A DNA stretch of 64,000 nucleotides from an uncultured Acidobacteriota bacterium (GCA_963836075.1 CAWIIB010000008.1:64001-128000), one strand, 5' to 3'. Shown: positions 1-64,000, counted from the stretch's first letter. Numbers and translations are program-made. The notes: generated by a model from the letters alone, not told the origin.

Positions 1-738
1 AACCAGCTCGCCGGGCCGCCGCTGTTCAAATGGGTCTTCGAAAGGCTGGGCGAAGCGCGCTCCCGGAAAGAGGAGGAGGAAGAGGAGCGCCGGGCGATCA
101 TCTTCGGCCTCGAAGACCAGGCGCTGGCCCTCGCCGTGCAGCTTGAGGACCACGGCTGGCAGGCCACGGTGGCCAGCCGGCGGGCGGCCGGCCTGGTCGA
201 GCCGCCCGAGGAATCACCGGTGGCCATCGAACACATCGACGACCTCTCGCCGGAGTCGCTGCGCCGCCTCGGCGCGCCCCACGCCGACGCCCTGGTCTGC
301 CTGCTCTCCGACGAGGAGAACCTGCGGATCTGCCGCACGGCCCGGGAGTCCTTCGCCACCGACACCCTGGTGGTGCGGCTCCACGACCGGGAGAAGATGG
401 CAGTCTTCCACGACCTGGGAGCGCTGATCGTCGATCCGACCACCGCCCTGGTTTCACTGATGGACCACCTGGTGCGTGCACCCTCAGCCACCAGCCTGCT
501 GCTGGGGCTGGACAGTGGGCAGGACGTGATCGAGCTGGAGGTGCGCAGACGCACCCTCGAGGGGATGGCCATGCGCGACCTCGAGCTGCCGCTGAACGCG
601 CTGACCCTTTCCGTGCGGCGAGGGGGACGGATGATCATCTCCCACGGCTATACACGGCTGGCCCGGGGAGACAGGGTCTCGATCCTCGTCAGCTCGGATG
701 AGGAGCGAAAAGCGGTTCAGCGCTATTTCCGGGAGTGA
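1..738 (+). CDS. C-terminal part of a probable cation:proton antiporter with TrkA-N/TrkA-C (RCK) domains, 5' partial
   Basis: Frame is open from base 1 (NQLAGPPLFKWVFERLGEA...). It continues into IIFG...ALALA (TrkA-N-like) and ends in an RCK_C signature (LSVRRGGRMIISHGYTRLARGDRV). Confidence 0.75.
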   Translation, partial: NQLAGPPLFKWVFERLGEARSRKEEEEEERRAIIFGLEDQALALAVQLEDHGWQATVASRRAAGLVEPPEESPVAIEHIDDLSPESLRRLGAPHADALVCLLSDEENLRICRTARESFATDTLVVRLHDREKMAVFHDLGALIVDPTTALVSLMDHLVRAPSATSLLLGLDSGQDVIELEVRRRTLEGMAMRDLELPLNALTLSVRRGGRMIISHGYTRLARGDRVSILVSSDEERKAVQRYFRE

Positions 739-1309
739 AGGGATAATGGCCGAACGGCACGGCCGGTGACCGAAACCGTCCCCGGAAGATCAGCCGTGTT
801 CCCACGTCGGTCTTTTATCACGAAATCGTTGGGCTCAGCCCCATTCGGCGCACGATCGGGCCGAGTGTTCGCTTGGCGAACAGCCAGGGCCTTGATAGCC
901 TCCTCCATGGTGCCCTCACCTCATACCTCCCTCGATATTTGTTGATCGTTCAACTCACTATGATCTATAGAAATCATCGATATCAAGGTGGGGCCGCACT
1001 CATCTGAATCGTATGCCGCTGCCCTGGTATTTCGGGGATCGCTTTCGCATGCGATAACGTTCCCAGCCGCCCTGAGCGCCCGAAGGCGTCACCGTGCCTT
1101 TCCAGGACGGCAGAATGATGGATTTCTGTTGACATCCGAAAGCGCCGGGCTTTTACGGTACCGGAAAACCGGCTCCTGACGCAGTTTGCCAGCGAAGATG
1201 AGGATACCAGGCTTCGTATCCGTCAGTACTGCTCTCCCCGCGAACGTCGTCCCATTCGCGGCGCGGACAACACGTCCACAACACGCGGTTAACTATAGGA
1301 GGTAGCCTC

Positions 1310-2990
1310 ATGTTTCGATCGATCAAATTACGAAACAGAGATCCCCGGCCCGTTCTGCGGCGGTCTTCACCGTCGCTTTTGCCCTCGTGCACTGTCGGCC
1401 AGGCACAACTCCACCAGGCCTGGACCGAACGGTGGGATGGGTCGCCGTCCGGTGACGACGGCGGCTGGGCCGTGGCCACCGACAGCGCGGGGAATATCAT
1501 CGTCGCCGGAGAGACGGGGACAGCGGCCAACGGCTCCGACGCCCTGGTGATCAAATACGACCGGTCGGGCAAGTTCCTTGGCAGCAGACCTACAACGGAC
1601 CGGGGAACGCCACCGATTCTGGATCAACGTCGCCGTCGACGGCAGCGACCGCATCGTCGTCCAGGGGCAGTCGGACGGTGGGGCGACGAGCTACGATTTC
1701 GTCACCAGGGTCTATGCCGGCGACGGCACGCCCCTTTGGGTCCAGCGCTACGACGGGCTGGGCAGCGGCTACGACCTGGCCTCGCCATGGACCTCGACGG
1801 GCAGGACAACATCTATGCCGTGGGCATCGAGGAAGGCACGACGGCCTGGAGGAGTTCACCACGATCAAGTACCTGCCGGACGGCACCGAGGCCTGGGTGC
1901 GCCGATACGAGTCTTCGTCTACCCGCCCAACGAGCGGGCCTGGGGTGAGGGCCTTGCGGTGACCGCGGCGGCACGGTCTACGCCGGGGGCGACGCGATCA
2001 ACGCTTCGGGCGGTCTCGACTTCGCGCTGCTCAAGTACGACACCAACGGGAACCTGCTGTGGGACCAGCTGTTCGACAGCACCTTCGGCGGGGGCGATGC
2101 CTTTCGGGGAATGGCCCTGGGGCCGAACGAGGAGATCTACCTCTGCGGCATCTCGGAATCTGCTTCCGGGATCGAGGACGCGTGCCCAATATGACGCTGC
2201 CGGCTCCTTTCAGTGGGAAGGGCGGTACGGCGGGTCCGTCGGGTATCACTACGGCGAGTATCTTGCCGTCGACCAGAACGGCAATGCTTTGTCGCCGGGA
2301 AATCCACCAACACCGCAGGGTATTTGACTGGGTGACGGTCTGCTTCGACATCAACGGCACCAGCAGTGGGCGCACCGTTACCAGCCGTCCTACTATGTGG
2401 GGATAACTCGCCCAACGGCATCGCCCTGGACGGCCAGGGCGGCGTCTATGTCTGCGGCAACATCTGGTACTGGCACTACGAGGGGCACAACGCGGGCTGG
2501 TCAAGTACGACACCGCCGGGTCTTCAATGGGAGCATGATCTGGACGGCCCCGCCGGCGGGGATGACGCGTGGTTCGGCGTCGCGGTGGACGGGTCGCAAC
2601 AGGTGGTGGCCACGGGCATCTCCCTGGGTGAGGGACCGAACTCGACCTGCTGCTGGGCAGGTACCGGCAGAACGGGCCGCCGACGATCCAGGTCAGCCCG
2701 ATGCCGCTGGTGGCGGGTCAACCGGCCACTTTCACCGTGACGAACGTCGAGCCCGGCGCCGAGACCTACCTGGCCTACAGCACGGTGGGAACGGGAACGG
2801 TATACGCCGGATTCCTTGACGTGACCCTCGGCCTGGCCAACCCGAAGCAAGCGGGACCGATCCTGCCGGCCGAGCAGGCGGCACCGCCCAGTGGAACATC
2901 ACCATCCCACAATGGGTCCAGGCTCCGACTTCTGGTTCCAGGGCGCAATACCACGAGGCGACCAACGTGGTGGCCACCACGGCGCAGTAA
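1310..2990 (+). pseudogene. Secreted beta-propeller (SBBP-repeat-like) protein, heavily frameshifted
   Basis: RBS AGGAGG lies before ATG 1310. Repeated blades (VATDSAGNIIVAG, VAVDGSDRIVVQG, LAVDQNGNA, IALDGQGGVYVCG, VAVDGSQQVVATG; KYD..G...W) are spread over all three frames. It ends VVATTAQ* at 2990. Confidence 0.7.
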
Positions 2991-3286
2991 GAGAGGGGTT
3001 ACCGGCGGGACGAGCCGACGATGGCGGACTCTCGCCCCATATTCTCACAGCCCATCTGCCGTGACGGCGGAAAGGCCCACATCTGTTCGTTGCCCAGGAA
3101 CTCCCACCTCGACGTCTCTCAATAGGTCATCGCCGGGCCTTTCTCGTGCGCCTTGCAACCACGGGCATTTCCACCGACTGACGATGATGCCCCGTGAAAG
3201 TTGGGGGAGAATAAGGGGGGGGGTCGGTGCCGCCGCGGGGCATTCCGGGCCGGGGGGCCAAAACTGCGACATCGAGAAGGGGAAAT

Positions 3287-3301
3287 TCAGGGATTCCCCT
3301 A
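3287..3301. promoter_or_regulatory. Palindromic regulator site TCAGG-GATTC-CCCTA upstream of sodB
   Basis: Matches the recurring TCRGG-N5-CCYKA motif. It overlaps a larger AGGGGAA-N9-TTCCCCT inverted repeat. Confidence 0.5.
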
Positions 3302-3464
3302 TTGGCTCGTCGCGCAGAACGTGTTCCTCTTGAGGGAGATGTTCGAGGATTCGTGTGCCGGCCTGCCGCACGGCCCTCGAGGCGACAGGCGCCTGGTTAT
3401 TCCGAAGGCCCGCCGCTTACGCATGCAATCATCGCAGGCCGCTTGATAACCGTCAGGAGGAATC

Positions 3465-4058
3465 ATGTCCTTTTCACTGCCCAAACTGCCGTACGACAGC
3501 GACGCGCTGGCGCCCCACATCAGTGCACGAACCGTGGCATATCACTATGGCAAGCACCACCGGGCCTACGTTGACAAACTCAACGACCTGATCGTCGGCA
3601 CCGCGTATGCCGACAAAACGTTGGAGGAGATCATCCGCCTCTCCGTGACGGACCAGGATAAGCCTGCCATTTTCAACAATGCCGCCCAGGTCTGGAACCA
3701 CACGTTTTACTGGAAATCGATGAAGCCGGGGGGGGGAGGGAAACCCACCGGCCCCATCTGGGAGTTGATCAAAACCGGGTTCAGGAAGTACGAACTCTTC
3801 GTGGAGGCGTTGAAGAATGCCGGCTTGTCCCAGTTCGGCAGCGGTTGGGTATGGCTAGTGCTGGAGAAAGGAGCCCCGCGGATCATCAAGACAGCGAATG
3901 CCCGGACACCCATCACCGATGGCCTCGAACCGCTGCTCACCGTCGACGTTTGGGAGCATGCCTACTACCTCGATCACCAGAACAGGCGCGGCGACTATCT
4001 CGATGTGTTCCTCGAACAGCTGGTCAACTGGGATTTCGCCAACCAAAATCTCTCCTGA
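3465..4058 (+). CDS. sodB: Superoxide dismutase [Fe]
   Basis: Motifs LPKLPY, HYGKHH, FNNAAQVWNH (Fe-type), QFGSGW and DVWEHAYY; RBS AGGAGG. Confidence 0.95.
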   Translation: MSFSLPKLPYDSDALAPHISARTVAYHYGKHHRAYVDKLNDLIVGTAYADKTLEEIIRLSVTDQDKPAIFNNAAQVWNHTFYWKSMKPGGGGKPTGPIWELIKTGFRKYELFVEALKNAGLSQFGSGWVWLVLEKGAPRIIKTANARTPITDGLEPLLTVDVWEHAYYLDHQNRRGDYLDVFLEQLVNWDFANQNLS

Positions 4059-4114
4059 GGACCTGGCCCAAACGCCGAACCGGAATGAGGATACGATTGA
4101 TGGGGGAGGGAGCG

Positions 4115-4540
4115 ATGCCCGCAACGGAACGACAGGAACTGATTGACGAATTGAACAAGGACCTCGAATTGGAATACGCCGCGGCGGTCCAGTATGTGCA
4201 GCATGCGTCGGTGATCACCGGCGCCCAGTACGAACCGATAGCCACGGAACTGGTGGTCCACTCGCAGGAGGAGATGCAGCACGCGGTGGCCATTGCCGAA
4301 CAGATCGATTTTCTCGGCGGTGTGCCCACCGTCGAGGTGGAGAAACGTGAAATCGCTGATACCGTGCTCGAGATGCTGCAGCAGGACCTGCGGGGCGAGG
4401 AAACTGCGATCAGTCGGTACAAGGAACGGATAGCGCTTGCGGAAAAGCTCCGGGAATACGGTCTGCGGCGGATTATCGAAGAGATCCTGATCCAGGAGGA
4501 GGAGCACAAGCGGGACCTGCTCACCGCCATGGACCGGTGA
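4115..4540 (+). CDS. Ferritin-like / bacterioferritin-family protein
   Basis: Di-iron ligand pattern ELEY..QYVQH, EEMQH, EETAI..Y, EEEH; ATG at 4115 follows GGAGGGAG. Confidence 0.85.
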   Translation: MPATERQELIDELNKDLELEYAAAVQYVQHASVITGAQYEPIATELVVHSQEEMQHAVAIAEQIDFLGGVPTVEVEKREIADTVLEMLQQDLRGEETAISRYKERIALAEKLREYGLRRIIEEILIQEEEHKRDLLTAMDR

Positions 4541-4627
4541 AGGAAGAGCGCGCACTGCTATCGAGCAGGTGAAGTGAAGTGGTGAGCAGAACCGGAGCGA
4601 TGCAGTTCCACAAAAGAGGAGTTATCG

Positions 4628-5152
4628 ATGCACGGGATTCTCGACCGCATGATCCGTGCCGCCAGGCTGGACATCAACCTATACGAAGAGGTCGAGGCCG
4701 ATCGGGGAGCCATGACCCAGGCGATGCTGGTGGTGGTCCTGGCCAGCGTGGCTGCCGGCCTGGGAAGCCTGAATCGCGTCGGCGGGGCGGGCATTATCGC
4801 CGGCACGCTGTTCGCCCTGGCCGGCTGGTACCTCTGGGCCTTTCTCACCTATATCATCGGCACGAGATTGCTCCCCGAACCGCAGACCAGCGCCGACTAC
4901 GGTGAGTTGCTGCGCACCATCGGCTTCTCCAGTGCCCCGGGGGTTGTCCGGCTGCTCGGCATCATCCCCGGGCTCTGGCTGGCGGTCAATCTGGCGGCCA
5001 ACATCTGGATGCTGGCCGCCATGGTTGTTGCCGTGCGCCAGGCCCTCGACTACCGCAGCACCTGGCGCGCCGTCGGCGTCTGTCTCATCGGCTGGGTTGC
5101 CCAGACCCTGTTGCTCATCATCCTCTTCGGAGTGTTCTCGCTATTCCGCTGA
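4628..5152 (+). CDS. YIP1-family membrane protein
   Basis: About 5 hydrophobic segments; motifs YEEVEAD, LLRTIGFSSAPG and VVAVRQALDY. Confidence 0.75.
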   Translation: MHGILDRMIRAARLDINLYEEVEADRGAMTQAMLVVVLASVAAGLGSLNRVGGAGIIAGTLFALAGWYLWAFLTYIIGTRLLPEPQTSADYGELLRTIGFSSAPGVVRLLGIIPGLWLAVNLAANIWMLAAMVVAVRQALDYRSTWRAVGVCLIGWVAQTLLLIILFGVFSLFR

Positions 5153-5220
5153 CACCTGTGGCGCCGGCGGTAAACCACAGAACAGCAGGTGGCCCGCCAG
5201 GCCGAGGGACACGACCGTGA

Positions 5221-5559
5221 TCATTTGCGAGCTGTGCGGCCATGTCCCGAATGGGCCGGACGTCGGGCTCTCGGCGGCTCCGGCGGCTCTTCCGGCGGCG
5301 GCTCGATCGGGGGCTCGGGTGGTTCTTCCGGCGGCGGCTCGATCGGCGGCTCCGGCGGCTCTTCCGGCGGCGGCTCGATCGGGGGCTCGGGTGGTTCTTC
5401 CGGCGGCGGCTTGATTGGCGGCTCGGGTGGCTCCCTGGGTGGGGGTTTGATCGGCGGTTCGGGCACGGGGTCACGACGGCGGCCTCGGCCCGGACGCTCA
5501 TCACGTCCGGTGGCCCCGGGGCCACCAACCCGTCTCTCATCATGGTGTCGAATTCTCAT
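5221..5559 (-). CDS. Small Pro/Glu-rich repeat protein (PPPEEPPEPPIE repeats)
   Basis: Strong RBS (AAGGAGGG) just upstream of ATG 5559; the repeat is in frame. Confidence 0.6.
   Translation of the reverse strand: MRIRHHDERRVGGPGATGRDERPGRGRRRDPVPEPPIKPPPREPPEPPIKPPPEEPPEPPIEPPPEEPPEPPIEPPPEEPPEPPIEPPPEEPPEPPRARRPAHSGHGRTARK
5273..5463. repeat. Tandem 36-bp repeat, about 5 units, with a 72-bp higher-order A-B-A-B' structure
   Basis: A=ggcggctccggcggctcttccggcggcggctcgatc and B=gggggctcgggtggttcttccggcggcggctcgatc alternate. Confidence 0.9.
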
Positions 5560-5674
5560 CTCACCCTCCTTCCGAATGCGTTCGTGCCGAGTTGATCCAT
5601 GCTCGCATCAGGTGCCGGGAATCTCGCCACGATGGATATTGGTCAACGGAGCGGCTGCTCTGTGCTTTACCGCT

Positions 5675-6306
5675 TCACGGTCTCATTCCTTCCGGCCACT
5701 GGCGATGGCAAACCCGTGAAGATGTGGTTTCCCGTGACTGGTGTCGAGTCCGAGACGCTCTTCGTAGCGCGTGATGCGGCAGAGCCCGGCCAGGCGTTGG
5801 CAATTCGCTCCGCGATAAGTAGTGGGCGATCGCCCCGGCCGTTTCGCTGACGCCCGGCCCAGCCTTCCTCGCGTATCCGGGATCAGCAACCGTGTGGACC
5901 TTTACCAATAGCGATCCGCCGGGCACCAGTGCATTGACGAGCCGTTCGAGCGCTTGATCGATCTCGTCGGCGGGCAGGTGGTCGAGCAGTGTTACAGCCG
6001 CAGCCAGGTTGAAACGGGCACCCTGAAACACCAGCGGCGCACGTCGGCCACAACACCGGCTATTCGACGGGCGAGTGACCGGCGGCGGGCGATCCGCAGC
6101 ATGCTCGCAACACCCTCCGCCGACCGATCCAACGAGGTCACCTCGAAACCCCTGGCGGCCAGCAGCAAGCTGTTCCGCCCGTCGCCGCAACCAAGGTCGA
6201 GTGCCGCCCGACGGCGGGCTCATTCTCGAGCAGGCGCCCAACGACGGCGTGGTTTATCACCGTAGGCCAACTCCGTATTGCGGTAAAACCTGTTAAAGTC
6301 CTTCAT
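5675..6306 (-). pseudogene. Class I SAM-dependent methyltransferase (TehB-like), frameshifted
   Basis: Starts MKDFNRFYRNTELAYGDKP at 6306. Motif [26 protein letters not shown] is in one frame and LDHL...LVPGG in another. The 3' end is approximate. Confidence 0.7.
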
Positions 6307-6646
6307 GGAATACCTCAGCGCCGCCTCCACTTGTGGCGCACAGCTGGAACCTTTATCCCTTCACGCTGTCGGCTCATCTATACGATGACGCATGAGCATG
6401 GCCCGGTCCATCGGCCAATACCTTACACCGGCACTCGGTAATCCTGACGTCGAAAACCGACATGCCGGCGTCCGGCCCAAGCCGGCTCGAGACTGCGCCG
6501 CACGGAAAAACGCAGGCCGGTGGTGCCGGTTCGGGTGATTGATCTCCACTTGCACACGGAAAATAGATCTGAACCGGTGCAGGGATCGACCTTGCCGCCG
6601 TTTCTCCCTATCCTTATTGTGGTTTCAGGGAATGGAGCTCCCTCTC

Positions 6647-6661
6647 TCGGGTCATCCCCGA
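6647..6661. promoter_or_regulatory. Palindromic regulator site TCGGG-TCATC-CCCGA
   Basis: Perfect 5-5-5 palindrome about 105 bp upstream of the 6767 gene. Confidence 0.5.
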
Positions 6662-6766
6662 TAGTTTACGTGACAGGTGATTGCTAGGCTGTAAGCGACA
6701 ATCATCGATTGGGTGCGGCGGCACCGCCCGCGACGCCCGGCATTGAAATAGGGAGGCCAAAATACG

Positions 6767-7165
6767 ATGTTGATAATTACTGATCTGGCAATCGCCCTGA
6801 TATTCACCCTGCTCATCGGGCTGTTCTTTCTCGGCTGCCGCCGCTGCGGCCCGTGGCAGGGTCTCGGCTGGTTCTTCATGCTGCTCTTTCTCTTCACCTG
6901 GGCTGGCGGTGTCTGGACCGGCCCCTACGGGCCCGTTCTCTGGGGTTACTATTGGCTGCCCTTCTTCATCGTCGGCATTGTCTTCGCCCTGCTTCTGGCG
7001 GCGGCCGTGGTCCCCCGGCCCCCGCGCAACAGGAAGGAAGCGTTCAAGCAGGCGAAGACCGAGGCCGCGGCGGAACAGGTAACAGACATGGCGGTGAACA
7101 CCTTCTTCTGGATACTGGTGATGGTCCTCGTGGCGGCCCTGGCGACGCATTACCTGGCGGCCTGA
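6767..7165 (+). CDS. Hypothetical membrane protein (about 4 TM)
   Basis: RBS GGGAGG; hydrophobic segments; WAGGVW.GP.GP...G..WLPF motif. Confidence 0.7.
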   Translation: MLIITDLAIALIFTLLIGLFFLGCRRCGPWQGLGWFFMLLFLFTWAGGVWTGPYGPVLWGYYWLPFFIVGIVFALLLAAAVVPRPPRNRKEAFKQAKTEAAAEQVTDMAVNTFFWILVMVLVAALATHYLAA

Positions 7166-7180
7166 CGCCGCGGCGCCGCC

Positions 7181-7195
7181 TCGGGGATTTCCTAC
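7181..7195. promoter_or_regulatory. Regulator site TCGGG-GATTT-CCTAC
   Basis: Matches the recurring motif; lies upstream of the 7424/BON genes. Confidence 0.4.
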
Positions 7196-7423
7196 CCCGT
7201 TTCTCACGGTCTCTCCGATGGCCGGGGCGAGCCGGAAGCCGTACGATTGATGTTGAACGGGAAAACACCGGTGCCACCGGGCCATCGACGGGCACCTCCT
7301 GGCCTGGGCCGAATCAATGTGCACCTTCGAACGGTGACCAGCCGCTCGGGGGCAAAATCGAGCGGTCCGGACCGGTCGTCCGCAAGGCGGCAGGTCCCGG
7401 ACTATTTGATGGAGGGAGGCGAA

Positions 7424-7693
7424 ATGAAATCAATGGAATCGAGGCTGTCCGCGCTGGGACGAAAACTCGACGACATCCAGCTGAACGCGGCGGCGAGCGG
7501 GGAAAAAGCCCGGCTCGAGCTGGCAGACTGGAAGCTGGAGATGCAGCGGAAAATGAGCGAAATGAGGGAGCGTCTGGACCAGGCGAAAACCGGGGGAAAC
7601 GAGGCCTGGGATGACATGAAGGAGGGCGTTCAGGCGTCACTCGAAGAAATCGAGAAAGCGTTCAAGCAGGCCCGGTCGCGGTTCGGCAGCTGA
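7424..7693 (+). CDS. Small coiled-coil stress protein (sll1863-like)
   Basis: RBS GGAGGGAGG; the AW..MK.G...S...I..AF..A..RF ending is typical of this family. Confidence 0.65.
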   Translation: MKSMESRLSALGRKLDDIQLNAAASGEKARLELADWKLEMQRKMSEMRERLDQAKTGGNEAWDDMKEGVQASLEEIEKAFKQARSRFGS

Positions 7694-7751
7694 CCGAATC
7701 CGCGGCGGGCCCGCTCGTCGCCGAAGCTCAACCCCCTGAACCCAAACACCA

Positions 7752-9389
7752 ATGAAAGGAGTACGCATGTCAGTGAAAACCGACGCAGTTTCCATACGAT
7801 GCCAAACGTTTCTTACTCAGCCCCGCCGGGCGGCGGGCATTCTCGGGGCCCTTGTTCTCGGGCTGATGATGCTCTCTGGCCACTCGGCTCTGGCTGAAAT
7901 CACATCCCCGGCCGAGGAACTGCAGGCGGCTATGCCCGCACCGGAGATCACCGACGACCAGATCACCGCGGCGGTGAACACCGCCCTTATGGTCGATCCG
8001 GGAGTGAGCAGTTACCTTGTCGACGTCAAGTCCACCGGTGGGATCGTGCACCTCTCCGGGATTGTAAACAACATCCTGGCCAGGGAGCGGGCCCTCGCCG
8101 TGTCAGAAACCGTCAAGGGCGTACGCAGCGTGATCAATGAGATCGAGGTCAGAACCGCGGAGCGCACTGACGTGGATATCCTGCGGAATGTCGAAGACGC
8201 GCTGCTCCTCGACCCGGCCGCCGACGCCTACGAGATCGATGTTGCCGTCGACGACGGCACGGTGCTGCTCAGCGGTACCGTCGATTCCTGGCAGGAAAAG
8301 CAGCTTGCCGGAACCGTGGCCAAGGGCGTCGCCGGCGTCACGGCATTGCAGAACGCCATCGAGATCAATTGGACCGCCGGACGCCTGGACCACGAGATCG
8401 AGAAGGAGATCGAGGCCGCCCTGAAATGGGACGTGCTCGTCGACCGCGCGATGATCGACGTCACGGTCGAGGACGGCCAGGTGACGCTTTCCGGCGCCGT
8501 GGGCAGTGCCGCCGAAGCACGGCGCGCTGGTCAGGATGCCTGGGTTGCCGGTGTCGAATCCGTGGATCGGAGCGGGCTCGACATCGAACATTGGTCGCGG
8601 AGTGAGGGCTTCCGCGAAAAGACATACGTCGATGTCAGCGATGAGAACATCGAGCTGGCGATTCTTGATGCGTATCTCTACGATCCCCGCGTCAACATGT
8701 TCGAGGTGGATGTCACCGTCGAGGACGGTACCGTGACATTGGAGGGCACGGTGAACAACCTCAAGGCGAAGCGGGCCGCGTCGCAGGACGCCCGCAACAC
8801 CACCGGCGTGTGGCAGGTGGAAAACCGGCTGCTCGTTCGCGTACCGGACATGCCCGCGGACCGCCGGATCGCCGACAGCCTGAAAACAGCGCTGCTGCGG
8901 GACCCGCTGGTTGACCGCTTCGACATCACTGTTTCGGTGATCAACGGTGAAGCCTACCTTCGCGGGACGGTGGACACATACTTCGAGAAACTGCGGGCCC
9001 AAACCGTCGCTGAGGGCATCCCTGGCGTCATCGAAGTCAACAACATCATCGACGTGAACAACGAGTTCAACCCGTTGACCCACGACCCGTATATCGATCA
9101 CGGATGGGACTTCGGTGATACCGGCTGGTATCTCTATCCGAGGAACATAACCACCCGGCTCAGCGACTGGGAGATCCTCGAACGCATCCGCGACGAGCTC
9201 TGGTGGAGCCCGTTTGTCGATGAAGACCAGGTGACCGTTTCGGTGAATAACGGCGAGGCGACACTCAGCGGTACCGTGGAGACGTGGAGCGAGCGTGCTG
9301 CGGCGGAAAAGAACGCTTATGACGGCGGTGCCGTCTCCGTAGACAACGACCTGACGGTGATCTTCGGCCCGGCATACTACATGAAATAA
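7752..9389 (+). CDS. Periplasmic protein with six BON domains (OsmY-like)
   Basis: Signal/TM segment, then six repeats of D..I...V..AL...I.V.V.DG.V.LSG.V...A...GV..V.N.I. An alternative start lies at 7767. Confidence 0.9.
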   Translation: MKGVRMSVKTDAVSIRCQTFLTQPRRAAGILGALVLGLMMLSGHSALAEITSPAEELQAAMPAPEITDDQITAAVNTALMVDPGVSSYLVDVKSTGGIVHLSGIVNNILARERALAVSETVKGVRSVINEIEVRTAERTDVDILRNVEDALLLDPAADAYEIDVAVDDGTVLLSGTVDSWQEKQLAGTVAKGVAGVTALQNAIEINWTAGRLDHEIEKEIEAALKWDVLVDRAMIDVTVEDGQVTLSGAVGSAAEARRAGQDAWVAGVESVDRSGLDIEHWSRSEGFREKTYVDVSDENIELAILDAYLYDPRVNMFEVDVTVEDGTVTLEGTVNNLKAKRAASQDARNTTGVWQVENRLLVRVPDMPADRRIADSLKTALLRDPLVDRFDITVSVINGEAYLRGTVDTYFEKLRAQTVAEGIPGVIEVNNIIDVNNEFNPLTHDPYIDHGWDFGDTGWYLYPRNITTRLSDWEILERIRDELWWSPFVDEDQVTVSVNNGEATLSGTVETWSERAAAEKNAYDGGAVSVDNDLTVIFGPAYYMK

Positions 9390-9424
9390 CGTAGCGACCG
9401 GGCGCGAAGGCGCTGAATGGAAAC

Positions 9425-9458
9425 CACCGCCGGCCCGGCGATGCCCGGGCCGGCGGTG
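9425..9458. terminator. GC-rich hairpin after the BON gene
   Basis: caccgccggcccgg-cgatgc-ccgggccggcggtg forms a 14-bp stem; there is no clear U-tract. Confidence 0.55.
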
Positions 9459-9645
9459 CCATGTACCAGCCGCGGCGGATGACGGCGACACCGTGCTGTC
9501 CGCGAAGAAGGCTCCGCCATTGGACACGCGATTTTTCTCGACGGCAACACCTTCAGGGAAAGTCACAGCATCGACCGCCGCTGGGCTGTGGGGGATCTGA
9601 CTTAGGGAAACGGCGAAGAGAAGAGGGGAATAGGGGAAGATACAG

Positions 9646-9876
9646 ATGCCTTATGACACACTGGAAGAACTGCCTGAGCCGGTGCGCAACGTATTGCCGA
9701 AGCACGCACAGGAAATCTACCAGGCGGCCTTCAACAATGCCTGGAAGCAATATAAGAAGCCCGAGGACCGCCAAGGCGATGACGACCGCGAAACGGTTGC
9801 GCATAAAGTCGCCTGGTCCGCAGTGAAGAAAAGCTACGAAAAAGACGGCGACACGTGGTCACGCCGCGACGAGTGA
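9646..9876 (+). CDS. chaB: ChaB family protein
   Basis: MPY....ELP..VR.VLP.HAQEIY.AAFN.AW...AHKVAWSAVKK.Y.K is the canonical ChaB pattern. Confidence 0.9.
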   Translation: MPYDTLEELPEPVRNVLPKHAQEIYQAAFNNAWKQYKKPEDRQGDDDRETVAHKVAWSAVKKSYEKDGDTWSRRDE

Positions 9877-9884
9877 TGCGCCTG

Positions 9885-10125
9885 CTACAGCCGGCGGCCC
9901 GGGTCCGCCGGAACGTGCGCACCGAGAATACGGTCGCTGGTCTCCTCGATGAGTACTTTGTAGCGGGCGCACTTCTCGCCAACCTTCTTCATCGTGTTGT
10001 ATGTCGATCGGTCCCCGGCGTGCGTCTTGACCCGCAACCCCCGCTTCCGGGCCTCGTCCTGGCCGAGGCCGACGGCCGCCAGGGTCGGCATGGAGAAAAC
10101 GACGGTCGGCACAGGTCCGCAATCG
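9885..10125 (-). pseudogene. Remnant of a pyridine nucleotide-disulfide oxidoreductase dimerisation domain
   Basis: VPTVVFSMPTLAAVGL...EA...YKVLIEETSDRILGAH, with no FAD/NAD domains and no start. Confidence 0.65.
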
Positions 10126-10213
10126 GATTCGCATGTCACCCTCGCCTTTCCTCGTTTCCGCGACAACGGCGGTCCGCCGGAACGGGCCCGGTCCGCCGGT
10201 TCAACGGCATCGG

Positions 10214-11233
10214 TCAGCACGCGTTCTCCCGGCATAAGGCCCAGACCGAGAAATTCTCGTCCTTTTTCTGTCCTACACCCACTGCACCCTTGTTCATGTA
10301 CAGCGCCATGCACCAGTCGGCTTCGAACCCGCTGCTTGTCGAGGACCAGTATGCCTCCCGCACACTCTCGAACGGATGTGCCCGCGGCAGCGCCGGCGTG
10401 TGGTTCGATGCATCAACCAGGGATTCGAGCTCGTTGATCGTCGGCAGGAACCAGCCGGACCGGTCGCCACAGCCATCGGCGTTCAGGCGAGCGATCATCT
10501 CGAAGGACTCATCCCAGGTGACGCACCGCCGGGCAATGTCGGCGCAGCGCGTCCAGACGAGGCCCGTCAAATGATCCAGCACCGTGTCGCCCTCTGGCTG
10601 AAACCGGTGATTCGGCCAGGTCGCCCCCGACCGCAACGCTCCGTCCTGCCCCGTCCCGTCGCCGGTCACGCGAGTACCGTCAACGGCGTAACACTCGGCC
10701 TGACCGGTGGCCGGCAGGGCCGCTGCGCCCTGGTCTCGAACCGGCCACACGAGGTGATGCTCGGCTTTCCCGCCATAGAACATCCTCCCCCCCTCCAGGT
10801 GAACGTACCAGGCAAAAGCCGGGTTGACGGCCGCCGATGTGCTCGTCCAGTACCAGCCTAGGAAAACGTCCCTGAAGGGATGAGGATCGGGCAAGGCAGG
10901 GTTTCGTGTCTGGTAACTTATGAGGGATCTGAGCTCCCGGCGGTTCGGTACCCGCCAGTCGCGGTGGCCGGCGAACGCGTCACCGTTCATCTGTTTGACG
11001 GTGGCCATCGCCTCGGGCCAGTCGATGGGAAGGCCTGTGAAATTGGCCTGTTTCGTCCACATCAGCCCGGTCAACCGGTCCTCAACGGTCTCTCCCCGCG
11101 TCACGAATCGCGGCGATGGCCACGGGAGGCCCGGCGAGCATTCGGCATCCTGCCCTGTATGCCGGCAGTCGACCTCTCGGCCGGCGGTGTCGTAGCACCG
11201 GGTCTGTCCCGTGCTCAGGTAAAATCGCGGCAT
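10214..11233 (-). CDS. Tandem DUF1566 (Lcl C-terminal) domain protein
   Basis: Two repeats of TGQ..CY...GQD...PRF....TV.D.LTGL.W...WR.P...EL.SL...YW.ST. Confidence 0.85.
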   Translation of the reverse strand: MPRFYLSTGQTRCYDTAGREVDCRHTGQDAECSPGLPWPSPRFVTRGETVEDRLTGLMWTKQANFTGLPIDWPEAMATVKQMNGDAFAGHRDWRVPNRRELRSLISYQTRNPALPDPHPFRDVFLGWYWTSTSAAVNPAFAWYVHLEGGRMFYGGKAEHHLVWPVRDQGAAALPATGQAECYAVDGTRVTGDGTGQDGALRSGATWPNHRFQPEGDTVLDHLTGLVWTRCADIARRCVTWDESFEMIARLNADGCGDRSGWFLPTINELESLVDASNHTPALPRAHPFESVREAYWSSTSSGFEADWCMALYMNKGAVGVGQKKDENFSVWALCRENAC

Positions 11234-11335
11234 GTCGAAACCATGATTTCAAGTGAATCGGGGGCTGATGCCCTCGATGAGCGGGGGTTGACCGTGTCCG
11301 GCGGCGAGCGCCCTTCCCCGGTCCCGCAATATTGT

Positions 11336-11842
11336 TCACGTCCTGCTTCCCTGCTGGCCGGACACTCCCCCCTGCTGCTCGTCTTCGTCCTTTCGGTGGA
11401 TCGTCAACACCGCGCACTGGGCCAGACGCACCACTTTTTCAGCCACGGACCCGGTAACCAGCCGCTTCCACCCGCTGCGCCCGTGGGTGGAAAGGACAAT
11501 CAAGTCGATCTCATCCTGCTCAGCATGGTTGACGATCTCGTCGGCGGGCTCACCGGTGGCAATGATCCCGGTGGCCTGCGGCGCCTTCGCGGCAAATTGG
11601 GAAATCAGGCGGTCCAGCTCTTCTCTCGAAGTTGTCTCCAGCGTGTCCATGTAGTTTTTGATCTCGACATTCGTCGCGGCCAATGCCTGTACCGCGGCAT
11701 GCGGCGCGGGCATCGGAGGGATGACGTGGACCAGGGTCAACGCCGCGGAAAACTGCTCTGCCAGCTCAACGGCGGCTTTGACGCCCTCGTGAGATGGATC
11801 GCTGAAGTCCGTGGCACACAGTATCCTGGAAACGGGCAGCAT
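11336..11842 (-). CDS. Universal stress protein
   Basis: Motifs ILCATDFS and DLIVLSTHGRSG...GSVAEKVVR. Confidence 0.9.
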   Translation of the reverse strand: MLPVSRILCATDFSDPSHEGVKAAVELAEQFSAALTLVHVIPPMPAPHAAVQALAATNVEIKNYMDTLETTSREELDRLISQFAAKAPQATGIIATGEPADEIVNHAEQDEIDLIVLSTHGRSGWKRLVTGSVAEKVVRLAQCAVLTIHRKDEDEQQGGVSGQQGSRT

Positions 11843-11951
11843 GGTTGTTCTCCTCGTGGTGTGAAACGCCCGCCCGGCTCCGGCAGTGGCATCCCGTCGG
11901 AACCGGTAAGCGAATCAATTTACCGAAAATCCGTGGCGGCCTGGCCGCGGC

Positions 11952-12656
11952 TTACGGGATCGTGAATTCGACGCTGATATCATCAACTTCTTCGAGGAAC
12001 CCCACTTCGAGGCGCAGGCGCTTGCCCTGCTTTACCGATCCGCTGAAATAAAGCAGGTCGATGACTTTGCCCCACTGCGGCACCTGGATCAGGTCGATGG
12101 CGGTTTCCCCCGGCAGAGGGAAAAAGCTGGTGTGAACGCGGCGCGCGGTCTGTTCCAGTTGCCCGTCGAAGTTCGTCAGCTCGAGAGCCTGGCGGTCGTA
12201 TCGCTGCCGGTCATATTCCCTGCGGAACGCTTCGAGAGCGGCCAGCGGGATTTCCGTCCCGTTCGGGCTGTAGAGCTGGATCCGGTCGCGGTTCACCGTC
12301 AGCCCGCGGTGTTCCAGGTTTTCGAGACCCCACAACAGGGGAATGTAACCGGCCGGCTCTTCGCCCTGCTTGACCTGCAGGAGTTGGGTTCCCACGTACA
12401 GCTTGATGCCGTTCTCGCTCTTGCTGGAAAAATATCGGTAATCCTCCTGTGTGCCGGCCTCCTCCGCCTTCACCTTCCCCCCGGCGTGCTCATCGGCCAA
12501 GCCTGGAGCGGTGACCATCATGAAGGCCGGGAACAGGAGCATCAGAAGCGCGCAGACCCCAGCTCGAGCCGAACCGGATACCGCCTGACTGACGCCCCGG
12601 CGGGATCGCGAGTGTTTGTCCGGCCTTTCGGTTTCGCGACGGCTCACGTGACACAT
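11952..12656 (-). CDS. Hypothetical exported protein
   Basis: RBS AAGGAGG before ATG 12656; hydrophobic signal-like segment followed by a soluble domain. Confidence 0.55.
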   Translation of the reverse strand: MCHVSRRETERPDKHSRSRRGVSQAVSGSARAGVCALLMLLFPAFMMVTAPGLADEHAGGKVKAEEAGTQEDYRYFSSKSENGIKLYVGTQLLQVKQGEEPAGYIPLLWGLENLEHRGLTVNRDRIQLYSPNGTEIPLAALEAFRREYDRQRYDRQALELTNFDGQLEQTARRVHTSFFPLPGETAIDLIQVPQWGKVIDLLYFSGSVKQGKRLRLEVGFLEEVDDISVEFTIP

Positions 12657-12888
12657 GGTGTTCCTCCTTCCTCTCGGCCGTGGGCCCGGCACCCCCGCGG
12701 GGCCCGGGGCATACGGCTCAACGTAGCCTGTTCTGCTGTAGAAGATAATGCGTACCGCTGTGTTCGCGTATCGGTGCCGGGCGTATTTCCTCTCGCCCAT
12801 TTTCTTACCCTGTCGTCAGGGAGAGGATGAGGCCCTTCGCGCAAGCTCGGCCCCGCACGGCGCCCGCAGGGGGACGAGCCGGGGGATG

Positions 12889-12903
12889 TCAGGTTTTCCC
12901 CGA
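12889..12903. promoter_or_regulatory. Regulator site TCAGG-TTTTC-CCCGA
   Basis: Matches the recurring motif; lies in a divergent intergenic region. Confidence 0.5.
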
Positions 12904-12938
12904 TATTCCTTCGGGCCGTCATCGCGGTATGCTGAACC

Positions 12939-13073
12939 ATGAGCCCAAATCATCACCATCATGGCGGCCGATACAACCGTTCATTCGCGGTCGGTGTATT
13001 GCTCAACCTCGTCTTTGTCGGAATCGAGTTCGGCTTCCGGAAGGTTCCCAGATCGTTCACGGCTCATCACTGA
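12939..13073 (+). pseudogene. N-terminal stub of a CDF (CzcD-type) metal transporter
   Basis: MSPNHHHHGGRYNRSFAVGVLLNLVFVGIEFGF (His-rich leader plus TM1), then unrelated residues and a stop after 44 aa. Confidence 0.65.
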
Positions 13074-13115
13074 TCGATGCCCGGGACGAATCGCGGAAAG
13101 CAGCCATCGCTACTC

Positions 13116-13130
13116 TCAGGTATTTCCCAG
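13116..13130. promoter_or_regulatory. Regulator site TCAGG-TATTT-CCCAG
   Basis: Matches the recurring motif; about 60 bp upstream of the 13191 gene. Confidence 0.4.
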
Positions 13131-13190
13131 GGCGAACTGGGGGAAGGGCGGATGGACAACCGGTGCCGGCCGCCCCATGATTGAAACACC

Positions 13191-13988
13191 ATGATCAGTT
13201 TTATCGGCATTGCAGCATCGCTGACGGTCCTCAGTCTCTCGCTGGTCATCACGCGCCTGGCCACCGTGGCACTCTCTTTCACCGGTCTTTCCGAGGATGC
13301 GGCGCGCTTTCAAGCCCGGTCCGCCTTCACCGGCACCGGTTTCACCACCCGGGAAGCGGAAACAGTGGTGGACCACCCGGTTCGCCGTCATATCATCATG
13401 ACGTTGATGCTGCTGCGCAGCGCCGGGATCATCACCATACTGCTTTCCCTCATCCTCTCCTTCGCCGGGTCGGATGACACGAGCCGGCTTTATCGGCTGG
13501 CCTGGCTGGCGGGCGGTGCGACCGTCATCTGGATTATTTCCCTGAGCGCTCTCGTCGACCGCTTTTTGAGGCGTATCATGAACTGGGCGGTAAAACGGTG
13601 GACCGACCTCGACGCACGCGACTACATCGAACTGCTCAAGCTGAGCGGCGACTATGTCATTCGCGAGCTGAAGGTCCGGGATAACGACTGGCTGGCGGAC
13701 AAGGAACTGAGCGCCTGTCGTCTCCGCGAAGAAGGCGTTTCCATCGTCGGAATTTATCGTGAAAACGGGAACTATGTCGGTTCCCCGAAAGGCAGCACCA
13801 GAATACGAGCCGGCGACGTCCTGGTGCTCTACGGGCTCTCCGATGGATTGGAGAAACTCGATCAGCGACGATCGGGCGCCGAGGGGGACCGGGATCACGA
13901 GCAGGCCGTGGGGAGCGAGCGCCGCCGCATGGACCGGCAGGATCGCGAGGAAGCGGAGTTGAGTGAAGAGAAAGAGGATCAGGAATGA
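13191..13988 (+). CDS. Putative K+ channel-like membrane protein with C-terminal TrkA-C (RCK_C) domain
   Basis: Pore-loop-like motif FQARSAFTGTGFTTREAE; RCK_C segment GVSIVGIYR...P..STRIRAGDVLVLYG. Confidence 0.8.
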   Translation: MISFIGIAASLTVLSLSLVITRLATVALSFTGLSEDAARFQARSAFTGTGFTTREAETVVDHPVRRHIIMTLMLLRSAGIITILLSLILSFAGSDDTSRLYRLAWLAGGATVIWIISLSALVDRFLRRIMNWAVKRWTDLDARDYIELLKLSGDYVIRELKVRDNDWLADKELSACRLREEGVSIVGIYRENGNYVGSPKGSTRIRAGDVLVLYGLSDGLEKLDQRRSGAEGDRDHEQAVGSERRRMDRQDREEAELSEEKEDQE

Positions 13989-14028
13989 TCTTGTACAACA
14001 TGTGGGGCCTCCCGGGAGGTGCTGACCG

Positions 14029-16210
14029 ATGAACGGCAGGAAAAATGACACAAAGAGCGTTCTCAACCCTGGTGAGAACTGCTGGCGGATCGAGCCGGCT
14101 GGTAGGGCCGCTTTCCTGATCGATGCCGCTGAGTACTTCAAAGCGTTCGCTTCAGCGGTGAGGCGGGCGAAGCGGTCGGTCTACATTGCCGGCTGGGACA
14201 TCCACAGCAGGACGCGCCTGCTGCGGGAGCATCCCGATTCGGGAGCGCCGCCGCAGGGACCGGCGGAGCTCCGCGAGTTTCTCATTGATATTGTCTCCCG
14301 CAATAAAAAACTGCACGTTCACCTTCTGATCTGGGATTTCGCCATGGTCTTTCTGCTCGACCGGGAGATCTTTCCCGTGTTCCAATTCGATTGGAAAACC
14401 AGCAGGCGAATCCACTTGCACCTCGATTCCAATCATCCGGTCGGTGCTTCACACCATCAAAAGATGGTCGTCATCGACGACCGGCTCGCTTTTCTCGGCG
14501 GTCTTGACCTGACGCAGCAACGGTGGGATACGCAGGCGCATCTGCCGGATGATCCGCGCCGTACCGCTCCCTCGGGAACGAGATATGGGCCGTTCCACGA
14601 CGTGCAGGCCGCGGTGGAGGGGCCGGTCGCGGCGGCGCTGGGTGACCTGTTCAGAGAGCGGTGGCGCCGCGCCAGCGGTAAGAAGCTCGATCCGCCGGCC
14701 GTGACGTCCGATCCCTGGCCGGAGGATCTGGCAGCCGACGTGCAGAGCACCGAGTTCGGAATTGCGCGGACAGAAGCGGCATACCGCGACCGGCCGGAAG
14801 TTCGCGAGGTGGAGAAGCTCCACCTGGATGCCATTGCCGCGGCGCACCGCACGATCTACATGGAGAACCAGTATCTGACCTCGACAAGGGTGGCCGAAGC
14901 CCTGGCCAGGCGCCTGGGGGAAGACCAGGGCCCTGAAGTCGTCCTGATTTCCTCAAACGCTGCCGGTGGCTGGCTCGAGCAGGCCACGATGGGGGTGCGA
15001 ATGCTCAAGTTTCTCGACGTGGTCCGGTCGGCCGACAGGCACGACCGGCTCCGTGTGCTCTACCCGGTGACCGGCAAGGGCGGTCGGGAGGAGCCGGTAA
15101 AGGTTCACGCCAAAGTGACGGTGATCGACAATCGGTTGCTGCGCATAGGGTCGGCAAACCTGACCAACCGGTCGATGGGCCTGGATACCGAGTGCGATCT
15201 GGCCATGGAGGCCGGCACGGACGAGGCGGCCGCAGCGATCCGGCGGTTCAGGAACCGGCTGCTGGCCCACCAGCTCGGCCAACCGTCCGAGGCCGTCGGC
15301 GAAGCCCTGGCCGAGGATGGCTCCCTGGTTTCCCTCGTTGAACATTTAGGGCAGAAAACCGGCAGGCTCAAGCCGCTCGAATCCGAGTACGAGTCGATCG
15401 CCGGGCCTGTACCTCCCGGACCATGGACTGCTCGATCCGGAACGTCCGCTGGGGGCCGAACAACTGCTCGATTTCTTCAGCGACAACTCGTCTGAGAAGG
15501 GGAAGGGCAAAATCGGCGCCCTGTTCAAAGTGCTTGCCCTCGTGGTCGCACTGCTCACGCTTGCCGGCCTGTGGCGCTTTACGCCTCTCGGCCAGTGGGC
15601 CGACCCGGCCCACCTCGCCGCCTGGTTCGAACCGCTGCGGCAAAGCCTGCTGGCCCCACCAGCCGTGATCGTAGGGTTTGTGGTCGGCGGGCTGGTCATG
15701 CTGCCGGTGACCGCGCTGATCGCGGCCACGGCACTCGGTTTCGGGCCCTGGTACGGGTTCCTCTACGCGCTGGCCGGCACCCTGGCCAGCGCCGTCGTCA
15801 CCTACGGGGCCGGGAAATGGCTCTGGCGCGACACGTTGAGGCGCCTGGCCGGAGCAAGGCTGAACCGCCTGTCCAGGCAACTGGACCGCCAGGGCGTCCT
15901 GGTCATCGCGGCCGTACGGCTGGTGCCCATTGCTCCGTTCACCGTGGTCAACCTGGTGGCCGGTTCATCGGGAATCCGCTTCCGCAACTTCATCATGGGC
16001 ACGTTGATCGGCATGGCCCCCGGGATGTTCGTGCTCTCGCTTCTCGCCGACCGGGTGGCGCAGGCGGTGCGGGAACCGACCGTGCTCTCGGTGCTGGCGG
16101 CCATCGGCGTCACCTTGCTGCTGGTTGCGATTTCTCTGGCCGCGCGGCGCCTGGCCAGAAAGAAAATCGCTTCCGACGCGAAGCGCGAAAACGCGAAAAA
16201 ACCCTTATGA
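14029..16210 (+). CDS. Phospholipase D (cardiolipin-synthase-like) fused to a VTT/DedA domain; one frameshift near 15415
   Basis: Two HKD motifs (HQKMVVID, HAKVTVID). Shifting frame near 15415 restores the linker DPERPLGAEQ, continuous with the VTT part (RLVPIAPFTVVNLVAG). Confidence 0.85.
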
Positions 16211-16965
16211 CCGAGCCCTCGCTGCCACAGTCAAGGATCCTGGCTGCCTCCTACAACATCCACTCCTGCCGGGGGACCGACGGCCGTTACGACCCGGACC
16301 GTGTGGCCGGGGTGATACGGGAAATCGACCCGGACATCATCGGGCTGCAGGAAGTGGAGAGCGGCTACTGGACCGGCAGCGGCGAGAACCAGCTCGACCT
16401 GCTGGCCCAAGCGACCGGGTTGCACGCCGTTTCAGGCCCGACACTGCAGAGCGCCCGGGGCCACTACGGCAATGCCATACTGACACGCTGGCCGGTGCAG
16501 GACGTTCGCCGAATCGATCTCAGTGTCCCGGGGCGGGAGCCCCGGGGGGCCCTGGACGTATGCGTCCGGATCGATGACCAACCGCTCCGGATGCTGGTGA
16601 CCCACTTCGGGCTGGCGGCTACGGAACGCTTCGCCCAGGCCGGTGCCCTGATCGGGCTGCTGAGGGACGGCCGTGCCGGTATCCGGATAGTGGCCGGTGA
16701 TTTTAACGAGTGGGCGTCACGCCGGAAAACGATCCGCATGCTCGACGAGTGGTTCGGCGATTCGGGTTCAGTGCGAACCTGGCCCTCCAGGTTCCCCCTC
16801 TTTGCGCTGGACCGGATCTGGGTTCACCCCGGAAAATACCTGATCGATCTGCGCCCACACCGCTCGAAACAGGCGCGCCACGCATCGGACCACCTGCCGC
16901 TCACCGCTCGACTGTCCTGGTCCCCTCTCCGCCAGACCAGCGCGGCGCCGGCAAAGTTCGCCTGA
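16207..16965 (+). CDS. Endonuclease/exonuclease/phosphatase family protein (YbhP-like)
   Basis: Motifs SYNIH, GLQEV, GDFNEW, LDRIW and ASDHLP; ATGA overlap with the upstream gene. Confidence 0.9.
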   Translation: MTEPSLPQSRILAASYNIHSCRGTDGRYDPDRVAGVIREIDPDIIGLQEVESGYWTGSGENQLDLLAQATGLHAVSGPTLQSARGHYGNAILTRWPVQDVRRIDLSVPGREPRGALDVCVRIDDQPLRMLVTHFGLAATERFAQAGALIGLLRDGRAGIRIVAGDFNEWASRRKTIRMLDEWFGDSGSVRTWPSRFPLFALDRIWVHPGKYLIDLRPHRSKQARHASDHLPLTARLSWSPLRQTSAAPAKFA

Positions 16966-16992
16966 AGGAGCGGCATGGCGCCGAAGCAATCT

Positions 16993-17376
16993 TCAGCGGT
17001 CGATCGATAGATCCGGGGGCGGGGAACCACTGTTCGGCCCGGGCACTCCGGCGTCCCGCAACTGGTCCAGACGGCTTTCGATCATCGCGATGCGCTCCTC
17101 TGCTTTTTCCAGGCGCAGGGCCAGCCCAGCGACCTCTTTTTTCTGAGGCAGATCCAGGGAATCCAGTGCCTGGCTGAGCGAGTTGCCCAAACCGGCCTGC
17201 ACCTCTTCCCACTGCTGGCTGCCACTGTCCAGCAGGTCACTCACCAGCCGCTTTGCTTCCTCCGCGGTCACTTTGCCTTCCTCCACCAACCGGCTGACGA
17301 CCTCATCGGCCCGGTCCCTGGTGATCACGCCGGCACCCAGGCCGGCCAGAACGGTTGTTCGAACCAGTTCAAGCAT
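16993..17376 (-). CDS. Phasin-family (PhaF/PhaI-like) protein
   Basis: LAGLGAG.IT.D.A..V...LVEEGKVTAEEAK.LV. Confidence 0.75.
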   Translation of the reverse strand: MLELVRTTVLAGLGAGVITRDRADEVVSRLVEEGKVTAEEAKRLVSDLLDSGSQQWEEVQAGLGNSLSQALDSLDLPQKKEVAGLALRLEKAEERIAMIESRLDQLRDAGVPGPNSGSPPPDLSIDR

Positions 17377-17711
17377 GCGAACCTCCTCCCGTCATCCTTG
17401 ATGCATCAAGTCCTTCTGTCCGGATTGCGCAGCGGCGAATCACTCCAAATTCCGCCGCCAGAACCGCCTCCGGCCAGAACTGCGGCCGAGGCCTTGTCGC
17501 TGCCTCGACGCTATTCAGGTTAAGGCTTTTACGGTGTCTCGCCAATCGGACGCACCCTTACATGAGCAGGAGATTTTCCTGAGCCCCAGAATGGCCGGGA
17601 GATGTCCTCCGCCGAAAACGAGAACCCATGAGGGAAACGAGCAGCAGGAACGCGCTGCACGAACCCCGGGTGCGGCCAGCCGGCACCCCTAAGAAAATCG
17701 CCACGGACTTA

Positions 17712-17726
17712 TCAGAATTTCCCCGA
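17712..17726. promoter_or_regulatory. Regulator site TCAGA-ATTTC-CCCGA upstream of copA
   Basis: Matches the recurring motif; a second, weaker copy is at 17568-17582. Confidence 0.45.
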
Positions 17727-17886
17727 TGGTTGCAGCCTCTGGCAGGAGATATGGTACAGACACTACGGAATCTGAGCAGGTCCGGTGCCCGCGGTCGAGT
17801 TTGCGCAACTGCTTTTTCGAACTCGAGCGATACGGCGGTTGTGCCGGGCCCGAAAATTGCGTGAAATCCGACGAGGAGGTCGATGA

Positions 17887-20169
17887 ATGGAGAAGGACCC
17901 AGTCTGCGGCATGGAAGTGGATCCGTCAGGCAGCGTGAAGGCCGAGCGCGACGGTAAAACACACTACTTCTGCTGTTCGGGCTGCCGCGACACCTTCCTT
18001 GGCGAAACCGAAGAGGCGTCCGGCCGGCATAACGCGAAGCGGGCACCGGACAAGGCCTACTTCTGTCCGATGTGTGAGGGGGTGGAAAGCGACCTCCCCG
18101 GCGAATGCCCCAAGTGCGGCATGGCGCTGGAACCGAAGGAGGCCCGGAGGGCGGAGGATGACGGTGAGCTGCGGACGATGACCCGCCGTTTCTGGGCCGC
18201 CCTGGTCCTCACCTTGCCCCTGTTCCTGATCTCCATGGGTGAGATGATCCCGTTCTTCAGCGGGCGCCTGGAGGATCTGGCCGGCCGTGCCGCCTGGCAG
18301 TGGCTGCAGCCGGCGCTCAGCACGCCGGTGGTCCTCTGGGCCGGCTGGCCGCTGCTCGAGCGCGCATGGCGATCGGTGGTAAACCACAGCCTCAACATGT
18401 TCAGCTTGATCGGCCTCGGTGTCGGCGTCGCGTACCTCTACAGCCTGGTGGCCCTGCTCTTCCCGCAGATTTTTCCGGCAGCCTTCCGGCGCGCGGACGG
18501 AGCCGTGGCCGTCTACTTCGAAGCCGCGGCAATGATCACCACCCTGGTCTTGCTGGGGCAGGTGCTGGAACTCGGTGCCCGGCGGCGTACCGGTGATGCG
18601 GTGCGCGGACTGCTCGAACTGGCCCCGGCCAGGGCCCGGGTCGTGCGGAACGGGGATGAGGAGGACGTCGCCCTCGAAGACGTGGTTGCCGGGGATCTGG
18701 TGCGCGTGCGGCCGGGGGAAAACATCCCCGTTGACGGTTTGATTCGAAAGGGCGAGAGTTCCATAGACGAGTCGATGATCACCGGTGAGCCGGTGCCTCG
18801 GGACAAGGGGCCGGGGGACTCGGTCATCGGCGGCACGCTGAACCAGTCGGGCTCCTTCCTGATGGAGGCCGTCACGGTGGGGAGCGATACGGTCCTGGCC
18901 CGGATCGTGGACATGGTCTCCAGCGCGCAGCGCAGCCGCACACCGATTCAGCGGGTCGCCGACCGGGTCGCCGCCTGGTTCGTTCCAGTGGTTATCGGAG
19001 CTGCGGCGATCACCTTTCTGGCGTGGGGTCTCCTCGGCCCTGAGCCGCGGCTGGCCCATGGCCTGGTCAACGCGGTGGCGGTGCTGATCATCGCCTGCCC
19101 CTGCGCGCTGGGCCTCGCCACCCCGATGTCGATCATGGTTGGCGTGGGGCGCGGGGCGCAGGCGGGGGTACTGATCAAGGAAGCCGAGGCGCTGGAGATT
19201 CTGGAACGGGTGGAAACGCTGATCATCGACAAAACCGGGACCCTCACCGAGGGCCGGCCGGCACTGGCCGAGGTCAGCACCCTGGGTGAAATGCCCGAGG
19301 AGGAGTTGCTTCGGCTGGCCGCCGCGATCGAGCGCAACAGCGAGCACCCGCTGGCCCGGGCCGTGGTGCGCGGCGCCGAAGAACGGGGCCTGTCGGTTCC
19401 GGACGCCGAGGGGTTCCGTTCCAGCACCGGCCGGGGCGTTACCGGAACCGTGGATGGCCGCTCCGTTACGGTGGGAAAGCTGTCTTTTCTCCTTGATCAG
19501 GGTATCGAGGATGTCCGCGCCTTCCAGCGGCGTGCTAACGAGTTGCGGGAGGAAGGCCATACGGTGGTCGGCGTATCGGTGGACGGAAACGCTGTGGGGC
19601 TGATCTCACTCGCCGATCCCGTCAGGGAGACCGCTTCCGAGGCCATCCGGACACTGCACCGGCAGGGCCTGAAGATCGTGATGGCCACCGGCGACCATGA
19701 GCGGACCGCCCGCAGCGTGGCGGACCGGCTGGGGCTTGATGCGATTCATGCCGGTGCAACCCCGCAGGACAAACATGATCTGATTATTGAGCTGCAGCGC
19801 AGGGGCATCCGGGTGGCCATGGCCGGCGACGGCGTCAACGATGCCCCCGCCCTGGCGGCCGCCGACGCGGGCATCGCCATGGGAAGCGGAACTGATGTCG
19901 CCATCGAGAACGCCGGCGTCACCCTGCTGCGGGGCGACCTGGGCGGTATCGTCAAGGCCTTTGCGCTCAGCCGCTCGGTGATGCGGAACATCCGGCAAAA
20001 CCTGTTCTTCGCTTTCGCCTACAACATCATTGGCCTGCCCGTGGCCGCCGGGGCTCTCTACCCTGCGTTCGGGCTTCTGCTCAGCCCGGTGATTGCCGCG
20101 GCAGCGATGAGCTTCAGCTCGGTCTCCGTGGTGGGCAACGCGCTGCGGCTGAGGCGCCAGGCCCTGTGA
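17887..20169 (+). CDS. copA: Cu(I)-translocating P1B-type ATPase with YHS and heavy-metal-binding domains
   Basis: Motifs KDPVCGM/YFCC (YHS), CPMC...CPKCGM, TGE, CPC, DKTGT, EHP, GDGVND, YN and MSFSS. Confidence 0.95.
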
Positions 20170-20303
20170 TCGGCAGGCCTTGACGAGTATGAGCGGCTCG
20201 AGCAGCTGCCCGATAGGACACCCTGTACGGCGTGCCGGTCACGACACCGCGCAAGGTCCTCTGTTCGGTGGCGGGGCAGGGATGGAGATCGGATCTTCGC
20301 GGA

Positions 20304-21924
20304 TCAGGCCGGCGCTTGAACGTGATCGCGGCCGTGCCTTATTCCTCTCAGGGCGGCCAGCGGGTCGAACTCCCCGTTTGCCACCTCCTCCACCGAGGGC
20401 ATCCGCTCGCCGCGCATCAGTTCCTCCATGGCCGCAAGCTGTGCGGCGCGGCGGTTTCCCGCAACCGCCAGGACCTGGTCATCTTTGACATAGTAGGCCA
20501 GGAACTCGTCATCCTCCAGGCTGCCTTCGATGAGGACGCCGTCCCAGTCCGAGGCATGACCCACATACTTGAAGTTCAATCCGGCCTGTTTGGTCCAGAA
20601 AAACGGGATGCCGCGGTATGGCACGCCGTGGCCCAGCATGTTCAGGGCCGCCGTGCGCCCTTGCTGCATTGCTGTTCGCCAGTGTTCGATCCGGACCGGT
20701 TGTCCTGTTCGCCAATCGACATAGCGGGCGATGTCGCCGGCGGCGAATACCCGTTCAGCGGCCTGCAGGTACTGGTCGACACCGATACTGCCGTCCTCGT
20801 TCAGGTCGAAGTTTTGCAGGTATTCCGTGGCCGGTTCCACACCGATGCCGAAGATGACCAGATCGGCCTCCAGCCTTTCGCCGGTGTCCAAAACCAGGTG
20901 ATCGACGTAGTCTTTCCCTTCCAGTCGTTCAACCCGGCGCTCCAGCTGAAAGCGGACACCTTTCTGCTCGTGGCGCTGCTTGAAATAGGTGCCGATCTCT
21001 CTGCCGAAAGCGCGGTGAAACGGCACCGGTTCCGGTGACACCACGGTCACCTCGATGTCCCTTTCACGCAGGCTCGCCGCAGCCTCCAGGGCAATGAAAC
21101 CGCTGCCCACCATCACGACCCGTGGCGCTTTTTCGGCGGCCTCCACGATCTGGTCGGCGGACCTGTAATCGCGCAGGGTCTTCACGTTCCCCAACTCGGC
21201 CCCCGGCACGCCGATGGGGCGCGGCTGGCCGCCAGTGGTCAGCAGCAGTGCGTCGTAACTGATTCGCCCGCCGTCGGCAAACTCGAGGAACTGCTTTGTC
21301 GGATCGACAAGGCGTCACTTCCGTCCCCAGGAGCAGTTCGATATCGTGCTCGCGGTAGAAATCGTGCGAGCGCAAGGGCATCCAGTCCGGGTCCATTTCT
21401 CCGGCCAGGTAGTCCTTGCTCAGGTTTGGGCGGTCATAGGGAAACCTGTTTTCGCGCGACACGACGACCAGGCGACCCGTAAACCCGTATTCGCGCAGGG
21501 TCTGGGCTGCCATGTAGCCGGCGGCGCCGGCGCCGACGATGACAAACACCCGCTGGTCATTCAGCATGTCATGTGTTGCCATCTCCGGCGGCCTTTCGTC
21601 GGCGACTTTTTCAGGCAGTCTGGTGACGACATTGTCTCCGAGGACCCTTGTCTCGAACACATGTATTCCGTCAATGGCCGGCGGTTCCTTCAGCGCTCCG
21701 GAGGCGACATCGAAGACGGCATGGTGCCACGGGCAGACCACACGAGTGCCGTTCAGCGCTCCCTGGGCCAGCGGCGCCCCGTAGTGCGGGCAGTTGGCCA
21801 CGGTGGTGTGGTAATCGTCGCCGCAGCGGACGAGCAGCAACTTCTGACCGTCAACGGTGACTTCCTTCATTTCACCATCAGCCAACTCGTCAGTGCCGGC
21901 GATAATCTTGTCCCTTGACTGCAT
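20304..21924 (-). CDS. Rieske-ferredoxin reductase fusion (AIF3-like); one frameshift near 21312
   Basis: Rieske CPH...CPWH, GAGAAG, PYDRPNLSK, GSGFIALE, FAAGD and PFFWT motifs, split across two frames. Confidence 0.85.
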
Positions 21925-22010
21925 GTTGCTTCCTCCAGTGCTCGCTTGTCGTGTTGTCCTGCCTTCGAGGATGATTCGATCGGCCGCGCGCGGTCTCGAA
22001 AACGGTGCGC

Positions 22011-22037
22011 CCCACCCCCCCCTGCGGGGGGGGTGGG
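22011..22037. terminator. Perfect 12-bp hairpin between csbD and the AIF-like gene
   Basis: cccacccccccc-tgc-ggggggggtggg. Confidence 0.5.
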
Positions 22038-22048
22038 AATCCATGCGA

Positions 22049-22255
22049 TCAACCCACCATCAAAGTGCGCTCGAAATCGGCAACCTGCATCTCGGCGACC
22101 GTTCGTTCGAGGTGGTAAGTGTTCTCCACCTGCGCCACCAGTGCGTCGCGGTCGCCGTCGATTTTTCTCACGTCTTCCGCAGTGAGGGCTGTCCAGCGGT
22201 AGGGGATCTTTTCCTTGGCCTTGGCCCACTGCTCCTTGAGTAATCGCGAACCCAT
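22049..22255 (-). CDS. CsbD-family general stress protein
   Basis: W...K.KI...W..LT.ED...IDG.RD.LV......Y......AE.QV.DF; RBS AAGGAG. Confidence 0.8.
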   Translation of the reverse strand: MGSRLLKEQWAKAKEKIPYRWTALTAEDVRKIDGDRDALVAQVENTYHLERTVAEMQVADFERTLMVG

Positions 22256-22472
22256 TGTTTACTCCTTTCGCGTGGTGCTCTGCGGAACGTGTCCGCCATT
22301 CCAGTCGTCCCTCCAATCATGAGCCCCGCAGGGGCTTTCGAACATCGGAGCGGCCCTGATTCAGGCATTCGAATATCCTGAGAGCCGCCCGCCGGGGGTT
22401 CTGGCGGAGTGGTTTCCGCAACTGATGATATACTGCGTCAAAGATGGTCAACGCCCACAGGAGGGTTTCTCG

Positions 22473-23978
22473 ATGACAGCAGCGGGCGGTTCTGTCCTCA
22501 TTCTCGACCTGGACCCGGACTCGGCGGGAGAGGACTGCGCCACTGCCGCCAAAGTGGTTCGGGGTCTGGGGTTCAGTGTAGAGTTGACCTGTGATTCAGC
22601 CGAAGCGGCACAGCGGGTGCGGTTGGCCGGAACGGATCTGGTCATCGTGGCCCTTGCCGTGCCGAGTCAGAGCATTCTGGACCTTGTCAGCCAGTTCAGG
22701 GAGGTCGATCCCCGGCTGGCGATTATTCTCATCAGCGGCCGCCCTTCCCTGGAGTTCGTCACCTGGGCACTGCACAACGGGGTTTCCGCGTTTCTGACCA
22801 GGCCTTTGAAAACAGAGGAGTTGCTTTCCCATGTCCACGCTGCACTGGAAAAACAGAAACTGCAGCGGCAAAACGAGAACCTGCTCGAAACGGCGCGGCG
22901 GCAGATCATCGAGCGCCAAGTCAGTGAGCAGGCGCTCGAGGAGTCCGAACGGCGCTTCTATCAATTCATGGATTTTTTCCCCGGTCTCTCCTATATCAAG
23001 GACGACCGTGGGCGCTATCTGTTCATCAACAGATATGCCGAACAGGAGCTCGGCTGGCCGGTCCGCGAGTGCCTCGGGCACCGTAACGGCAACATGTGGC
23101 CGCAAGCGCTTGCCGAGGCGATCGCCCGCGATGAAGCTGAAGTGATTGCTGCCGCAAAGCTCCTGCTTCGAGTCTACGATCTACCGTCGTCAAGGGGTGC
23201 TGTCCCGCACGAGACGTACCTCTTCAGAATATCCCCGGGCAGCGGCAACTTCCGTCTCGGGGCACTGTGTCTCGATATCACCGAGCGGCAGTGGGCGGAA
23301 AAGACCATCGAGAACTACCAGCTCCGGTTGAGAGCCCTGGTTTCCCAGATTTCGCTCAACGAGCAACGGCAGCAAAGGACGATTGCTCAGCAATTGCACG
23401 ATGATTTCGGCCGTTCGTTGACACTGAGTAAAATGAAAGTGACGGAGGCGCTCACAAACGAGCTGCCGGGGGAAACGCGAGCGGACCTCGACGCAGCGAT
23501 CGAGCACCTGGATCACGCCATTAAATTCACCCGGTCCCTCACCGCACAGCTGGCCTCTCCCGTGCTCTACGAACTGGGGCTCGAATCGGCTCTGGAAAGG
23601 CTGGTGGAGGACACCGCCGAACAGCACGAGCTGGAAATATCCATCGATAACGACGGGGAGCCGAAGCCGCTCAATACCGATGTTCAGATGGTGGTTTACC
23701 AGTGCGTCAGGGAGCTTTTGCTTAATATCATCAAGCACGCGGAGGCCGAGCTTGTCTCAGTTTCGATCCGTCGCAGCGGAAAGCACATGCAGCTGATCGT
23801 GTCTGACGATGGCCTTGGGTTCAACCACGATCCCAAAAAGCTCGCCCGCGTGGGCGAGACCGGTTTCGGTCTGTTCAGCATACAGGAGCGCCTGGAACAT
23901 CTCGGTGGGGGCATTTCCATCAACTCCATCCCTGGTGAGGGCACTGTCATCAGGCTGACGGTTCCACTTGAGACGTGA
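22473..23978 (+). CDS. Hybrid sensor histidine kinase (degenerate REC-PAS-HisKA_3-HATPase)
   Basis: H-box IAQQLHDDFGRSL; ELLLNIIKHA, DDGLGF and GFGLFSIQER; RBS AGGAGG before ATG 22473. Confidence 0.9.
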   Translation: MTAAGGSVLILDLDPDSAGEDCATAAKVVRGLGFSVELTCDSAEAAQRVRLAGTDLVIVALAVPSQSILDLVSQFREVDPRLAIILISGRPSLEFVTWALHNGVSAFLTRPLKTEELLSHVHAALEKQKLQRQNENLLETARRQIIERQVSEQALEESERRFYQFMDFFPGLSYIKDDRGRYLFINRYAEQELGWPVRECLGHRNGNMWPQALAEAIARDEAEVIAAAKLLLRVYDLPSSRGAVPHETYLFRISPGSGNFRLGALCLDITERQWAEKTIENYQLRLRALVSQISLNEQRQQRTIAQQLHDDFGRSLTLSKMKVTEALTNELPGETRADLDAAIEHLDHAIKFTRSLTAQLASPVLYELGLESALERLVEDTAEQHELEISIDNDGEPKPLNTDVQMVVYQCVRELLLNIIKHAEAELVSVSIRRSGKHMQLIVSDDGLGFNHDPKKLARVGETGFGLFSIQERLEHLGGGISINSIPGEGTVIRLTVPLET

Positions 23979-24012
23979 TCGCCGGCGGCGCCGGCGTGCT
24001 GGAGGGGGGAAG

Positions 24013-24666
24013 ATGAGCGTGAAGATTCTACTGGTGGACGATCAGAAAATCCTGCGGCAGGGCTTGCGTGCACTGCTGGAAAAGCAAACCGGCCTGACGG
24101 TGGCCGGCGAAGCCAGCGACGGGCGGGAAGCAGTCAAGCTGGCCGGAGAGCTCAAGCCCGATGTGGTTGTCATGGATGTGGCCATGCCCGGTCTCAACGG
24201 GATCGAGGCGACCAAGCAGATCGTCGCCGAAGATCCGAAAGCGAGGATCGTGGCCCTCTCGATGCATGCAGACAAGCAGTTCGTCTCCCGGATGTTCGAG
24301 GCCGGCGCCTCCGGGTACCTGTTGAAGGACTGTGCGGTGGACGAATTGTCCGAGGCCATCCGCACCGTTCTCAAGGGAAACTCTTACCTGGGGAAGAAGA
24401 TATCGGACGTGGTTCTCGACGACTACGTGATGCGGATCAGAGAGCCGCACGTCGTCGAGGTCCGCGAGTTGACGCCCCGGGAGCGGGAAGTGCTCCAGCT
24501 TATCTCCGAAGGGCAGACAACGAAGGAAATCGCATTCAATCTTGACATCAGCGTTAAAACAGTCGAAACGCACCGCCGGAACATGATGGAAAAGTTGAAT
24601 ATGGATTCAGTGGCAGAGTTGACCAAGTACGCCATCCGCCAGGGTATCACGTCCCTGGATGTTTGA
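24013..24666 (+). CDS. NarL/FixJ-family response regulator (REC + LuxR HTH)
   Basis: Motifs VDDQ, DVVVMDVAMP and YLLK; HTH segment LTPREREVL...TKEIA...ISVKTVETHRRNMMEKL. Confidence 0.95.
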   Translation: MSVKILLVDDQKILRQGLRALLEKQTGLTVAGEASDGREAVKLAGELKPDVVVMDVAMPGLNGIEATKQIVAEDPKARIVALSMHADKQFVSRMFEAGASGYLLKDCAVDELSEAIRTVLKGNSYLGKKISDVVLDDYVMRIREPHVVEVRELTPREREVLQLISEGQTTKEIAFNLDISVKTVETHRRNMMEKLNMDSVAELTKYAIRQGITSLDV

Positions 24667-24705
24667 TCCGAAAACGGGCGAGACCGGTCTCTTTCGATAC
24701 GCCGC

Positions 24706-25059
24706 TCAACTGTTGAGCGAAACGGAGCCGATCGGCTGGTCGCGTTCGTCGACCACAACCAGCCAGTTGACCTTGTTCTCCCGCATCAGATGTGCCGCTG
24801 TCTCAACCGTATCATCCGCACGGCAGGTGACCGGCCTGTCCTTCATGATCCGCCGCACCGGAATCCTGTTCAGCCTGGCGTCCCTGGCGACAACTTTTGA
24901 TACGAGATCGCCCTCCGATATCACGCCGATCACTCCGGACTCGTTTGTGACGACCAGCCAGGGGGCCCCATGCCGGGCCATCTTCTGAGCGGCCTCCACT
25001 ATCGAATCATCCGATGTGGCCGTCAGCGAATTTGATTTCATAACGTGCTTAACAAGCAT
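24706..25059 (-). CDS. CBS-pair (Bateman) domain protein; 3' end possibly frameshifted
   Basis: VKHVM...D.SIVEAA..M...GVISEGDL and IM...V.C..DDTVE.A..LM....V..L.VVD. Confidence 0.8.
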   Translation of the reverse strand: MLVKHVMKSNSLTATSDDSIVEAAQKMARHGAPWLVVTNESGVIGVISEGDLVSKVVARDARLNRIPVRRIMKDRPVTCRADDTVETAAHLMRENKVNWLVVVDERDQPIGSVSLNS

Positions 25060-25237
25060 TTCCTGATATCCGGGTCTGGTGTTTCAGGGGAAGGCGAGCG
25101 TTGCGGCTCATGAGACGCGCGCCCCTTTCTGGATTTTTTGTCATCGTCCAGCAATTCCTCCCCATCCGATAGTCTCTTACCCTTGCCGCTCATCACCTTT
25201 TTAGTTCATGTTTACACCGCTCCGGGCTATCGGGCAA

Positions 25238-25252
25238 TCAGGGATTTCCTTA
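25238..25252. promoter_or_regulatory. Regulator site TCAGG-GATTT-CCTTA
   Basis: Matches the recurring motif; lies in the divergent CBS/USP intergenic region. Confidence 0.5.
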
Positions 25253-25621
25253 CATTCGACTATTCCTCCCCGGAAACGGGGGCCTGCCGGGGGATCACCA
25301 CCCTCGACAGCTGAGCCGGGCCGCCCCGAGCTGAGCCCCCCACCTTATCCCCGCCCTCCGAAAGTCCAGCCCATCCCCGCTTCCAACAGCGCATCAGCCG
25401 GAGGGATGCATTGGCCCCCCGGCGAGAAACGGGGGCTAAGGAAATGCGCAGTGCCATGTCAGGGCTCCGCCGATTGGCGGCGCTTCCCCCAGCCGTTAGA
25501 TTATACCGAGAGACGATGATGGCCGGTGCTTCGCCGCGCTGATGATCGGCATATCGTTACCCCCCGAACCGGGCCCGGGGACGGCCGGGGTGGACCAATA
25601 CTCGGCGAAAGGAGATAGCAG

Positions 25622-26173
25622 ATGAACACGAACACCTACAACAGGATCCTCTGTGCCACCGACTTCAGCGATCCGTCTTACGAGGGCCTCTCCGCGGCCG
25701 CTGACATGGCCCGGAAGCTCAACGCGACACTGACGGTGATCCATGTCATTACACCGATGCCGTTGCTGCCCTCGACGCCAGCTTTCGCGCCGACCGGAAT
25801 CGAGCTGAAGCACTACCTGGACAACGTGGAAGCTTCGGCCAGGGAGGAACTGAGCCGACTCTCCTCCCGCTACTCATCCCCGGGCCTCGAAATCAGCACG
25901 ACGGTCCGCACCGGTGACCCGGCCGAGGAAATCGTGGATTTCGCTGCCGCCAACCGCTGCGACATGATCGTGCTCTCCACCCACGGGCACAGCGGCTGGA
26001 AGCGCCTGATGACCGGATCAGTGGCAGAGAAGGTGGTCCGGTCGGCCAACCGTGCGGTGCTCACCATTCACCGCACTGACGACGAGCATAAGGGCGATTC
26101 CGCAAACCAGGAACAGGAATCGGCCCCCGGGCTCGTCGAGGCGCGAGGTGTCCCGATGGCTGACCTGAGCTGA
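25622..26173 (+). CDS. Universal stress protein (paralog of 11336..11842)
   Basis: Motifs RILCATDFSDPS and STHGHSGWKRLMTGSVAEKVVR. Confidence 0.9.
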   Translation: MNTNTYNRILCATDFSDPSYEGLSAAADMARKLNATLTVIHVITPMPLLPSTPAFAPTGIELKHYLDNVEASAREELSRLSSRYSSPGLEISTTVRTGDPAEEIVDFAAANRCDMIVLSTHGHSGWKRLMTGSVAEKVVRSANRAVLTIHRTDDEHKGDSANQEQESAPGLVEARGVPMADLS

Positions 26174-26181
26174 GCAGGCCC

Positions 26182-26216
26182 CCCGGGATGTCCTGGCTGT
26201 GCCGGGACATCCCGGG
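26182..26216. terminator. Hairpin between the convergent USP and DAC genes
   Basis: cccgggatgtcc-tggctgtgccg-ggacatcccggg. Confidence 0.6.
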
Positions 26217-26237
26217 TTCAATCGATGCCGCCCGGCC

Positions 26238-27143
26238 TTAAATCGGCCGGTTCAGCGACATCACCTCGGTGCCCGATGAGTAGACGGTGACCGTTCCCGA
26301 CGATTCGGAAATGACGATGGCCAGGGATTTTGAACGGGCTGTGGCCGCAGCTGCGGCCAGGTGGCGGGACCCGAGCCCTTTGCGGACCTTTACCTTTTTC
26401 GAGACCGGGGCATCGAGGTACATTCCTGCGCCCTCCACGACACCCTGCTGGTTGATGAGGAAGGCCCCGTCCAGGGCCGACAGCTCGCGCATCGTCTCCA
26501 CGAAATCATCGTCGTGGATCGACCGGTGTTTTTGGGGATGCCCGGCACACGGGTTGAGAATCAGCGGCCGGGCCAGGCGCTCGAGTTCATCGCTGTCCCC
26601 CAGCAGGAACACCGTGCCCACCGGTTTCCCCTCCCGGCCCTCCGCCGAGAATTTCAGGGCGATTTCGATGAGCCTGACGAATACCTGGGAGTCGGGCAAT
26701 CCCTTCCTTCGGCTGATTGAATGCTTGGCAAACCACGCGAAATCTCTCTTCGGGTTGGCTATGAGCAGGTTGTCGAGGCGGCGGGATCCCGCGACCCCGA
26801 CCAGGCAGAGCACCGTCTCGCTCTCCTTGAGCGCACCGTTCAGGATGGCGATGACCAGCGCCAGGGTGACCTGATCCATGCGGCCGGTGGGCGACCTGGG
26901 CATCTCGACGCAGTGGTCGTTCTCCTGGACCAGGCTCCCCAGTGAGTCCCTGTCGTGGGCGACCCAGATCAGTGATTCGGTGCGGCGGTGCTTCTCGACC
27001 AGCCTGCGGTCGGTGATCAGTTCGGCAATGACCAGCACGCGCCGGATCCGCGACTCACGCGCCAGTTCGAAGCCGTGCTTGACAAGCAGATGTGTCTCGA
27101 CCGTCTCGTTCGCCACTTTCGACGGTTTAACCTGTTTGACCAT
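26238..27143 (-). CDS. Diadenylate cyclase, DacZ-type (N-terminal alpha/beta domain + DisA_N/DAC domain)
   Basis: Motifs EGREGKPVGT.F, ELSALDGAF (DGA), GLGSRHLAAA (RHx) and ISESSG.V. Confidence 0.85.
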   Translation of the reverse strand: MVKQVKPSKVANETVETHLLVKHGFELARESRIRRVLVIAELITDRRLVEKHRRTESLIWVAHDRDSLGSLVQENDHCVEMPRSPTGRMDQVTLALVIAILNGALKESETVLCLVGVAGSRRLDNLLIANPKRDFAWFAKHSISRRKGLPDSQVFVRLIEIALKFSAEGREGKPVGTVFLLGDSDELERLARPLILNPCAGHPQKHRSIHDDDFVETMRELSALDGAFLINQQGVVEGAGMYLDAPVSKKVKVRKGLGSRHLAAAAATARSKSLAIVISESSGTVTVYSSGTEVMSLNRPI

Positions 27144-27231
27144 GTTCTTTCATACTCCGGCAAGGCACCCTGCGCGGCAACGACGTCAACTTGATAGAAC
27201 TTCATTGTTTCGCCGGTCATCCTCCGGCCAT

Positions 27232-28881
27232 TCACCAGTTGGACCTCATCACGTTGAAAACGACCCAGAGGCCGAAGACCGCCGAAATGACATAGCCGGC
27301 GAGGCCGAGTACCGGGAAACCGAACAGCGACGGGCCGACGCCGGCGGTGATGATCAGCGAAGAACCGATGACCACTGCGGCGATGATGATCCCCACGGTC
27401 AGGCGGCTGCCGGCGTTGCTGATCGTCTGCTGGAGGTCGTCGAGATTCTCGTGACGAAACTTGATCGCCAGCTTGCCGCTTTCCAGCTTTTCGGTGATCT
27501 GACCCAGCCGGCGCGGCAGCTCCTGCTGCAGCGCCCAGAGCCGGCTGAGGCTGCCGCGCAACCCGCGCCAGATGTTTTCCGGCTTCCACTGCTCGACGGT
27601 CAGCTGCCGGACCAGCGGTTCGATCTCCGCGATGACGTTGAGCTCAGGATCGAGTTCGCGGGCGATGCCCTCGGCCATGACCAGCGCCTTGATCATGAAG
27701 GCGATGTTGCGCGGGAGGATCAGCCGGTGATCGATGAGCACGTCGGTGATCTCGATCAACAGTCCGCCCACGTCGAGTTGCTGGAGCGGCACGCTGTGGT
27801 AGCCGTCGAGCAGGTCCAGCAGGTCGCGCTGCAGTTCCGTTCGGCTGACGCGACCTGTTTCCCGGGTCAGCGCCAGCAGGACTTCCAGCAGACGCTCGCT
27901 GTCCTTGTTCACTGCCGCGTGGATCAGATCGGTGAGCTTGAAACGCATTTCGCGGGTCAGCCGGCCGACCATGCCGCAATCGAGCATGCAGAGCGTGCCG
28001 TCCGGCCGCACGACGATGTTGCCTGGATGGGGGTCGGCATGGAAGAAGCCGTCCGCGAGGATCTGCTTCACCACGATACGCAGCCCCCGGCGGGCGAGGT
28101 CGCGGCGCTGCCCGTCGTCGTCCGGCGCCGCCTCGTTCAGCCGGGTACCTTCCACCAGTTCCATTACCAGCAGTTCGCTGGTGGAGTAGCTCTCGTAAAT
28201 CCGTGGCACCTGCACCTGCGGGTCGCCGGCGAAGTTGGCCTGGAAGATCCTCATATGGCGCGCTTCGCGCCGGTAGTCCAGCTCGCGGTGGATCGTCCGC
28301 TTGAAATCCTCGACGAGACCGGGCAGATCGTAAACAACCGCAGCTTCCATCTTGCGGTGCAGCTGACCGGCGAGCAGTTCCATGATTGCGATGTCGCTTT
28401 CGATGACTTTCGCGATGTCCGGCCGCTGCACTTTCACCGCCACCGGTTCCCTCGGCTCCCGCAAAACGGCCCGGTGCACCTGGGCCAGCGAGGCGGAGGC
28501 CACCGGCGCTTCATCGAACTGGATGAACGCGTCCTCCAGCGGCTGGTCGAGGCTGCGCTCGACCTGTCGCCGGACATCGGCGAAGGGGATCGTCCTCACC
28601 TCGTCGTGAAGCCGCCGCAGCTCGGCAACAAGGTCCTGCGGGAGAAGGTCCGGCCGCATGCCGAGGATCTGGCCGAACTTGACGAATGTCGGGCCGAGCT
28701 CTTCCAGCGCCCGGCGAAGGCGCACGGCATGACTGGTCCCTTCCCCCGCCCGCGTCACTTTCTGCAGCAGCAGTTTTCCGGGAATCTCCAGGCGCTCGAC
28801 GACATCGTCGAAGCCGTATTTCAACAGGACGACGACGATGCTTCTCAAGCGGCCGATATGCTTTATCGCGCTCAGGTCCAA
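27232..28881 (-). CDS. ABC1/UbiB/AarF-family atypical kinase
   Basis: Motifs LGPTFVKFGQ, ASASLAQVH, VAVKVQRP, FFHADPHPGN and LDCGMVG; two C-terminal TMs; TTG start. Confidence 0.9.
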   Translation of the reverse strand: MDLSAIKHIGRLRSIVVVLLKYGFDDVVERLEIPGKLLLQKVTRAGEGTSHAVRLRRALEELGPTFVKFGQILGMRPDLLPQDLVAELRRLHDEVRTIPFADVRRQVERSLDQPLEDAFIQFDEAPVASASLAQVHRAVLREPREPVAVKVQRPDIAKVIESDIAIMELLAGQLHRKMEAAVVYDLPGLVEDFKRTIHRELDYRREARHMRIFQANFAGDPQVQVPRIYESYSTSELLVMELVEGTRLNEAAPDDDGQRRDLARRGLRIVVKQILADGFFHADPHPGNIVVRPDGTLCMLDCGMVGRLTREMRFKLTDLIHAAVNKDSERLLEVLLALTRETGRVSRTELQRDLLDLLDGYHSVPLQQLDVGGLLIEITDVLIDHRLILPRNIAFMIKALVMAEGIARELDPELNVIAEIEPLVRQLTVEQWKPENIWRGLRGSLSRLWALQQELPRRLGQITEKLESGKLAIKFRHENLDDLQQTISNAGSRLTVGIIIAAVVIGSSLIITAGVGPSLFGFPVLGLAGYVISAVFGLWVVFNVMRSNW

Positions 28882-28915
28882 GGCTTCACACTCCTCTCCT
28901 GCCCGCGATTAGCGT

Positions 28916-29290
28916 TCATCGTTCTTCCCGGGGCGGGATGCCCGCCGGCGCTGCCGGCTCCGCCCGGCCGCGACGGTCGAGCTCGCTTTCCAGCATGGCG
29001 ATCCGTTGCTCGGCTTTTTCCAGGCGGCGGGCCAGTTCGGCAACCTCCGGCTTGCGGGGCAGGTCCATGGCGTCCAGCGCCTGGCGCACCGTGTTGTTCA
29101 GGCCGTCCTGCACCTCCTGCCACTGCCGGCTGCCGCTCTCCAGCAGGTCGTTGACCAGCTGCTTCGCCTCGTCGGCGGTCACCTTGCCCTCGTCCACCAG
29201 GCGGTCCATGACCTGCTCGGCCTTCTCCTTGGTAATCACGCCGGCTCCCAGGCCGGCCAACACGGTCGTCCTGATCAGTTCCAAAACCAT
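28916..29290 (-). CDS. Phasin-family protein (paralog of 16993..17376)
   Basis: LELIRTTVLAGLGAGVIT...LVDEGKVTADEAK. Confidence 0.75.
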   Translation of the reverse strand: MVLELIRTTVLAGLGAGVITKEKAEQVMDRLVDEGKVTADEAKQLVNDLLESGSRQWQEVQDGLNNTVRQALDAMDLPRKPEVAELARRLEKAEQRIAMLESELDRRGRAEPAAPAGIPPREER

Positions 29291-29323
29291 TGTTCATCCC
29301 TCCATCTGATCATGTCGCCCCTC

Positions 29324-29339
29324 TGCACAGCGTATACCA
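29324..29339 (-). promoter_or_regulatory. Possible sigma54 promoter for phasin-ABC1-DAC
   Basis: Minus strand reads TGGTAT-ACGCT-GTGCA (GG-N10-GC), about 35 bp upstream of the start. Confidence 0.45.
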
Positions 29340-29695
29340 GATATCCCCAGGATCAATCCGGCCGGCACATCCAGGCGGCTCTGCAACGGTTCGGTTGCTC
29401 ATCGTAGTCGTTTTGTTACCAGAGTGTGACCCAGAGAAATCAAATTGCCCATGCCGCTGGGCCGGTCCGTATTTTCGGTGAAGCTGTTGGTGCTGAACGG
29501 TTTGAGCTTGTTTACAATCACTGGAGCTTTTGCGGCGCCTTCGTCCGGAACCACGAGGGCAACCACTATGAATGAGTGAGTGGACGGCGATGCCACGGGT
29601 CGGCTTTCTCGATCTCAGGCGGCATCAGGGCGCGGCCGCCGTCACCGTGCAGGTCTAAACTACTGTCTTGCCGGTCGAAAGCGCTCCGGCACAAT

Positions 29696-29965
29696 TCAAA
29701 TCTTGTCAAATATGTTCGTCCAGTGCCTTGCCCACTCGTATTCGTTTGGTATCCGGAAATTCATCTTCAGGGAAGCGTGTCGAAGATGTGTCATATCTCC
29801 AATGGTTTCCCGGCACGTCTTACATTCGGACAGGTGCAGTTTCACGGTTCGTGAATCAGGTCCGGACAGTTCACAATCCAGGAACCCCGACAGCGAACCT
29901 CGCGCTTCAAACCGGCGGCACAGCTTTTCGATTAGTTGATCTTGATGTCTAATCCTGGAAGCCAT
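29696..29965 (-). CDS. zf-HC2 anti-sigma-factor-like small protein
   Basis: C....LSGFLD.EL.......V..HL.EC..C (HxxxCxxC). Confidence 0.65.
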   Translation of the reverse strand: MASRIRHQDQLIEKLCRRFEARGSLSGFLDCELSGPDSRTVKLHLSECKTCRETIGDMTHLRHASLKMNFRIPNEYEWARHWTNIFDKI

Positions 29966-30137
29966 TTCCTGTCTCCCTCTGCCGGTGGACTCCGTCCTGG
30001 GGGCTGGTCAGGCCGTGCTTCTGGATCAGCGAACGTGAATGGAGATCGATCGCCCTGGTGATGCGACGAAGGGCCAGGAGTGCCTCCAGGCATTCCGGTG
30101 ACAGTTCGGCGATATTTCTCGTACTGTCTTTTCTCAT
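29949..30137 (-). pseudogene. Truncated MarR-family regulator (EctR-like N-terminus)
   Basis: LLALRRITRAIDLHSRSL...HGLTSPQ; it stops before the HTH. Confidence 0.65.
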
Positions 30138-30255
30138 TCTTTCCTCCAGCCCTAATACATTCTACACATAACATTTAAATCCGTCAACATCTATATGCGC
30201 TACGTCTGAAAATCATTCAAATTCAATGTTTTTATTGGTTTTGCGCGGAATTATT

Positions 30256-30271
30256 TGCATGAGATTGGCCA
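30256..30271 (-). promoter_or_regulatory. Possible sigma54 promoter in an AT-rich divergent region
   Basis: Minus strand reads TGGCCA-ATCTC-ATGCA (GG-N10-GC). Confidence 0.35.
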
Positions 30272-30392
30272 AAATGTTATTGTCTACACGAAGTATTAGT
30301 TGAGCCTTCCCGATCACCCACGATGTAGGGTGGCAAGCGGGAAGTGTGTGAACCCGGTTCATTTCCAGATGCCACTGTAACGGGAGGGACCA

Positions 30393-31185
30393 ATGATCGA
30401 AACGAATCACCTTGAAATCCTGAACAGGGGACTCTCGGCATGGAATCAGTGGCGGGAGGAAAACCCGAAGGAACTGCCCAGGCTCCGTGGAGTGACATCT
30501 TAACGAATCCAACCTCGAAGGGGCTAACTTGAGCCATGCGGATCTCGAAGAGGCGGATCTCCGGAAAGCGAATCTGTACTCGGCGAACCTGACCAGCGCA
30601 CGGCTGAGGTATGCCAGGCTCGCTGAGGTGGATCTGGGAAAAGCGAACCTTGACAAGGCCGACCTGAAAAGAGCCGGGCTGGAAGATGCAAACCTCAATC
30701 TTGCGAAGCTGAATGCGGCGGATTTGAGAGGCGCCAGCTTCGAGAATGCCTCGCTCTCGGAATCTTACCTTGAATGGGCCAATCTCGAGCATGCAAAGCT
30801 TGACGGCGTGAACCTCAACGGTGCTTCGCTGAATGAAGCGAATCTCGAGGGAGCATCAATCGTCGGGGCCGATTTAACAAAGGCCGCTATGAGACGAGCC
30901 AGGTTCAGAGGCAGCACGCTCGATGAAGCGTGCCTGATGAATGCAGATCTCAGGGAGGCGGACCTGCGGGGAGACTTGAGGGGAGCCGACCTCAGGAAGG
31001 CCGATCTCAGGGGGGCCGATTTCAGGGCAGCCGATTTGAGGGATGCCGATCTCAGGGACGCGGAGCTTGATCTTACCAATTTCTTCGGTGCCAATCTGAG
31101 GGGCGCGAACCTCACCGGAGTCGACCTGAATGGTGCGATCAACTTGAGGAGCAGTCAAATCGACCAGACCAGAAGAGACAGTTGA
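30393..31185 (+). CDS. Pentapeptide repeat protein; frameshift near 30495
   Basis: Typical leader MIETNHLEILNRGLSAWNQWREENP, then A(D/N)LxxA repeats in another frame. Confidence 0.8.
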
Positions 31186-31319
31186 ACGGTCAAAGAAGAA
31201 GGCCGAAGCCGTTTCGACCCGCCGGATCGAAGTCGTTGGACAACTGTCACTTTCATCCGCCGACGCGGCTGGCAACGGCGTCTTCAGCACGCCGTTACAG
31301 GCAAAGGAAATCAATCCTA

Positions 31320-31556
31320 ATGTATGACACTGTCGAAAAGATCGGCAACTCACTGATCCAGCACGGTCCGATGAATGACCGCATCTACCTGATGAAGCTG
31401 GGACAGGACCAGGTGAAGCAGATCCTGGACCGGCTGGGCGATCTTGCCGAGGAACGCGGATACTCAAAAATCTTTGCCAAGGTCCCTGATGAGCACCGCA
31501 GCGTCTTTGAAGCTCACGGCTGCCGTCAAGCCGGCGGTGATTGGGTCTGGAAATAA
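31320..31556 (+). pseudogene. N-terminal stub of a beta-lysine N-acetyltransferase (AblB-like)
   Basis: IGNSLIQHGPMNDRIYLMKL...GYSKIFAKVP; it ends after about 78 aa, before the GNAT core. Confidence 0.65.
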
Positions 31557-31591
31557 AGTGATTACCTTTGCCCGCCTCCTGCCGCCGGAAT

Positions 31592-32701
31592 TCAATCGGC
31601 GGTATCCCCTTCGGAACTGTTTCCGCTGATGTCTTTGAGCCGGGTCTCCGGTTCATGGTAGCGGGGGTAGAGGTGCGTCAGGGTGGTGTAGGTGAAGAGG
31701 GCATTCACCGGACGGATTCTGATCAGCCAGTGGAAGATGAAGTAGGAGAGAAACAGGGACGGATAGAGGTAGAGCAGGTTCACCAACTGGATCGAAATCC
31801 AGCTTTCCAGACCGCTTGTGCCCGGGTACCGTGCGGTGAGCCAGGAGAAGAACCAGACCCCCGCCGGCACCGACGTGACCAGGTAGAGGATCAGCCCCCA
31901 GGATTGCCCGGCCTCCACCGCTTTGCTGGGGCAGTAGCCCATGCATCGCATACAGCTCTCGCAGTTGTACTTCCAGTAGGGCCGGGGATTTCGTTTGCCC
32001 ACCATGGTGATGGCGTCGGTGGGGCAGTGGTTTGCGCACTGGCCGCAGCTGGTGCAGTTGTTGTTGGCGAAGAACAGTTTGGCCAGGAAGAAGCGTCCCA
32101 CCAGCAGATAGAGCGCTGAAAGCCAGAGCAGGGGCAGCCCCCAGAGCAGCAGGTCCCAGGCGTTGGACCAGGAGACCCAGTGCGTATGCCCGGCGAGAAT
32201 GCTTTCGAAGATTCTGTCGGCGCGACCCTTCCGGCGGGCAATGTATGCCGGGGAATTCTCCCGGGAGAAGCCCGAATAGAGCGACATCCAGTTGGACGGC
32301 ATGTCGATCCCGGTGATCCCTCTCAACCGATACTCCTTGCACAGGAGGATCAGGCCGATGATCAGCGCCGCCGTGCCCGCGGCCCCCGGTACGGTGACCG
32401 GACCGAACTTCAAGGCGCCGCGGGTGGCGGTGCAGAAGGCGGCGGCCCCATTGCCGGCCGGCACCCCCAGGGCGAAACGGATCATCTTCCAGGGCGCGGT
32501 GAAACCGTGGGTCGGGAAAACGAAGAGTACCAGTTGGTGGCGTGAGGCCACCAGCTCCCGCTCCGGCCTGGCCGATTCAACCGGGATGACCGCCGAGTCG
32601 ATGGAACGCGCCTTTACTGCCTCGTCCATCCAGCGGGCCACACGGTAGGAGTTACCGGTGCCGCTGAGGTAGTAGATTTTTGCACTTATTGGTGAGCGCA
32701 T
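31592..32701 (-). CDS. EFR1-family flavodoxin-like/ferredoxin protein with membrane segments
   Basis: Motifs YYLSGTGNS, FVFPTH, DMPSNW, CTSCGQCANHCP and CESCMRCMGYCP. Confidence 0.85.
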   Translation of the reverse strand: MRSPISAKIYYLSGTGNSYRVARWMDEAVKARSIDSAVIPVESARPERELVASRHQLVLFVFPTHGFTAPWKMIRFALGVPAGNGAAAFCTATRGALKFGPVTVPGAAGTAALIIGLILLCKEYRLRGITGIDMPSNWMSLYSGFSRENSPAYIARRKGRADRIFESILAGHTHWVSWSNAWDLLLWGLPLLWLSALYLLVGRFFLAKLFFANNNCTSCGQCANHCPTDAITMVGKRNPRPYWKYNCESCMRCMGYCPSKAVEAGQSWGLILYLVTSVPAGVWFFSWLTARYPGTSGLESWISIQLVNLLYLYPSLFLSYFIFHWLIRIRPVNALFTYTTLTHLYPRYHEPETRLKDISGNSSEGDTAD

Positions 32702-32850
32702 GGGTGACCTGTTCGGATCCCATCGTGTGATCTGACCAGAGCGTTCAGTTCGTTTGCGGCATCAATGACAGAATTCAGTCCGAGTGCGGTTGCCGGCCAT
32801 CTTAGCAAATTCGGGGGGGGCCGGAAAGAAACAGGCCGGTGTCCGTACAT

Positions 32851-32876
32851 AAAAAGGCGGGAGCTCTCGCTCCCGC
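32851..32876 (-). terminator. Rho-independent terminator of the porin gene
   Basis: The gcgggagc-tctc-gctcccgc stem is followed by a T-run on the minus strand. Confidence 0.75.
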
Positions 32877-32902
32877 AACGGCCGTAAGTGGGGGGGGAAA
32901 GT

Positions 32903-34066
32903 TCAGAACTTGACGATGTAGTCCACCTGCCAGCGCTGGAGGTCCTCGTCCCGGCCGTCAGCCGTGTTGGTGTTGTAGTAGGTCACGTTGAAGTAGGACT
33001 TGGCGATACAGCCCATCCGGACGTCGAAACGGTTGGCCTTGAGATCGGAACCACGCGAGGTGTCCGACTGGGTGAAGACGTAGAACAGGGCGTCCGGCTC
33101 GGAATAGTAGTAGCTGTAGCGGAAAGCCCAGTGCCACGGTTTCTTGTAGTCACCGATCTGCAGGCGGCCGAAGTAGGCGGTGTCCTCGTCCCTGGCGATG
33201 CCGTCGGCGCCGAGGTTGTTGTAGTAGAAGAGATTGACCTTGACCGGCCAGCGCTCGCTGGCCGAATACTTGTACTCGGCGAAGAAGTTGAGAATTTGGA
33301 ATTCGCTGACCAGCAGCCCGTTCTCGTCGACGATGTTGGTCATGTTGTTGCCGCCAAGTTCGCCGTCGATGGTCAGGTCGGCGACGGCCTGGGGGTTGGT
33401 CCAGCCGTCATAGCCGGCGCCGATGGCGAATTTACTGTTGTCACCGAACTTGAAGTTCACGTGGGTCTGGGCGCCATAGAGACTGGAGTCGGAACCGCTG
33501 CCGCTCTCGTTCAGCAGATACTGGTAGAGGTCGATGTCGATGCCCTTGAACGCGCCGTCACCGCCGCCAAAGTCGAAGTTCTCCATCAGGCCTTCCACGG
33601 TGACGTCGTCGTCCCACTGCATGTCGGAAACCTTCCAGCGCTTTGCGGCGTCGAACTTTCCGCCGATCACACCGACCCAGTCGGTGAACTGGTAGTCGAC
33701 ATAGCCCTGGGCCAGGTTGAACTGCTTGAACTGGAACCCGCCGTCAAAACTCGTGTTGTTCGACACCGGGTCGTCGGGGTTGCCGTTCCTCAGCTGCAGG
33801 CCGACGGTCAGCTTCTCGGTGACGGTGGCGATGAGACCGGCGCGAATGCGGGCACGGAAGCGGTCCCGGCGGTCGTCGTCAAAGGAGCCGTCCTTCTGGA
33901 AGCCCTCGTAGCGCATCCGGACATCACCGGTGAAATCGATCCGGTCATACCACTTTTTGGGTTTTTCCTCGTCCGTACCGGAATCGGGCGTTTCCGTGGC
34001 GAAGGCCGGAAGCCAGGCCGCCATCAAGAGCAGAACAGTGATCAGCGTGAGCGTTCTTTTCATCAT
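32903..34066 (-). CDS. Putative outer-membrane porin (Porin_5-like)
   Basis: Signal peptide; F.GD.R.RYE, R.R.R.R.G, DPVS.N.S and WD.D...EG; C-terminal Phe (QVDYIVKF). Confidence 0.8.
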   Translation of the reverse strand: MMKRTLTLITVLLLMAAWLPAFATETPDSGTDEEKPKKWYDRIDFTGDVRMRYEGFQKDGSFDDDRRDRFRARIRAGLIATVTEKLTVGLQLRNGNPDDPVSNNTSFDGGFQFKQFNLAQGYVDYQFTDWVGVIGGKFDAAKRWKVSDMQWDDDVTVEGLMENFDFGGGDGAFKGIDIDLYQYLLNESGSGSDSSLYGAQTHVNFKFGDNSKFAIGAGYDGWTNPQAVADLTIDGELGGNNMTNIVDENGLLVSEFQILNFFAEYKYSASERWPVKVNLFYYNNLGADGIARDEDTAYFGRLQIGDYKKPWHWAFRYSYYYSEPDALFYVFTQSDTSRGSDLKANRFDVRMGCIAKSYFNVTYYNTNTADGRDEDLQRWQVDYIVKF

Positions 34067-34306
34067 CTGTCTTTTCCCTCTCCTCTGCGTGCATCTGTTG
34101 CAATTGACCCAAAACATGAGCAACAACTAATGTAAGCCGGCCCGCCGGCCGGATTTTCGTATTCAGTGCAGGCAGATGATGACCGGGAATTGTTAAGGCT
34201 GTATGAGGGAGGAATAAAAGTACCAGATAAGGCTCAACACGCCAAGTGGCGAATTGGTCCACGGACTGTTTCCGCTTACAATCTTCCTGTCCCATGATCT
34301 CATATC

Positions 34307-35410
34307 GTGGCCTGCGGCTGCCTCGGGGCCGGGTCCAGTGGAGAGTGCATGCACCGACCAGCCGGTCTCATCCGGTCCCCCTATTCCTGGTGGGAGACTC
34401 TCAAGCTCCCTCTCCGCTACCTCCGCCCGTCCTCCGGGGGTGGGGCGGGATTTCCCCGGGCCCCCCGTTCCGGCGGCCTCCTCGAGGGGAGCCGGCTGCT
34501 CTTTCTCGGCGACCTGATGGCCGCACGGAACCGGCAGCTGCCCGAGGTGGCTCCGGCCTTTCGTGAGCTGGTCCGGCGGGCCGACCTGGTGATCATCAAC
34601 TGCGAGGGACCGGTGAAACCGGGTTCGGAGCCCGATGGCCGGCGGCCGTACGCCCGGGTGCGTTTTTCTTCCCGCTACCTGGGGCAGGTCCTGGAGTGCC
34701 TGGGGGTGGACCCCGGCCGCTGTGTGCTCTCGGTGGCCAACAACCACGCCGCCGACTGCGGACCGGACGGCCTGGACGCCACCGTGGAGGCCCTCCGCGA
34801 TATGGGGACCCACGTGGCGGGTGCGAAGCAGGGCGCATCACCGCTGGTCCGTGTCGATGCGGGGCCGGTGCCGGTGGGGTTTGTTGCCTGGACCGACTGG
34901 CAGAACCAGGGTGGCTCAGCCGCGTGCGGCGTCTGGAGCGGGGACGATCTGTCCGGCCGGCGCTGGCGGGAGGAAGCACTGGCAGCCGGTATTTGCTGTC
35001 TGGCGGCCCTGCCGCACTGGGGCTTCGAGTTCCGGCACTTTCCCGAGCCCGGTGTTCGCCTCCGGGCCCGGGAACTGGTGGGGCAGGGGTTCCGGATCAT
35101 CGCCGGCCACCACCCGCACGTTGTCCAGCCGCTGGAGACCTTTGACGGCGGCCTCTGTCTTTACAGCGGCGGCAATGTCATCGGTCCGGCGATCCCCCTG
35201 GCCTGGCCCTGCCGGCTTTTTGCGGCGCTGGAGGTTGCGCTGGCCGCGGAGGGCCCCGACCCCGGAGCGGTCAACGGCTACCGGGTCCACCCCTTTGTCC
35301 AGTTGCAGGAGGGAGGCCGGCCGCTGATCGCCACCATCGACCAGCTGCCCCCGGGCCGGGCCCGGCGGTTTCAGCGGCGCTTCGACGATCTCTTCGGCCT
35401 CGACGAATAG
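34307..35410 (+). CDS. CapA/PGA_cap-family metallophosphatase-fold protein (start uncertain)
   Basis: Motifs GDLM, NCEGP, SVANNHAAD, PHWGFE, GHHPHVVQ and YSGGN. Confidence 0.8.
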   Translation: MACGCLGAGSSGECMHRPAGLIRSPYSWWETLKLPLRYLRPSSGGGAGFPRAPRSGGLLEGSRLLFLGDLMAARNRQLPEVAPAFRELVRRADLVIINCEGPVKPGSEPDGRRPYARVRFSSRYLGQVLECLGVDPGRCVLSVANNHAADCGPDGLDATVEALRDMGTHVAGAKQGASPLVRVDAGPVPVGFVAWTDWQNQGGSAACGVWSGDDLSGRRWREEALAAGICCLAALPHWGFEFRHFPEPGVRLRARELVGQGFRIIAGHHPHVVQPLETFDGGLCLYSGGNVIGPAIPLAWPCRLFAALEVALAAEGPDPGAVNGYRVHPFVQLQEGGRPLIATIDQLPPGRARRFQRRFDDLFGLDE

Positions 35411-35500
35411 TGACAAGCGGGGTATCATTGCTCGGCCCGCGGGCTGGTTTTCACTGACAGATCACGAATCGTTAACCGGTGTCTGAAATTATCATCCATT

Positions 35501-36358
35501 ATGCTGATCGATTCATCGTCGGATCGCGATCCGGACAGTCTGTCCGCGGGGGACGGAACCATGGAGGTTCCGGCGGTGACCATTCCGGCGGATCTCTCAC
35601 TGGCCGACATCTGGCGCGAGCCGCTGCCCCACCAGCCGGACGAGCCGCTGACCCGCATGCTCTGCCGGTCGATCACCGCCCTCTCCCGGCGCTATGTCCG
35701 GGAGATCGAAGGGCCCCTCGATGCCCTGGCCCCGGAAGAGGACCCTTTTGTCCTGGTACTCAACCACAGCCAGCGGCTGGAAGCGGTGCTCATCCCCACC
35801 CTGCTTCTTTACTACCGTGGCGGCAAGCCGATCCACTTCCTCGCCGACTGGAACATGCTGATGGTGCCGCTGGTGGGGATGCTCTACCGCCGCGGCCGCA
35901 ACATCATCGTTACTCAAAAGCAGGCAAAGCCCCGCTTTCTCAACATTTTCAAACCGCTCTTCCGGCAGCCGGCCCCGGCCTTTCAACAGGCCCTGGACCG
36001 CCTGCGGTCCGGCTCACCGGTGGGTCTCTTCCCCGAAGGAACGATGAACCGCAACCCGCACGCGCTGCTGCCGGGCCGGCCCGGCGCCGCCCGGCTGGCC
36101 CTGACCGCCGGTGTGCCGGTCCTGCCGGTGGGAATCCGTTTTTCCGGCCACCGCGGCGGCCGCATCCGCGATGGCGCCGGAATGCGGCTGATGATCGGCC
36201 GTTCCATGCCTCTGCCCGATCCGGCGCGGCCGGGAAAACCGGCCCGGGAAGAGGTGCTAGACGGCCACCGCCGGATCATGGAACAGCTCTCCGTCCTGAG
36301 CGGAAAAGAGTGGTCGGCCCGGACGCCCGGAAGGAGGAACCATGTCCCTGAAGAATGA
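35501..36358 (+). CDS. PlsC/LPLAT-family acyltransferase
   Basis: Motifs NHSQRLE (variant of NHxxxxD), FPEGT and GAARLAL..GVPVLPVGI. Confidence 0.85.
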   Translation: MLIDSSSDRDPDSLSAGDGTMEVPAVTIPADLSLADIWREPLPHQPDEPLTRMLCRSITALSRRYVREIEGPLDALAPEEDPFVLVLNHSQRLEAVLIPTLLLYYRGGKPIHFLADWNMLMVPLVGMLYRRGRNIIVTQKQAKPRFLNIFKPLFRQPAPAFQQALDRLRSGSPVGLFPEGTMNRNPHALLPGRPGAARLALTAGVPVLPVGIRFSGHRGGRIRDGAGMRLMIGRSMPLPDPARPGKPAREEVLDGHRRIMEQLSVLSGKEWSARTPGRRNHVPEE

Positions 36359-37025
36359 TATTTCCGTCATCAAAATCAAGACGCCCGACGAACGGCAGCA
36401 GGCGCTGGATGTCTGCGCCACCGTCTACCACGACGAGAAGCGATGGGTGATAAACATCGAGGAGTTCCTCCCCGCCGAAGACCTGGAGAACGAGGACATC
36501 TCCTGGTTCGCCGCCAAGCTGGACGGCCGCACGCTGGGGGTCACCCGCGTTCTCTACAAGCTGCCCCTGGAACTCTATGACGACTACGGGCTGGAACTGC
36601 TGGACAAGAGCATCGACGTGAAAGCGTTTCTGGCGCAGAACCGGATCGCCGAGGTTGGCCGTTTTGCCGTGCTGCCGGAGTACCGGGGGAAGATCATGGT
36701 GGCCGCGGCCCTGATGCGGGCCTGTGTCTCGGAAACGATCCAGCGCGGGTTCACCCACTTCATCACCGACGTCTTCGAGGACGATCCCAACACGCCCCAC
36801 GGCTTTCACAAGCGGGTTCTCGGTTTCCAGGAGGTGGCCACCCACACCCACGGCGAACTGAACTGCGAGAGCCGCCGGATCACCATGCTGCTCGACTTCA
36901 AGGCGGCCTATGCCTCGGCGGTGACCAGGAAGGGCTGGCTCTACAAGTACATCATGAGCGAGTGGGACGAAACCATGAAGTCGCAGCTCTCCGGCCCGGC
37001 CGGCGGCCCCGCTCCGGGCTCCTGA
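36342..37025 (+). CDS. GNAT-fold N-acyltransferase (FeeM/LuxI-like)
   Basis: Motifs VY..EK.W, LGVTRV, LPLE and IAEVGRFAVLPEYRG; RBS AAGGAGG; overlaps the end of plsC. Confidence 0.7.
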   Translation: MSLKNDISVIKIKTPDERQQALDVCATVYHDEKRWVINIEEFLPAEDLENEDISWFAAKLDGRTLGVTRVLYKLPLELYDDYGLELLDKSIDVKAFLAQNRIAEVGRFAVLPEYRGKIMVAAALMRACVSETIQRGFTHFITDVFEDDPNTPHGFHKRVLGFQEVATHTHGELNCESRRITMLLDFKAAYASAVTRKGWLYKYIMSEWDETMKSQLSGPAGGPAPGS

Positions 37026-37069
37026 CCCCGGGAAGGGCCATCCCGTCACCAGAGTGAAACTATCCGCCC

Positions 37070-39589
37070 ATGCGTTCCTCTCTCATTCCACACCAGCGCC
37101 TGACGCTGCCGCTGATCCGGTTTGCCGGCCGCCGGCCGTGGGCCGTGATCCTCGCCATGGCGCTGCTCACCCTGGCCGCCGGCGCCGCGGCCCTCAACCT
37201 GCGGCTGGATACCGACGTACTGGCCCTGATCCCCACCAGCAACCCGGTGGTGCGGGACTTTCGGGAAACCCTTGAACGGTTCGGCTCCACCGACATCCTG
37301 CTGGTGGCCCTGGAACTGCGGGGCGAGGAATCGCTGGACGGCGACCTGGCCTACGCCGACCTGCTGGTGGAGGGGCTGAGGGATTCGTCGCGCATCGCCT
37401 GGGTGGAGTGCCACTCCGGCGATCTCCTCGATTCGGTGGACGACCTGCTGCGGCACGCCACGCTCTTCATGACCCCCGACGAGCTGGAGCAGTTTGTCCG
37501 GCGGTTCTCCGCCCCGGGCCTTGGGGAGCGGGTCGGGCGGCTGGCCCTGGACGCCCGCTCCTCACTGGTGGCGGGGCAGCAGGAGCAATTCACCCTCGAC
37601 CCCATGGGCATCTGGCCGCTGATCGGCGGCCGGCTGGGCACCGAGAAGCTCTCCTCGCGCTTCGACAGCGAGACCGGCTACATCATCGACGGCGGGCGGC
37701 GCTATCTGCTGATGCTGGCCAAGCCGATCAAGCCGGCGGCCGATGTCCCCTTTGGCCGCGAGCTGGCGAGCGAACTGGAGCTGCTGCAGGATTCCACCAA
37801 CGGGCAGTGGTGTGACGACGACTGGGAGGGGGACCCGCCAAACGTGCTGCTGGGCGGCGGCTACATCATGGCGGTGGAGGATGCCCGCGAGGTGACCCGG
37901 GACGCGGCGGTGGGCGGCGTGGTCTCCCTGCTGGGCGTGATTCTGCTGTTCATGGTCATCTTTCGGCGCGCCGCGGCGCTGCTCATCGTGGCCGTGCCGC
38001 TGATCACCGGCCTGACCTGCACCTTCGGTTTTGCCGCGCTGTTCCTCGGCCGTCTCAACCCCGTCACCTCGGCCTTTTCCGCGCTGCTCATCGGCCTGGG
38101 GGTCGACTTCATCATCGTGCTCTACGGCCGCTATGTGGAGGAGCGCCGGCGGGGCGAGTCCCACCAGGCGGCCCTGGAGGCCTTTGGCCGCACCACCGCC
38201 GCCGGGGTGTTCCTCGGCGCGGTGACCACGGCGGCCACCTTCCTCGCCTTCCTCATCTCCGGCTTCCGCGGTCTCTCCGAGCTGGGCCTGATCACCGGCG
38301 CCGGCATCCTGATCCTGGTGGCCACCGTCTTCCTCCTGCTGCCGGCGCTGCTCACGGTGATCGAACGCGTCCGGCCGGGGAGACCGCACCGTTACCACGC
38401 CTTCGGGATCCAGCGCCTCTGCGGTTTCAGCCTGCGCCACCCCGTCCCGGTGATCGTGGCCACCCTGCTGGTCACCGCGCTGCTCTTCTTCCCCATGCTC
38501 CGGCTGCACTACGATGACGACGTGCTCAACATGCGCTCGGCCACCAACCAGGGGCTGGTGGTGCAGCGGCAGCTGATGGAGGCCTTCGACATCCGCTTCA
38601 CCCCGATCATGGTCCGGGTGGACGGGGAGACCGCGGCCCAGTCTCTGCGCCGGGCGCAGGAACTGCTGACCCGGATCGAACCGCTGGCCGACGGGAAGAA
38701 CCTGGCCCGGGTGGAGTCGGCGGCCTCATTGATGCCGCCCCTGGAGAGACAGGAGAGGATCCTGGAGATCCTGCGGGAGGTGGAACTGGATCAGGACGCT
38801 GTGCGCCGGCAATTCGACGAGGCGCTGGACGCCGAAGGGCTGAACCCCGCGCCGTTTCGCCACGGGCTGGACCTGGCCCTCGAGGCCCTGGCACTGGACC
38901 GGCCGCTGTCGCTGGACGCCTTCAGCGGCTCCACAATCGGGCACCTGCTGGAGCGCTACCTGCACTCCGGTGACGACGGGGCATCGACGCTGATCTACTG
39001 CTACCCCCCGGCGGGGAAGTGGCGCCGCGAGGTGCCGCCGCCCCTGGCGGCGGCGGTGGAGGGAACCCCCGGGGCGGTGCTCACCAGTCCGGTGCTCATC
39101 TCCCGGGAGCTGAAGGCCATCGTCTGGCGCGACGCGCTGCTGGCCGCACTGCTGGGCACGCTGGTCGTCTTCAGCCTGATGGCCGCGGACATGCGCAGCC
39201 TGCGTCACGCCGCCCTGGGGCTGGTGCCCCTCGCCGTGGGCATGATCTGGATGGCCGGTGGGATGGTCCTGCTGGGCATGGCGGTGAACTTCCTCAACAT
39301 CTTCGTCTTCACCATGATCATCGGCATCGGGGTGGACTACGGCATTCACCTGACCCACCGCTGGAGCGAGTCGGGGGCCGATCACCGGCCGCTGGCCGCC
39401 ACCTCGCGGGCGATCCTCATCGCCGCGTTCACCACCGTGATCGGCTTCGGCTCGCTGGCCCTCTCCCACTCGCCGGGCCTGCGTTCCATGGGGACGGCGG
39501 CCATCCTCGGTGCGTCGGCCACGGCCCTGGTGAGCATCACCTTCCTGCCCGCCCTGATGGCCTTGTGGGGCAGGCGGCGCGTCACTTGA
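37070..39589 (+). CDS. MMPL/RND-family lipid exporter
   Basis: Duplicated GLGVDF/GIGVDY motifs and A.TT..GF..L; about 12 TMs. Confidence 0.9.
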   Translation: MRSSLIPHQRLTLPLIRFAGRRPWAVILAMALLTLAAGAAALNLRLDTDVLALIPTSNPVVRDFRETLERFGSTDILLVALELRGEESLDGDLAYADLLVEGLRDSSRIAWVECHSGDLLDSVDDLLRHATLFMTPDELEQFVRRFSAPGLGERVGRLALDARSSLVAGQQEQFTLDPMGIWPLIGGRLGTEKLSSRFDSETGYIIDGGRRYLLMLAKPIKPAADVPFGRELASELELLQDSTNGQWCDDDWEGDPPNVLLGGGYIMAVEDAREVTRDAAVGGVVSLLGVILLFMVIFRRAAALLIVAVPLITGLTCTFGFAALFLGRLNPVTSAFSALLIGLGVDFIIVLYGRYVEERRRGESHQAALEAFGRTTAAGVFLGAVTTAATFLAFLISGFRGLSELGLITGAGILILVATVFLLLPALLTVIERVRPGRPHRYHAFGIQRLCGFSLRHPVPVIVATLLVTALLFFPMLRLHYDDDVLNMRSATNQGLVVQRQLMEAFDIRFTPIMVRVDGETAAQSLRRAQELLTRIEPLADGKNLARVESAASLMPPLERQERILEILREVELDQDAVRRQFDEALDAEGLNPAPFRHGLDLALEALALDRPLSLDAFSGSTIGHLLERYLHSGDDGASTLIYCYPPAGKWRREVPPPLAAAVEGTPGAVLTSPVLISRELKAIVWRDALLAALLGTLVVFSLMAADMRSLRHAALGLVPLAVGMIWMAGGMVLLGMAVNFLNIFVFTMIIGIGVDYGIHLTHRWSESGADHRPLAATSRAILIAAFTTVIGFGSLALSHSPGLRSMGTAAILGASATALVSITFLPALMALWGRRRVT

Positions 39590-42530
39590 ACAGTTTGAGG
39601 AAGAAGACCGAGGCCGCCACGCCGTCACCCGGCCCGGCCAGGGGCACGCCCACAGCGAAGCGGATGATGGTCTGCCAGGGGCCGATCACGTTGCCGTTGA
39701 CCTCGAAGCCGGCGAGGAACTCGCGGTCCAGGCCGGTGAGGTCATCGGTGGCCCAGGCGGTGTCCACCCGGCCGCCCAGCCGGATCACCTCGCCCAGGGA
39801 GAGGCCGTAGTAAAGGTGGGCCAGTTGGGCCTGGGAGGCGGTGACCAGCCCGCCCTTGTATCCGGCCACCCGGGTGCCGCTGAAGGTGCTGAAATCGTAT
39901 TTGCTAAAGCGGTCCAGGTTGTCGCCGTCCACGTGCTCCAATTCCAGTTCGATCTCACTGAACCGCTTGAGGCGCCAGGTCTTTTTCGCGCCCACGCGCC
40001 AGCGGAGGTAGCTGTCGTAATCCGGGTCGTAATCGGGGTTGTCCGCGAAGCCCCAGGGTTCCCAGTCGCTGCGGGCGAACAGGGCCGCCCGGCCGCCCAG
40101 CTGGTAACCCGCCCGGTTGAAGCTGAGGTCCATGCGGCCGGCGTGGGTCAGGGTATCGTTGGGGATGACGAAGGCCGGGTTGGTGTCCTTGGCGTCGGAG
40201 TAGCGCTCCATCCCCAGCTCGTAGGAGAAGTCGACCTTGGTGTAGGTGCCCAGGGGGCGGCCGACGGTCAGGGTGAGACCCGCCCCCAGTTCCTTCACCG
40301 TTTCTTCCAGCACCTCTTCGCCGTCGCGATACTGCTCCTGCTCCAGCGGGATGAAGACCCCGTTGAGGCTGGCCCCGGCATTCCACTTGCTGTTGCCCAG
40401 CTGGGGGTCGGCGGCCGAGGCGCTGAGCAGCAGGCCGGCGAAAAAGATGTTGGTCTGGATGTCGGTGCCCTTCAGCTTGCGGTTGTAGTAGTCGATCCCG
40501 GCCAGCGGCACCGGGTAGTCCAGCGAGTCGTCGTAGAAGATCCCGCCGACCAGCGAGAGCAGCCCGTAGCTGAACTCCTCCTGCACCTGCCGGTTGCCAT
40601 CACTGTCCTGCTTCAGGTAGCGCAGCCCGGCCTCGGTGTCGCGGACCACGGTGTCGTCGGACCGCAGGACCTGCTCGCGCTTTCCTTCGAAATCCGGATC
40701 GTTGAGCCGCAGTGAGGTGAGCAGGGTCTCCTTCTCCACCTGCACCGTGGCGTTGACGAATTTCTGCAGCTCCTGGCCCACCCGCTTCAGCGGCATGACA
40801 AAGGAACCCTCGGCACCCCACTCCGCCGGTTGGCCGTCCTGGTCCACCGGGGAGTGGTGGATCGTCTCCACGTTGGAGAAGACGTCACCTCCGAGCCCCA
40901 TCTGAATGCCCCGGGTCCTGACACGGCAGTAGAGCTCGCGGTCGATCCAGACCGTGCCCTTCCACAGGGCCTCGCTGGTGGTGATGCCCGAGGGCTCGAA
41001 CTCCACCTTCCAGCAGTCCCGGCCATCGATGGTATCGGTGCCCCGCAGGCGGTAGCGGTATTCCTTCTCCAGGGTGATCTCCAGCGGCATCTCCGCCGCG
41101 CGCTCGGGCTGGATGATGGGGATCTCGGGGAGCTTGCCCCGCCACTTGACCCCGCCGAGGTAGACCCGCTGCCAGGCCCAGTCGAACCCCTCGCCCTCGG
41201 TGTAGAAGAAGTCGCCCTCCCGGGTCACCTCGAAGGCGCCGCCCGAGGGAACGGTGAAACGGAGATACTCGGTCTGCAGCGCCGTATAGCGGTGCAGGCG
41301 GCGGGCCTGCCCGTCCTCGAACACCTGCAGCCGGCGCAGGATCTCGGCCACCGGCATCTGCCGCTCCCCGGTAATGGTGATCTCCTCATCGATGCCGCCC
41401 ATCTCGGCGCCGCCCAGGCGGCTCACCCGGACCAGCAGCACCGGCCCGGGGTTCTCGATGGTCAGCCGGTAGCCGGTTCCCATGTTGCGGAACCGGGCGA
41501 TCGGCTTCACTTCGCCGGTGAGCAGGTCCACCAGCTCCGGCTGGAACAGTCCGCCCTGGTCCAGCTCGATCACCGCCGGTCCGTCGCCCGGGGCGGTCTC
41601 CACCACCAGCCGCAGGCCCAGATCTTCAGCGCGGACAAAGGCCCAGGCATTCTTCCCGCCCCGTGGTTCGGAGTACGGGTCGTGGGAGAGTTCGCCGCCG
41701 AACTCCCGGGCCAGCACGGTGAGCGGCCGCAGGTCTTCATCGCCGGTGCCGGAGGAGTAGTCGAAGAAGGTCAGCGCCGCTCCGGCCGCGGCCTGCTGGG
41801 CGGCCCGGGCCACGGCCAGCCGGGGCTGCGGTGGTGCGGGCAGCTGGTCCACGATCATCGGCAGGCCGGGGTCGAGGTCCACCATGCGGATGATGCAGGC
41901 CTCCAGCGCCTCGGGGGTCGACGGCTCCAGGGCCAGGCCGTGGACGTAGGAGACGATCTCCCAGCTGTAGAGCTCGCTCAGCGCGTCGGGGCTGGCCGGC
42001 TGGGGCGCGGTGATGATGTGCGCCCCGGGGTCGGCCCCGGCCACGGCCACCGAGACCTGCTTCAGCAGAAAGGCATATTCCTCGGGGGTGACGGCTCCGC
42101 CGGACGGCTCCCAGAACACCTGGTAGTGACCGTCGGGCGGCGCCTGCCGCACCAGCCCGACCATGGCCTCGATCTCCGCGGCCAGCGCCGCTCCGTTGGC
42201 CGAGGCCGGGGCCGGCGTGTTGAACTGCAGCATCATCCAGGGCCGGGCTCCCGCGGCGGCCAGAGCGGCGGCTGCTTCCGCGGCGCCGCTGCCGGACGGG
42301 CTCACCGCCCAGCGGATGTAGATCGCCTGGTCGTCCTCCAGGGGCAGGCCGGCCGCCAGCTGGTCCGCGGCGGCCAGCGGGTCGGCCACGGTCACCCCGG
42401 CACAGGGGCAGCAGGGGGGACCCTCGCCCGCCGCGGCAGGAAACGCGGAGCAGATGTTGAGCAGAAGCAAAAGGGCGATGAAAACAGGGAAGCGATTACT
42501 CACAAAGCTGGTGCCGCTGGTGATGGTCAT
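39582..42530 (-). CDS. Large secreted/outer-membrane protein (central LolA-like segment, beta-strand-rich C-terminus)
   Basis: Signal peptide; G.DTIDGRDCWKVEFEP...G.VWID motif; alternating aromatic beta strands toward the C-terminus. Confidence 0.65.
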   Translation of the reverse strand: MTITSGTSFVSNRFPVFIALLLLLNICSAFPAAAGEGPPCCPCAGVTVADPLAAADQLAAGLPLEDDQAIYIRWAVSPSGSGAAEAAAALAAAGARPWMMLQFNTPAPASANGAALAAEIEAMVGLVRQAPPDGHYQVFWEPSGGAVTPEEYAFLLKQVSVAVAGADPGAHIITAPQPASPDALSELYSWEIVSYVHGLALEPSTPEALEACIIRMVDLDPGLPMIVDQLPAPPQPRLAVARAAQQAAAGAALTFFDYSSGTGDEDLRPLTVLAREFGGELSHDPYSEPRGGKNAWAFVRAEDLGLRLVVETAPGDGPAVIELDQGGLFQPELVDLLTGEVKPIARFRNMGTGYRLTIENPGPVLLVRVSRLGGAEMGGIDEEITITGERQMPVAEILRRLQVFEDGQARRLHRYTALQTEYLRFTVPSGGAFEVTREGDFFYTEGEGFDWAWQRVYLGGVKWRGKLPEIPIIQPERAAEMPLEITLEKEYRYRLRGTDTIDGRDCWKVEFEPSGITTSEALWKGTVWIDRELYCRVRTRGIQMGLGGDVFSNVETIHHSPVDQDGQPAEWGAEGSFVMPLKRVGQELQKFVNATVQVEKETLLTSLRLNDPDFEGKREQVLRSDDTVVRDTEAGLRYLKQDSDGNRQVQEEFSYGLLSLVGGIFYDDSLDYPVPLAGIDYYNRKLKGTDIQTNIFFAGLLLSASAADPQLGNSKWNAGASLNGVFIPLEQEQYRDGEEVLEETVKELGAGLTLTVGRPLGTYTKVDFSYELGMERYSDAKDTNPAFVIPNDTLTHAGRMDLSFNRAGYQLGGRAALFARSDWEPWGFADNPDYDPDYDSYLRWRVGAKKTWRLKRFSEIELELEHVDGDNLDRFSKYDFSTFSGTRVAGYKGGLVTASQAQLAHLYYGLSLGEVIRLGGRVDTAWATDDLTGLDREFLAGFEVNGNVIGPWQTIIRFAVGVPLAGPGDGVAASVFFLKLFK

Positions 42531-42664
42531 TCCGTATCTCCCGGACTGGTCGCGTCATCGGATTATTCGCGGGGGGGCACGGCAGCCCTTCCTCCAAAAG
42601 AAACAGATCTGATTGTAGCACCTTGTTCTCCGGGATCGGAATGGAGCCGGCGGGTATCCCGGCG

Positions 42665-44968
42665 CTATTCCTCCAGCACCCGGGCCAGAACAGCGTTTTC
42701 AGGGTTGAAGGTAACCTGATCGGGCGGACCGGGGAGCTGGAAAGTGAAGCTGTTTTCCGGCTGATGAATATCCAGAACGAACAGTTCCCGGGTGCCGTTC
42801 ACGTATTCCAGCAGGAGCGGGACCGGCATATGGAACTCCTCCGGGGCCTCCGACTGCTTCACCGTCACCTCGAGGCTGCTGCCGCCGTTTTCCGTTTCCC
42901 GCACCCGGTGGCTCCAGCGGTATTCCGGGATGTGGGTTCCCTCCAGCCACTGGCGGAAGAACCAGGACCAGTCCCGGCCGGTGAGCTTCTCCAGGTGTCG
43001 CCGGAAGTCGGCGGTGGAGGCCTCGCCCCCGGCGCACTCCTGCAGGAACCCGGAGAGCAGGCGGCGGAACAGGTCGTCGTCTCCGGTTTCGTTGCGCAGG
43101 ATCACCCGCAGCATGTGCAGCACCAGCGGCCCCTTGTGGTAAGCCTGGATCAGGTAGCCGGAAGGGATCTTGAACGACGATGCCCGGCGGCCCACCCCCA
43201 CCGGCCCCAGGTGCTCCCGCTCCTTGCGCACGGCGTGGATGTTCCAGGGCCGGGCAAAGCGGCTCATGCCCCCCTCGAGGGAACCGAGGCATTCGTTGGC
43301 GTAGACCCGGACGATCTCCTCGTAGAATGCATCATCCGGCCGGGACTCCTCGAGAAAGAGCATGGCCGAGTATTCGGCAAAGGATTCGCTGAGCCACTGG
43401 TCGCGGTAGCTTTTGAAGCCCACCAGCTCGCCCCACAGCTGGTGGGCCGCCTCGTGGGCTCGGAACAGCGCCGAGGCGCCGGCCCGTTCTTCCCGGAAGA
43501 GGCTGCGGGGGAGGTGGAGGAAGCCCGGGAAGGCCTGGCCGTGGCCGCTGTCGATCCAGGTGACCAGCACCTGTGGTGCCGGGATCTCCACCTCCAGCCA
43601 GTGCTGGTAGAAGGCCAGGCTCTGGGCCACGTCCCGGGCCACGGCGGCCATCATATCGTCGCTGGCCAGCCCGAAGGCGGTTACGGGCGGGGCGCCATCC
43701 AGCGTCACGGTCTCCTCCCGGAACCGCTTGCCCACGGTGAAACCGTAGTGGCGCACCGGGGTATCCATCAGCCAGACCGAGCGACGCACCTTGTCCTCCA
43801 CGATCTCCTCCTCCAGCCGGCCCACCGCCCGCACCTGGTGCTTTTCCTTGAGCTTGACGACCAGGCGCACCGTGTGGCGGTCGTTGATCTCTTCCCGGTT
43901 GGCGGGGTACCAGGAGCGGCCGGAGAGATAGTTGAGAATCTTCATCCGGTAGATGGCGACGAACGTCCGCTCCTCGCCGGCCGGCACCGCCTCGTCGAAG
44001 AGCACGGCCAGACTGTCGGTGGAGAGCCGGCGGTCCAGCGCGGCGAACCGTTTGCCGATGCGGTCGCGGATGAAGGGCAGCGGCTCGCCGTCCGGCGTCT
44101 CCACGCCGCTCAGCTCGGCCAGTTGCGGCAGCTGGAAGGTGAAGACCCGGCAGCCGTCGCACTTCGGCACAAAGGTCACCGCGGCCTTGAACTCGGCGTA
44201 GTCCGGCCGGTTGAAGAGGGCGCACTTTGTCAAGTCGGCCTCGATCTCCAGGTGGGTGATGTCCGCCGGGTCGGCGGCCGGCCGGTCATCCTCATCACTG
44301 TCCACGCTGACCCAGATCTCCCGGTAGCCCCACTTGGACCAGAGCTTTTCCAGCCGCATCTCCTCCCGGCGCAGCTGGTCCATCTCGAAGGTCAGCCAGC
44401 CGAACCGCTCGGTCTTGATCTCGATCCAGATATACTCGCCGTCCTCGTTGAGCAGGCCGGCGGCCAGCCGCGAGTCGATGTCCACACCGGCCAGCTTGAG
44501 CCACCTCTCGTGGCGCTCCCGGGCCAGGTCGGCCGGCTGGTAACCGGCGGGCATTCTTGACCCGGCATATTCCTCCAGTCCCGGCGCGGTGGTCCGCAGC
44601 ACCAGCCTGGTGAACGGCTCCTCGAGCAGGCCATCCACTGATTCACCGCTGAAGCGGTCCAGCTGGTCCCGCTCCACCGGGTCGCGGACTTCAGTGGTCA
44701 GCCGGCCCTGGCCCTCGAAGACCAGGCCGGTGACCACGCCGTTGCACGGTTCGCCCAGCCGGACCGTCCCCGAGATCAGCTCGAAGGAGGCCAATCCCTG
44801 AAGCGACATGCCAAAGCTATCCTCTTCAATGGGGATCTCCTCGCTGAAGCGGTACTGGCGCAGCTGGTGGTAGACCGGCACTGGCAGCGGGTCGGGGGCC
44901 TGTTCCCCGTTTGCCGGCAGGGCCATGGAGAGCGTCAGGATGAGGAGCATGAGCGGTTGTCTCATCAT
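42665..44968 (-). CDS. Secreted M1-family aminopeptidase
   Basis: Signal peptide; motifs AHEAAHQLWG...WLSESFAEY, Y.KG..VLHMLR and FF.QW. Confidence 0.9.
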   Translation of the reverse strand: MMRQPLMLLILTLSMALPANGEQAPDPLPVPVYHQLRQYRFSEEIPIEEDSFGMSLQGLASFELISGTVRLGEPCNGVVTGLVFEGQGRLTTEVRDPVERDQLDRFSGESVDGLLEEPFTRLVLRTTAPGLEEYAGSRMPAGYQPADLARERHERWLKLAGVDIDSRLAAGLLNEDGEYIWIEIKTERFGWLTFEMDQLRREEMRLEKLWSKWGYREIWVSVDSDEDDRPAADPADITHLEIEADLTKCALFNRPDYAEFKAAVTFVPKCDGCRVFTFQLPQLAELSGVETPDGEPLPFIRDRIGKRFAALDRRLSTDSLAVLFDEAVPAGEERTFVAIYRMKILNYLSGRSWYPANREEINDRHTVRLVVKLKEKHQVRAVGRLEEEIVEDKVRRSVWLMDTPVRHYGFTVGKRFREETVTLDGAPPVTAFGLASDDMMAAVARDVAQSLAFYQHWLEVEIPAPQVLVTWIDSGHGQAFPGFLHLPRSLFREERAGASALFRAHEAAHQLWGELVGFKSYRDQWLSESFAEYSAMLFLEESRPDDAFYEEIVRVYANECLGSLEGGMSRFARPWNIHAVRKEREHLGPVGVGRRASSFKIPSGYLIQAYHKGPLVLHMLRVILRNETGDDDLFRRLLSGFLQECAGGEASTADFRRHLEKLTGRDWSWFFRQWLEGTHIPEYRWSHRVRETENGGSSLEVTVKQSEAPEEFHMPVPLLLEYVNGTRELFVLDIHQPENSFTFQLPGPPDQVTFNPENAVLARVLEE

Positions 44969-45007
44969 GAGAATGATTATACCGGGTGGCGAAGGGGGCC
45001 GCTCGGT

Positions 45008-46324
45008 TCAGAGCGGCAGGCGCAGCAGCGCCCGGCAGCCGGGGCCGCCGGTGCGGTCGGCCAGCTGGAGGCTGCCGCCATGGGCCTCGGCGATCTGGCG
45101 GCAGAGGAAGAGCCCCACCCCCGACCCTCCGGGCTTGGTGGTGAAGAAGGGGACAAAGAGATTGGCACTGTCCGGCAGGCCGGGGCCCTGGTCCAGCACC
45201 GAGAGTTCCAGCAGGTCCCCGCTCGCCGCCCAGGAGATCCGCACCTCGCCGCCGGTCTCCAGGCTGGCGTCCGCCGCGTTGCGTACCAGGTTGATCAGCA
45301 GCTGTTCCAGCTGGTCCCGGTCGGCCTGGATCGTCAGAGCAGGCCCACCGTCGACCAGCGGTTTGAGACGGGTTTCCATGCGCACCGCCCGCTGGACCAG
45401 GCCGGCCAGCTCCACCGGGCCCGGTGTGGGTTGCGGCAGCCGGGCCAGGGTGGAGTAGGCGCCCATGAAGCGGTTGAGCGAGTCGGCCCGCGAACCGATG
45501 ACCTGCAGACCGCGGTGCAGGTCCTCCCGCCAGTCTTCGGCCAGCGGCTCCCGGCCGGTCATCTCCTCCAGGCTCACCGACAGCGATTTGATCGGGGCCA
45601 GCGAGTTGTTCAGCTCGTGGCCCATCACCCGGATCAGCCGTTTCCAGGCGTCCACCTCCTCGGCCCGCAGGGCCCGGCTGACATCGGAGAGGATCACCAG
45701 GTGGTGCGGGCGGCCAAGGTGGCGGAAGACGCCCCGCCGCAGTTCCCAGCGCCCGCCGGCGCCCGGGATGCCGAGGGTCAGGGTGCGGGCCGGCTCGCCG
45801 TCGAGGCAGGCGTCGAGATTCAGCTCTTCCGCGGTGCGGCCGGTGATCTGCTCAGCGGTGCGGCCGATCAGCCGCTCACCGGCCCGGTTGACCAGCCGCA
45901 GCTTGCGGTGCGTGTCAAAGGAAAAGACCGCCACGTCGATCTCGCCCAGCACGGTGCGCAGCATGGTGGTGGATTCGGTGTCCACCAGCCGCTGGGCGCG
46001 CAGCGCTTCGGCCAGGGCGTTGATCTCCAGGGTCAGTTCGGCGAAGGCGTCCTCCCGTCCGCCGCGGCGCAGCCGGAAAGAGAAGTCACCTTCGCGCAGC
46101 GCGGAGATGATGTTGGCCAGGGTGCGCAGGCGGTAGTCCAGGCGGCGGTAGGTCAGCCAGGCCGTGCCGGCCAGGGCAGTCGTCAGCAGGACACCGGTCG
46201 TCCAGAAGACCCGTGGTGACACATTGTGCGTGTGGAGCAGGATGACGGCCGTGACGGTGGCCGGCAGGCCGCCGGCCAGGGTCGCCAGCAGGAAGCGGGT
46301 TTTCCGACCGGCTTTCATCGCCAT
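45008..46324 (-). CDS. Membrane sensor histidine kinase (NtrY-like)
   Basis: Motifs HELNNSL.PI, QLLINLVRNA, DQGPG and FFTTK.GSGVGL. Confidence 0.9.
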   Translation of the reverse strand: MAMKAGRKTRFLLATLAGGLPATVTAVILLHTHNVSPRVFWTTGVLLTTALAGTAWLTYRRLDYRLRTLANIISALREGDFSFRLRRGGREDAFAELTLEINALAEALRAQRLVDTESTTMLRTVLGEIDVAVFSFDTHRKLRLVNRAGERLIGRTAEQITGRTAEELNLDACLDGEPARTLTLGIPGAGGRWELRRGVFRHLGRPHHLVILSDVSRALRAEEVDAWKRLIRVMGHELNNSLAPIKSLSVSLEEMTGREPLAEDWREDLHRGLQVIGSRADSLNRFMGAYSTLARLPQPTPGPVELAGLVQRAVRMETRLKPLVDGGPALTIQADRDQLEQLLINLVRNAADASLETGGEVRISWAASGDLLELSVLDQGPGLPDSANLFVPFFTTKPGGSGVGLFLCRQIAEAHGGSLQLADRTGGPGCRALLRLPL

Positions 46325-46341
46325 TTCACGATACCGGGGAG

Positions 46342-47742
46342 TTACAGGTTGAACTTTTCCATTCGGCGATAGAGCGCGCTGCGGCTGAGACCGAGGGTTT
46401 CCGCGGCCCGGCTCACGTTCCCCTCGTGACGCTGGAGCGCTTTTTTCACCAGCAGCTGTTCCACTTCCTCGAGGCTCAGTGTCTCCAGGTTCTCGCTGCG
46501 TCCCGGGGCGGCCAGCAGGCCCAGTTCGTCGGCCCTGATCCGGGGACCGGCGGCCAGCAGGGTGGCCCGTTCCACCACGTGGGCCAGTTCGCGCACGTTT
46601 CCCGGCCAGCGGTGCCGCTGCAGCTCACCGGCCGCCGCCTCGTCGAACCCGGCCAGTTCCTTGCCGTAGCGTTCGGCAAATCGGCCGAGAAAGTGGGCGG
46701 CCAGCACCGGGATGTCTTCCACCCGCTCGCGCAGCGGCGGCAGATGGATCTGCACCGTGTTCAGGCGGAAGAGCAGGTCCTCGCGGAAACGGCCGGTGGC
46801 CACCGCCTCGTCCAGGTCGGCGTTGGTGGCCGAGATGATGCGCACATCCACCCGGCAGGTGCGGGAGGAACCCACCCGTTCCAGTTCGCCGGTCTCCAGC
46901 ACCCGCAGCAGCTTGGCCTGCTGGGAGGCCGGCACGTTGGCGATCTCGTCGAGGAACAGCGTGCCGCCGTGGGCCAGTTCGAAGCGGCCCATCCGGTCCT
47001 CCCGGGCGTCGGTGAAGGCGCCGCGCACATGGCCGAAAAGCTCGCTGGCAAAGACCCCCTCGGAGAGCCCGCCGGCGTTCACCGTGACCAGCGGCGCGTC
47101 GGACCGGGGGGACAGGGCGTGCAGGGTGCGGGCCACCACCTCCTTGCCGGTGCCGTGCTCGCCGGTGACCAGCACGTTGGCCGGGGACGGTCCCACCTTG
47201 GTGATCAGTTCCATCACCGGATCCATGGCGCTGGAGACGGTGATCAGCTCCGGGCGGTTTGCGGCCCGCAGCAGCCGGTTCTCGGCCTCCAGGCGCTGGC
47301 CCTGCCGCAGGGCCCGGGAGAGTTCGATCTGGGTCTGAAGCACGGAGAGCAGCCGGTGGTTGTCCCACGGTTTTTTCACGAAGTCCCGGGCGCCGCGGCG
47401 GATGGCTTCCACGGCCAGTTCCACGCTGCTCCAGGCGGTCATCACCACCACCGGCAGCGAACTGTCCAGGGCCTGCAGGCCGGCCAGCAGGTCGAGGCCC
47501 TCCTCTCCCGAGGTGGTGTCGCGGGTGTAGTTGAGGTCGATGAGCACCGCGTCGAACTCCCCGGCCTTTGCGGCCTCGAGCGCGTCGGCCGGCGACCCGG
47601 CGGTCTCCACCCGGTAGCCCTCGGGTTTGAGCAGCAGGCGCAGGGCTTCCAGGATATCGGGCTGATCGTCGGCGATCAGCACCCGCGGCGGCTTCTTCTC
47701 ACTGGCTTCATTCATTGGCGGTCCGTCCGGAACAGTCTTCAT
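46342..47742 (-). CDS. Sigma54-dependent NtrC-family response regulator
   Basis: REC domain, GEHGTGKE, SELFGH..GAFTDA, LFLDEI, WPGNVREL and Fis HTH. The start could be 47715. Confidence 0.95.
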   Translation of the reverse strand: MKTVPDGPPMNEASEKKPPRVLIADDQPDILEALRLLLKPEGYRVETAGSPADALEAAKAGEFDAVLIDLNYTRDTTSGEEGLDLLAGLQALDSSLPVVVMTAWSSVELAVEAIRRGARDFVKKPWDNHRLLSVLQTQIELSRALRQGQRLEAENRLLRAANRPELITVSSAMDPVMELITKVGPSPANVLVTGEHGTGKEVVARTLHALSPRSDAPLVTVNAGGLSEGVFASELFGHVRGAFTDAREDRMGRFELAHGGTLFLDEIANVPASQQAKLLRVLETGELERVGSSRTCRVDVRIISATNADLDEAVATGRFREDLLFRLNTVQIHLPPLRERVEDIPVLAAHFLGRFAERYGKELAGFDEAAAGELQRHRWPGNVRELAHVVERATLLAAGPRIRADELGLLAAPGRSENLETLSLEEVEQLLVKKALQRHEGNVSRAAETLGLSRSALYRRMEKFNL

Positions 47743-47784
47743 TGACCCTACGAGTATAGCCCAGAACTGGTCTCCATCCTCCTG

Positions 47785-50256
47785 CTACTCGCAGCGCAGG
47801 GTCACCGCCGGGTCCACCAGGGTGGACCGCCGCGCCGGGATCCAGGAGGCCAGCAGGGCAACAGCGGCCAGCACCAGGGAGACGACGATGAAGGTCAGCG
47901 GGTCGGTGGCGCCGATGCCGTAGAGCAGGTTGGAGAGCAGGCGTGTGCCGGCCAGGGCGATGACCAGTCCGATGGACAGGCCGATGGCGGTGAGCCTGAT
48001 CCCCTGCTTGAGCATCATTTTGATGATGTCCCCCCGCTGCGCGCCCAGCGCGGTGCGGATGCCGATCTCGTGCATCCGCTGGTTGGCGGTGTAGGACATC
48101 ACGCCGTAGAGGCCCACCGCGGCCAGCACCAGGGCCAGCAGGCCGAAGAGGCCGAAGCCGGCGGCGGCAAAGCGGGCGGGGAGCAGGATGAAGCCGATCA
48201 GCTCGGTGAGCCGGCCGGAACTGGCCAGCGCCATGTCGGGGCTGATCTCGCGAAAGATCTCCCGCACCGGTGTGGCGGCGATCAAAGGATCGCCGGTGGT
48301 GCGTACCAGCAGCGTGGCCATGAAATCCTGGGTGGTCTGGGACATGGGGAGGTAGACGTGGGGCCGCGGTTCCTCGCCGATCAGCCAGTACTTGGTGGTT
48401 TTGGCCACGCCCACCACTTCCAGGAACGGCCCCTCGGCGTCCTCGCGGCTGATGGTCTTGCCCAGCGGGTTTTCGCCGGGCCAGTAGCGGTCGGCAAATG
48501 CCTGGTTGACGATGGCCACCCCCGGGGTCTGGGCGCTGTCCCCGTCATTGAAGTCCCGTCCTTCCAATAGCGGGATGCCCAGGGTGCGGAAACTGTCGCT
48601 GCTCACCGTGGCGAAGCTGGAGTTGGTGTCGATCTCCTCCGGGTCGGCGTATTGATGCCCCTCGATCCAGAAGTTTGTCGAGGAGATGGTGAGGGTCAGC
48701 GGGACACAGTCCTCGATACAGGCCGATTCCACTCCCGGCATGGCCCGGGTGCGCTCCAGAAGCCGGTTGCAGAAGGCCATGGTCGATTCTTCCTGGTCGG
48801 GCAGTGTGCCGAAGTCGAAGGCCACGGCCAGGATGTTCTCGTGGTCGAAACCGGGGTCGATGGCCCGGGCCTGGAGCAGGCTGCGCACGAAAAGGCCGGC
48901 CACGATGAGCAGCACCAGCGACGAGGCCACCTGGGCCACCACCAGGGTGTTGCGGAGTTTTGAGCGCCGAAAACCGAAGCGCCCCGCCCCCCGGTCGTCC
49001 TTCAGGGTGGAGAAGAGGTCAACCCGGGTGGCGCCCAGGGCGGGGAAGAGACCGAAGAGGATGCCGGCCAGCATGGAGACCCCCGCGGTGAAGAGCAGCA
49101 CCCGCCGGTCGATGGCGAAGTCGAGATCGAGGGCCACGTTGAACGGCAGCTGCGGGATGGCGGCTACCAGCAGGTCGAGGGTCCAGGAGGAGAGCAGCAG
49201 GCCGGCCGCTCCGCCCAGCAGCGCCAGAAAGACACTCTCGGTGAGCATCTGCCGCACGATGCGGCGGCGCGGAGCGCCGAGGGACAGCCGGACGCCGATC
49301 TCGCGGCGGCGGGCCACCGAGCGGGCCAGCAGCAGGTTGGCCACGTTGGCGCAGCCCACCAGCAGGACCAGCCCCACCATCGACATCACCAGCAGTGAGA
49401 TCATCTTCGCCACCCGCCTCATGTTGGGGGTCATGGGGATCACCCCGTTGGCCGGCTCCAGCATCGCCTGCTCGCCGGTGTAGCGTTCGGCGTCCACCTC
49501 CACCATGCCGGCCGCGGTCACCGTCATGCTGGCCCGGGCCTGTTCCAGGCTCAGGCCGGGCTTGAGCAGGCCGATGGCATGGAGAAACCCGCTCCCCCGC
49601 TGCTCCAGTTGCCCCTGCATTTCTGGGCGCAGCTGCCCCATGATAGCCAACGGCACCCAGAGGTCCGGCGAGGGGATGGCCGTGGCCCCGGTAAACCCCT
49701 GGGGGGCGATTCCCACGATGGTGCACGGTTTCCCGCTGATGGTGATGGTTTGCCCCACCAGATCAACCGCACCGCCATATTCCCGCTGCCAGAAGCGGTA
49801 ACTGAGGACCACCACCGTCGGGCCGTCGGGCCCCTGGTCGTCATCGGGGGTGAGCACTCTGCCGTGGAGCGCTCCCACGCCCAGCGTGCGGAAGTAGTTC
49901 CCGGTGGCCACCTGCCCGAAGCGTGTCTCGCTGCCGCCGTCGCTTTCCATGCTCAGTGGGAGAAAGGCGTATACCGCAAGTTCTTCGAAGATGTCGCTGC
50001 GCTCCCGGTAGTCGAGGTAGTCGGGGTAGGAGAAGACCTCCAGGTCGCTTCCGTCCATCGGGTCGCGGAAGAGGCTGACCAGCCGGTCGGCGTTTTCGAA
50101 GGGCAGCGGGGTGAAGACGATGGTGTTGACCAGGCTGAACATCGCCGTGTTGACCCCGATGGCCAGGGCCAGGGTGAGTACCACCGCCACGGTGAACCCG
50201 GGGTTGTTGAGCAGCATTCTCGCCGCGTAGCGCAGGTCGTTGAACAGCACGCTCAT
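47785..50256 (-). CDS. Duplicated MacB/FtsX ABC permease (ADOP-like)
   Basis: DLRYA.R.L...PGF, L.IG.NTAMFS, CANVANLLLAR, REIG.R..LGA (twice) and PARR...VDP...LR.E. Confidence 0.92.
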   Translation of the reverse strand: MSVLFNDLRYAARMLLNNPGFTVAVVLTLALAIGVNTAMFSLVNTIVFTPLPFENADRLVSLFRDPMDGSDLEVFSYPDYLDYRERSDIFEELAVYAFLPLSMESDGGSETRFGQVATGNYFRTLGVGALHGRVLTPDDDQGPDGPTVVVLSYRFWQREYGGAVDLVGQTITISGKPCTIVGIAPQGFTGATAIPSPDLWVPLAIMGQLRPEMQGQLEQRGSGFLHAIGLLKPGLSLEQARASMTVTAAGMVEVDAERYTGEQAMLEPANGVIPMTPNMRRVAKMISLLVMSMVGLVLLVGCANVANLLLARSVARRREIGVRLSLGAPRRRIVRQMLTESVFLALLGGAAGLLLSSWTLDLLVAAIPQLPFNVALDLDFAIDRRVLLFTAGVSMLAGILFGLFPALGATRVDLFSTLKDDRGAGRFGFRRSKLRNTLVVAQVASSLVLLIVAGLFVRSLLQARAIDPGFDHENILAVAFDFGTLPDQEESTMAFCNRLLERTRAMPGVESACIEDCVPLTLTISSTNFWIEGHQYADPEEIDTNSSFATVSSDSFRTLGIPLLEGRDFNDGDSAQTPGVAIVNQAFADRYWPGENPLGKTISREDAEGPFLEVVGVAKTTKYWLIGEEPRPHVYLPMSQTTQDFMATLLVRTTGDPLIAATPVREIFREISPDMALASSGRLTELIGFILLPARFAAAGFGLFGLLALVLAAVGLYGVMSYTANQRMHEIGIRTALGAQRGDIIKMMLKQGIRLTAIGLSIGLVIALAGTRLLSNLLYGIGATDPLTFIVVSLVLAAVALLASWIPARRSTLVDPAVTLRCE

Positions 50257-50954
50257 TGGGCGGTCTCCTCGTCCACCACCCGTCCGTCAAAGAGGTGGAT
50301 GGTCCGCTGGGCGTATTGCAGGTAGCGCGGGTCGTGGGTCACCATGCAGATGGTGGTTCCCCCCTGGTGCAGCTTGCGCATCAGGTCCATCACCACCTCG
50401 CCATTGCGCGAATCGAGGTTTCCGGTGGGCTCGTCGGCCAGCAGGATCAGCGGTTCGCCCACCAGCGCCCGGGCCACCGCCACCCGCTGCTGCTGGCCGC
50501 CGGAGAGCTGGGAGGGATAGTGGTTCAGCCGGTGTTCCATCTCCACCAGCTGGAGCGCTTCACGCACCCGTTGCCGGCGGTCCGCGGTGGCCGTGCCGCG
50601 GTAGACCAGGGGCAGCTCCACGTTCTCGCAGACGGTCAGGTCGCCGATCAGGTTGAAGCTCTGGAAGATGAAGCCGATGGTCCGGTTGCGCAAGGTGGCC
50701 CGCTGGGCATAGCTCAGCGACTCCACCGGCTTCGAGTCGAGCAGGTACTGGCCCTCGGTGGGGGAGTCCAGCAGGCCCATGTTGGACAGCAGTGTCGATT
50801 TGCCGCACCCTGACGGGCCGGCCACGGCCACGAACTCGCCCTTGCTGATTTCCAGGTGCACCCCGGAGAGTGCGTGGGTCTCCACCTCATCGGTGAGGAA
50901 GACTTTTTTCAGTCCCACCATCCGGATCAGCGATTCATTTCCCATCTGGCTCAT
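50253..50954 (-). CDS. ABC transporter ATP-binding protein (LolD/MacB-type)
   Basis: Motifs GPSGCGKST, LSGGQQQRV, LADEPTGNLD and MVTHD. Confidence 0.95.
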   Translation of the reverse strand: MSQMGNESLIRMVGLKKVFLTDEVETHALSGVHLEISKGEFVAVAGPSGCGKSTLLSNMGLLDSPTEGQYLLDSKPVESLSYAQRATLRNRTIGFIFQSFNLIGDLTVCENVELPLVYRGTATADRRQRVREALQLVEMEHRLNHYPSQLSGGQQQRVAVARALVGEPLILLADEPTGNLDSRNGEVVMDLMRKLHQGGTTICMVTHDPRYLQYAQRTIHLFDGRVVDEETAQ

Positions 50955-50969
50955 CGTTCCACCTTTCAC

Positions 50970-52223
50970 TTATTTCAGTCGTATCCGGTCGTTGTGGTCC
51001 CACGACGACGTATCCGAGACAATCACCTGGTCGCCCTCGGCCAGTCCTTCAAGAACTTCCACGTGCTTCACCGAGCTGAGGCCCAGCCGCACTGGCACCC
51101 GCACCGCCGATGTCCCGTCCGGGTCCAGCCGGAAGAGGCCCACGCTGCCGTTTTCGGGGCTGGAAGCCGGGCGGCGGGTGAACAGGACGTCGTCCAGCCG
51201 CGTGATCTCCACCACGCCCTCCACGCTCATCTCCGGCCGCGCCCCCCCGGGCAGTTCGCCGGACAGCTCAACCTCCACCAGCACCGTGGTCTCGCGCACC
51301 GCCGGGTCGATGCGGACAACCGTGCCGGGGACGATGCCGTTGCGGGTGTCCACCGACACGGCCTGGCCCAGCTGCACCTCCCCGGCCCGGGTGGCCGGGA
51401 TGCGCAGCTCGGCTTTCAGGCGGCTGGTCTCGGCCACCAGGGCCAGGCTGGTCCCTGGCGCCAGCTGCTGGCCCACCTCCACCGGCACTTCCTGGACCAC
51501 GCCGGCCAGGATGGAGTGCACTTCAAGTGAGCTGAGCTGTTCGGCACGCAGGGCGGCCATGGCCCTTTGCTGGTCCACCCCGGCCCGTTTGGCTTGCAGC
51601 TGGGCCTCGATGGACCGGGCGGTCATGGCCAGCCGTTTCTCCTCGATCGACCTGCGGGTGGCCAGAGAAGCAGCCACGGTTTCCGAGATGTTGAGGTCGA
51701 GGGCGGCAATCAGCCCCTCCCCGGCCAGGGCCCGGTCGGCTTCCAGCTTGAGCTGCGCCTGGAGGTATTCCGACTCCACGGCGGCGGCCTGGGCCTGCTG
51801 GTTCAGCTCTTCGCTGCGCAGCTGCACCTCCAGGCTCACCAGTTCCGCTTCGGCCCTGCGCAGTGCGCTCGATGCGTCCAGTGCGGCCTGCTGTACTTCG
51901 GGATTGCTGAGGATCATCAGCGGCTGGCCCGGTTCCACCCGCTCTCCCGGGTTGACCATGATCCGTTCAACCCGGCCGCTGGTGGCCGCCGGAATCCAGC
52001 GGATTTCCATGGGGACCAGGGTGCCGTACCCCCGGATCTCCCGCATCATCGGCCCCCGCTCCACGGTGCCGATCCAGAGGGTCTCCCGGTCCACCGCCGG
52101 CACGGCCGGGCCGAGCAGGGAGAGGCCCCAGCTGATCAGCGCCACAGCCGCCACTGCGGCGGCGCCCATCAGGTACCGCCGCTGCTTTTTCCGTGTCTTT
52201 ATGCCTTCACGTTTTGTGTCCAC
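50970..52223 (-). CDS. HlyD-family periplasmic adaptor
   Basis: GTG start after GGAGG; N-terminal TM, lipoyl-like halves, coiled coil and GL..GD.VI.SD. Confidence 0.9.
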   Translation of the reverse strand: MDTKREGIKTRKKQRRYLMGAAAVAAVALISWGLSLLGPAVPAVDRETLWIGTVERGPMMREIRGYGTLVPMEIRWIPAATSGRVERIMVNPGERVEPGQPLMILSNPEVQQAALDASSALRRAEAELVSLEVQLRSEELNQQAQAAAVESEYLQAQLKLEADRALAGEGLIAALDLNISETVAASLATRRSIEEKRLAMTARSIEAQLQAKRAGVDQQRAMAALRAEQLSSLEVHSILAGVVQEVPVEVGQQLAPGTSLALVAETSRLKAELRIPATRAGEVQLGQAVSVDTRNGIVPGTVVRIDPAVRETTVLVEVELSGELPGGARPEMSVEGVVEITRLDDVLFTRRPASSPENGSVGLFRLDPDGTSAVRVPVRLGLSSVKHVEVLEGLAEGDQVIVSDTSSWDHNDRIRLK

Positions 52224-52268
52224 CTGGATAGATCCCTCCGTTGCGATTCCGTTACGGGAGAGATGTAT

Positions 52269-52284
52269 AGCAAGCGGTGTGCCA
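52269..52284 (-). promoter_or_regulatory. Sigma54 (-24/-12) promoter of the hlyD-ABC operon
   Basis: Minus strand reads TGGCAC-ACCGC-TTGCT, an exact consensus match, about 45 bp upstream of hlyD. Confidence 0.85.
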
Positions 52285-52413
52285 GGAGGAGGTGAGGTGA
52301 GGGTCATCCCACGGGGTCTCGCGGAAGTTCTTTGATCTCAGATGGATGGAGGGTGCCGTGGGCTGAGGGGGCCGGCAGGCCATACGGGACCGGTCTCCTG
52401 GGGGCCGGGGAAG

Positions 52414-52450
52414 TGTGCGCTGGTGAACAGGGGAATCCCAATACCGGACA
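52414..52450. promoter_or_regulatory. Candidate tandem enhancer sites for the NtrC-family activator
   Basis: TGTGCG-N4-TGAACA and ATCCCA-N4-CGGACA start 21 bp apart, 130-165 bp upstream of the sigma54 site. Confidence 0.4.
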
Positions 52451-52455
52451 GTAGG

Positions 52456-52935
52456 TCAGTACGCTGACTTTGGATTGAGCTGGGCGGCCAGGGCCGCCGT
52501 GCCGCCCTTGAGGATCCAGATGTCTTTCAGCCCCACATGGCGCAGGCCCAGGGCAACGGCGGTGGCCCGGTGTCCTGCCTGGCAGACCACCACCACTTCT
52601 TTTCCCGCCAGTGTGCCGATTAGTTCAGGGGTGAAAACCTGGTCCATGGGAATGGTGAGGGCTCCGGGGAATGTGAATCCGATGACACCGGTTTCTCCGG
52701 GTGTCCGCACGTCGAGCACCAGCGGCGGCTCTTCCGTTTTCAGAGCGCAGAGAAATGTCTCCACCGGCATCATTCGCAGGGCGGCCATGGTGTCGGCGGC
52801 CGAGAACGGGGCGAAGAACCGCTGGTAGCTGGCGGCCAGTTCCTCGTCCCAGGTGACGGCCTCGCCGGCGGTAACTGCCGTCGTACAGCAGAGGGCCACC
52901 AGCAGGATGGCTGAAAGTGTACTCTTCATCTTCAT
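52456..52935 (-). CDS. Exported rhodanese-like protein
   Basis: Signal peptide; motifs LDVRT..E, VVCQAGHRA and LKGG. Confidence 0.85.
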   Translation of the reverse strand: MKMKSTLSAILLVALCCTTAVTAGEAVTWDEELAASYQRFFAPFSAADTMAALRMMPVETFLCALKTEEPPLVLDVRTPGETGVIGFTFPGALTIPMDQVFTPELIGTLAGKEVVVVCQAGHRATAVALGLRHVGLKDIWILKGGTAALAAQLNPKSAY

Positions 52936-53009
52936 TTCTCCTTCTTCAGTGAAAACGAGGTGACCGTCACTCGTAGATTCTGTCATTGCGAGCCCCCGCG
53001 GGTCGGAGT

Positions 53010-54293
53010 TCACGATGACCTGTCGCCAATGCTCAGCCAATCTTCTTCGATCAGCCGGCTGGCCTCCCGTGCTTCTTCACGGATGCGCGGGATCTGGTCC
53101 TGCAGGGCGGCCACCACGGCTTCCCGCTCCTCCAGCAGCCGGCGGAACCGTTCCTGCAGGCACTCCAGGCTCAGCTCCTCGATGGGCAGGACAAAGCGCT
53201 CCAACCCCAACTGGGCCATGATCCCGGCTGTTTTCGGCTGGTAGCCCACGGCCAGCACCGGCACACACATCGTCATGGCGAAGATGTTGGAGTGCATCCG
53301 CGTGCCGACAAAGATGTCCATCTCTCCGCAGAGCCCCCTGATCCGGGACGGGTCCAGTTCCTCCTCCAGGATGTGGATCCGCGGGGCGCCTCCAGCCTGG
53401 GCCGCCGCCCGGCGGGCCGCCTCACGGTCGTCGTCCCCACCACTGACGTAGGTCACCTGGGGGATGAAGAAGACCGCGGCGTTCATCTCCTCCGCCAGCC
53501 AGCCGGCAAAGCGGCCCAGGGTCTGTTCGTAGTGCTGCTGATCCCCCGGGGTACGGAACCAGGAGCGCACGGTGAGGCCGACCCTGATCCCCCCTGGCGG
53601 TGGCGGCGGCAGGCCCTCCGGCGGCTCCGCTGCGGTGAGCAGGAACGCGGCATCGGCGGCAGTTCGGACGGCGGGCATCTTCCGCCGGCCCGACCAGCGT
53701 TCCAGCCGGCGCCGGGTGTCGTCCTCCCTGGCGAAGACGATTCTCACCCCGACCAGGGAGCGCTGCACCAGCCACTCCTGAAAACGGCCGGCAAAGGGGC
53801 CGATGGACTGGGAGAAGAGGTAGACCGGTTTGCCCAGCAGAGCGGCACCGTGGAAACCGTAGATCACCGAGAGCAGGACGACGTTCCCCTTGAGTCGTGA
53901 CCGGGTGTAGAGGTAGCCGCCGCCGGCGGCGATCACCAGGTCGGCCTTGTGGTAGTTCCGCAGCAGCCGGCGCAGCGGGTTCCAGACCGGCAGGTCGAGG
54001 CCGAGGAACCGCCGGCCGGCGATCCAGAGCAGGGTCAGAGGGTAGATGAAAAACAGGAAGCCCAGTCCCTGCACGGCGGTGTTGGCCGACAGCGATCTCT
54101 TCAGCGAGACAAAGGAGTCGATCACCGTGCCGGGGAAACCGTCCGCTTCCCCCGGGCCCGCCGCCGAGGAGATGGTGAACTCTGCATCGCGGAACGCGTC
54201 CCGTGACCGCAGGTCCTGCACCATGCCGGCGACGATGCCGGCATCGCCCTTGTTCCGGGCGCTGTAGGCGTTGGTGATCAGGATCTGCGGCAT
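53010..54293 (-). CDS. Polysaccharide pyruvyl transferase family (WcaK-like)
   Basis: Motifs N.GDAGI, GGGYL, SQSIGPF, ARE, DAAF, GTRMHSNIFA and Y.PK. Confidence 0.88.
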   Translation of the reverse strand: MPQILITNAYSARNKGDAGIVAGMVQDLRSRDAFRDAEFTISSAAGPGEADGFPGTVIDSFVSLKRSLSANTAVQGLGFLFFIYPLTLLWIAGRRFLGLDLPVWNPLRRLLRNYHKADLVIAAGGGYLYTRSRLKGNVVLLSVIYGFHGAALLGKPVYLFSQSIGPFAGRFQEWLVQRSLVGVRIVFAREDDTRRRLERWSGRRKMPAVRTAADAAFLLTAAEPPEGLPPPPPGGIRVGLTVRSWFRTPGDQQHYEQTLGRFAGWLAEEMNAAVFFIPQVTYVSGGDDDREAARRAAAQAGGAPRIHILEEELDPSRIRGLCGEMDIFVGTRMHSNIFAMTMCVPVLAVGYQPKTAGIMAQLGLERFVLPIEELSLECLQERFRRLLEEREAVVAALQDQIPRIREEAREASRLIEEDWLSIGDRSS

Positions 54294-54303
54294 CAACGGG
54301 ACC

Positions 54304-56925
54304 TCAGAGGGTGGACGATTCCAGCAGCTGCAGTCCGGCCCGTTCCATCCGTTCCCGGTAGGTGTCGTGGGAGTGGTAGTGGTGGACAAACTGCTCCTTG
54401 ACCGAGAGATCACTGTCCAGGACGGCCAGGTCGACGGCTGACGCACCGAGCTCGGCCTCGATCGTCCGCTCCAGCCCGGTGGTCTCCTCGCCGTTCTCCC
54501 GCCGCTGGGCCAGCAGGGCCGGCAGGTAGCCGCCCGGGCCGAGCTTGACCTCGGTGGAGGTGAACACGCCCGCCGCCTGCACCGCTTCCACCTGCTCGTC
54601 GATCCCCACCCGGCAGTTGGGGAAGATCCAGGCCCGGCCCCCGGGCAGGGCGAGAAAGTAGACCGCGGCGATGTAGGAGAAGAAGGGGTTGATCCGCGCC
54701 CGCCCCGCCGGCCGGTTGTCGGTGGCCGGGGTGGTGATCTCGTTCCAGGTGGGCATGCCGATGATCAGCGGCGACTGTTTGGTCACCGGGAAATGCTTCA
54801 TCAGCTGCCGGGCGTGACTGATGGTGGCCAGGATCTCGAAGTTGAGATTGTCGTTGAGGCCGAGAATGGAGCCCAGGGCCACCTCCAGGCCGGCACGGAG
54901 CGCCCGTTCCTGGGCCCCGAGACGGAAGGCGAAGCCGTCCCCGCCGGTGAGGATCTTCCAGTGGTCGTCGATACCCCAGGCCTTGGGCCCGGAGATGATC
55001 TGCCGGTTGTAGCAGGTCCGGTCGTAGGTCTCCTGCCAGACGATCATCGAATCGGCGCCCAGCTGCTTCAGCCCGCGGTACTGGTTCTCGGTCATCGCCA
55101 TGGTGCAGAAGCAGATCTTCAGTCGGACCCCCAGCGATTCCCCCAGCGCCCGGGTTCTTTGCACCAGCGAGGGCAGCAGGGTGCGCACGAAGCGGAAGTC
55201 GTCACCTCCGACGAACTCGATGTAGTGGATGCCCTTGTCCACCAGGTAGCGGACCTGCTCCATGATCAGGTCGCCGGAGATCTTCAGCCGCGGCATGGCG
55301 AAGTTCGAGGAGCGCCAGCCGCAGAACCCGCAGTTGCTCGCGCAGGCGTTGGACGCCTCCACCGGGGCCATGGGGATCACCGAGTTGCTGAAGGTCAGCC
55401 GCCGCAGGGCTGTGGAGGTTTCCAGCACCTGCTGCTTGAGTTCCGGGAAGACGGGGGAGTGGATGCCGTTGATCAGCAGGTTGACCTCGGCCAGGGTCGG
55501 TTCATCGCCTTTTTCACAGCGCTGGAGGATAGCGCGCAGCTGGTCCGTGTCGGGCGTGGTCCGCTGGAGGCTCAGCGGGAACAGCTCCTTTAGCGAGCGG
55601 CGGCTGATCACCGCCGATTCGGTGGAGCGGTCGGGTGGCGGCGGCTCTCCGGGCAGGGCCAGCCGGGAAACCACCGAGCGCAGTTTCTGTGCCGGGTCGC
55701 GGCGGACCCGGTCCACCAGCGAGACCTGAACGTCCACGCCACTGCCGGTGAGCCGCTGCAGCGCTTCGGTGATCTCGTCCACAGTCGATGCTTCCAGCGT
55801 TCCCGAGGCGCTGATCTCCACCACCATGTGGTGCAGATCCTCCTGGACCAGTTTCCACTGGCCCACACCGGCCGCGTGATCGAGGATCAGGAAGAAGGGG
55901 TGCGGGGAGAGCACTTCGCCATCGGGCAGCACCACGAAGTCGCCGCTGCGCCCGCGGATCTCCCGCATCAAAGGCAGCCCCCGCCCGCAGGCTGGCGATT
56001 CCACGGAGAGCGTGCCCATATCGCCCTGCTGGTAGCGGATAAAGGGCATGGAGAAGTTGGTCAGGTTGGTGATGTACAGCTCGCCTTCCATACCGGTTGG
56101 TTGCGGCACACCGTCCTGCAGAGACTCGAGGATCACCGTGTCGGCGCTGAGGTGATACCCGGGACAGACCGGGCACTCCCAGGCGATCACCGACCCGGCC
56201 TCCTCCGAGGCGTAGACATCCACCACCTCGGCGCGGAAGGTGTCGGCCAGCAGTTGCCGGCCGGCGGCGTCGAGCATGCCCGAGGTGCTGGCGATCAGCG
56301 GGATGCGCAGGTCGGTGATGCCCCGCTCCTGCACTGCCCGGGCAAAGAGCTTCAGGGTCAGGGCGTAGCCCTGCAGCAGGTGCGGCTGCCAGGCCCTGGT
56401 CTCCTCGATCCAGGCGTCGGGCGGGTCGCCGGTGGCCAGCACCCGGCGGCGGAAGAGGCCCAACTGCTGGTACCACTGTTTTCGTGCGCCGCCCTGGGGC
56501 CGGGCCTCGAAGTAGAGCAGGCGGTGCCCGGGTTTCAGTGTTCGGCCCAGGTGGGCCCGCAGGAATGAGGCGTTCATCGCCGTGCGGTCCGCCGGCCCGT
56601 AGCGGATCTCCAGCGGCTCGCCGGTGGCCCCGCTGGTGCGGCTGCTCATCAGCTTGCGCGGGTCGGCCTGGCTTGAGATCAGCCGCTCCGGCGGCTGCTC
56701 CTGGAGGTCCCGTCTGGTGGTCAGCGGGATCTTCTGCAGGTCGTCCACACCCCGGATCTCCCGGGGGTCGAGGCCGGCCTCGCGGAAGAGGTCACGGTAA
56801 TAAGGGACGGTGGCGCAGGCATGACTCACCAGCCGGTGCAGCATCCTGTCCTGCCGCTGCCGGATCCGTTCCGCCGAGTCCCACTGGGATCTCAGCAGCG
56901 ACGCCAGTTGTATCGCACCCCTCAT
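54304..56925 (-). CDS. Fusion ORF: CapK/phenylacetate-CoA-ligase-like adenylation domain + ThiH/HydG/NosL-type radical SAM domain
   Basis: N-half has VPYYR, TSGATGEP, YASEE, MPFIRY..GD and GRS.D. C-half has CASNCGFC, WQETYD, GPK, RL.AQERA..AG, LG..LGL, GPGGY and EQF. Confidence 0.8.
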   Translation of the reverse strand: MRGAIQLASLLRSQWDSAERIRQRQDRMLHRLVSHACATVPYYRDLFREAGLDPREIRGVDDLQKIPLTTRRDLQEQPPERLISSQADPRKLMSSRTSGATGEPLEIRYGPADRTAMNASFLRAHLGRTLKPGHRLLYFEARPQGGARKQWYQQLGLFRRRVLATGDPPDAWIEETRAWQPHLLQGYALTLKLFARAVQERGITDLRIPLIASTSGMLDAAGRQLLADTFRAEVVDVYASEEAGSVIAWECPVCPGYHLSADTVILESLQDGVPQPTGMEGELYITNLTNFSMPFIRYQQGDMGTLSVESPACGRGLPLMREIRGRSGDFVVLPDGEVLSPHPFFLILDHAAGVGQWKLVQEDLHHMVVEISASGTLEASTVDEITEALQRLTGSGVDVQVSLVDRVRRDPAQKLRSVVSRLALPGEPPPPDRSTESAVISRRSLKELFPLSLQRTTPDTDQLRAILQRCEKGDEPTLAEVNLLINGIHSPVFPELKQQVLETSTALRRLTFSNSVIPMAPVEASNACASNCGFCGWRSSNFAMPRLKISGDLIMEQVRYLVDKGIHYIEFVGGDDFRFVRTLLPSLVQRTRALGESLGVRLKICFCTMAMTENQYRGLKQLGADSMIVWQETYDRTCYNRQIISGPKAWGIDDHWKILTGGDGFAFRLGAQERALRAGLEVALGSILGLNDNLNFEILATISHARQLMKHFPVTKQSPLIIGMPTWNEITTPATDNRPAGRARINPFFSYIAAVYFLALPGGRAWIFPNCRVGIDEQVEAVQAAGVFTSTEVKLGPGGYLPALLAQRRENGEETTGLERTIEAELGASAVDLAVLDSDLSVKEQFVHHYHSHDTYRERMERAGLQLLESSTL

Positions 56926-57009
56926 GGCTCATCCCTCAACGCTGGTGTGAACGGCGATTACTATCCTGACTCCAGGCTCTGCCAACCCCGTTTGAGACAG
57001 CGACCTCGG

Positions 57010-57399
57010 CTAGCGAGCCACAACATGCTCAGCGAAGAGCTCGAGAACCTGCTCTTTTGATCTGGACCCATCGGCAACATCGACTGTCAATTTCTCCAGG
57101 GCCTCATCCGAGGCCGCGAGTTCATGATCGCTGATCAGAAGAAAGAGTTCAGCTGTAGTTACCGCCACCCTCTTGTTGCCGTCGATGAAAGGATGATTCT
57201 TGCAGAAGTGGAAGTGGTAGGCCGCAGCCATGTCGCTCAATTGGGGATGCAGGAAGTTCCCACCGAAAGTGGAGCGCGGCATGGCGGCGGCTGATTCGAG
57301 CAACCCGCGATCACGCAAAACGGGATCTCCTCCGAATTCTTCGATGACCCGCTGGTGGATGGCGAACACATCGGAAACGGTTAGAAAGACTGGAGCCAT
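57010..57399 (-). CDS. doc: Doc-family (Fic) toxin
   Basis: Motifs RD.GLLESA...P and NHPFIDGNKR. Confidence 0.9.
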   Translation of the reverse strand: MAPVFLTVSDVFAIHQRVIEEFGGDPVLRDRGLLESAAAMPRSTFGGNFLHPQLSDMAAAYHFHFCKNHPFIDGNKRVAVTTAELFLLISDHELAASDEALEKLTVDVADGSRSKEQVLELFAEHVVAR

Positions 57400-57638
57400 T
57401 ATTCCGCCAATCGCTTGAGGACTTTTCTACGTTTGTTGACGACGTATTCCAGTTTGTCGGCGATTGTCGCCTTATCGACTTGAGACGGGTGAGCTGGCGA
57501 GACGATCAGATGTCCGTCCTGAATAGTCAGCTGAACCTGTCCGTTTTCCTCCAGTCCAAGGATTTCAAGGATTGGCTTGTCAAGAATCAGCGCGTTGCTG
57601 TTACCGACTTTGCGAAGCTGCTTTATCATGATCATCAC
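57399..57638 (-). CDS. AbrB/MazE-family antitoxin
   Basis: Motifs LRKVGNS.ALI.DK.IL..LGL and K.RKVLKRLAE; abuts doc. Confidence 0.88.
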   Translation of the reverse strand: MMIMIKQLRKVGNSNALILDKPILEILGLEENGQVQLTIQDGHLIVSPAHPSQVDKATIADKLEYVVNKRRKVLKRLAE

Positions 57639-57643
57639 CTCAT

Positions 57644-57684
57644 GGTTATAACGAAATTACAACCTTGTTGGCGGACTTTGTCAA
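57644..57684 (-). promoter_or_regulatory. Sigma70 promoter and autorepression operator of the TA operon
   Basis: TTGACA-N17-TGTAAT; tandem GTTGTAAT / GTTATAAC palindromic boxes overlap the -10. Confidence 0.7.
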
Positions 57685-57812
57685 TCTTCGTGACCGTCCT
57701 GCACGGTGATGACCACTTTTCCAGAGGTGTGACCCTTCTCCCAGTATCGAATCGCGTCACCGGCCTCGCTCAAGGGGTAGGTCCTGTCGATGAGCGGCTT
57801 GACCTTGCCAGC
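57681..57812 (-). pseudogene. C-terminal remnant of an MDR/NADPH:quinone oxidoreductase-type dehydrogenase
   Basis: AGKVKPLIDRTYPLSEAGDAIRYWEKGHTSGKVVITV, with no N-terminal part. Confidence 0.65.
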
Positions 57813-57869
57813 ATAGTACACCCCTCACTTCTCACTCTTCCCGGACGGCGATCACCAGTGAACCCCTGT

Positions 57870-58106
57870 TTACTGACGAGTCCACTCAATCTCCATATCC
57901 TGCTGGTCCCCCAGTGCCTCGCGCAGGAGATTGAGCAGACCTTCGTCCACCCCACGGTTGGCGAACAACTCAAGGGTATCCCGGTTGATGTAGTAGTCCC
58001 GGTCATCAGCAGATTCCTCCTCGAGCTGGTCAACGAGGAATTGCAACTGGTCCTCTGAAATTGAGCCCACTGGAACACCTGTTTTCTTGTTGCGGATTTC
58101 GATCAT
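57870..58106 (-). CDS. Small acidic conserved hypothetical protein
   Basis: RBS AAGGAG; G.ISE.QLQFL.DQLEEES..D.DYYI...TL. Confidence 0.75.
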   Translation of the reverse strand: MIEIRNKKTGVPVGSISEDQLQFLVDQLEEESADDRDYYINRDTLELFANRGVDEGLLNLLREALGDQQDMEIEWTRQ

Positions 58107-58408
58107 GTCCGGCTCCTTTCTGTTCCGTATTCTTGACTGTGTGCCCATTGTTGGGCGCCTGTGGCCAATGGAATGGTTCAGTTTTCTTCAACGTGAATGG
58201 AAAGATCTCACCACATGGTAGCCGACTACCCCAACTATCGACAGCAGGATCAGTGGCAGGAACACAATTCCCAGGCCCTTTCAAGCTGATGGAATCAGGG
58301 CGGGCCCTCCATGATCGGCGATCTCGGCCGCTGCCCTGGCCTCGCGCCGGGCATCATCATCGCCGAAAAAGCTGCAGCCCGATGTTGCCGGAAGCAGCAG
58401 CTGCGGAG

Positions 58409-59153
58409 TTATATTCTCAGGTCCGCAATCACCGGCATGTGATCGCTGGCCACCTTGACCGATGGCAAGCGGCCCCGCCTGCCATTGATGATCTTCAGAC
58501 CCCGGCAGAATATTTTATCCAACCCGCTGGTGGGGGAAAACGACGGGTAGGTCAACATGGCGTTCTGGTAGCCATGCTTCCGGTTGGTGGCACAATCAAA
58601 ACCGAGGATTTCCGTGAGCATGGGCGCCAGCCGTTTCATCAGATCGTTGAAATCCCCGGCAATGATGCAGGGGGCGGCAACGTCCAGTGCGGTAAATTCA
58701 GGCGAGCGGACCACCAGGCCCAGCTGCCGGGGCCGTTCCCTGAACGACAGGCCCAGGTGCACGTTGAACACCGGCAAGGTTCTGGGCTTTTGCTTTCGCG
58801 TGGGAACTGAAAACCGGGTGTAGAGACAGCCCCTGGATTTGCGCTTCTCGATGGTCAGGTCGAGGTTTTTCGTCTCCACGATGGGAAAGCGGCTGAGGGT
58901 GGCGTTGCCATACATCCCCTTGCTCAGTTTCACATTCAGCCCGACGGCATAGTGGGGGTAGCCGGCCAGATAGGCCAGTGTTTCCGCCAGATCCAGCCGC
59001 CGGGAACGGGGAACGCCCACATCCACTTCCTGCAGCAGGTACGATATCCGCGTCGTAGTGGGCGATGATGTTGGCGATCCGCTCCGGCCGGAAGAGCCGG
59101 TCCACACCGATGGCCCGGTGGATGTTGTATGACATGATCCGGAGCTTCATCAT
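58409..59153 (-). CDS. Endonuclease/exonuclease/phosphatase family protein; frameshift near 59040
   Basis: SYNIH in one frame; LLQEVD, GDFND, LDKIF and ASDHMP in another. Confidence 0.85.
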
Positions 59154-59240
59154 CCCTCCGACGGTTCGATTCAGTTTCCTGCCATTCCGGTGGCTCTGTT
59201 GTAACGACAGCGGCCCAGCCTGTCAACCGCGTTGCGCGGG

Positions 59241-60632
59241 TCAGAGATAGCCAAGATCGGCCAGCCGGCGGCTCACCTCTTCGTCCTCGTGGAACGCCTT
59301 GCCCGAATCGCCGCCCCCCAGGCGGGCCGCCTCTTTTTCCGCCAGCTCCAGGTGGTCCTTCACCCGCCGGCGCAGCGGCTCTGCCTGCTCCGGCCGCTGG
59401 GCAATGACGTTCACCTTCTCGGCCGGGTCGATCTCCAGGTGGTAGAGCTCCTCCCGGCCGCCCTCCTCGTCGAAGATATACTTCCAGCCCTGGTGGCGGC
59501 AGGAGACGGTGCGGTAGACCTCGGGGGCCGACCCCCGCCGCTGGCGTCCGCCGGCGTGGGTTGCCGCTGAGATGACCGCATCCCCCCGGTCCCCCCCACC
59601 GTCCATCCGTTCACGGACACTGCGGCCCTGGAAGGCGGCCGGGGCTTCCACACCCAGCAGGTCCAGCAGGGTGGGGGCGAGGTGGATCAGGCCGGTCTGG
59701 GCCTCCACCGTCCTGCTCGCACCGGCACCGGCAAGGATCAGCGGGACACGCAGCAGCTCGTCGTAGAGCTGGGGGCCGTGGGTGAAGCTGCCGTGTTCGC
59801 CGAACATCTCGCCATGGTCGGCGGTGACGGCCACCAGGGTATGTCCTTCCAGCCCCCGTTCTTTCAGGCCTTGCACCAGCCGGCCGATCATCCGGTCCAT
59901 CCGCTCCACCCGCTGTTGGTACAGCTCGCGCATCAGCCGCAGGGGGCGCCGGCGGGCGCCGATCAGCAGACCGGTGATGGCGCCGAGATACTGCAGCCGT
60001 TGACCGGGACCCGGCTTTTCCAGCGGCAGGTAGGGGTAGTGCACGTCCATGTAGTGCAGCCAGGCGAAGAAGGGGCGTTCCCGGTCCTCGTCGATCCAGT
60101 CCAGTGCCCGGCGGGTGGCCGTCTCGCCCTTGAGGAAGGGGGCGCCGCCCCGCTGGAACATGGCCTGGAAGAAGAGCAGCAGGGCCAGGCTGCGCCGGCC
60201 GACGGCGTCCTGTATCGCCTTCTTCAGCCGCTTGATCGCAGTCGGTTTGTCTGTTCTCGCCGCCGCCGGCGGCCTGCCAGAAGTCGTCGTAGCGCTCGAA
60301 GCCCCGGGCGTAGCCGCACTGCTCCGAGAGGTAGGGGTTGTCGAGGTTGAAGCCGGCGGTGCGGCGGCCCGCCGCGGCCAGGGCCTCGGCCAGGGTGGCC
60401 GCCCCCGGGGGCAGGCCGGTCTCGCCGCTGACCAGCGGGTGGAGCGAGCAGAGGATGGCCGGGAAGGCCGAGGGTGTGCGGGGCCCGTTGGAGACGGCAT
60501 CGGTGAACAGCACGCCTTCGGCGGCCAGCCGGTCGAGGCAGGGGGAGGGCCCGCCGCCGGACTGCAGGCAGCCCAGGGCGTCGTGCCGCAGGGAATCGAT
60601 GGTGACCAGCACCAGGTTCATCGGTTGCGCCA
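59241..60632 (-). CDS. Sulfatase-like alkaline-phosphatase-superfamily protein; frameshift near 60250
   Basis: Motifs LVTIDSLR.D, GPRTPSAF, HYMDVHYPY, TADHGE, LYDELLRVPL, ELY.L..DP.E and RL..LGYL. Confidence 0.85.
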
Positions 60633-61719
60633 TCTGCCCTTCCCCGCGGCCCGTCCGGCCAGTTTGAGAATGTCCTTTTCCAGCTCCATCCTGGTCAGGG
60701 TGTAGGGCGGGCAGTGCCGGCACTCGGCCCGCAGCAGTTTGTCCCGGCGGTAGCCGAGGTTCTCCCGGCTGTAGAAAAGCCGGTGGGCCGGGGTTCTGGC
60801 CGCGTTGCCGATCCCCTTGCTGTGCGAGCAGTAGTAGAGGGTGCCGTCGAGGCCCAGCAGCACCCCGGCGAAAGCGTAGTAGCAGGAGAGGGTGCGCTCC
60901 CGGCCCTCCTCGAGCATGCGCAGGATCTCGTCGTACTTCAGTGCCGAGGGGTTGGCGGCGGAGAACTCGGCCGCCAGGCCGCGGATAAACCCGGTGAGTT
61001 TTTCCCGGTCCTCGTCGCCGAGGAACCGCTGGCGGCAGTCCTGGTTGTGAAAGCGCTCGCGCTCCTCGCCCAGCACGAAGGAGAGCGGCAGCTCCTGTTC
61101 CCGGGCCCAGCGCAGCAGCTCCGGCGCCTGCCCCAGGTTGTCGCGCAGCAGGACGCAGTTCAGCGAGCAGCTGAGCTGCCCCCGGCCGCGCCGCTGCTTG
61201 AGCATCTCCAGCGTGGCGCAGGCCTTGTCAAAGGCGTGCTCCACCCCGTAGATCTCGTCCAGGATTTTATCGGCGCCGTGGAAGGAGACCGACACGTCCA
61301 GCAGCACCCCGCGGTGCCCCAGCAGGCTGGTGATCGTCTCCAGCATGCCGGTCAATCCGCTCGGTGAGCAGGCCGTTGGTGGTGATGCTGACCCGCTTCA
61401 GCCCGGGGTTGTTGCTGACGAAGATACCGACGAGCTCCATCAGGTCGGTGCGCAGGAACGGCTCGCCGCCGCTGATCCCCACATACTGCAGTTTGGAGAA
61501 GAGCCGGTCGCTGAGCAGGCGGCGCCACTGCTCGAGGTTCAGCTCGCTGTCCGCCGCGGCCCGGTCCTCCCACAGCCCGCACATCACACACCGGGCGTTG
61601 CAGCGGTGGGTGGGGATCAGGTGCAGCATGCGGGGCAGGAAGGGCTTGCCCCGCAGCGGCTGCAGCAGGTTGTAGCGGGTCCAGGTGGCGACGAGTTCGG
61701 GCAGCAACGACAGTCTCAT
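60618..61719 (-). CDS. Radical SAM protein with SPASM/Twitch-like C-terminus; frameshift near 61350
   Basis: Motifs CNARCVMC, SGGEPFLR, TNG and CY...DG.LYYC...CRHC. Confidence 0.85.
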
Positions 61720-63200
61720 GGTGCTCCGGCGGCGGCCGCCCCCTTTCCCCGCAGCCGGCTCAACAACCGGTGCAGCCGGGACCGGCGCCAGAGGATGGCC
61801 AGGCCGGTGGACGCCGGCAGGGCCCGGAAGTGGATGCCGAAACTGACCGAGAGCTTGTAGACCAGGTTGAACAGCCGGTTGGAGGGCAGCTTGACCAAGC
61901 GGCGGGTCAGCGGGGCCAGCCAGGGCAGCAGCACGGTGAGCGGGAAGAGCTTGTGCAGGTTCTCCTGCAGCTTTTTCTCATCGGGGTCTTCATACTTCAG
62001 CGGCGCTTCCAGACCAAAGCCGAAGGACGACTCCATGGCCTGCAGGTCCTCGTCGTCCACCATGCCCAGTTCCACCGCGTAGGTGTGGATGTCGGTGCGG
62101 GGGTAGGGCTGGAGCACGGCCACCGAGGCGAAGTGCGGCCGGCACTGGAGGTTCAGCTCCAGGGTCTCCCAGTCGGCCTCGAACGACCCGCCGGGGATGG
62201 CCAGGATGTTGGCGGTGACCAGCTTGATCCCCGCCCCGGTGATGGTGCGGGCGGCGTCGATGATCTCCTGCCGCGACATGTTGCGCTTGAGGATCTCGTT
62301 GCGCACCCGGTCGTTGCCCGCCTCCAGGCCCATGGTCATGCGGTGGCAGCCGGCCGCGCGCAGCAGCTGCACCGTCTCCCCGGTGACGTAGTTGGCCCGC
62401 ACCAGGCAGGAGAAGGGCAGGCCGATCTGCTCGCGGTATTTTTCGGCGAACTCCCGGGTCCACTCCGGGTGGAGAATGAACAGGTCGTCCATGAAGCGGA
62501 TAAAGGTGTAGCCGCCGGCCTTGACCTGCCGCAGTTCCTCCATCACGTGGTCCACGCCGCGGCGGCGGATGAATTTGCCCTTGCCGCGGTAGATCTGGCG
62601 GTAGAGGTGGTTGTAGCAGTAGGTGCACTTGTAGGGGCAGCCCCGGCTGGTGATCACGATGGCCTGGGCCAGGCTGGCGGGCATGGCCCGGCGGAAGATG
62701 TCGTGGTCGGGCAGCGGCAGCTGGTCCAGGTCCTCCAGCAGCGGGCGCACCGGGTTCTTGTGCAGTGTGCCGTTCTCCCGCACCCACCAGTTCAGCAGGC
62801 CGCTCACCGGCTCCCCGCCGGCCCGGGCGCGGGCCATCTCCAGCATGGGGTACTCCCCCTCGCCGATGCAGACCCCGTCCACCCCCTCCTGCTCGATGAT
62901 CTCGGGGAAGAAGGTGGGGTGGGGGCCGCCAAAGACCGACCAGGCGGAGGGGTGGTCCCGCTTCACCGCGCGGTTCACCTCCAGGTAGTGCCGGATGTAG
63001 GCGGTGGAGGCGCTGAAGGCGAGGATGGTGGGTGCGCCGTCGGCCAGGGTGGCGGACAGCGTGCCGGCGTCCGCCGGCACCACCCGGGTCTCGAACCCGT
63101 GCTGCCGCAGCAGGGCGGAGATGACCATCACCCCGGGGTACTGGTTGTACTCCTTCTCCAGGTTGTGCACCGGCCAGAGAATGCGCATCAATCGGGTCAT
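61716..63200 (-). CDS. B12-binding-domain radical SAM protein
   Basis: Motifs GGPHPTF, GEGE, DLDQLPLPD, SRGCPYKCTYC, DDLF and G.EAG. Confidence 0.9.
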   Translation of the reverse strand: MTRLMRILWPVHNLEKEYNQYPGVMVISALLRQHGFETRVVPADAGTLSATLADGAPTILAFSASTAYIRHYLEVNRAVKRDHPSAWSVFGGPHPTFFPEIIEQEGVDGVCIGEGEYPMLEMARARAGGEPVSGLLNWWVRENGTLHKNPVRPLLEDLDQLPLPDHDIFRRAMPASLAQAIVITSRGCPYKCTYCYNHLYRQIYRGKGKFIRRRGVDHVMEELRQVKAGGYTFIRFMDDLFILHPEWTREFAEKYREQIGLPFSCLVRANYVTGETVQLLRAAGCHRMTMGLEAGNDRVRNEILKRNMSRQEIIDAARTITGAGIKLVTANILAIPGGSFEADWETLELNLQCRPHFASVAVLQPYPRTDIHTYAVELGMVDDEDLQAMESSFGFGLEAPLKYEDPDEKKLQENLHKLFPLTVLLPWLAPLTRRLVKLPSNRLFNLVYKLSVSFGIHFRALPASTGLAILWRRSRLHRLLSRLRGKGAAAAGAP

Positions 63201-64000
63201 CCTCGCTTTTCCAGCACCGCGGTGACCCTGGTCACCAGGCGCTCCCGGAGATACCAGTTCTGCCCGGGCCGGGGAAAGACCCAGCGGGGCACGTGCTCCC
63301 GGACCAGTGCCGGCGTGAAGGGGGAGGCATCCACCAGGGCGTTGAACCGCCTGATGGTCATTCTATTCAATTGCCGCAGCTGGGCAACCGTGCGGGCCGC
63401 TTCCACCTCCGCCAGCTTTTGCGCAGTGATCAGCCCGCCGCCGTCACCGGCCGCGGCGCGGAACCCCTCCTTCCAGACCTCCAGCAGCGGTTCGTCGGTG
63501 AAGAAACGCTGGGCCCAGGGGATGGTGACATAGGCGAAGAGATGGGCGCCCCAGGCAGAGCCGAAGGGCGGAAAGACCAGCTGCATCGTCCCGCCTGGTT
63601 CCAGCAGCCGCCAGCATTCCAGCATGGCCTCCGCCGGCCGCTCCAGGTGCTCGAAGGCGTCGTTGAGCAGCGCCAGCTGGAACCGGCCGTCCTCCAGACC
63701 ATCCAGCCGGCCGGCATCCCGCACCAGGAAGGTGGTGTTGTAGGCTTTCCTGTCCTCGGCGAACTCCGCGGCCCGCTCCACCCGCTCGGGGTCCTGGTCC
63801 ACCGCCACCACCTCTCTCGCCCCGTTGAGGGCATACCAGACTGATTTTCCGCCCAGGCCGCAGCCCAGGTCGAGAACCCGTTTTTTGCGAATGTCGTGGT
63901 GTGGAGCGAACTGCTGCAGTGACTCGCCGGCCGTTTCGAACTCCCAGCGGGCGTAGGCCAGGTGGTCCCTCCGCGCGCCCAGGGACGGGGCGCCGGCCCG
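63197..64000 (-). CDS. Class I SAM-dependent methyltransferase, 5' partial
   Basis: Motif I VLDLGCGLGGK near 63850-63880; DAFEH, LEPGG and FPPF.S.WGAHL; the frame runs off the window end. Confidence 0.85.
   Translation of the reverse strand, partial: RAGAPSLGARRDHLAYARWEFETAGESLQQFAPHHDIRKKRVLDLGCGLGGKSVWYALNGAREVVAVDQDPERVERAAEFAEDRKAYNTTFLVRDAGRLDGLEDGRFQLALLNDAFEHLERPAEAMLECWRLLEPGGTMQLVFPPFGSAWGAHLFAYVTIPWAQRFFTDEPLLEVWKEGFRAAAGDGGGLITAQKLAEVEAARTVAQLRQLNRMTIRRFNALVDASPFTPALVREHVPRWVFPRPGQNWYLRERLVTRVTAVLEKRG

Follow-up and report, generated by a model that had tools for sequence, protein, structure and literature searches.

A conserved fusion of a PaaK-like ligase with a separate clade of the ThiH/HydG/NosL radical SAM fold in a glycan-type cluster of an uncultured Acidobacteriota bacterium

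Introduction

Few reactions have been characterised in the ThiH/HydG/NosL group of radical SAM enzymes: those of the tyrosine and tryptophan lyases and, in addition, that of CofH. The chemistry that marks the aromatic amino-acid lyases of this group is cleavage of a C-C bond once hydrogen has been abstracted from N-H. In nosiheptide biosynthesis, the carboxylic acid made by NosL from tryptophan is adenylated by NosI. CapK/PaaK-like genes are frequently found in polysaccharide loci, and we know of no role that has been established for them there. Enzymes of the pyruvyl-transferase family add a new carboxylate to a glycan. The tyrosine ligands of ThiH are T299, R300, R306, S318 and S321, together with E158 or, in HydG, its substitute, an acidic residue at position 128 on the neighbouring strand (PMC9046217).

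Here, we describe a gene, P0001, in which a PaaK-like ligase and a member of this radical SAM group are joined in one reading frame. It lies in a stretch of 64,000 nucleotides from an uncultured Acidobacteriota bacterium (GCA_963836075.1, CAWIIB010000008.1:64001-128000), referred to as the window. A full-text literature search found no account of this architecture or of the clade, here called X, to which the radical SAM half belongs.

Results

P0001 is a two-domain enzyme

The original prediction described a single ORF of 873 aa, which was confirmed; its strand, minus, had been absent from that description. The features of the gene and its surroundings are listed in Table 1. As had also been predicted, the first half is a CapK/PaaK-like adenylate-forming (ANL) domain, matching the NCBIfam DVU_1553-family ligase at 2.3e-41, PaaK at 1e-23 and PDB entry 4r1l at 6e-21, while profiles place the second half in the ThiH/HydG/NosL group (ThiH 1.7e-26, HydG 9e-16, NosL 2e-7). 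The cluster motif CASNCGFC was found where it had been reported and corresponds to residues 528-535; its cysteines are invariant or nearly so in alignment A2 as well. All other hallmarks of the group are present: WQETY (630-634), GPKA (646-649), FRLGAQERALRAGLEV (667-682), GPGGY (796-800) and EQF (844-846). P0001 is a true two-domain enzyme, made up of an ANL ligase and a radical SAM domain of the ThiH/HydG/NosL fold.

Table 1. Features of P0001 and its neighbours (positions in the window)
Feature	Position	Strand	Remarks
M1-peptidase-like protein, 767 aa	42665..44968	minus	
PAS histidine kinase	45008-46324	minus	two-component system
Sigma-54 response regulator	46342-47742	minus	two-component system
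MacB/FtsX permease	47785-50256	minus	part of tripartite export pump
ABC ATPase	50253-50969	minus	part of tripartite export pump
HlyD adaptor	50970-52307	minus	part of tripartite export pump (47785..52307)
Rhodanese-domain protein	52456..53040	minus	common only to closest relative L001
Pyruvyl-transferase-like gene	53010..54296	minus	8 nt downstream of fused gene; PS_pyruv_trans 1e-25
Fused gene P0001, 873 aa	54304..56925	minus	stop codon 54304-54306
Clade-X radical SAM domain, ThiH/HydG/NosL fold	54307..55554	minus	~residues 458-873; Pfam, AF2, Foldseek, hhalign
C771-R772	54610..54615	minus	R772, counterpart of ThiH R300; C771 in place of T299
CX3CX2C cluster motif	55321..55344	minus	C528, C532, C535; invariant in alignment A1
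Pro/Ala-rich variable linker	55555..55650	minus	~residues 426-457; gap-rich, weakly conserved columns in alignment A1
PaaK/CapK-like adenylate-forming (ANL) domain	55651..56925	minus	residues 1 to ~425; profile matches and 4r1l/2y4o alignment
Endonuclease/exonuclease/phosphatase-family protein	58409..59107	minus	homologue adjoins fused gene in L047
Sulfatase/phosphodiesterase-like protein	59241..60500	minus	family also in Verrucomicrobiota locus L008 and in L048
B12-binding radical SAM enzyme	61716..63200	minus	family also in L008 and L048 (91% identity in L048)
Class I methyltransferase	63197..64000	minus	cut by window edge

The fusion is conserved and has a single origin

A GTGA at the junction had been pointed out as a possible trace of two overlapping genes that one indel could have merged in the assembly. 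It is indeed present in the linker, formed by an in-frame GTG (V439, 55609-55611) and an off-frame TGA (55608-55610), and a genuinely split, adjacent version of the pair occurs in locus L003. Against an artefact, 14 of the 19 other proteins recovered in the homologue search carry both halves. These fused clusters come from varied sources (NCBI, JGI, ENA and Logan assemblies), are 51-89% identical to P0001 over at least 87% of its 873 aa, and keep the same register down to 51% identity. The gene is carried by three genomes of the genus. Independent metagenome contigs of four studies cover the ORF with zero frame-breaking indels: contig X10 record 9 spans 54200-56931, its sole indels being a compensating pair at 54300/54303, and the junction is crossed with 0 gaps by X1 record 3 (55471-55742) and X5 record 28 (55553-56774). 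We therefore consider the chance that an assembly error produced this ORF to be negligible.

In a quick tree search with SH-aLRT as the sole support and no NosL sequence, the four fused rows form one clade (SH-aLRT 99), whose sister is L003 (support 90). In that locus, the N gene and the C gene lie side by side on one strand, 118 nt apart, and the spacer has AGGGAG ahead of the ATG. Since the fused rows are monophyletic and a split adjacent pair is their sister, the fusion arose once, from neighbouring genes. It is real and conserved.

The radical SAM half belongs to a separate clade

The C-terminal half scores 32.1 bits with the Radical SAM superfamily model (PF04055; gathering threshold 29.5) and carries CX3CX2C. 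Its AF2 model (pLDDT 96.6, pTM 0.94) has the full TIM barrel and N-terminal helical domain of the ThiH/HydG/NosL structural group, to which it belongs, also having the head-group arginine. The best Foldseek matches were HydG (4rtb/4wcx), ThiH (7pd1) and NosL (4r33), with TM scores of 0.71-0.74 for HydG, 0.74/0.84 for ThiH and 0.70/0.76 for NosL; PylB gave 0.65/0.80. With hhalign, the half aligned to the ThiH/HydG profile at E 1.4e-51. An ESM Atlas look-up of this half returned unnamed BATS/Radical_SAM clusters only.

No curated family of the group includes P0001. It reaches 93.2 and 94.6 bits with the ThiH model (TIGR02351; cut-off 380), over model positions 53-253 only, 57.4 bits with HydG (TIGR03955; 312), 30 bits with NosL (TIGR04158; 400) and 54 bits with PylB (348). 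Since the HydG match, which begins at position 32, stops at 269 of the 470 model positions, the C-terminal domain of HydG is missing. A search of 401 Streptomyces genomes with the NosL model gave no match at E<=1e-50, nor did the controls.

Clade X comprises 45 clusters at E<=1e-30 in a search of 1.84 billion representatives. In a tree rooted on HydE, obtained by quick searches with SH-aLRT as the sole support and with NosL sequences left out, the 32 X rows group together (SH-aLRT 97) on a branch of length 1.41, sister to 20 ThiH, HydG and ThiH-like rows. The X rows fall within neither the ThiH nor the HydG clade, and nesting among true ThiH, which had been named as a refuting result, was not observed. 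The radical SAM half belongs to a separate clade and is not ThiH. Some sources have already labelled some of these genes thiH or '2-iminoacetate synthase'.

Clade X keeps the head-group site of ThiH and differs at the side-chain site

The 32 X rows were compared by two alignment methods with the ThiH-tyrosine structure paper (PMC9046217). The arginine that binds the amino-acid head group, R300 of ThiH, is an arginine in all 32 rows (R772 in P0001), and S318 is a serine in 30. The other four ligands are replaced: T299 by Cys in 29 rows, R306 by Gln in 31, S321 by Val in 30 and E158 by Cys in 30. A Glu (E570 in P0001) aligns with position 126 of ThiH in all 32 rows. In the same alignment, which contains no PylB sequence, three HydE rows lack the R300-type arginine. 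Two insertions are specific to X, one of ~14 aa after GPKA and another of ~40 aa after PGGY. Judged by these alignments, the head-group site is kept in X and the side-chain site is changed.

The N-terminal domain is a PaaK-like ANL ligase

The N-terminal half contains the motifs by which we recognised ANL enzymes (P-loop T/SSGxTGxP, YxxxE, YxxGD, GRxxD hinge and C-terminal Lys) as TSGATGEP (97-104), YASEEAG (239-245), IRYQQGD (301-307), IRGRSGD (324-330) and QKLRSVVS (~417-424). The first four pair with those of the PaaK structures 4r1l and 2y4o, which places the domain in the PaaK-like branch of the ANL superfamily. The motifs are conserved in alignment A1, QKLRSVVS among them, and the Lys of QKLRSVVS is the putative catalytic A10 lysine. 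The domain scores 83.6 bits with PaaK (TIGR02155; cut-off 646) and 141.9 bits with the DVU_1553-family AMP-dependent ligase (NF045666; 300), and there are no paa genes near P0001. Because it lies far under every curated ligase cut-off, the acid and the acceptor cannot be read from homology. Stand-alone homologues of this half are numerous, being ~430 aa long, ~50% identical and annotated as phenylacetate-CoA ligase family.

P0001 lies in a glycan-type cluster

The next gene had been called a polysaccharide pyruvyl transferase, and its product agrees with this: it scores 91.7 bits with PF04230 (gathering score 25.3) and matches CsaB at 2.9e-28, staying under the CsaB and WcaK equivalog cut-offs. 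A gene of this type lies immediately 3' of the fused gene in all four fused loci. The export pump that follows is kept in L001 and L002 and missing in L047, where a homologue of the M1-peptidase-like gene (73% identity) comes immediately 3' of the pyruvyl-transferase-like gene. In the window, the module is immediately followed by the pump and the two-component system, with no glycosyltransferases. The glycan-type context that had been proposed is borne out on the other side: in the genome, the methyltransferase is preceded upstream by GT4, sulfotransferase, SPASM protein, GT4 and sulfotransferase genes, the glycosyltransferases lying 7-12 kb upstream of the module, past an inserted toxin-antitoxin pair.

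As had been stated, there are no thiG, thiS or hyd genes in the window, nor is there any thiG/thiS/thiF synteny around P0001 within it; thiE is ~17 kb off, beyond the window and on the opposite strand. A true thiH (448 bits), adjoining thiG and thiS-thiF, is found on contig C1 of the same genome. In Evansella, too, an X member (115 bits) coexists with a ThiH (513 bits). P0001 is neither a thiamin nor a hydrogenase gene.

Ligases of several types accompany clade X elsewhere

We surveyed 34 non-redundant X loci, predicting neighbouring genes with a codon-usage caller; beyond the representatives checked with Pfam, neighbour families are BLAST clusters of these predictions. The pairing of ligase and radical SAM enzyme recurs in fused, adjacent or nearby form. 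X is fused in 4 loci, has a PaaK-like gene at most five genes away in 3, an ATP-grasp gene directly downstream in 7 (the one in L019 matches PylC at 3.9e-12) and a classical AMP-binding gene two genes off in 1. No ligase was found within the retrieved flanks of the other 19, some of which are on short contigs; they comprise 12 loci from Sumerlaeota, 4 with an uncharacterised 278-aa partner and 3 others. The Sumerlaeota X genes neighbour prs, a GHMP kinase gene, murG and lgt. Among five Sumerlaeota genomes, three contain only distant PaaK-like genes (24-28% identity) and two have no PaaK-like match at E<=1e-10. Ligase-free loci, together with the distance of these genes, indicate that X is not always in need of this ligase. 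Among cultured bacteria, Evansella sp. AB-P1, Streptomyces sp. W16 and Sinorhizobium terangae ICMP 13649 carry a stand-alone X gene.

PaaK-like ligases adjoin X in glycan loci of three phyla, where genes for GT2/GT4, flippase, sulfotransferase and pyruvyl transferase are also found. In L004, a Wzx-type flippase gene occurs together with genes for GT2, an epimerase and a pyruvyl transferase. The L008 locus contains GT2, a sulfotransferase and a protein in which GT2 is fused to a pyruvyl transferase, and L047 carries homologues of GT2 (two) and of an epimerase.

Discussion

Since a diverged relative of ThiH and HydG is joined here to a ligase in a sugar-polymer cluster, P0001 is probably a decoration enzyme, making and attaching an amino-acid-derived substituent, and not a vitamin B1 gene. 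We give about equal weight to belief and to doubt in the fuller proposal that it serves an exopolysaccharide-type cluster as a tailoring enzyme with two functions, in which radical editing of an amino acid is followed by adenylation and transfer. In the radical SAM domain, R772 and probably E570 would bind a free alpha-amino acid, as happens in ThiH, HydG and NosL; a 5'-deoxyadenosyl radical would then remove hydrogen, and a side chain other than that of tyrosine would be fragmented or rearranged in a pocket remodelled around C607, C771, Q778 and V793. If the product retains its carboxylate, the fused PaaK-like domain could adenylate it and hand the activated acid to a nucleophile, either a sugar amino or hydroxyl group or CoA. 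The pyruvyl-transferase-like protein, its gene being translationally coupled, may act in concert with P0001. The whole scheme would correspond to the NosL-NosI or PylB-PylC logic in a single polypeptide.

That an acid is made and then adenylated was already the idea of the original prediction, and this logic fits the recurrence of three carboxylate-activating ligase types beside clade X. The aromatic substrate suggested with it, tyrosine especially, found no support: of the five ligands by which ThiH holds the side chain or carboxylate of tyrosine, four are replaced in X. More tentatively, and with doubt prevailing, clade X might perform a new type of reaction in the ThiH/HydG/NosL fold, unlike those of the tyrosine and tryptophan lyases, for instance the fragmentation or rearrangement of a non-aromatic amino acid with the help of a thiyl radical, with the ligase installing a polysaccharide substituent. 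C607 and C771 would then stand at the sites where ThiH holds the carboxylate and the phenolate of tyrosine, and an acyl or amide substituent derived from an amino acid, of a kind not yet described, could be placed on a sulfated, pyruvylated exopolysaccharide. A thiocarboxylate route combining the ANL enzyme with the rhodanese was also considered but not kept as a leading explanation, since only the closest relative, L001, has the rhodanese gene in common with the window.

The C domain could instead duplicate the function of ThiH or HydG, cleaving tyrosine to give dehydroglycine, CO or CN. ThiH and HydG are its top matches in both sequence and fold, and the equivalents of R300 and S318 are retained; yet the profile scores (94.6 bits against 380 for ThiH, 57 against 312 for HydG), the long branch of the separate clade X, the lack of the HydG C-terminal domain, the true thiH-thiG-thiSF locus elsewhere in the genome and the replacement of the phenolate ligands T299, R306 and S321 and of the carboxylate partner E158 in at least 29 of 32 rows make this extremely improbable. 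It seems unlikely, too, that the two activities work in the reverse order, with an ordinary amino acid first being linked by the ligase to a sugar or a sugar nucleotide, whether through the side chain of the amino acid or at a uronic or pyruvyl carboxylate, and then being edited in place by the radical SAM domain. The ligase does precede the radical SAM domain in P0001 and its counterpart in the split locus L003, the two insertions of X could open the active site to a bulky substrate, and the coupled pyruvyl-transferase-like enzyme would supply a new glycan carboxylate. Nevertheless, R772 and E570, predicted ligands of a free alpha-amino acid, are invariant in X, X also occurs as a stand-alone gene in loci that have no glycan genes, and in the ATP-grasp loci it is the radical SAM gene that comes first.

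The order of genes in the window also brings to mind a small secreted product instead of a glycan substituent, for example a modified amino acid or small amide serving as signal or antibiotic, exported by the adjacent HlyD/ABC/MacB pump under the control of the adjacent two-component system. In L001, L002 and the window, the pump comes directly after the fused gene with its partner, and in the window the sigma-54 regulator and kinase come next; ATP-grasp X loci offer a parallel in their array of X, ligase, EamA exporter, periplasmic binding protein and histidine kinase. Further, L015 (with PKS, AMP-binding and P450 genes), L010 and L016 are natural-product-like clusters that contain X. We nonetheless find this quite improbable. 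L047 has glycosyltransferase and epimerase homologues at the position of the pump and still keeps the fused, pyruvyl-transferase-like and M1-peptidase-like genes, glycan genes accompany the PaaK-type X loci in three phyla, and the constant partner of the fusion is a polysaccharide-type transferase.

Clade X, small and sharply bounded and with a rebuilt side-chain site, is a candidate for new radical chemistry in a group with few characterised reactions, and annotating its genes as thiH or '2-iminoacetate synthase' is misleading. Like a Rosetta stone, the fusion links clade X to a ligase of the PaaK type and to a pyruvyl-transferase-like enzyme; because it ties the three together, they make up a defined three-protein system for reconstitution. 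It also offers a possible role for many 'CapK/PaaK-like' genes of polysaccharide loci.

Among known systems, the PaaK/CapK/F390-synthetase-type ligases (4r1l, 2y4o and AjiA1, 6wuq) align with the N half over residues 17-358 and have in common with it the P-loop, YxxxE, YxxGD and GRxxD, whereas its C-terminal subdomain gave no phmmer alignment to PaaK, the curated PaaK scores are not reached and a paa context is missing. ThiH (7pd1) has the same (beta-alpha)8 barrel and N-terminal helical domain, CX3CX2C, WQETY/YQEVY, GPK and PGGY...EQF, and its R300 and S318 have equivalents in X; X differs from it in being a separate clade with two insertions and no thiG synteny and, in the case of P0001, in being fused to a ligase. 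HydG (4rtb, 4wcx) is the best match of the C half in Foldseek and among PDB sequences. Like X, it has no Glu at the E158 position and carries an acidic residue on the strand beside it (E570 in X); unlike HydG, the C half has no C-terminal auxiliary-cluster domain, hydE and hydF are not nearby, and the tyrosine ligands are replaced.

The closest parallels in logic are two pairs of enzymes. In NosL and NosI, a ThiH-fold enzyme yields a carboxylic acid and an ANL enzyme activates it, but these are separate proteins of a thiopeptide cluster, whereas P0001 has a fused PaaK-type ligase in a glycan context. In PylB and PylC, the radical SAM enzyme, which belongs to the same structural group, builds a new amino acid, and an ATP-grasp ligase couples it; PylB is a Foldseek neighbour of the C half and PylC resembles the ATP-grasp gene downstream of X in L019. 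X, for its part, keeps the R300-type arginine, as do ThiH, HydG and NosL.

The PaaK-like/radical SAM fusion

The motifs listed in the original prediction were all in place: besides CASNCGFC, the sequence of the fused protein P0001 carries WQETY, GPKA, FRLGAQERALRAGLEV, GPGGY and EQF. The sole Pfam match in P0001 was Radical_SAM (residues 524-693, 32.1 bits versus a cut-off of 29.5), and NCBIfam and PDB sequence searches divided the protein into two parts. Residues ~15-360 resemble PaaK-type adenylate-forming ligases (DVU_1553 family, 2.3e-41; PaaK, 1e-23; PDB 4r1l, 6e-21) and residues ~460-720 resemble ThiH (1.7e-26), HydG (9e-16), PylB, HydE and NosL (2e-7), all family matches of both halves lying far under the curated cut-offs. 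In an alignment to PaaK structures, TSGATGEP, YASEEAG, IRYQQGD and IRGRSGD correspond to the PaaK P-loop, YxxxE, YxxGD and GRxxD, respectively. By the family criteria applied, P0001 is a member of the radical SAM superfamily with a ThiH-group fold and an ANL core, and belongs to none of the ThiH, HydG, NosL, PaaK or DVU_1553 families.

A search of 5.8 billion clustered proteins with P0001 yielded 20 matches, of which 14 besides the query span at least 87% of the 873 residues with 51-89% identity. These homologues come from NCBI, JGI, ENA and Logan assemblies; when aligned, they show conservation in both domains and a variable, gap-rich linker (~residues 426-457), as a true inter-domain linker should be. 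Among the Logan contigs from four studies over the P0001 ORF, none showed a net frameshift: a 5,984-nt contig (X10 record 9) spans 54200-56931 with two compensating 1-nt indels (54300/54303), and two others cross the linker without gaps (X1 record 3, 55471-55742; X5 record 28, 55553-56774). The GTG and off-frame TGA noticed at the junction in the original prediction are both present, the GTG being in frame as V439 within the linker, but the single assembly indel suspected there is contradicted by the 14 fused homologues and the frame-intact contigs. The fusion is real and not an assembly product; we regard the probability of an artefactual ORF as negligible.

The full-length fused gene was found in three of 301 sampled genomes of the phylum, all three from the same genus. 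Among the loci carrying relatives of the C half (family X; other genome or metagenome loci are numbered from L001), the gene is fused in the window, L001, L002 (the same contig as L048) and L047. On the question of whether homologous halves are fused or adjacent, also raised earlier, both arrangements occur: fused in the 14 others and, in L003 (Chromatiales), separate adjacent genes on one strand in the order of the fusion, with a 118-nt spacer and AGGGAG ahead of the ATG. Two trees were computed, both as quick searches with SH-aLRT as the only support and without NosL sequences. In the one with 34 X loci, the fused genes formed one clade (SH-aLRT 99) with L003 as its sister (90). Since the split-gene locus is sister to all fused genes, the fusion most simply would have arisen once, from neighbouring genes. 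All carriers of fused or PaaK-linked forms are metagenome-assembled genomes. Another fusion of a ligase with an amino-acid enzyme is P0019 (843 aa), which joins a PaaK-like ligase to a HisC-type PLP aminotransferase.

Coordinates of the features, and residues of P0001 aligned with ThiH positions with the number of X rows sharing each
Feature	Position	Strand	Remark
Fused ORF P0001, 873 codons	54304-56925	minus	
CASNCGFC motif	residues 528-535 = nt 55321-55344	minus	
Doc/Fic toxin gene	57010-57399	minus	
79-aa ORF	57399-57638	minus	
Toxin and 79-aa ORF together	57010-57638	minus	
Sulfatase-like ORF	59241-60500	minus	
B12 radical SAM gene	61716-63200		
Putative amino-acid-lipid cluster	34307-39589	plus	
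thiE	G000:C8:137333-137977 (L037 9333-9977)	plus	
PaaK-like paralogues, L004	119-6780	minus	possible fifth, 119-1429
~300-aa gene, L008	6454-7359	minus	
~300-aa gene, L065	795-1733		
Natural-product-like X cluster, L010	4917-17457		
Natural-product-like X cluster, L016	3686-13142		
Natural-product-like X cluster, L015	2445-15220		
ThiH R300	R772		32/32 X rows
ThiH S318	S790		30/32 X rows
ThiH T299	C771		29/32 X rows
ThiH R306	Q778		31/32 X rows
ThiH S321	V793		30/32 X rows
ThiH E158	C607		30/32 X rows
ThiH position 126	E570		32/32 X rows

Clade X and its predicted active site

Judged by profile scores and phylogeny, the C half of P0001 is not ThiH and falls in a clade of its own. The true thiH of the genome (448 bits versus a cut-off of 380) is on a different contig, adjoining thiG and a thiS-thiF gene, and the C half reaches 94.6 bits against the same profile. 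Likewise, a ThiH (513 bits) coexists with a relative of the C half (115 bits) in Evansella sp. AB-P1. When 1.84 billion representatives were searched exhaustively with phmmer, 621 matched at E<=1e-3 and only 45 at E<=1e-30, with scores falling sharply to ThiH/HydG-like proteins at ~113 bits and below; the long proteins among the weaker matches were HydE-HydG and HydF-HydG fusions, with no ligase fusion. P0187, P0191, P0198 and P0277 are natural fusions, one of HydF with HydG and the others of HydE with HydG; two of the latter begin with a HypC-like domain. In the maximum-likelihood tree of 55 rows with HydE as outgroup, the 32 X rows formed one clade (SH-aLRT 97; branch length, 1.41 changes per column), sister to 20 ThiH, HydG and ThiH-like rows (84). 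Some fused homologues are already named '2-iminoacetate synthase ThiH' or 'PaaK-like' in some sources, and the former name is misleading. Searches of article full texts yielded no description of clade X or of the ligase fusion. On the strand opposite the fused gene and ~17 kb away lies a thiE gene (TMP-TENI, 2.2e-50), beyond a PBP1 gene and with no other thi genes near it.

The AlphaFold model of the C half (42 X sequences) is very confident (pLDDT 96.6, pTM 0.94). HydG (TM 0.71-0.74), ThiH 7pd1 (0.74/0.84) and NosL (0.70/0.76) ranked best among its Foldseek matches, with HydE, PylB and BioB next. In PMC9046217, ThiH R300 is described as the ligand of the amino nitrogen and carboxylate, conserved in ThiH, HydG and NosL, E158 as the carboxylate partner, with an acidic residue at position 128 as its HydG substitute, and T299, S318, S321 and R306 as holding the phenolate in L-tyrosine-bound ThiH. 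These ligands were mapped onto X via the genome's own ThiH by MAFFT L-INS-i and independently by hhalign (E 1.4e-51, 355 columns), and the two mappings agreed. Insertions specific to X follow GPKA (~14 residues) and PGGY (~40). We infer that X probably keeps the head-group site for a free alpha-amino acid, with the tyrosine pocket rebuilt and lined by two conserved cysteines. An isofunctional tyrosine lyase appears highly improbable.

Gene neighbourhood and ligase association

Genes of 26 genome and 19 metagenome loci were predicted with a codon-usage caller and clustered by BLAST, and representatives were checked against Pfam and NCBIfam; other neighbour families are BLAST clusters of de novo gene calls, and several contigs are short. 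The pyruvyl-transferase-like family directly follows the fused gene in all four cases (window, L001, L002, L047), 8 nt away in the window. Upstream, all on the same strand and in this order, are EEP-family and sulfatase-like genes, a 245-aa ORF, a B12 radical SAM gene and a methyltransferase gene, followed outside the window by GT4, sulfotransferase, SPASM, GT4 and sulfotransferase genes. The earlier reading as a glycan cluster therefore holds. In contrast, the genes downstream in the window encode a rhodanese, a HlyD/ABC/MacB pump, a sigma-54 regulator and a kinase. In L047, the fused gene and its partner precede a gene for an M1-peptidase-like protein (73% identity to that of window 42665-44968) and then homologues of the L004 GT2s, SPASM enzyme and epimerase.

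The Doc/Fic toxin gene (Pfam Fic, 1.5e-20) overlaps by one base with the upstream 79-aa ORF, which we take from its sequence to encode an AbrB/MazE-like antitoxin. The two lie between the EEP and fused genes, where GC content is lower. Because the EEP homologue of L047 directly adjoins the fused gene there, they look like an inserted toxin-antitoxin pair. The match of the sulfatase-like ORF to the Pfam Sulfatase model was confined to positions 147-301; its L008 homologue matches positions 2-300 and that of L048 has 498 aa, and the window ORF may lack part of its N terminus or have a wrongly called start. Elsewhere in the window, genes for PGA_cap-like, PlsC-type acyltransferase, FeeM-like N-acyl amino acid synthase/GNAT and MMPL transporter proteins lie in a row, a possible cluster for amino-acid-lipid synthesis and export.

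A carboxylate-activating ligase, of one of three unrelated types, is fused to X or at most five genes away in 15 of the 34 X loci; 19 are without one. In L004 (Acidobacteriota), PaaK-like paralogues, at least four of them in tandem, accompany a Wzx-type flippase gene and X on the opposite strand, together with methyltransferase, SPASM radical SAM, GT2, epimerase and pyruvyl transferase genes. Its paralogues (428-441 aa, adjoining the flippase) are 35-37% identical to the N half of P0001, and one ORF caller listed a possible fifth. L008 (Verrucomicrobiota) contains a sulfotransferase gene, X, a 301-aa gene without assigned family, a PaaK-like gene, a sulfatase-like gene, a GT2-pyruvyl-transferase fusion and a B12 radical SAM gene, the sulfatase-like and B12 families being those of the window. 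The ~300-aa proteins of L008 and L065 (53% mutual identity), each encoded between a PaaK-like gene and X, had no Pfam or NCBIfam match.

At seven loci (Bdellovibrionota, Elusimicrobiota, others), X is followed directly by genes for an ATP-grasp ligase (in L019, Pfam ATP-grasp_4 1.6e-24, PylC 3.9e-12), an EamA exporter, a periplasmic binding protein and a histidine kinase. This conserved five-gene cassette, present in Bdellovibrionota/Elusimicrobiota MAGs (L018-L022, L026 (= L061), L060) with a PylC-like ligase and a Leu/Ile/Val-type binding protein, looks like a module for making, exporting and sensing a modified amino acid or dipeptide. In Streptomyces sp. W16 (L015), X lies between a PKS gene and, two genes on, those for a classical AMP-binding ligase and a P450. 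In Evansella, one alphaproteobacterium and two metagenome contigs, it accompanies a class III aminotransferase, a 278-aa protein without Pfam or NCBIfam match, a Cys/Met-type PLP enzyme and a glutamine amidotransferase. Natural-product-like X clusters are those of L010, which also has an Ldh_2/PEP-mutase-like/methyltransferase fusion, L016, with a Lys/Orn N-monooxygenase and a transaldolase-like gene, L051, L053 and L015. At 12 Sumerlaeota loci, X lies amid the housekeeping envelope genes prs, GHMP kinase, murG and lgt with no ligase nearby; in five Sumerlaeota genomes, PaaK-like genes elsewhere are only 24-28% identical, and two of the five have no match.

Proposed function

The two-domain protein, its radical SAM cluster motif, the ThiH-group fold, the retained head-group arginine, the intact ANL motifs and the conserved partners are shown by the analysis; we give about even chances to the following scheme. 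The C domain would act on a free non-tyrosine amino acid to give a compound still bearing a carboxylate, the N domain would adenylate this carboxylate and pass it on to an acceptor that is, or will become, part of a polysaccharide, and the pyruvyl-transferase-like protein would take part in the same series of steps. The reverse order, in which the ligase acts first and the radical SAM domain then edits in place, seems unlikely to us. Less probable again is that the module makes a small molecule for secretion through the adjacent HlyD/ABC/MacB pump. The present locus contributes the fusion and its apparent single origin, together with the analysis of the active site and of the broader association with ligases. 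The proposed order of radical SAM domain and ligase in P0001 parallels that of NosL with NosI and of PylB with PylC.
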